From Gemmatimonadota bacterium (lineage in GTDB: Bacteria; Gemmatimonadota; Gemmatimonadetes; Gemmatimonadales; GWC2-71-9): a stretch of 21,052 nucleotides of DNA. Below, piece after piece: positions 1-21,052 of this stretch. The notes beneath the pieces were generated by a model that was not told where the DNA came from, made no database searches, and saw nothing but the letters and a program-made list of their open reading frames with translations. Both the position numbers and the translations under genes were made by a program. The stretch spans positions 1 to 21,052 of the forward strand of contig JBDHAB010000046.1 in NCBI GenBank assembly GCA_039588295.1. The letters are read 5' to 3'. Position 1 is the stretch's first letter, and each line of letters begins with the position of its first letter.

Positions 1-723
1 GCAACCTCCGACCGGCGCGGTCGCTTCGCACTCGCGGGCCGTGGAACGGTCTTCCTAGATGAGATCGGCGACACCACGCCCGAGTTTCAGAGCAAGCTGC
101 TCCGCGTCTTGCAGGAACACGAGTACTATCCCGTGGGCGCGGAGCGGGCTGAGCAGACCGCTGCGCGCGTGATCGCCGCCACGCACCAGGATCTGGAACG
201 ACTGGTAGCGAAGGGAAGATTCCGAGAGGATCTCTACTACCGTCTGCGCGTCGTGGAGATCGAGGTTCCGCCGCTCCGTGAGCGGATGAGCGATCTGCCG
301 ATCCTAGCTGAGCACTTTGTGGCAAAGGCCGCGGTGGCCGCAGACGCGCGGCGACCGGTTATGGCCTCGGACACGGTCGACAAGCTGATGCAGCATGACT
401 GGCGCGGAAACGTACGCGAGCTGGAGAACTGCCTTACCCGCGCCGCGGTGTTGGCGACCGGTGACGTGATCAGGCCGGAACACGTGGAGCTGGGAGCGCC
501 CGTCGGTGAGAGAGGTGTGCGACTCACCACGCTGGAGGAGGCGGAACGCGACCACATTGCGCATGTGCTTGAGGCGACGCAGGGCCACAAGTCTCGTGCG
601 GCAGAGATACTGGCGATCTCGCGCCCGCGCCTCGATCGACTGATCGAGAAACATGATCTCGGTCCGTTGATTCCACGGCGCGGCGAAACGGCGCTGGGTT
701 CCGGCTCCGACCCTGCCGAGTAG
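1..723 (+). CDS. sigma54-dependent transcriptional activator (NtrC/AtoC family), C-terminal part; 5' end outside window
   Basis: Frame open from base 1: ATSDRRGRFALAGRGTVFLDEIG (Walker B)...QSKLLRVLQE, RVIAATHQDL, GRFREDLYYRL, WRGNVRELEN, and C-terminal Fis-type HTH (KSRAAEILAISRPRL). Confidence 0.95.
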   Translation, partial: ATSDRRGRFALAGRGTVFLDEIGDTTPEFQSKLLRVLQEHEYYPVGAERAEQTAARVIAATHQDLERLVAKGRFREDLYYRLRVVEIEVPPLRERMSDLPILAEHFVAKAAVAADARRPVMASDTVDKLMQHDWRGNVRELENCLTRAAVLATGDVIRPEHVELGAPVGERGVRLTTLEEAERDHIAHVLEATQGHKSRAAEILAISRPRLDRLIEKHDLGPLIPRRGETALGSGSDPAE

Positions 724-736
724 CCGAATTCATCCT

Positions 737-2383
737 ATGATGCCGCTATCGCTTCGCGCCCGGATCCTGCTCCTCGTGCTGGCGGTGGCAGTGGTGCCGC
801 TCGGCCTCCTGGGACTCTGGCTCACCCGGACGGCTGCCAACTCAGGTGAGGAACTGCTACGTGCGCGGCTCGATGACGCTCTTGAGGAGACGACCTCCCG
901 GATCACCACGCGCTGGGTGCAGCAACGCTTCGATCTACTGTTTCTTACCGAAGAGGTTTCCGTCCACCAAGCGCTGCGAGAAGGAAGCGGTTCGGCGGTC
1001 CCTTCGGCCCTGCAACAGCGATTTGATGCACTGGATCCCGGCGTCGTGACGGTGACGGTGCTGGATCGGGAGGGCGCGGCGGTATGGACGTTGACGCGAA
1101 CGGCGAGCGCAGATAGAGCGATCGATGGCTCCGGTGGTCATGTCACGGCCAGCCTCCCCATCCGCGATCGCCTCTCCGGAGAACTCCTCGGAACACTTGC
1201 CGCAGGCCTTCAAGCGGAGGTTCTGCTACCCCCCGGATCGGTTGCTCCCACCGCGGCCGGCATGGTGGTGGGTCTGTTTGAGTCCGCCTCGGGTGTAGCT
1301 CTCCTGCCGTTGCCCTTCGATGCAGCTTTGCCTGCTGAGGACCGCTTCGTCTGGGGCGGCGACGAGTGGCTCAGCGTTAGTAGGACGTTTCTCGAGCCGC
1401 CCGTCGATCTCGCCCTCGCCGCACCCCTCACGCCGTTCGTCCAGCCCTTCGAGGACGCGGCGCGCAGAGGGGCCTGGCTGTTGCTGATCGTCGCCGTGGC
1501 CGGGGTCGCGTTGGCGGCGTTACTCACCGGTCGCATGACCCGCTCGCTGCGCCAGCTCACGGCTGCGGCCGCGGCCGTGAGTCACGGGGATCTCGAGCAG
1601 CGGGTGGAAAGGGCGGGCAGCGACGAGGTGGGACAGGTCGCCCGCGCCTTCAACACGATGACCGAGAGCCTTGGGCGAACCTTAGGCGAACTAGCCAACC
1701 GGGAATCTTTGGCTGCCGTCGGCGAGTTTGCTGCTTCGCTCGCCCACGAGATACGCAATCCTCTTACAGCTATCCGTGTCGACCTGCAGAGAGTGGAAGA
1801 GCGTTTGCCAAGAGACTCCGAACTGCGGGAACCGCTCGAATGCGCGCTGGCTGAGATCGTGCGCCTGAACCTGACGGTCAAAGACACGCTCGAGCTCGCC
1901 CGCCGCGGGCGAGCGGGCCCCGAGTTGGTCGACCTGTCGAGTCCGCTGAGCGCCGCGGCACACGCCGCCCGTCCCGAGTTCGCGGCGCGCGGCGCGGTAC
2001 TGACGGAGCGACGCGTGCCGGAGCCCCTGACTGTGCGGGGGGAAGCCGGCGCGTTGGAGCAGCTTTTCCTCAACGTCCTGCAGAACGCGGCCCAGGCACT
2101 CGAGGCGGAGGGCAAAGCCGAGGTCAGGGTCCGCCGCGACCGCGAGTCGGCCGTCGTGACTGTCCAGGACGAAGGCGTAGGGATTCCGGACGAAGTACTC
2201 GAGCGAGTTTTCGATCCGCTGTTCTCCACTAAGGAAGGCGGGACCGGTCTCGGTCTCACCATCGCACGCCGCATCGCACGAGCTGCCGGCGGTGACATTC
2301 ATGTGGAGAGCACCGGGGGCAAGGGGACCACCGTCGAGATTCACCTTCCGCTTGCCGCCGCCCCACACGGCAGCGCCCTGTAA
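737..2383 (+). CDS. membrane sensor histidine kinase with HAMP domain
   Basis: Two hydrophobic TM segments, HAMP (GSDEVGQVARAFNTM), H-box LAHEIRNPL, N-box NVLQNAAQA, G1 DEGVGIP, F-box FDPLFSTK, G2 GTGLGL; directly follows the sigma54 activator. Confidence 0.95.
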   Translation: MMPLSLRARILLLVLAVAVVPLGLLGLWLTRTAANSGEELLRARLDDALEETTSRITTRWVQQRFDLLFLTEEVSVHQALREGSGSAVPSALQQRFDALDPGVVTVTVLDREGAAVWTLTRTASADRAIDGSGGHVTASLPIRDRLSGELLGTLAAGLQAEVLLPPGSVAPTAAGMVVGLFESASGVALLPLPFDAALPAEDRFVWGGDEWLSVSRTFLEPPVDLALAAPLTPFVQPFEDAARRGAWLLLIVAVAGVALAALLTGRMTRSLRQLTAAAAAVSHGDLEQRVERAGSDEVGQVARAFNTMTESLGRTLGELANRESLAAVGEFAASLAHEIRNPLTAIRVDLQRVEERLPRDSELREPLECALAEIVRLNLTVKDTLELARRGRAGPELVDLSSPLSAAAHAARPEFAARGAVLTERRVPEPLTVRGEAGALEQLFLNVLQNAAQALEAEGKAEVRVRRDRESAVVTVQDEGVGIPDEVLERVFDPLFSTKEGGTGLGLTIARRIARAAGGDIHVESTGGKGTTVEIHLPLAAAPHGSAL

Positions 2384-2398
2384 CAAGAAGGCCCGGAT

Positions 2399-2415
2399 TG
2401 TAACGGCTTGATACA
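2399..2415 (+). promoter_or_regulatory. candidate upstream activator site (TGTAAC-N5-GATACA imperfect palindrome)
   Basis: TGT-N11-ACA dyad about 80-95 bp upstream of a -24/-12-like motif; a second TGTAAC lies at 2379. Confidence 0.35.
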
Positions 2416-2492
2416 GTGATCTGCATCCTACACGGTCGCCCGACCGGGCGAATCCGTAGCAACCAACCAGAAAAGCGCTCGTCACCTCACGG

Positions 2493-2508
2493 CGGTACGC
2501 TCCTTGAC
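2493..2508 (+). promoter_or_regulatory. putative sigma54 (-24/-12) promoter
   Basis: CGGTACGCTCCTTGAC vs consensus TGGCACG-N4-TTGC: correct GG-N10 spacing but GA instead of GC at -12. Lies 50 bp upstream of the ATG at 2559, next to a sigma54 activator gene. Confidence 0.45.
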
Positions 2509-2558
2509 CTGTGGCCGGGCGACTAGGTGGCACCACGCCCAGCCCGGAGGAGGGAGCC

Positions 2559-4466
2559 ATGAAGATTCCGATCGCAGCACTATCGATCCTGCTACTCGCT
2601 TTTGCCCCCCTAGGCTTCGGACCCGACTCGGCGGGATCGGTGTGGGTGGGAGCGGCAGCGGTGCAGGCACAAACCGAGGCCGCCGCCCAAGCGGAACAGG
2701 GTCTGATTCTCCGCCGCGTCTGGACCGGGACCGAGCCCGATTTCTACGCCTCTTCCCCGTCGCCCGACGGCCGCTACCTGACCGAGATCGATTGGGCGAC
2801 AGGGAACCTCGCGGTCCTCGATCTCCTATCAGGTGAGTTGCGTCAGGTGACCAAGGGCGGGTCATGGACGGATTCCCTGGCGTGGGCAGAATCCTCGGTG
2901 TTCTCCCCCGACGGTTCCCAGATTGCCTACGCTTGGTTCAGTCCAGGGAAGGTCGGCTACGAAATCTGGGCCATAAACGCCGACGGAACGCATCCGCACG
3001 TCCTCCTGCCCCAGCACGAAGATCGCGCCTACTTCCTCATCGACGATTGGTCATCCGACGGAAGGCACCTCCTCGTGCAGAGCGTCGGCGTGGAAGGGAT
3101 TGAGCTTGCGCTGGTCTCGACCAGCGACCGCTCGATGCGGGTGCTCAAGAGTCTGGGGTCGGAATACACATCGCTGGCCGCGTTCTCACCCGACGACCGG
3201 TACGTGGCGTACACACATCCGTCCCGGGATGGTTCCAAGGATAGCGATATCTTCGCGATTTCGGTGGCCGACGGGCGTGAATTCAGGCTGCTGGGAGGTC
3301 CGAGTGACGACCGGCTTATGGGATGGACGCCCGACGGCAAGAGTATGCTCTTCTACAGCGATCGGGAGGTCACGCAGGGTATCTGGCGCCTGCCCATCGG
3401 ACGGGACCTGGCCGCGGGTGAGCCCGAGCTACTGAGAGCCGATGTGTGGAGGCTGCTCCCGCTCGGTTTCTCCCGAGAGGCGTATTTCTACGGGGTGCCA
3501 ATTGAGCAACCGCAAGTCTACACCGGCGCCGTCGATGTCGCTGCCGGCCGCTTCCTCAGGTCGCCGACGCCGGTTCAGGACGTTTCCGCAGGTAGGAGCA
3601 TGGCCGGTGACTGGTCGCCCGACGGAAAGTACCTGGCGTACGTCACCAACGACCCGTTGACCCAGAGCTGGCGGCTGGTAGTTAGGCCGGTCACGGGGGA
3701 CGGCACGCGCGAGATTCCGCTGGAGCTGCGGAGTGTGAGAAAGGTCCGTTGGGCAACGGATAGCAGGACCTTGATGATCGTTGGGACGGCCCCTGAGCTG
3801 CGCGACGCACTGGTCCGCGTCGATCTTGCCACGGGCAGGCTCGAGCGACTGTTGTGCTTCACCTTCGGGTTGATGGATCTCGACGCTTGCTCAGTGCCCA
3901 CCATCGAAGGGGATCCGCGATACTTGGAGTTCTCCCCCGACGGAAGGACGCTCTACTTCGCGCGCGGAAACCCCATAATGGGTGAGGCGCAGATCGCCGC
4001 GCGCGACATGAGCAGCGGCGTGGAGCGGGAGATCGCTGCGGTCCGCTCGCTCTTCAGCCTCTCCGTCTCGCCCGACGGACACACCCTCGCGATGGTCGAC
4101 GCAGATCGCTCCACCGGGGTAAGCCGCCTGCTAACGGTTCCTACCGCGGGTGGCGAGGTACGGGAGTTGTACCGCGCCGATTCCGCAGGTGCGTTCGAGT
4201 TTGCGTCGGGAACTCCCTGGACCTCGGACGGCCGTCACATCCTCTTCATCAGTGAAGACGGTGTCGCGTGGAAGATCTCCAGCGCGGGAGGAGAGCCGCA
4301 ACGGCTGGTCGAGTTGCCTGGCTCTTACGATTTCAGACATTTCCGCTTGCACCCCGACGGTTCTCGTATCACCTACGACTCCGGTGAGTTGAAGGCCGAG
4401 ATCTGGATGATCCAGAACATCCCGGGTGTGGACCAGACGAGCGGATCTCAGGAGGAGCACCGATGA
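2559..4466 (+). CDS. secreted TolB-like / PD40 (WD40-like) beta-propeller repeat protein
   Basis: GGAGG RBS before ATG 2559; signal peptide (MKIPIAALSILLLAF...AVQAQ); many (W/F)SPDG-type repeats throughout. Confidence 0.85.
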   Translation: MKIPIAALSILLLAFAPLGFGPDSAGSVWVGAAAVQAQTEAAAQAEQGLILRRVWTGTEPDFYASSPSPDGRYLTEIDWATGNLAVLDLLSGELRQVTKGGSWTDSLAWAESSVFSPDGSQIAYAWFSPGKVGYEIWAINADGTHPHVLLPQHEDRAYFLIDDWSSDGRHLLVQSVGVEGIELALVSTSDRSMRVLKSLGSEYTSLAAFSPDDRYVAYTHPSRDGSKDSDIFAISVADGREFRLLGGPSDDRLMGWTPDGKSMLFYSDREVTQGIWRLPIGRDLAAGEPELLRADVWRLLPLGFSREAYFYGVPIEQPQVYTGAVDVAAGRFLRSPTPVQDVSAGRSMAGDWSPDGKYLAYVTNDPLTQSWRLVVRPVTGDGTREIPLELRSVRKVRWATDSRTLMIVGTAPELRDALVRVDLATGRLERLLCFTFGLMDLDACSVPTIEGDPRYLEFSPDGRTLYFARGNPIMGEAQIAARDMSSGVEREIAAVRSLFSLSVSPDGHTLAMVDADRSTGVSRLLTVPTAGGEVRELYRADSAGAFEFASGTPWTSDGRHILFISEDGVAWKISSAGGEPQRLVELPGSYDFRHFRLHPDGSRITYDSGELKAEIWMIQNIPGVDQTSGSQEEHR

Positions 4467-5104
4467 TCAAGTCACGCTGCAGCATCGTCATCGGCCGTTG
4501 GACCGGCGTGCTGCTGTGCTCTGCATTGGCTGCATGTGGTGACGTAGGCTCTTCGATCACCTCGTCGACCCCTACGGCCGCAAAGGTCAAGCCTCCGGCA
4601 CCGCGTCCAAAGGAGGTGACCGTTTACCCAATGGCGATTACGCTCGAGGATGGGACGGGCGATGTGGTTCTCAGCGACGGGGCGGGGGCCTACGTGCACG
4701 GCGAGGGTGCCATTGTCCATTTGGCGGACTTGGAGCCCCAGCACGATCAAATGGCGGTCAAGAGTGGGCCGGGTTCCGACTCGCGTAACGGTCGGATCGC
4801 TCTGGCCGGGCTCGACGAGCTTTGCGGGAACTTTCAGCTGAGAGTGTACTCCACGAGCGAGTTCCTCGACCTGCCGGTGGGTAACTCGATGCTCGGCACT
4901 GGAACGGTGATGTGTCGTCTTCGGGGCGCCGGCAAGAAGGATGTATACCAGATCGAAATCGGCGAATGCATTGCGATCTACCGGATCGCACAAGATGCTT
5001 GGCGTGTGGTGTCCGAAGCAGGGTGCGTTGGTCGACTCGAACGGTTCAAGGAGACGATCGGATACTATGAAGTGCCGTTCGCCTTCGTGGGCGCTCTGAA
5101 CTGA
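4463..5104 (+). CDS. hypothetical lipoprotein
   Basis: ATGA overlap with upstream stop, GGAG RBS, lipobox LAAC followed by a Ser/Thr/Pro linker; no recognisable domain. Confidence 0.7.
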   Translation: MIKSRCSIVIGRWTGVLLCSALAACGDVGSSITSSTPTAAKVKPPAPRPKEVTVYPMAITLEDGTGDVVLSDGAGAYVHGEGAIVHLADLEPQHDQMAVKSGPGSDSRNGRIALAGLDELCGNFQLRVYSTSEFLDLPVGNSMLGTGTVMCRLRGAGKKDVYQIEIGECIAIYRIAQDAWRVVSEAGCVGRLERFKETIGYYEVPFAFVGALN

Positions 5105-5155
5105 AGCTCACCGGCCAAACCGAGACTGTCATTGGCCAAGACTCGCCGAACGACT

Positions 5156-5188
5156 AAGCCCCACAGTACCTAACTTACTGTGGGGCTT
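5156..5188. terminator. 13-bp perfect hairpin, possible bidirectional terminator
   Basis: AAGCCCCACAGTA-cctaact-TACTGTGGGGCTT; lies downstream of the + strand lipoprotein gene and of the minus-strand tRNA fragment. Confidence 0.6.
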
Positions 5189-5404
5189 CCACTTCCGATG
5201 CGCCTGGTGCGATTCGTTGCGTTCGCAGACGCGAGTGGCGGTGCGGGGGAATGGGGGCGTCAACGCGCGACCTCTGGCTCCGGAGGAAAACGGTGACGTC
5301 AGTGGGCGTGCACTGGCGTCAGGTTTTCGGGCGCGTTTCGGGTGTTTGGCGTCAATCGGCGTCCGTGAGTGTCCGTGGGCGTCGTTACAGTGTCTGTTAC
5401 AATC
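5156..5404 (-). repeat. tRNA-Arg(CCG) 3'-fragment-containing att-like repeat, copy 1 (complete architecture)
   Basis: Hairpin 5156-5188. Minus strand 5286-5198 reads CCTCCGGAGCCAGAGGTCGCGCGTT[45 nt]CGAATCGCACCAGGCGCAT. GGCGTC-like units at 10-bp period (5295,5305,5315; 5348,5358,5368,5378). GTTACA at 5384 and 5396. Confidence 0.85.
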
Positions 5405-5523
5405 GGACGAAGACGCGGCATCAAGAGGAGATCGATGCAGACGTAGTGCAGATCCTGCATGCGCGTGGCAAGGATGACGGACGGCCATTAATAACTACAC
5501 CTACTACACAATCCCGACCGCAT

Positions 5524-5552
5524 TTGCCGTGATGCGGGCTGCAGAGTATAGT
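5524..5552 (+). promoter_or_regulatory. sigma70-like promoter
   Basis: TTGCCG-N17-TATAGT, followed by GGGAGG RBS and the DUF362 start. Confidence 0.6.
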
Positions 5553-5580
5553 GGGCCAGTAGCGGGAGGTGGTGCGCGCA

Positions 5581-6534
5581 ATGGAGCGACGTGAGTTCCT
5601 CAGGCGAACCGGTCCGGCTGTGGCAGTGGCGGCCGCGACGGGCGCCACCGGGCTGCTGTTCCATAACCGGCAGACGGCGCGCCGTCGAACCGTCATCTCC
5701 AAGATCACCAGCTTCGAAATCCCCGTCGATCCGACGCTACCCGGGCTGTCACTGGCACGGAATCCCGATCCGGTGCGTGCGCTGAACACGGCGCTGGACG
5801 CCATCGGTGGGATCACCCGCTTCGTCCACGCCGGCGAGCGGGTGACACTCAAGCCGAACGTCGGATGGGATCGCACACCCGCACAGGGGGCGAACACGCA
5901 TCCCGCTCTCGTCGCAGAAATGACGCGGCTGTGTCTCGATGCCGGCGCCATCGAAGTCACGGTGACCGACGTCAGCTGCAACGATCCCCGCCGCTCGTTT
6001 CTGCGATCCGGCGTCCGCGAAGCCGCCGAACGAGCCGGCGCCCGCGTCATTCTCCCGGTGGATTCGGATTACGTGGACGTGCGGCTCGGCGGCGCCCTGC
6101 TCACGACGTGGCCGGTGCTCAAGCACTTCGTCGAGACCGATCGCCTCATCAACATGCCGATCGTCAAGCAGCACTCGTTGTCCCGCTGCACCATCGCCAT
6201 GAAGAACTTCTTCGGCATCCTCGGCGGTCGCCGAAACCAGCTGCATCAGGACATCGATCAGTCCATCGTCGACCTTGCCGCGTTCGTCCGACCCACACTC
6301 ACGGTCGTGGACGCCACGCGCGTGCTCCTGCGAGGCGGCCCGCAGGGTGGATCGCTCGACGACGTGTCGATCGAAGATACGGTCATGTGCGCCACCGACC
6401 AGGTTGCTGCCGACGCCAGAGGAGCCGAGTTCCTCGGTCTCCAGGCACGCCAGGTCGGCCACATCGTGCTGGCGGACCGGTCGGGGTTGGGGACCATGCA
6501 CTACCGAGCCGCCGGATACAGCGAGACTACCTGA
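5581..6534 (+). CDS. DUF362 domain protein with twin-arginine-like signal
   Basis: MERREFL+hydrophobic N-terminus; V-x-LKPN...ANTHP, LINMPIVKQH, IAMKNFFG, LHQ, VVDA, DQVAADA motifs typical of DUF362. Alternative GTG starts at 5569/5572. Confidence 0.85.
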   Translation: MERREFLRRTGPAVAVAAATGATGLLFHNRQTARRRTVISKITSFEIPVDPTLPGLSLARNPDPVRALNTALDAIGGITRFVHAGERVTLKPNVGWDRTPAQGANTHPALVAEMTRLCLDAGAIEVTVTDVSCNDPRRSFLRSGVREAAERAGARVILPVDSDYVDVRLGGALLTTWPVLKHFVETDRLINMPIVKQHSLSRCTIAMKNFFGILGGRRNQLHQDIDQSIVDLAAFVRPTLTVVDATRVLLRGGPQGGSLDDVSIEDTVMCATDQVAADARGAEFLGLQARQVGHIVLADRSGLGTMHYRAAGYSETT

Positions 6535-6550
6535 CCAGCGCCGCTGCCGC

Positions 6551-8215
6551 ATGACCGTCACGACCGTCAGGAATCTGCGCCGCGTCTCACAGGTCGTCTT
6601 CTTCCTCATCTTCGTGTGGCTGGTGCTCAAGACCACGTTCGAGGTCGATTTCAGTCCGGCCGACGTGTCCGAAATCGCGTTGCCGTATCCCGTCTCCATC
6701 GCGCTGCAGTTCGATCCGCTCGCGGCGCTCATGACGCTGCTCGCCAGCGGCACCCTGTACAAAGGACTGCTGTGGTCGCTGGTCATCCTCATCCCGACGA
6801 TCTTTCTGGGTCGGTTCTTCTGCGGCTGGATCTGTCCGCTCGGCAGTCTCAACCACTGGATGTCCGAGTTTCGGTCGGAGCGCAGCGCTCGTCGCGGCAA
6901 GAAGAAGATGGACACCAACCGTTACAGGCCGTACCAGCGGATCAAGTACTACGTGCTCTTCTTCTGCGCGGGTGCCGCCGTCATGGGGAGCCTGCAGGCA
7001 GGACTGCTCGACCCCCTGCCGTTGCTGGCACGATCGATCGGAACGGCGGTGTTGCCCGCGGTCCATGCGCTCTCGCTGTCGGCGGTGACGGCCGCGAACG
7101 ATACGGGCATCGGCCCACTCGCCTGGGTGGCGGCTGCCTTCTACGACGTGCTCAACGCCACACTGCTGAGCTACCGCCCCGCGAACTTCCACGCGATCGT
7201 CGGCATCGCGATCGTCTTTGTGCTCATCCTGCTCCTCAACCGATTCATTACCCGCTTCTGGTGCCGAGCCCTCTGTCCGCTGGGAGCGTTGCTGGGTGTC
7301 TTCTCACGCTTTGCGATCTTCGGTCTGCAAAAGGACGAAGTGTGCTGCACCGAGTGCAATCGGTGTCTGCTCGCCTGCCAAGGAGCCGACAACCCCGACC
7401 TGGGTCGTCGGTGGCGGCAGTCGGAGTGTCACCTGTGCCTCAACTGTCAGGCGGCGTGCCCCGAAGGTTCAATTCGGTTCAGGTTCTTCCCGAGCCGCGA
7501 AGAAACGCAGACCAACCCGGCCGGGACGCCCAAGGTCGATGTGACACGACGCAAGGTGGTCGGCTCGCTGCTCGGTGGGGTGGCCGTGGTGCCGCTCTTT
7601 CGTGCGGGTGATGCCTTCGAGGCCAATCGATCGGCGTTCCTGATCCGGCCACCGGGTTCGATCCCGGAGGAGGACTTCCTCGGTCGCTGCATCCGCTGCG
7701 GGCAGTGCATGCGCGTGTGTCCGAACAATGCGCTGCACCCGACGCTGTTCGAGGGCGGGCTGGAAGGCCTGTGGACACCTATGCTGATCGCCAGGATCGG
7801 CTACTGCGAGCCCACGTGCACGCTGTGCGGCCAGGTGTGTCCGACCGGGGCGATCAGCGAGTTGACACTCACGCGGAAGGTGGGAGACGACGACACGCCT
7901 CCCAACCGGATCGCCACGGCGTTCGTCGATCGCAGTCGCTGCTTGCCGTGGGCGATGGCGATGCCGTGCATCGTCTGCGAAGAATGGTGCCCGACGTCGC
8001 CCAAAGCGATCTACCTCAAAGAGGAGATCGTCTTCGACCGCGAAGGCAATGAGGTGGAGGTTCAGCGACCGCACGTCGATCCGGCGCTGTGCACGGGCTG
8101 CGGCGCGTGTGAGTATGCGTGTCCCGTGCACGACCGCAAGGCCGTCTACATCACGTCGGTCGGCGAGTCCCGCTCGGAGACGAACCAGATCCTGCTCGAG
8201 CGAGATCGCGTGTAG
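6551..8215 (+). CDS. membrane polyferredoxin (NapH/MauN-like membrane domain fused to NapG/MauM-like 4Fe-4S domain)
   Basis: GRFFCGWICPLG and RFWCRALCPLG motifs, multiple TM helices, several CxxCxxCxxxCP clusters, RPPG motif. Confidence 0.9.
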   Translation: MTVTTVRNLRRVSQVVFFLIFVWLVLKTTFEVDFSPADVSEIALPYPVSIALQFDPLAALMTLLASGTLYKGLLWSLVILIPTIFLGRFFCGWICPLGSLNHWMSEFRSERSARRGKKKMDTNRYRPYQRIKYYVLFFCAGAAVMGSLQAGLLDPLPLLARSIGTAVLPAVHALSLSAVTAANDTGIGPLAWVAAAFYDVLNATLLSYRPANFHAIVGIAIVFVLILLLNRFITRFWCRALCPLGALLGVFSRFAIFGLQKDEVCCTECNRCLLACQGADNPDLGRRWRQSECHLCLNCQAACPEGSIRFRFFPSREETQTNPAGTPKVDVTRRKVVGSLLGGVAVVPLFRAGDAFEANRSAFLIRPPGSIPEEDFLGRCIRCGQCMRVCPNNALHPTLFEGGLEGLWTPMLIARIGYCEPTCTLCGQVCPTGAISELTLTRKVGDDDTPPNRIATAFVDRSRCLPWAMAMPCIVCEEWCPTSPKAIYLKEEIVFDREGNEVEVQRPHVDPALCTGCGACEYACPVHDRKAVYITSVGESRSETNQILLERDRV

Positions 8216-8236
8216 GGTGACCGCGCTCGACGTCCG

Positions 8237-9136
8237 TTAGATGAGGGCGTCCTCCTCCCAGCCCAACCGCACCAGATCGATCCGGCTCATGTCGGCGTTG
8301 CCAAGATGGTGCTCGGTGTCCGCCAGGGCGATGTGGTGTGCCGTGGGACGCAGCGGGCGTTCGGCGCCGAACGCCCGCCGTCGCTGTTGTTGAATGATGC
8401 GAAGCCCGACGGCATCGGCGGCGACCGGATCCGTGCTCACGATCAGCCCACGATACGGCCAGACGTAGGCCGAATCGAAGTGATGCGGCCCGATGTTGTG
8501 GTACTGGGGCGTCAGCATTACCAGGATGTTCAGCCGGGTCTTCCCCTTCACGATGGGAAGCTGCCACAGCTTTGCTAGGTCGGCGCACGCATCGGCGTGA
8601 TAGTCCGGCGGGTGATCATAGAACATGATGTAGTTCTTGATGAGACTCCCGACTCCGGACCAGGCATGGGTCCGCATGGGGCGCGAGTTGATCAGAGCCG
8701 TCGTTCGGCGAAAGATGCTCTGCCGCCGCACGTTTCGGTCCCCGATCCCGATCCGGTCGTCGCTCACGCCCGCTGCGTGCAGCCCCTGACGAATGGCGTC
8801 TACAACGTCCGATGGAGTGGGAAGGTAGCGCCACACGTTCGTCTTGATGCCAACGATGTCGTTGGGCTTGATAATCAGCTTCCAACACTCGGAGGGCGTC
8901 TCGAGGCCGAACAACGCCACCATCGCGTCGTTTACCATCCCGTGAACCAACTCGGCGTTGAGCCTACCACCCGACGTCACGACGTCTCGATGGCGGATCA
9001 GCACGACTCTGGACGTGGATTGCGTGGCACGAGCCTCACGGGCAACGGCAGGCAGTCCGACGGCACTCCCCACGGCGGCCACGCCAACACCTTTGATGAA
9101 GTCCCGCCGAGTCAGACCCTCTATGGTCTTGCCCAT
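8237..9136 (-). CDS. DUF362-like protein with Tat signal
   Basis: AAGGAG RBS; TRRDFIK signal with AxA; VGIKTN, LINSRPMRTH, IKNY, STDPVAADAVG motifs. Confidence 0.8.
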   Translation of the reverse strand: MGKTIEGLTRRDFIKGVGVAAVGSAVGLPAVAREARATQSTSRVVLIRHRDVVTSGGRLNAELVHGMVNDAMVALFGLETPSECWKLIIKPNDIVGIKTNVWRYLPTPSDVVDAIRQGLHAAGVSDDRIGIGDRNVRRQSIFRRTTALINSRPMRTHAWSGVGSLIKNYIMFYDHPPDYHADACADLAKLWQLPIVKGKTRLNILVMLTPQYHNIGPHHFDSAYVWPYRGLIVSTDPVAADAVGLRIIQQQRRRAFGAERPLRPTAHHIALADTEHHLGNADMSRIDLVRLGWEEDALI

Positions 9137-9146
9137 GGTCCGCTCC

Positions 9147-10079
9147 TTATGGTGCGAGCTGTGTGAGCCTGTCTGTCGTTGCTTTGCGCAGCGCATCGGC
9201 CGCCTCGCCGCTCACGGCATCCAATACCACTACGACGAAACGGTCGTGCTGGGTAGATGATGCGAACGTCCCGGCTTCGGTTTCCACGGGTTCCGCGTCG
9301 TCGCCCGCCAGCAAATACTGTTGTCGAAACGAGACGAGCGCTCGACTGGCGTCACCCTCGCTCGGGTAGGAGATGACGACCAGGTATGTGGAACCGGGGG
9401 CATAGCGCGCGAGCACCACATCGGTCTCGGGGCCCAAATTGAGCACGTTCTCGCGCGTCAAGTAGTAGTGGTAGTTCAGTGACTGGTGGAGGTGAAAGAA
9501 CCGATCACTGAACGCGACGAGACCGTCCGAAGGCAGCAGGTGGACGATGGGAGGACGAGTCACCCCAGTTGGGAGGTTCTGTGAGATCGCCCGCGCGATT
9601 TCCTCCAACGCCGTTTCCGGGTCGGCAGAGCCCTGCTCCGCCGCGACGCACACATAGAAGCGATCCTGCCAGAAGCAGAACACTCGGCCCTTGCGCTCAA
9701 AGCCACCGCCGATACCGGCTTCCTCCTGCTCCCTCGCGTAGCTGAACACGCCGTAGGCATCCTCGGTGGTGCCCATGTCGAAGAGCTCGACGGTGATGTG
9801 GGGACTCCCGGAGCGGGCGTAGCGCGCCACCACGACGTCCCTGAAGGCGTACGATCGGTAGACCTCGCCGGCGCCGTCGATGTAGTCGAAGATCGTCTCG
9901 CGATCGTAGGTCTCCGAAGAGTTCTGTCGGATCCAGTCGCTGATTCGATCGGGAAGAAGCATGGCATTCGCTGCGCTATCCGCTTCCGAATCCCCACATC
10001 CTGACAGCGTGGCGCCAAGCAAGAGGCCCAACGCGCCCAGCGTCGCGACCGACGTGTTTGTGAAGAGGGAGCATCGCAT
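9147..10079 (-). CDS. DUF6599-like lipoprotein
   Basis: Lipobox LSGC; YDRETIFDYIDGAGEVY...VELFDMG..AYGVFS motif, shared with paralog at 11722. Start uncertain (ORF extends to 10157). Confidence 0.75.
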   Translation of the reverse strand: MRCSLFTNTSVATLGALGLLLGATLSGCGDSEADSAANAMLLPDRISDWIRQNSSETYDRETIFDYIDGAGEVYRSYAFRDVVVARYARSGSPHITVELFDMGTTEDAYGVFSYAREQEEAGIGGGFERKGRVFCFWQDRFYVCVAAEQGSADPETALEEIARAISQNLPTGVTRPPIVHLLPSDGLVAFSDRFFHLHQSLNYHYYLTRENVLNLGPETDVVLARYAPGSTYLVVISYPSEGDASRALVSFRQQYLLAGDDAEPVETEAGTFASSTQHDRFVVVVLDAVSGEAADALRKATTDRLTQLAP

Positions 10080-10290
10080 GTAGGTCGGTTCAGGAAGCAT
10101 GGCCATCGGCCGTTGAGGTTGTCGGCGAAGGTAGTGCTCGCGAGCGGAGCGGGTCAATCAGGTGGTGCTGACGGTGGTCACCACCAGACATCTGGACAAT
10201 TCCGGTCCACATTCAGCATCTTGATCAAGTGGGAACCTTCGACGCCCGCCGCGCGGCGGGTCCCCAGGTCCAGCGGATGGGAGGGGTGTG

Positions 10291-11688
10291 ATGACGAGGG
10301 ACGCCGAGCCGAATCGCGACCACGGCAGCATCTCCCGCAGGAACTTCCTCAGTGCTGGAAGCGTAGCGCTGGCCGGTGGCGCCATGGTGGGAGCGGGAGC
10401 CACGCCCGCCGCGGGCAGTGTTACGCGTGGCATGTTCCCCAGGCCGCCCCGCGCCGGCGACCGCATCCAGCGCTACCGCACCCTCGGCCGGACCGGGTGG
10501 CAGGTCTCCGATCTCGCTGTGGGGACCAGCAGGCTCAGGGAATCGTCGATCGTCCGGTACGCGTTCGACAAGGGGATGAACTACATCGACACGGCGGAGG
10601 GGTACGGCAACGGCCGAACCGAAAGCATCATCGGCGAGGCCCTCCAGCAGATCGACCGGTCGAAGATGTTCGTCAATACGAAGCTCCGCGTGGGGTCAAG
10701 CGATACCGAGTCGACGATACTGAATCGGGCTCGCGCGAGTCTCGGGCGCCTGCGAACCGACTATCTGGACGCCTTCGGCATGCATCGTCCGCCGACCGTC
10801 GAGTCACTCAATCACGAGGGATTCCACGCCGCGGTGGCCCGGCTCAAGGCCGAGGGTCGGGTACGCTTCACGTGCCTGTCGAATCACGGCCCCCAGGGTC
10901 CCGAGGGGGACAGCATGGCCGACGTGCTGACCGCGGCGGCGGCCGATGGCCGGTTCGACGTCATGCTCCTGGTCTATAACTTCCTCAATCACGACGAAGC
11001 GGACCGAATTCTCGCGGCGTGCAAAGCCAACAGGGTGGGAACCACTGGCATGAAGACCGGCCCTGGCGTCCTCCGTGCCGATCCGGTCGATTCGGACAAC
11101 CTCACGGAAGCGCAGGAGCAGTACGTCGAGCGCATGACGCGCCGAGGGTCGACTCGCGAGCAGGCAATCCAGCGGCTCCAGTCGATGGCGCGACGGCGGC
11201 AGGAGCTATACGATCGGACGCGCCCTTTCGTCGAGCGGTTCGGGATCCAGACCGAAGAGCAACTCCGGCTCGGCAGCGTCCACTGGGCGACCCAGAACCC
11301 CGACATGCACTCGGCGTGTGTGAGCATGCCCAATTTCGAGACGGTGGACAAGGTGGTCGCGCTCTCCGGTACCGAACTGACGCCGATTGAGGAGGACATG
11401 TTGGAAGCGTGCGCGTCGGCGCTGAGCGATCAATACTGCCGCCACGGATGCAACGCCTGTGTCGACAACTGCCCCGACAGCGTCCCGGTGAGCACCATCA
11501 TGCGATACGCCTACTACTACGAAGGACAGGGACGCGAGAAAGATGCGATGGAGCGCTATGCGCATCTGGCCGGCGCGAATGGATCCGCGTGTGCTCACTG
11601 CTCGGCACCTTGCGCCGGCGCTTGCCCCTTCGGCGTTGACGTGCAACCTCAGATGCTGCAGGCGCACGCCCTGCTGACGCTGGCCTAG
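10291..11688 (+). CDS. aldo/keto reductase with Tat signal and C-terminal 4Fe-4S dicluster domain
   Basis: SRRNFL signal; YRTLGRTGWQVS, NYIDTAEGYG, NTK, SLGRLRTDYLD..GMH; C-terminal CRHGCNACVDNCP and CAHCSAPCAGACP. Confidence 0.9.
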   Translation: MTRDAEPNRDHGSISRRNFLSAGSVALAGGAMVGAGATPAAGSVTRGMFPRPPRAGDRIQRYRTLGRTGWQVSDLAVGTSRLRESSIVRYAFDKGMNYIDTAEGYGNGRTESIIGEALQQIDRSKMFVNTKLRVGSSDTESTILNRARASLGRLRTDYLDAFGMHRPPTVESLNHEGFHAAVARLKAEGRVRFTCLSNHGPQGPEGDSMADVLTAAAADGRFDVMLLVYNFLNHDEADRILAACKANRVGTTGMKTGPGVLRADPVDSDNLTEAQEQYVERMTRRGSTREQAIQRLQSMARRRQELYDRTRPFVERFGIQTEEQLRLGSVHWATQNPDMHSACVSMPNFETVDKVVALSGTELTPIEEDMLEACASALSDQYCRHGCNACVDNCPDSVPVSTIMRYAYYYEGQGREKDAMERYAHLAGANGSACAHCSAPCAGACPFGVDVQPQMLQAHALLTLA

Positions 11689-11721
11689 ACGGTGGTCGAG
11701 GGTGAAGGGAATGAGGAGATC

Positions 11722-12588
11722 ATGAGCACACCCCGATCGGCCGGCCCGAGGCTCGTCACTGTCGTTGCCTTCCTCACTGCCGTCACCGCGCTGCTAGCCT
11801 GCTCGGGCGAGCGGCCGGCGTTTCCGTCCGTGGAGGGCTGGACGCGGACTAGTGAGGTACGGGAGTACGCTGCGGACAACTTGTGGCAATACATCAACGG
11901 CGCGGCCGAACTCTTCGTCGAGTACGATGTGCAGACCTGCCAGACCGCGGACCTCACCTCGGAAGGCTTGGTGGTGACGGTCGATCTCTACGACATGGGC
12001 ACACCGTTGAATGCGTTCGGTGTATTCAGCCGAGAACGTGCGGGAACGAGGGTAGCTCTACCGGGTGCGACCGAGGCAGCGATCTCCCCTCCGTACCTGG
12101 CGTTGCTGCTGAAGGGCAGCACGTACGTCAAAGTGAACGCGCTGGAGGGTGAGCTGACTGACGCCAGCGCACGTGCACTGCTCGGGGGAATCGCGCGGTC
12201 GCTGCCCGGAGCGCCGGCCTATCCTGCTGAGATCGATCTGCTGCCTGAGGACGGTAGGATCGCCGGTACCGAGGGATTCCAACGCGAAGGGTTCCTGGGT
12301 CTCTCAGAACTTCGTGACTGCCTGTTCGCCCAGTATGCCGACGAGGGGGGAGAGCCTTGGCAGGGATTCGCGGCCCTCCCGCCGGAGGGATCGTCAGTCG
12401 AGTCAGTCTGGAGAGCATTGGCAGACGAGTGGGAAGCTCTGGATCACGGAGAACAAACGGTGCTCTACTGGGAGATCCCGTACCAGGGACTGGTCGGGGT
12501 AGTGAGGGCCGGGGAGACGATGTTGGGAGTCTCCGGTGCCTCGGACCAAGCGGAGTTGCTAGAGCGGCTGGACGGGTTCGTGCGCTGA
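11722..12588 (+). CDS. DUF6599-like lipoprotein
   Basis: GAGGAG RBS; lipobox LLAC; NLWQYINGAAELF...VDLYDMGTPLNAFGVFSRER motif. Confidence 0.75.
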   Translation: MSTPRSAGPRLVTVVAFLTAVTALLACSGERPAFPSVEGWTRTSEVREYAADNLWQYINGAAELFVEYDVQTCQTADLTSEGLVVTVDLYDMGTPLNAFGVFSRERAGTRVALPGATEAAISPPYLALLLKGSTYVKVNALEGELTDASARALLGGIARSLPGAPAYPAEIDLLPEDGRIAGTEGFQREGFLGLSELRDCLFAQYADEGGEPWQGFAALPPEGSSVESVWRALADEWEALDHGEQTVLYWEIPYQGLVGVVRAGETMLGVSGASDQAELLERLDGFVR

Positions 12589-12615
12589 GCGTCGGAGCTC
12601 CTGACCACCAACGAG

Positions 12616-12862
12616 AAACCCCACAACCACTGAATAGCTGTGGGGTTTTCACTTACCATGCGCCTGCCGCGATTCGTTGCGTTAGCAGACCGCGGGGTGT
12701 GGTGGGGACGTAATGGGGAGGTCAACGCGGGACCTTTGGCTCCGGAGGCAAACCGCGGACGCTCATAGGCGATCATAGGCGTTCATTTGCGCCGTTTTCC
12801 TGCCCTTTGACGACCATGAGCGATCACTAGCGATCATAGATGTTGTGACAGTTTCTGTTACG
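12616..12862 (-). repeat. tRNA-Arg(CCG) 3'-fragment-containing att-like repeat, copy 2
   Basis: Hairpin AAACCCCACA..TGTGGGGTTT 12616-12648. Minus strand reads GCCTCCGGAGCCAAAGGTCCCGCGTT[47 nt]CGAATCGCGGCAGGCGCAT. RGCGATCATA-like decamers at 12758,12768,12778 and 12809-12844. GTGACA-N6-GTTACG at 12845-12862. Confidence 0.85.
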
Positions 12863-12882
12863 GTCCAGGTGCAACGCCGCGG

Positions 12883-12904
12883 CAGCTTCAGGCGGGGGTT
12901 AGGC
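12883..12904. other. attC-like half site (degenerate)
   Basis: GTTAGGC (GTTRRRY) at 12898-12904; on the minus strand GCCTAAC contains the stop codon of the 12899-13186 ORF, followed by CCCCGC-CTGAAGCTG. No complete attC hairpin found. Confidence 0.35.
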
Positions 12905-13186
12905 GGCTCCCCCTCCGGACGGCGAGGAGCCAGCTAGATCCGTCTGCTCCGGCCGTGCTATCTCTGCCAACTCGACTCCTGTACGGATCCGATCACCGAA
13001 TGCGAGATACGCTGCCTCAAGTGCCACGGTGTTCACCGGTCGGCCGAGCCGCTGTTCGCTGACACAAGCGGCGACTATCATGTCCGGAGATACTTTCCGG
13101 AAGCGCATGGCCAAGAGCTGCGTGAAGCCGAGGCGAACGCCGCAGGTGCGAGCCCGAATCCAAGGCTTCATCATATCAAAGAGCAA
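12899..13186 (-). CDS. short FloA/YqfA (flotillin-like)-related protein, possibly a fragment
   Basis: PWIRARTCGVRLGFTQLLAMRFRKVSPDMIV...LEAAYLA resembles the FloA N-terminal conserved block (W..A...GV......L.GMR.R......IV...LE.HYLA), recognised from memory; lacks the TM anchor and C-terminal part. Confidence 0.55.
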   Translation of the reverse strand: MLFDMMKPWIRARTCGVRLGFTQLLAMRFRKVSPDMIVAACVSEQRLGRPVNTVALEAAYLAFGDRIRTGVELAEIARPEQTDLAGSSPSGGGAA

Positions 13187-13468
13187 CCCGATTTGCCCGA
13201 GCTAACCTTCCGCTTGTCTCCGGCCGATGCGAAGTTAAGGGTAGCAGCCTGGGTGGTGGAATGGGCAGACGCAAGGGACTCAACACGCAAGCTCGGAAGC
13301 AGCACGGGAAGCTGGCCCATCATCAGCATGTCCAATATCGCTGGACCCGTTCACCAGATGCCGCCTACACGGTATGATGCGGTGCGAGACGGGGGATTCA
13401 CGCGGCGCACTTGGCCGCAAATACGAAGAGCGGGCAACTCCAATGTCGATGTTGGTGGCTTGGTTCTG

Positions 13469-14116
13469 ATGGGCTTGGTCTCGGGATGCCAGCAGAAACC
13501 TGCCACCGGCAGTCCTGCGGCACTATCCGAGATGGAGACGAGCGGTCAGTGGGCAGTAGAGGCGGATTACGTCGACGCGTGCAGCTGCAAACCCGCTTGT
13601 CCCTGCTTGTATGGTTCGCCACCCACCGAACACAACTGCCAGGGAGCGACCCTGGTTGACATCAAACAGGGGCATTTCGAGAACGTCACTCTGGATGGCG
13701 TGCGTGTCGTCGCCGTGTACAGCGGTGGTGAGTGGATCAAGTTCTATGTGGGCGACAATGCGAGCGCCGCCCAGACCGACGCGGTGGTGAAACTGCTACC
13801 GTCCTTCGAGGAGGTCTTTGCCATCAGCAATGTGATCGAGGTCAAGCGTGTACCTGTTTCACTGACACGGCAAGGTGACCGGGTTCGTTTCTCCGTGCCG
13901 AACACCACCGTTGACATCGAACTGATGCGGGGAGCTGGTGGCCTACCGATCAAGACTGAGGGGCTGCCACATTGGGACTCTGGAAAGGCGCCTCCTTACC
14001 TGGGGCATACCCAGTACCGGATGGTGGAGCTCAAGCATCAGGGTGGCGAGCAGCATTTCAGCTATTCGGGTACAAATGGCTACACCGCCCGTATCGACGA
14101 TGCCGATCGAATGTGA
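13469..14116 (+). CDS. DUF1326 domain (Cys-rich, putative metal-binding) protein, probable lipoprotein; start uncertain
   Basis: W...ADYVDACSCKPACPCLYGSPPTEHNCQG...I.QGHFENVTLDG motif; LVSGC lipobox. The ORF is open from 13193 but its first ~70 codons look non-coding. Confidence 0.75.
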   Translation: MGLVSGCQQKPATGSPAALSEMETSGQWAVEADYVDACSCKPACPCLYGSPPTEHNCQGATLVDIKQGHFENVTLDGVRVVAVYSGGEWIKFYVGDNASAAQTDAVVKLLPSFEEVFAISNVIEVKRVPVSLTRQGDRVRFSVPNTTVDIELMRGAGGLPIKTEGLPHWDSGKAPPYLGHTQYRMVELKHQGGEQHFSYSGTNGYTARIDDADRM

Positions 14117-14307
14117 CATTTGATCCGTGCCTCGTGCTCTGCTTCGGTGCGGGTGCGCCGGATGAGCGGTGGGAAGTGTGGCGCTGCGTGACGTGTGGAT
14201 TTGTGGCGGTGTTTGGATGCGCGGCAGCGTGTTAGGCACCACCAGACTCCGCCGAGTTCAGGCGTGGGCTGCGCGACGTGGGGCGAGGGGCGCTCGAGGG
14301 GCGTAGC

Positions 14308-16434
14308 ATGAAGAACGCATATGACGAGAACCAGGCGCGGGAGCTCGTTCGGCGCTACTCCGACCTTCCGGAGGAGCTGGCCCTGCGCATCTTCACCTCG
14401 CGGCTGCTCGGAAGTGAGACGAGTCTGGTGCTGCACGGGGGCGGGAATACGTCGGTGAAGGTGCGGACGACGAACCTGCTAGGGGACGAGCAGGACGTTC
14501 TCTTCATCAAGGGGAGCGGAGCGGATCTCGCGACGATCGAGCCCGCGGACTTCGCGGGCCTCGACCTGGCCTATTTTCGGCGCTTCCGAGCCCTCGAGGC
14601 GCTCTCCGAAGAGGAGATGGAGATCCAGCTCGAGACCCACCGGCTTCGCACCGACTCGCCTTCGCCCTCGGTCGAGACGCTGCTCCACGCCTTCCTTCCG
14701 CACCGCTACGTCGACCACACGCACGCAGACGCCATCTTGATCCTGACCAACCAGGAGGATGCCGACGAGCTGCTCGAGGCGGCACTGGGTCCGAGGGTGG
14801 CCGTGCTGCCCTACGTCATGCCCGGCCTTCCGCTCGCTCGGCAGGTCATCGAGTGCTACGAGCAGGACCCCGAGCTCGAGGCCATCGTCAGCCGGAGCCA
14901 CGGCATCTTCACCTTCGCGGAAGATGCCAGGACCTCCTACTCGCGCATGATCGAGTACGTGAGCCGCGCGGAATCGTTCATCGAGGAGCGGACACAGCGT
15001 GCGGTCTCGCCCGCTCGCTCCGAGCCAGTCGGGGCGACCGGGTCGGTCGGGTCGGTCGAATTCTCGAGCACGGCCGCGCGGTCGATCCAGGCGCTTCGCG
15101 GCGCCTGCGCCCATCGCGACCCGGAGGGGAGGCTGCACCGCTTCGTGGCCGAGCTCCGGACGACTCCCGACATCGTGGAGCTCTCCCGCTCCGGGCTGCT
15201 CGCCCGCGAGCTGTGCCGCTCGGGTGTCCTCACACCCGATCACGTCATATGGACGAAGAACCAGATGCTCTTCGTCGAGCGGGTTCCGGAGGCGGACGAG
15301 GACCTCGTGGAGTACGTCGGCGAGCTGATCACCGCCTACCGCGAGGACTACGACCGCTACTTCGACGAGCAGCGGAAGGCCAAGAGCGTCGATCGGCGTA
15401 AACTCGACCCCTTTCCGCGCGTGATTCTCGTGGCGGGGGTGGGGCTCGTAGCGCTCGGCGCGACACGCGCGGCGGCGCGGGTCGCCGCGGATATCGCCGT
15501 GCCGACGCTTCGCGCCAAGCGCCTCGCTCACGATCTTGGGAGCTACGTTCCAATCGACGACTCGCACATCTTTGATATGGAGTACTGGAGCCTCCAGCAG
15601 AAGAAGCTCGGCACGCAGGTGGCGCCTCCACTCACGGGACAAGTGGCCTTCGTGACTGGGGCGGGCGGCGCCATCGGCGTCGGCATCGCCGATCGTCTGC
15701 TCGCGGCGGGAGCTCTCGTCGCGATCTCGGACATCGATGAGGACCGCCTGCGCAGGGCCCATGAGCACCTCGCCGAGAGAAGTGAGGCGAGCCGCATCGA
15801 GAGCATCGTCTGCGACGTGACGAGCCCGGGCTCGGTCGAGAGGGCCTTCGAGGAGGTGAGCTGCCGGGCCGGCGGCATCGACATCGTGGTTCCGAACGCG
15901 GGCGTCGCCCACGTCGCGACGCTCGAGGCGCTCACGCCCGAGAAGTTCAGCCAGGTCGTCGGGGTGAACCTGATGGGGACCTTCAACACCATCAAAGCCG
16001 CGATTCCCATCCTGAGGCGCCAGGCGACGGGCGGGAACATCGTGCTGATCAGCAGCAAGAACGTCCCCGACCCGGGAGCCGCTTTCGGGGCGTACAGCGC
16101 CTCCAAGGCCGCCGCACACCAGATTTCGAAGATCGCCGCGCTCGAGCTCGCGGAGCTCGGCGTCCGGGTCAACATGGTGAATCCCGACGCCGTCTTCGGG
16201 GACGAAAATATCTCTTCCGGCCTGTGGGACCTGATCGGGCCGGACCGGATGAAATCGCGCGGACTCGATCCCGAAGGGCTCCGCGACTACTACCGCCAGA
16301 GGAACCTTCTCAAGGTCTCGGTTCAGGCGGAGCACGTGGGCAACGCCGTGGTCTTCTTCGCGAGCGAGCAGACTCCGACCACGGGGGCGAGCCTTCCCGT
16401 GGACGGGGGCGTACCCTCGGCGTTTCCGAGGTAG
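14308..16434 (+). CDS. bifunctional class II aldolase / short-chain dehydrogenase (rhamnulose-1-P aldolase/SDR-like)
   Basis: SRLLG..LVLHGGGNTSVK, KGSG.DL, PSVETLLH, VDHTHAD, HGIFTF (aldolase II); EYWSLQQKKL linker; TGAGGAIG, PNAG, YSASK (SDR). Confidence 0.92.
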   Translation: MKNAYDENQARELVRRYSDLPEELALRIFTSRLLGSETSLVLHGGGNTSVKVRTTNLLGDEQDVLFIKGSGADLATIEPADFAGLDLAYFRRFRALEALSEEEMEIQLETHRLRTDSPSPSVETLLHAFLPHRYVDHTHADAILILTNQEDADELLEAALGPRVAVLPYVMPGLPLARQVIECYEQDPELEAIVSRSHGIFTFAEDARTSYSRMIEYVSRAESFIEERTQRAVSPARSEPVGATGSVGSVEFSSTAARSIQALRGACAHRDPEGRLHRFVAELRTTPDIVELSRSGLLARELCRSGVLTPDHVIWTKNQMLFVERVPEADEDLVEYVGELITAYREDYDRYFDEQRKAKSVDRRKLDPFPRVILVAGVGLVALGATRAAARVAADIAVPTLRAKRLAHDLGSYVPIDDSHIFDMEYWSLQQKKLGTQVAPPLTGQVAFVTGAGGAIGVGIADRLLAAGALVAISDIDEDRLRRAHEHLAERSEASRIESIVCDVTSPGSVERAFEEVSCRAGGIDIVVPNAGVAHVATLEALTPEKFSQVVGVNLMGTFNTIKAAIPILRRQATGGNIVLISSKNVPDPGAAFGAYSASKAAAHQISKIAALELAELGVRVNMVNPDAVFGDENISSGLWDLIGPDRMKSRGLDPEGLRDYYRQRNLLKVSVQAEHVGNAVVFFASEQTPTTGASLPVDGGVPSAFPR

Positions 16435-16455
16435 CGACGGGAGGGCGGCGGAGTC

Positions 16456-16854
16456 ATGCGTCTGATTCACGCGGGGTTGGTCAGCAGCTCGGAAGACAAG
16501 GCCGATCGCTTTTTCGCCGGCGTGCTCGGCCTCGAGAAGACGCGGAGGAGCGCACTCTCGGCGGAGCTGGCGGATCGCCTTTTCGGCATCGACGCGGGCT
16601 GCAAGATCGTGTACTACGGATGCGGGGACCTTGAGCTCGAGGTCTTCCTGATCGATCAGACCGGTCCGCCCGAGATCGCCGGGAGCAGAATCAGCCATCT
16701 CTGCTTGGAGGTGGCGAGTCGGTCCGAGCTTCTCGCGAGGTGTGCGGCGGCGGGCGTCGCGATGCGCGACGCTCCGAAGGGCGACTCTCTCGTCGTCTTC
16801 ATCGAGGATGAGGACGGCAATCTCTACGAGATCAAGGAAAGGAGAGCCTCGTGA
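16456..16854 (+). CDS. VOC/glyoxalase family protein
   Basis: H-x-GL...[39 protein letters not shown] overlap with the next gene. Confidence 0.85.
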
Positions 16855-17732
16855 TGGCGGATCTCGATTCGGTCAAGCAGAGCAAGCAATTCCATGCCGA
16901 CGTTCCCCAGAAGACCGAGGGCTTCTTTCTGAAGGGATCGAACGCGTACGACTGGGGCATGAAGAACCGGCTGGCGCGCATCTTCAATCCGGAGTCGGGA
17001 AACACCGTGATGCTGGCCTTCGACCACGGCTACTTCCAGGGGCCGACCACGGGGCTCGAACGCGTGGACCTGAGCATCAATCCCCTGATCCCGTATGCGG
17101 ATACGCTGATGGTCACGCGCGGCATCCTCCGCAGCATCATTCCGCCCGCGACGGGCAAGGCGATCGTACTGCGGGCCTCGGGTGGCCCCAGCATCCTGAA
17201 GGAGCTCTCCAACGAGGAGATCGCGGTCGACATCGAGGACTCGATCCGCCTGAACGTCTGCGCCATGGCCGTGCAGGTCTTCATCGGCGGTGAGTACGAG
17301 AAGCAGTCGATCGTCAACATGACCCGGCTCGTCGACATGGGAAACCGCTACGGCATTCCAACGTTGGCGGTGACCGCGGTCGGCAAGGACATGGCCCGCG
17401 ACGCCAAGTACTTCCGACTCGCAACCCGCATCTGCGCCGAGCTCGGCGCCCACTACCTCAAGACCTACTACATCGAGGAGGGCTTCGAGACCGTCACCTC
17501 CTGCTGCCCCGTGCCGATCGTGATCGCGGGCGGCAAGAAGATCCCCGAGCTCGACGCCCTGAAGATGGCCTACAACGCCATCCAGCAGGGCGCCAACGGG
17601 GTGGACATGGGCCGAAACATCTTCCAGTCCGAATCGCCGACGGCCATGATCCAGGCGGTTCGCGCCGTCGTTCACGAAAACGAGACGCCCGAGAGGGCCT
17701 TCGACCTCTACAACACGTTGAAGAGCCGATAG
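16854..17732 (+). CDS. lsrF: 3-hydroxy-5-phosphonooxypentane-2,4-dione thiolase LsrF (class I aldolase fold)
   Basis: [74 protein letters not shown] match LsrF. Confidence 0.92.
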
Positions 17733-17876
17733 CCGGCAGACGACAGACGCCGAACCTACTAATCGGGCTCCTCGCTGTTCCCCTGGGTCGTTTCGGAAGT
17801 CGCGAATACGAGATGTCCGGCGGCGTCCTAGGCGCGGATTCGTTCCATCACGTCTGCCGCCCCGCGGCACTCACGC

Positions 17877-17905
17877 GCTGTGGGGTTTTGATTTGCCATG
17901 CGCCT
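17877..17905 (-). repeat. truncated copy 3 of the att-like repeat
   Basis: GCTGTGGGGTTTTGATTTGCCATGCGCCT aligns with copy 2 GCTGTGGGGTTTTCACTTACCATGCGCCT; similarity ends within the tRNA acceptor-stem strand. Confidence 0.7.
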
Positions 17906-18076
17906 CTCACGGACGCCGTCGCTCAACAGCCACTACTGCAGCCCGGCCAGCGCGTAAGGGTGACGGTACCAAGTCTCGATCTGGACAAGGATGGGGAGAG
18001 TTTCTCCCAACTGCGCGGAGACACGCTCGTGCTGAAATCGATGCGGTGCCCCGTCGCCGACGTTGAACGCCTCGAC
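17900..18076 (+). pseudogene. internal fragment of a small secreted hypothetical protein
   Basis: APLTDAVAQQPLLQPGQRVRVT...LRGDTLVL...CPVADVERLD looks like a signal-peptide end plus a beta-rich domain; no own start; ends at the NAD kinase fragment junction. Confidence 0.45.
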
Positions 18077-18258
18077 GAGATCATTAGTTGGATGGGCGCC
18101 GATTCCTCACCCAGCTGCTCGACGGCCTCGGCCCATAGCAGCTCGAGGTCCGGCTCCGCAACGAGTGTATGACCGTTGCGCGGGGCGTATCGGGCTAGCT
18201 GCGCGAGCACGCCCCGTAGCTCGCTGTAGCGTTGATTCCCGACGACACCAATTCTCAT
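18076..18258 (-). pseudogene. NAD kinase N-terminal fragment (truncated)
   Basis: MRIGVVGN...IQLMIS starts with an ATGA overlap on the dxs stop, a position where NAD kinase commonly occurs; it breaks exactly where the (L)GGDGT motif is expected. Confidence 0.6.
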
Positions 18259-20147
18259 CGTGCGGAAGGAGTTACCTCGGCAACGAGAGCGTGTACACGG
18301 GTCACCAGCGCATCGGCGGACAGCCCCGCTTCGACTAGCTGATCCGTTCGCTTCGCATGTTCGAAGGTGCGATCGGGGGCACCCAGCGTCTCCACGCGCA
18401 CCTCCGGCGCCATCGACTTGATCGTCGACGCCATGTACGCACCGAACCCGTTCACCCCCGTGCCGTCCTCGATCGTAAGCAGCAGACGGTGCTCCGAGAC
18501 GAGCGAGTCCAGCATTCTTCGGTCGTACGGCTTCAAGAACCGGCAGTTCACCACCGCGACTTCGACGCCGTCTGCCGCCAGTCGCTCCGCCGCCTCAAGG
18601 GCCGGCTGACACATGACACCGACAGCGAGGATTGCCGCGTCCCGGCCGTCACGCAGTCGTTCCCACGATCCATACCGAACCGCCTCGACCTGCTCGACGG
18701 GAACCATCGACCCGGGAGCGGTATCGCGCGGATAGCGGATCGCAAACGGTCCGTCGTGCTGCAACGCGCACCGCAGCAGTCCCACCAACTCCGGCGCGTC
18801 GTTCGGCGCGGTCACAGTCATGTTCGGAACCGCCAGCATATAGGGGATATCGTACAGCCCCATGTGAGTCTGCCCGTCCGCTCCCACCATGCCCGCGCGA
18901 TCCATGCAGAACGTCACCGGCAGTCCCTGGATCGCGATGTCGTGGATGATCATGTCGAAGGCGCGCTGGAGGAACGTCGAGTAGATCGCGACGACGGGAC
19001 GCAGGCCCTGTGTCGCCAGCCCCGCGGCGAACGTCGTGGCGTGTCCTTCAGCAATCCCGACGTCGAAGAACCGATCGGGCCAGCGTTTCTGGAAGATGTC
19101 GGTGCCCGTTCCCGACGGCATGGCTGCCGTGATCACAACGAGCGCGGGGTTCTCTTCGCCGAGCTCGGCGATCGCGGTGCCGAACACCTTGGTCCACGTG
19201 GGCTGCGTGCTCTGCGAGGGACGGAGCACGCCCGTTTTCGGATCGTACGGATTGCGTGCGTGGAACTTCTCCGGATGCGGCTCCTTGAACGGGAAACCTT
19301 TGCCCTTCTCCGTCACGACGTGCACCACTCGTGGCCCGTCGAGCGTCTTCACCAAGTCGAACGTGCGAAGCATCGCGTCGATATTGTGGCCGTCGATGGG
19401 GCCGAAGTACCTGAAGCCCAGCTCCTCAAACAGCATGCCGGGAGACCACAAGTTCTTGACGCTCTCTTCCACGGTCTTGGCGAAGTCGACAATCCGGTTC
19501 CCGCCCACCAAGTGCGACGCCCGTTCGATCAGATTCTTGACATGCTCGCGCATCCGGTTCGTGAACGGACTCGCGATGACGGACCCGAGGTACTTGTTGA
19601 TGGCTCCAACGTTGGGCGCGATCGACATCCCGTTGTCGTTCAAGACCATGATGATGTCGCGTCCTGAGTGACCAGCGTTGTTCATCGCCTCGTACGACAG
19701 CCCGCAGGTCATCGCCCCGTCGCCCACCACCGCCACCACGTGGAAGTCCTCGCCGAGGAGATCGCGGGCCGTTGCCATCCCGAAGGCCGCGGACATTGCG
19801 GTGCCCGCGTGCCCCGCACCGAACACGTCATGCTCGCTCTCGGTCCGGCGCAGAAAACCCGACAATCCATCCTTCTGACGCAGCGAGGGCAAACGTCCGT
19901 CGCGCCCGGTCAGCACCTTCCAGGGATACCCCTGGTGCCCAACGTCCCACACGATCTTGTCGACAGGAGATTCGAACGCGTGGGCAAGCGCCACCGTCAG
20001 CTCCACTACGCCCAGTCCGGCCCCAATGTGCCCTCCGGTCTGCGACACGACGTCGATCAGGCGCTGTCGTACCTCCTCGGCGAGAGCAGGTAACTGCTCC
20101 CGGTCGAGCGCATGAACTTCCGCTGGGGACTTAATGGATTCGAGCAT
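18255..20147 (-). CDS. dxs: 1-deoxy-D-xylulose-5-phosphate synthase
   Basis: GGHIGAGLGVVELT, WDVGHQ, TPP motif GDGAMT...LNDN, FEELG..Y.GPIDGH, DVGIAEGHA, IYSTFLQRA, DRAG.VGADG.TH; 630 aa full length. Confidence 0.97.
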   Translation of the reverse strand: MLESIKSPAEVHALDREQLPALAEEVRQRLIDVVSQTGGHIGAGLGVVELTVALAHAFESPVDKIVWDVGHQGYPWKVLTGRDGRLPSLRQKDGLSGFLRRTESEHDVFGAGHAGTAMSAAFGMATARDLLGEDFHVVAVVGDGAMTCGLSYEAMNNAGHSGRDIIMVLNDNGMSIAPNVGAINKYLGSVIASPFTNRMREHVKNLIERASHLVGGNRIVDFAKTVEESVKNLWSPGMLFEELGFRYFGPIDGHNIDAMLRTFDLVKTLDGPRVVHVVTEKGKGFPFKEPHPEKFHARNPYDPKTGVLRPSQSTQPTWTKVFGTAIAELGEENPALVVITAAMPSGTGTDIFQKRWPDRFFDVGIAEGHATTFAAGLATQGLRPVVAIYSTFLQRAFDMIIHDIAIQGLPVTFCMDRAGMVGADGQTHMGLYDIPYMLAVPNMTVTAPNDAPELVGLLRCALQHDGPFAIRYPRDTAPGSMVPVEQVEAVRYGSWERLRDGRDAAILAVGVMCQPALEAAERLAADGVEVAVVNCRFLKPYDRRMLDSLVSEHRLLLTIEDGTGVNGFGAYMASTIKSMAPEVRVETLGAPDRTFEHAKRTDQLVEAGLSADALVTRVHALVAEVTPSAR

Positions 20148-20258
20148 AGACGGTTGTTGGTGTCCAGTTGTCCGTCATCAGTACACTCTTTCCGGAGTTC
20201 GGCTCACTTGGTGCAAGCCTTGGAGCCGAGCGACCGAAAACTGACAACTGATAGCTGA

Positions 20259-20462
20259 TTACCTCCGTCTCTCCACAATGAACTTCGCCAATCCTTCCGG
20301 GACCCTGCAATCTAGCCCATGCTGCCGGAGGAGGGCCACGGCCCGGTCGATGTACTCGATCGCCGTGGCCTGAGCGCGATCGATGCCTAGCAGAGTCGCA
20401 AAAGTCGGCTCATGGTGAGCGGCGTCCTTCCCGGCTGTCTTGCCCAGCTCATTCGACGTGCC
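20259..20462 (-). pseudogene. ispA: C-terminal fragment of geranyltranstransferase / FPP synthase (IspA-like)
   Basis: GTSNELGKTAGKDAAHHEPTFATLLG...LAKFIVERRR directly upstream of dxs; the preceding FQI.DD.LD motif and whole N-terminal part are missing. Confidence 0.8.
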
Positions 20463-20629
20463 TATGCCTGTCCGCTTCAGTACTCTGCTGTGCAACGGTG
20501 TGCAGCAGTTGTAGCGGCATCTCCCGCTGTGATGCTTCCAGCTCTCCATTCTCAGAGTACTCCCAGAGACGAAGCTCTATCGACCGGTGGCGCTCGCATC
20601 GCGTGGTCTCGTCGAGCCGGGGATAACGT

Positions 20630-20794
20630 GCTGTGGGGTTTTCACTTGAAATGCGCCTGGCGCGATTCGTTGCGTTAGCGGTCGCGAGTGGTGGGGTCGG
20701 GTAATGGGGGCGTCCACGCGCGACCTTTGGCTCCGGAGGCTAAGAGTGGCGTCCATGCGCGTCAGTGGACGTCGTTACAATGTCCGTTACAATC
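20630..20794 (-). repeat. tRNA-Arg(CCG) 3'-fragment-containing att-like repeat, copy 4 (internally shortened)
   Basis: Minus strand reads GCCTCCGGAGCCAAAGGTCGCGCGTG[45 nt]CGAATCGCGCCAGGCGCAT; only three decamer units (20748,20758,20768); GTTACA at 20774 and 20786; left hairpin arm absent. Confidence 0.85.
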
Positions 20795-20842
20795 CGTAGC
20801 CGTGCCTTTCGAGCCACCCAGCCGCTTGACTCATGATCCGGA

Positions 20843-20872
20843 AGGCCCGGGCGCCGTGTGGCGCCCAGGCCT
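20843..20872 (-). terminator. GC-rich hairpin, possible terminator
   Basis: AGGCCCGGGCGCC-gtgt-GGCGCCCAGGCCT; its single mismatch is a G-U wobble on the minus strand; no strong U tract. Confidence 0.35.
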
Positions 20873-20948
20873 CCGCAGCCTGCATCTCGATGACCGTACC
20901 GCCGGTGGCCGTTGCTGCTCCCCTGCGTTCGCTGTTAGGGCGCGGTGG

Positions 20949-21050
20949 TCACTTCACCCACAGGACGGCGCGGTCCACTCCCCCGAGAAAGCGGACGCCG
21001 ACCACGTAGCCGACACTGTTGACCACCAAGGCAAGGCTCGGTCTGGTATC
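20949..21050 (-). CDS. C-terminal end of a probable HAF-repeat extracellular protein (5' part outside window)
   Basis: Minus frame DTRPSLALVVNSVGYVVGVRFLGGVDRAVLWVK*, resembling the A..IN..G.VVG......A.LW repeat; only 33 residues visible. Confidence 0.45.
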   Translation of the reverse strand, partial: DTRPSLALVVNSVGYVVGVRFLGGVDRAVLWVK

Positions 21051-21052
21051 CA

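Follow-up and report, generated by a model that had tools for sequence, protein, structure and literature searches.

Displaced tRNA-Arg(CCG) 3′ halves in a tandem att-type array of a Gemmatimonadota bacterium carry a short T-loop insert

Tandem accretion at tRNA genes has been described for CIMEs, decayed elements that lack integration genes, keep their att sites and reflect repeated integration at one tRNA gene (PMC5704250). At the Dehalococcoides ssrA locus, many tandem islands with metabolic cargo are marked by direct repeats of the tDNA end, and 15 of them are without an integration module (PMC3146451). In the Islander scheme, att sites of the anticodon (A) class comprise a regenerated tRNA gene and a displaced 3′ fragment that is sometimes damaged; tandems of at least three islands are rare there (4 among 2168 genomes, when only members that carry an integrase of their own are counted; PMC4383910). 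On a smaller scale, GTAG/CGTC REPs and the RAYT REPtrons are built on short non-coding hairpins, and certain REP families have specific palindromes as their targets and insert within them (PMC3733652). In our literature search no description of inserts in displaced tRNA T-loops was found, and the Islander island tables could contain such fragments.

The window analyzed here is a stretch of 21,052 nt (contig C46 of the Gemmatimonadota genome G000). A preliminary description had reported a co-oriented non-coding repeat between unrelated gene blocks. Copies A, B and C and the remnant D are real, and all four lie on the minus strand. The features of the window are as follows.

5156..5404, minus strand: copy A, att-type repeat (arm pair, 10-bp units, tRNA-Arg(CCG) 3′ half with T-loop insert, terminator-like hairpin)
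5158..5186, minus strand: terminator-like hairpin of copy A
5199..5285, minus strand: tRNA-Arg(CCG) 3′ half of copy A, anticodon loop to A73, split by the insert; 2 mismatches to the resident gene
5217..5261, minus strand: T-loop insert of copy A, family 1, 45 nt
5384..5401, minus strand: arm-type direct-repeat pair of copy A, putative integrase-binding site
5581..12588, unstranded: redox cargo block (DUF362, 4Fe-4S protein, DUF362, DUF6599, aldo-keto reductase, DUF6599)
12616..12862, minus strand: copy B, att-type repeat
12677..12723, minus strand: T-loop insert of copy B, 47 nt
12899..17732, unstranded: cargo (FloA fragment, DUF1326, aldolase/short-chain dehydrogenase, VOC protein, LsrF-type thiolase)
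17868..17905, minus strand: copy D, remnant (tRNA 3′ tip and first hairpin arm only)
17923..20549, minus strand: second, foreign dxs copy (C-terminal ispA piece on one side, N-terminal piece of the next gene on the other)
about 20620..20794, minus strand: copy C, att-type repeat with shortened arm region
20670..20714, minus strand: T-loop insert of copy C, family 1, 45 nt

A profile built from six copies matched A, B and C, all three of them seeds, at E 1e-44 to 1e-74, and the non-seed remnant D at E 0.005. Contigs of run X1, which is possibly related to the source sample, span the outer borders of copy A (4906-5171 with 1 difference, 5353-5619 with 0) and the whole of copy D (17598-17996, 0 differences), so that misassembly at these points is unlikely. 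The 10-bp-period units were found as claimed. The TGTAAC-N6-TGTAAC pair attributed to the repeat is present in copies A and C (20774-20791 in the latter), but copy B has the variant CGTAAC-N6-TGTCAC (12845-12862); both arms of the terminator-like hairpin are present in A and B only, and C and D retain just the first. The tRNA 3′ half does start at the anticodon loop, but its T arm is not intact as had been described: identity begins at C31/C32, runs to T54 and resumes at C56 to reach A73, as in an A-class att fragment, once an insert that splits the T-loop is skipped. Copy C is identical to the resident gene over the 18+17 nt flanking its insert, and copy B has the T-stem allele of the live gene of the relative G002 rather than the resident one. 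ARAGORN found no tRNA in the window. Rfam gave two weak matches there, neither at the repeats, and neither an intron match nor a match at repeats or inserts in the window and 7 further loci.

The resident tRNA-Arg(CCG) gene and a tyrosine integrase, both predicted beforehand, were found on contig C54, the integrase directly after the gene (c6214-6287), but their predicted adjacency to the window was not: no contig-end overlap joins C54, C34 or C65 to it. A 114-bp exact overlap extends the array from the window into contig C88, with 5/5 copies co-oriented, and the joined contigs C34 and C11 likewise hold 5/5 co-oriented tRNA-half copies. Three relatives (G024, G491 and G420) have the intact gene with co-oriented halves downstream, and no integrase match was seen in the stretches searched around these arrays. 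An arm-like motif, which may bind the integrase, recurs between tRNA and integrase on C54, on C7 and in G007. That the window itself holds no recombinase was borne out: integration and transfer genes are absent between its att sites, as in CIMEs, among the 18 ORFs of at least 70 aa scanned with Pfam and the 13 PF00589 matches of the genome. These data support the view that the window repeats derive from tRNA-Arg(CCG) as displaced 3′ halves of att type.

The cargo blocks had been proposed to be gained or lost as att-bounded units and mobilized in trans; mobilization in trans found no clear support, nor did unit gain or loss within the genus. Parts of the redox block are 83% identical in G004 and G007, where no att repeat was found in the fetched flanks, and no clean module-skipping joint was seen in low-depth contig sets of 4 runs. 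A 47-nt skip joint in X1 was discarded as evidence because it probably derives from the live tRNA or the half on C65. The integrase on C54, a candidate for acting in trans, has ACG at its start position. Unit gain was seen only when G491 was compared with G024, where a 6.7-kb block lies between the live gene and the first half; it is absent from G491, and the next 4.5 kb align at 92%. The dxs block (76% nucleotide identity with the native operon on C22) is a broken piece of a foreign operon, and the N-terminal piece of the next gene is presumably NAD-kinase-like. Taken alone, the att array is an ordinary, known pattern; the T-loop insert is the unusual part.

The insert, overlooked in the preliminary description, is present in all three full copies. 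Across the genome it occupies 8 of the 14 fragments that span a T-loop (6/7 for Arg-CCG), leaving 6 unplugged, and a profile of the insert gave 8 full matches, all within T-loops. Searched as a pattern free of tRNA context, it was recovered at 17 distinct metagenome sites, 17/17 of them in tRNA T-loops. Within Gemmatimonadota, at least seven tRNA types (Arg-CCG, Pro, Trp, CAT-type, Cys, Ile-GAT and Phe; Arg-UCU too) have displaced halves that house family 1. There are two exceptions, L048 outside any recognizable tRNA and L146 in a Pro anticodon arm, so that the target is a sequence and not the T-loop fold; such a target would not by itself predict confinement to tRNA halves. Rows L042, L044, G070, G440 and G361, taken as chance matches or unexamined, are outside these counts. 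Viral contigs gave 0 matches for two insert patterns and 2 chance coding matches for a third. No convincing whole tRNA gene carrying the insert was found among 45 sites. When the insert was removed in silico, relaxed ARAGORN made 5/45 calls; four had an isotype that mismatched the fragment and the fifth, a Trp call, had its D arm replaced by a palindrome, and all were rejected.

The insert lies at GTT^CR (T54/T55/C56, with a one-base ambiguity), and at most one T is duplicated. The insert has a conserved, covarying terminal hairpin, closed by T-A or C-G in 30/32 parsed inserts, a value reached in 0/20000 shuffles, with kin among the inserts not independent. Terminal complementarity is at most 5-6 bp. 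The terminal bases vary (G/T on the left, A/T/C on the right, occasionally one extra base), which is unexpected for a precise transposase. One orthologous empty/filled pair was found, in another genus and for family 2 rather than the family of the window: the 3′ half and tail that constitute the live gene in G491 are the first displaced half, with a 34-nt insert, in G024. An insert of G420, located in the other T-stem allele, differs at one position from the 47-nt insert of copy B.

These data suggest two layers, a reading to which we assign a probability of roughly 0.68: (i) islands accreted at tRNA-Arg(CCG); and (ii) a separate mini-element was later inserted into the displaced halves. In the first layer, tyrosine-integrase islands would cross over in the anticodon loop, each supplying a new 3′ half that displaces the previous one, and would later lose their integrases, leaving tandem halves with decayed cargo between them. 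In the second, a 45-nt non-autonomous element would enter the silent halves at GTT^CR, moved by a putative enzyme acting in trans. Insertions into live tRNA genes would presumably be purged, so that the insert is visible in halves only.

The most serious competitor, itself unlikely, is that the insert was carried in attP: the island would bring the arm, the anticodon-to-T-stem segment and the insert together, crossover would occur rightward of the insert, or else be limited to halves already displaced, and an insert of rare origin would spread with att lineages and gene conversion. It is favored by the nearest neighbors of most inserts, which are of the same tRNA type and indicate that much of the spread may be inheritance along with att sites; by inserts that recur unchanged in several halves from a single data set (L068/L071, and Cys copies in L069); and by a resemblance of the 5′ end of family 1 inserts to the 10-bp unit of the arms in Arg-type att sites. 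Yet the aligned Arg-CCG rows show no chimeric T-stems, with the left strand of one allele and the right strand of the other; the half on C65 shares the arm family of copy B (91%) and has no insert; unrelated tRNA types bear near-identical inserts, with as few as 2 changes between Cys and Trp or Cys and Pro, and 1 across Arg, Asn and Phe in family 2; and L072 holds two head-to-tail copies that differ at two positions. Less probable still, and the remotest of the readings weighed here, is that the 250-bp repeat as a whole has nothing to do with site-specific integration and is a dispersed element of the MITE or REP kind. The spread of copies over six or more contigs in a fragmented assembly and a window free of integrase would suit it, but the strict co-orientation and clustering on joined contigs, the arrays directly downstream of a live gene in G024, G491 and G420, and the 25 longest inverted pairs, none of which is a terminal inverted repeat, do not.

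Entry through RNA is improbable, more so than carriage in attP. A tRNA cut at GUU^C would be ligated to a small RNA, and a reverse transcript of the product would recombine with homologous halves, or else a DNA- or RNA-spliced mini-intron would be tolerated in live genes. Confinement to tRNA sequence and the imprecise junction bases are compatible with such a route, as are target positions 55 and 38/39 of tRNA-Pro, which are canonical pseudouridine sites, and the near-invariant loop cytosines with variable neighbors, reminiscent of error-prone copying. However, several variable columns lack A and the loop pattern can equally well be put down to selection on the G-rich strand; the sole RT of the genome belongs to an ordinary group II intron on C111; and an intron would call for plugged whole genes, which the 45 sites did not yield, and for more length, since self-splicing of the group I or II kind needs a longer sequence than the insert. 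DGR-like mutagenesis of adenines in the loop was weighed too and is unsupported. Slightly less probable again is the reverse order of events, in which a live tRNA gene is first inactivated by the insert and the cell is then rescued by an island that integrates at the anticodon loop and brings a fresh 3′ half, so that island uptake is selected as repair. This would account for the insert-bearing halves that differ from the resident gene at just 0-1 positions and for gene-less scars of 50-60 bp in G368, but it requires survival without single-copy tRNAs such as Cys, Trp and Phe, no plugged whole gene was seen, and 6/14 halves in the genome are unplugged.

For the second layer of the preferred two-layer reading, our best guess among mechanisms, tentatively held, is a single-strand (HUH/REP-like) transposase brought by a visiting element. 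A search of five enzyme families in the genome gave no candidate; its RT, two IS110 transposases and one Y1 transposase have no insert-like ends (by eye or motif scan). The genome also shows GIY-YIG and IS91-type matches. No long form with the exact right end was found in the genome contig collection, and a family 2 search with 1 mismatch in 5 genomes returned T-loop copies and unrelated matches only. Compared by eye with the rules of each family, the junctions fit neither integron G^TT, IS110 core duplication, the 7-bp duplication of the T-loop class nor group II intron ends.

If an island were excised between a live gene and a plugged half, the tRNA gene left behind would have a broken T-loop, and plugs would thus tend to fix islands. 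The genome also has tRNA-Arg(UCG), which may read CGG by wobble, and the lock at tRNA-Arg(CCG) would be weaker for it. It is possible, if doubtful, that Gemmatimonadota hold mobile plugs of 34-75 nt that are enzyme-inserted at tRNA GTT^CR, survive only in displaced halves and ratchet islands into permanence. If mobile, the plug would rank among the smallest mobile elements; almost all tRNA genes contain its target, and the enzyme behind it would represent a new activity for site-specific insertion. If the ratchet is true, arrays can only grow, the plug would be a minimal mobile element of a new kind, and horizontally acquired DNA would be fixed in a new way; the proposed route to irreversible islands is concrete and can be tested. 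BLAST would split the match to a plugged half into two short pieces. Island finders that need an uninterrupted tRNA fragment may miss or mis-call plugged arrays.

Set against known small elements, the insert has short stems, an internal CGTC and 8 full profile matches in the genome, unlike a REP or REPIN; no 15-30-bp terminal inverted repeats, unlike a DDE-type MITE; and no convincing whole-gene host or Rfam intron match, unlike a group I or II tRNA intron. IS200/IS605-type PATEs and IS91-type elements have a fixed tetranucleotide target at their edge and a parent element with matching ends; the insert shows a GTT^CR cut inside the tetramer and variable terminal bases, and no parent was found. 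It resembles REPs as a short non-coding hairpin, with CGTC preceding the mini-hairpin in family 1; REPs have 8-9-bp stems and high genome-wide copy number (PMC3733652), whereas the insert has a 3-5-bp stem and about ten copies nearly confined to tRNA halves, with no RAYT adjacent to it. By analogy, the array fits the accretion of integrase-less islands known from CIMEs, being a tandem of decayed elements with att-type sites and no integration genes at one tRNA gene; in contrast to CIMEs, its halves are interrupted by an insert, and the likeness is read from sequence and not from conjugation or cis-mobilization (PMC5704250). Like the ssrA islands, it is tandem, marked by tDNA-end repeats and loaded with metabolic cargo, but the Dehalococcoides system has a tmRNA, a 20-bp repeat, T-loop crossover and a serine recombinase, where the present one has a half of anticodon-loop length, a tyrosine integrase (on contig C54) and a plugged T-loop (PMC3146451). 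The window halves are like the displaced 3′ fragments of Islander A-class sites; damage there means a small deletion lying 3 bp upstream of the discriminator, whereas here it is a conserved T-loop insertion (PMC4383910).

The window (the whole of contig C46) belongs to a 4.5-Mb genome (G000; 160 contigs, 64% GC), and the two runs in which most of the tested stretch is found are metagenomes of marine sediment from one study. As claimed in the preliminary description, four copies of an att-type repeat lie on the minus strand. These and other features are:

109-4466: sigma-54 regulator, sensor kinase and TolB-like propeller; paralogous trio on C77 (42-58% identical)
5156-5404, minus: repeat copy A
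12616-12862, minus: repeat copy B
12874-12907 and 14218-14240: short motifs with a GTTAGGC end; one weak genome match
13247-13283, plus: tRNA-Leu(UAA) 5' half that stops at the anticodon loop; 92% to the C74 gene
14137-14228: ~80-nt repeat; 19 further matches on 14 contigs, often close to islands
17868-17905, minus: repeat copy D (remnant)
about 20620-20794, minus: repeat copy C

The described arm pair is present, in variant form in copy B, and both arms of the terminator-like hairpin are kept in copies A and B and in no other. ARAGORN and Rfam detected no repeat copy in the window. The observation is confirmed, and its interpretation as an array of cargo islands at tRNA-Arg(CCG), mobilised in trans, is partly supported. 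The tRNA-Leu(UAA) half is a second kind of att relic within the array. Other copies of the ~80-nt repeat appear to code for a portion of a small peptide of CPxCG zinc-ribbon-like type. The GTTAGGC-ended motifs resemble integron attC ends.

The single tRNA-Arg(CCG) of G000 lies on C54 (c6214-6287) and matches the repeats over a span that starts at the final anticodon-stem base and runs to A73. Its downstream flank holds a hairpin, motifs resembling TGTAAC and a tyrosine integrase; an intact gene with a nearby integrase, as anticipated, exists in the genome. By alignment the integrase retains the catalytic R, K, R, H and Y. Its start position, however, reads ACG (ATG or GTG in four full-length homologues), Q/N replaces the K/H of most homologues, and an internal stop interrupts a paralogue at tRNA-Ala on C7, which leaves the C54 integrase a putative trans helper for the array. 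Joining C46 to C88 through an exact 114-bp overlap yielded a fifth co-oriented copy, and joining C34 to C11 five more halves (displaced tRNA 3' parts) or part-halves; contig-end overlaps gave no join of C54 to either pair.

An Ala-Gly-Met-Val-Arg-Pro-Arg tRNA cluster, whole in the relative G420, is split in G000 between C4 (3627-4990), which retains 5' halves of tRNA-Arg(ACG) and tRNA-Pro, and C54 (6214-7111), where two small genes resembling a toxin-antitoxin pair separate a tRNA-Arg(CCG) 5' half from the live gene. C14 (47647-63751) carries 19 tRNA genes in an array, likely phage- or island-borne, in which many isotypes are present twice and diverge from those of the main set.

In the relatives G024, G491 and G420, co-oriented halves lie within 2-11 kb downstream of the live gene, and the array stretches searched in G491 and G420 gave no integrase match. 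A 6.7-kb block between live gene and first half is present in G024 and absent from G491. Islands would accrete at tRNA-Arg(CCG) (A-class), leaving an array of displaced halves, and such accretion very probably explains the array. Among the cargo blocks, the dxs block, a second copy at 76% identity to the native C22 operon, has a broken gene at either end, and a FloA fragment adjoins copy B. Redox-block counterparts (83% identical) occur in G004 and G007; the att profile had no match in these loci, which were fetched with flanks of up to 1.5 kb. Four low-depth contig sets held no clean module skip. The blocks look like decayed captures rather than tidy cassettes, and, given the broken dxs and FloA pieces, the att-less redox loci and the lack of clean skips, their movement as units, also proposed, is no more than possible.

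In copies A, B and C a 45-47-nt insert (plug; family 1) separates the 5' strand of the T-stem from C56. A census querying the annotated tRNAs of G000, minus the C14 array, returned 14 T-loop-spanning fragments, with the insert in eight (six Arg-CCG, plus Ile-GAT and CAT-type) and absent in six; a profile search added Pro-like and Trp-like plugged halves on C43 and C62. The exact right-end pattern, a T-loop-like tail being part of it, hit 14 genome loci (tRNA halves in 12), and insert loci with a named source were Gemmatimonadota in 12/14, which fixes the lineage. A pattern without tRNA context found 16 metagenome loci with 17 distinct sites, all 17 in T-loops (one at a contig edge, one decayed). 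The strict pattern occurs in 3/401 phylum genomes (6, 5 and 1 copies) with no control matches, and looser searches extend it to G001, G004, G005 and G420; the distribution is patchy. Many halves are broken exactly at or inside the insert (G000 C34 17322, 26991, 29099; C4 3692; loci L015, L038, L097), which suggests a deletion or recombination hot spot. Gene-less mini-scars (L024 on C63 of G002; L103 and L108 in G368) consist of the live tRNA, a hairpin-bearing stretch of 50-70 bp and then a duplicated 3' part, plugged in G368 and unplugged in G002.

The profile gave 47 distinct matches, and the 32 with both junctions parsed measure 44-47 nt, with G/T as left and A/T/C as right base. A 5-bp stem surrounds a C-rich loop with nearly invariant cytosines (G-tracts on the opposite strand); in 30/32 the terminal mini-hairpin is closed by a Watson-Crick pair, kinship of the inserts inflating the shuffle test. 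The family 1 5' end (5253-5261) resembles the Arg-type att 10-bp arm unit (GACGCC..; 5290-5383), perhaps by chance or through origin. Family 2 (34-38 nt) repeats the outline (GA-start, stem, mini-hairpin) at the same place in the T-loop; it is found in halves of Arg-CCG, Asn and Phe in 4/401 genomes, one chance match left out. A 75-nt insert on C73 shares its right part with family 2, and L063/L065 and L066 represent further types. Among L063 (49-92), L065, L066 and L185 (G401 C89 5060-5105) are a second type stacked behind the first in Cys halves and GGTT^CA inserts in the tRNA-Pro anticodon arm.

The 3' half plus tail of the G491 live gene equals the first displaced half of G024, which carries a family 2 plug; L072 holds a head-to-tail double insert; inserts from different tRNA types are 1-2 changes apart; and no convincing whole tRNA gene with an insert was seen among the sites tested. 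These results argue for arrival of the insert after displacement and for mobility of its own. So do the copy B insert, which recurs in G420 one change apart and set in the other T-stem allele, and the plugs already present in halves that differ from the resident gene by 0-1 mismatches. Against own mobility, nearest neighbours of inserts are mostly of the same tRNA type, and junction bases vary. Searches for five enzyme families in G000 gave no candidate inserting enzyme, and searches of genome contigs found no parent element. One copy at GGTT^CA in a tRNA-Pro anticodon arm and one outside recognisable tRNA point to a short sequence as the target, with another factor confining the insert to tRNA halves. 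Judged from sequence comparison, the insert is probably a separate non-autonomous element acquired after displacement; we give this, jointly with A-class accretion, a probability of about 0.68. A single-strand HUH-type transposase would insert such an element, a tentative first guess among enzymes that draws on size, conserved terminal hairpin and lack of duplication, which are HUH family properties. Under the standard att model, excision back to a plugged half would rebuild a tRNA gene with a broken T-loop, which would tend to lock islands in; tRNA-Arg(UCG) in G000 may soften this lock at the Arg-CCG locus.

Searches of openly accessible full-text articles found no account of att fragments with T-loop plugs. 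The available part of the Islander account describes damaged fragments solely as small deletions (PMC4383910), and REP families are unlike the insert in their stem, their copy number and the way they are distributed (PMC3733652). The plug is apparently an undescribed variant with good comparative support. The att array itself is of a known kind, showing the tandem accretion and decay described for CIMEs (PMC5704250) and for Dehalococcoides ssrA arrays (PMC3146451).
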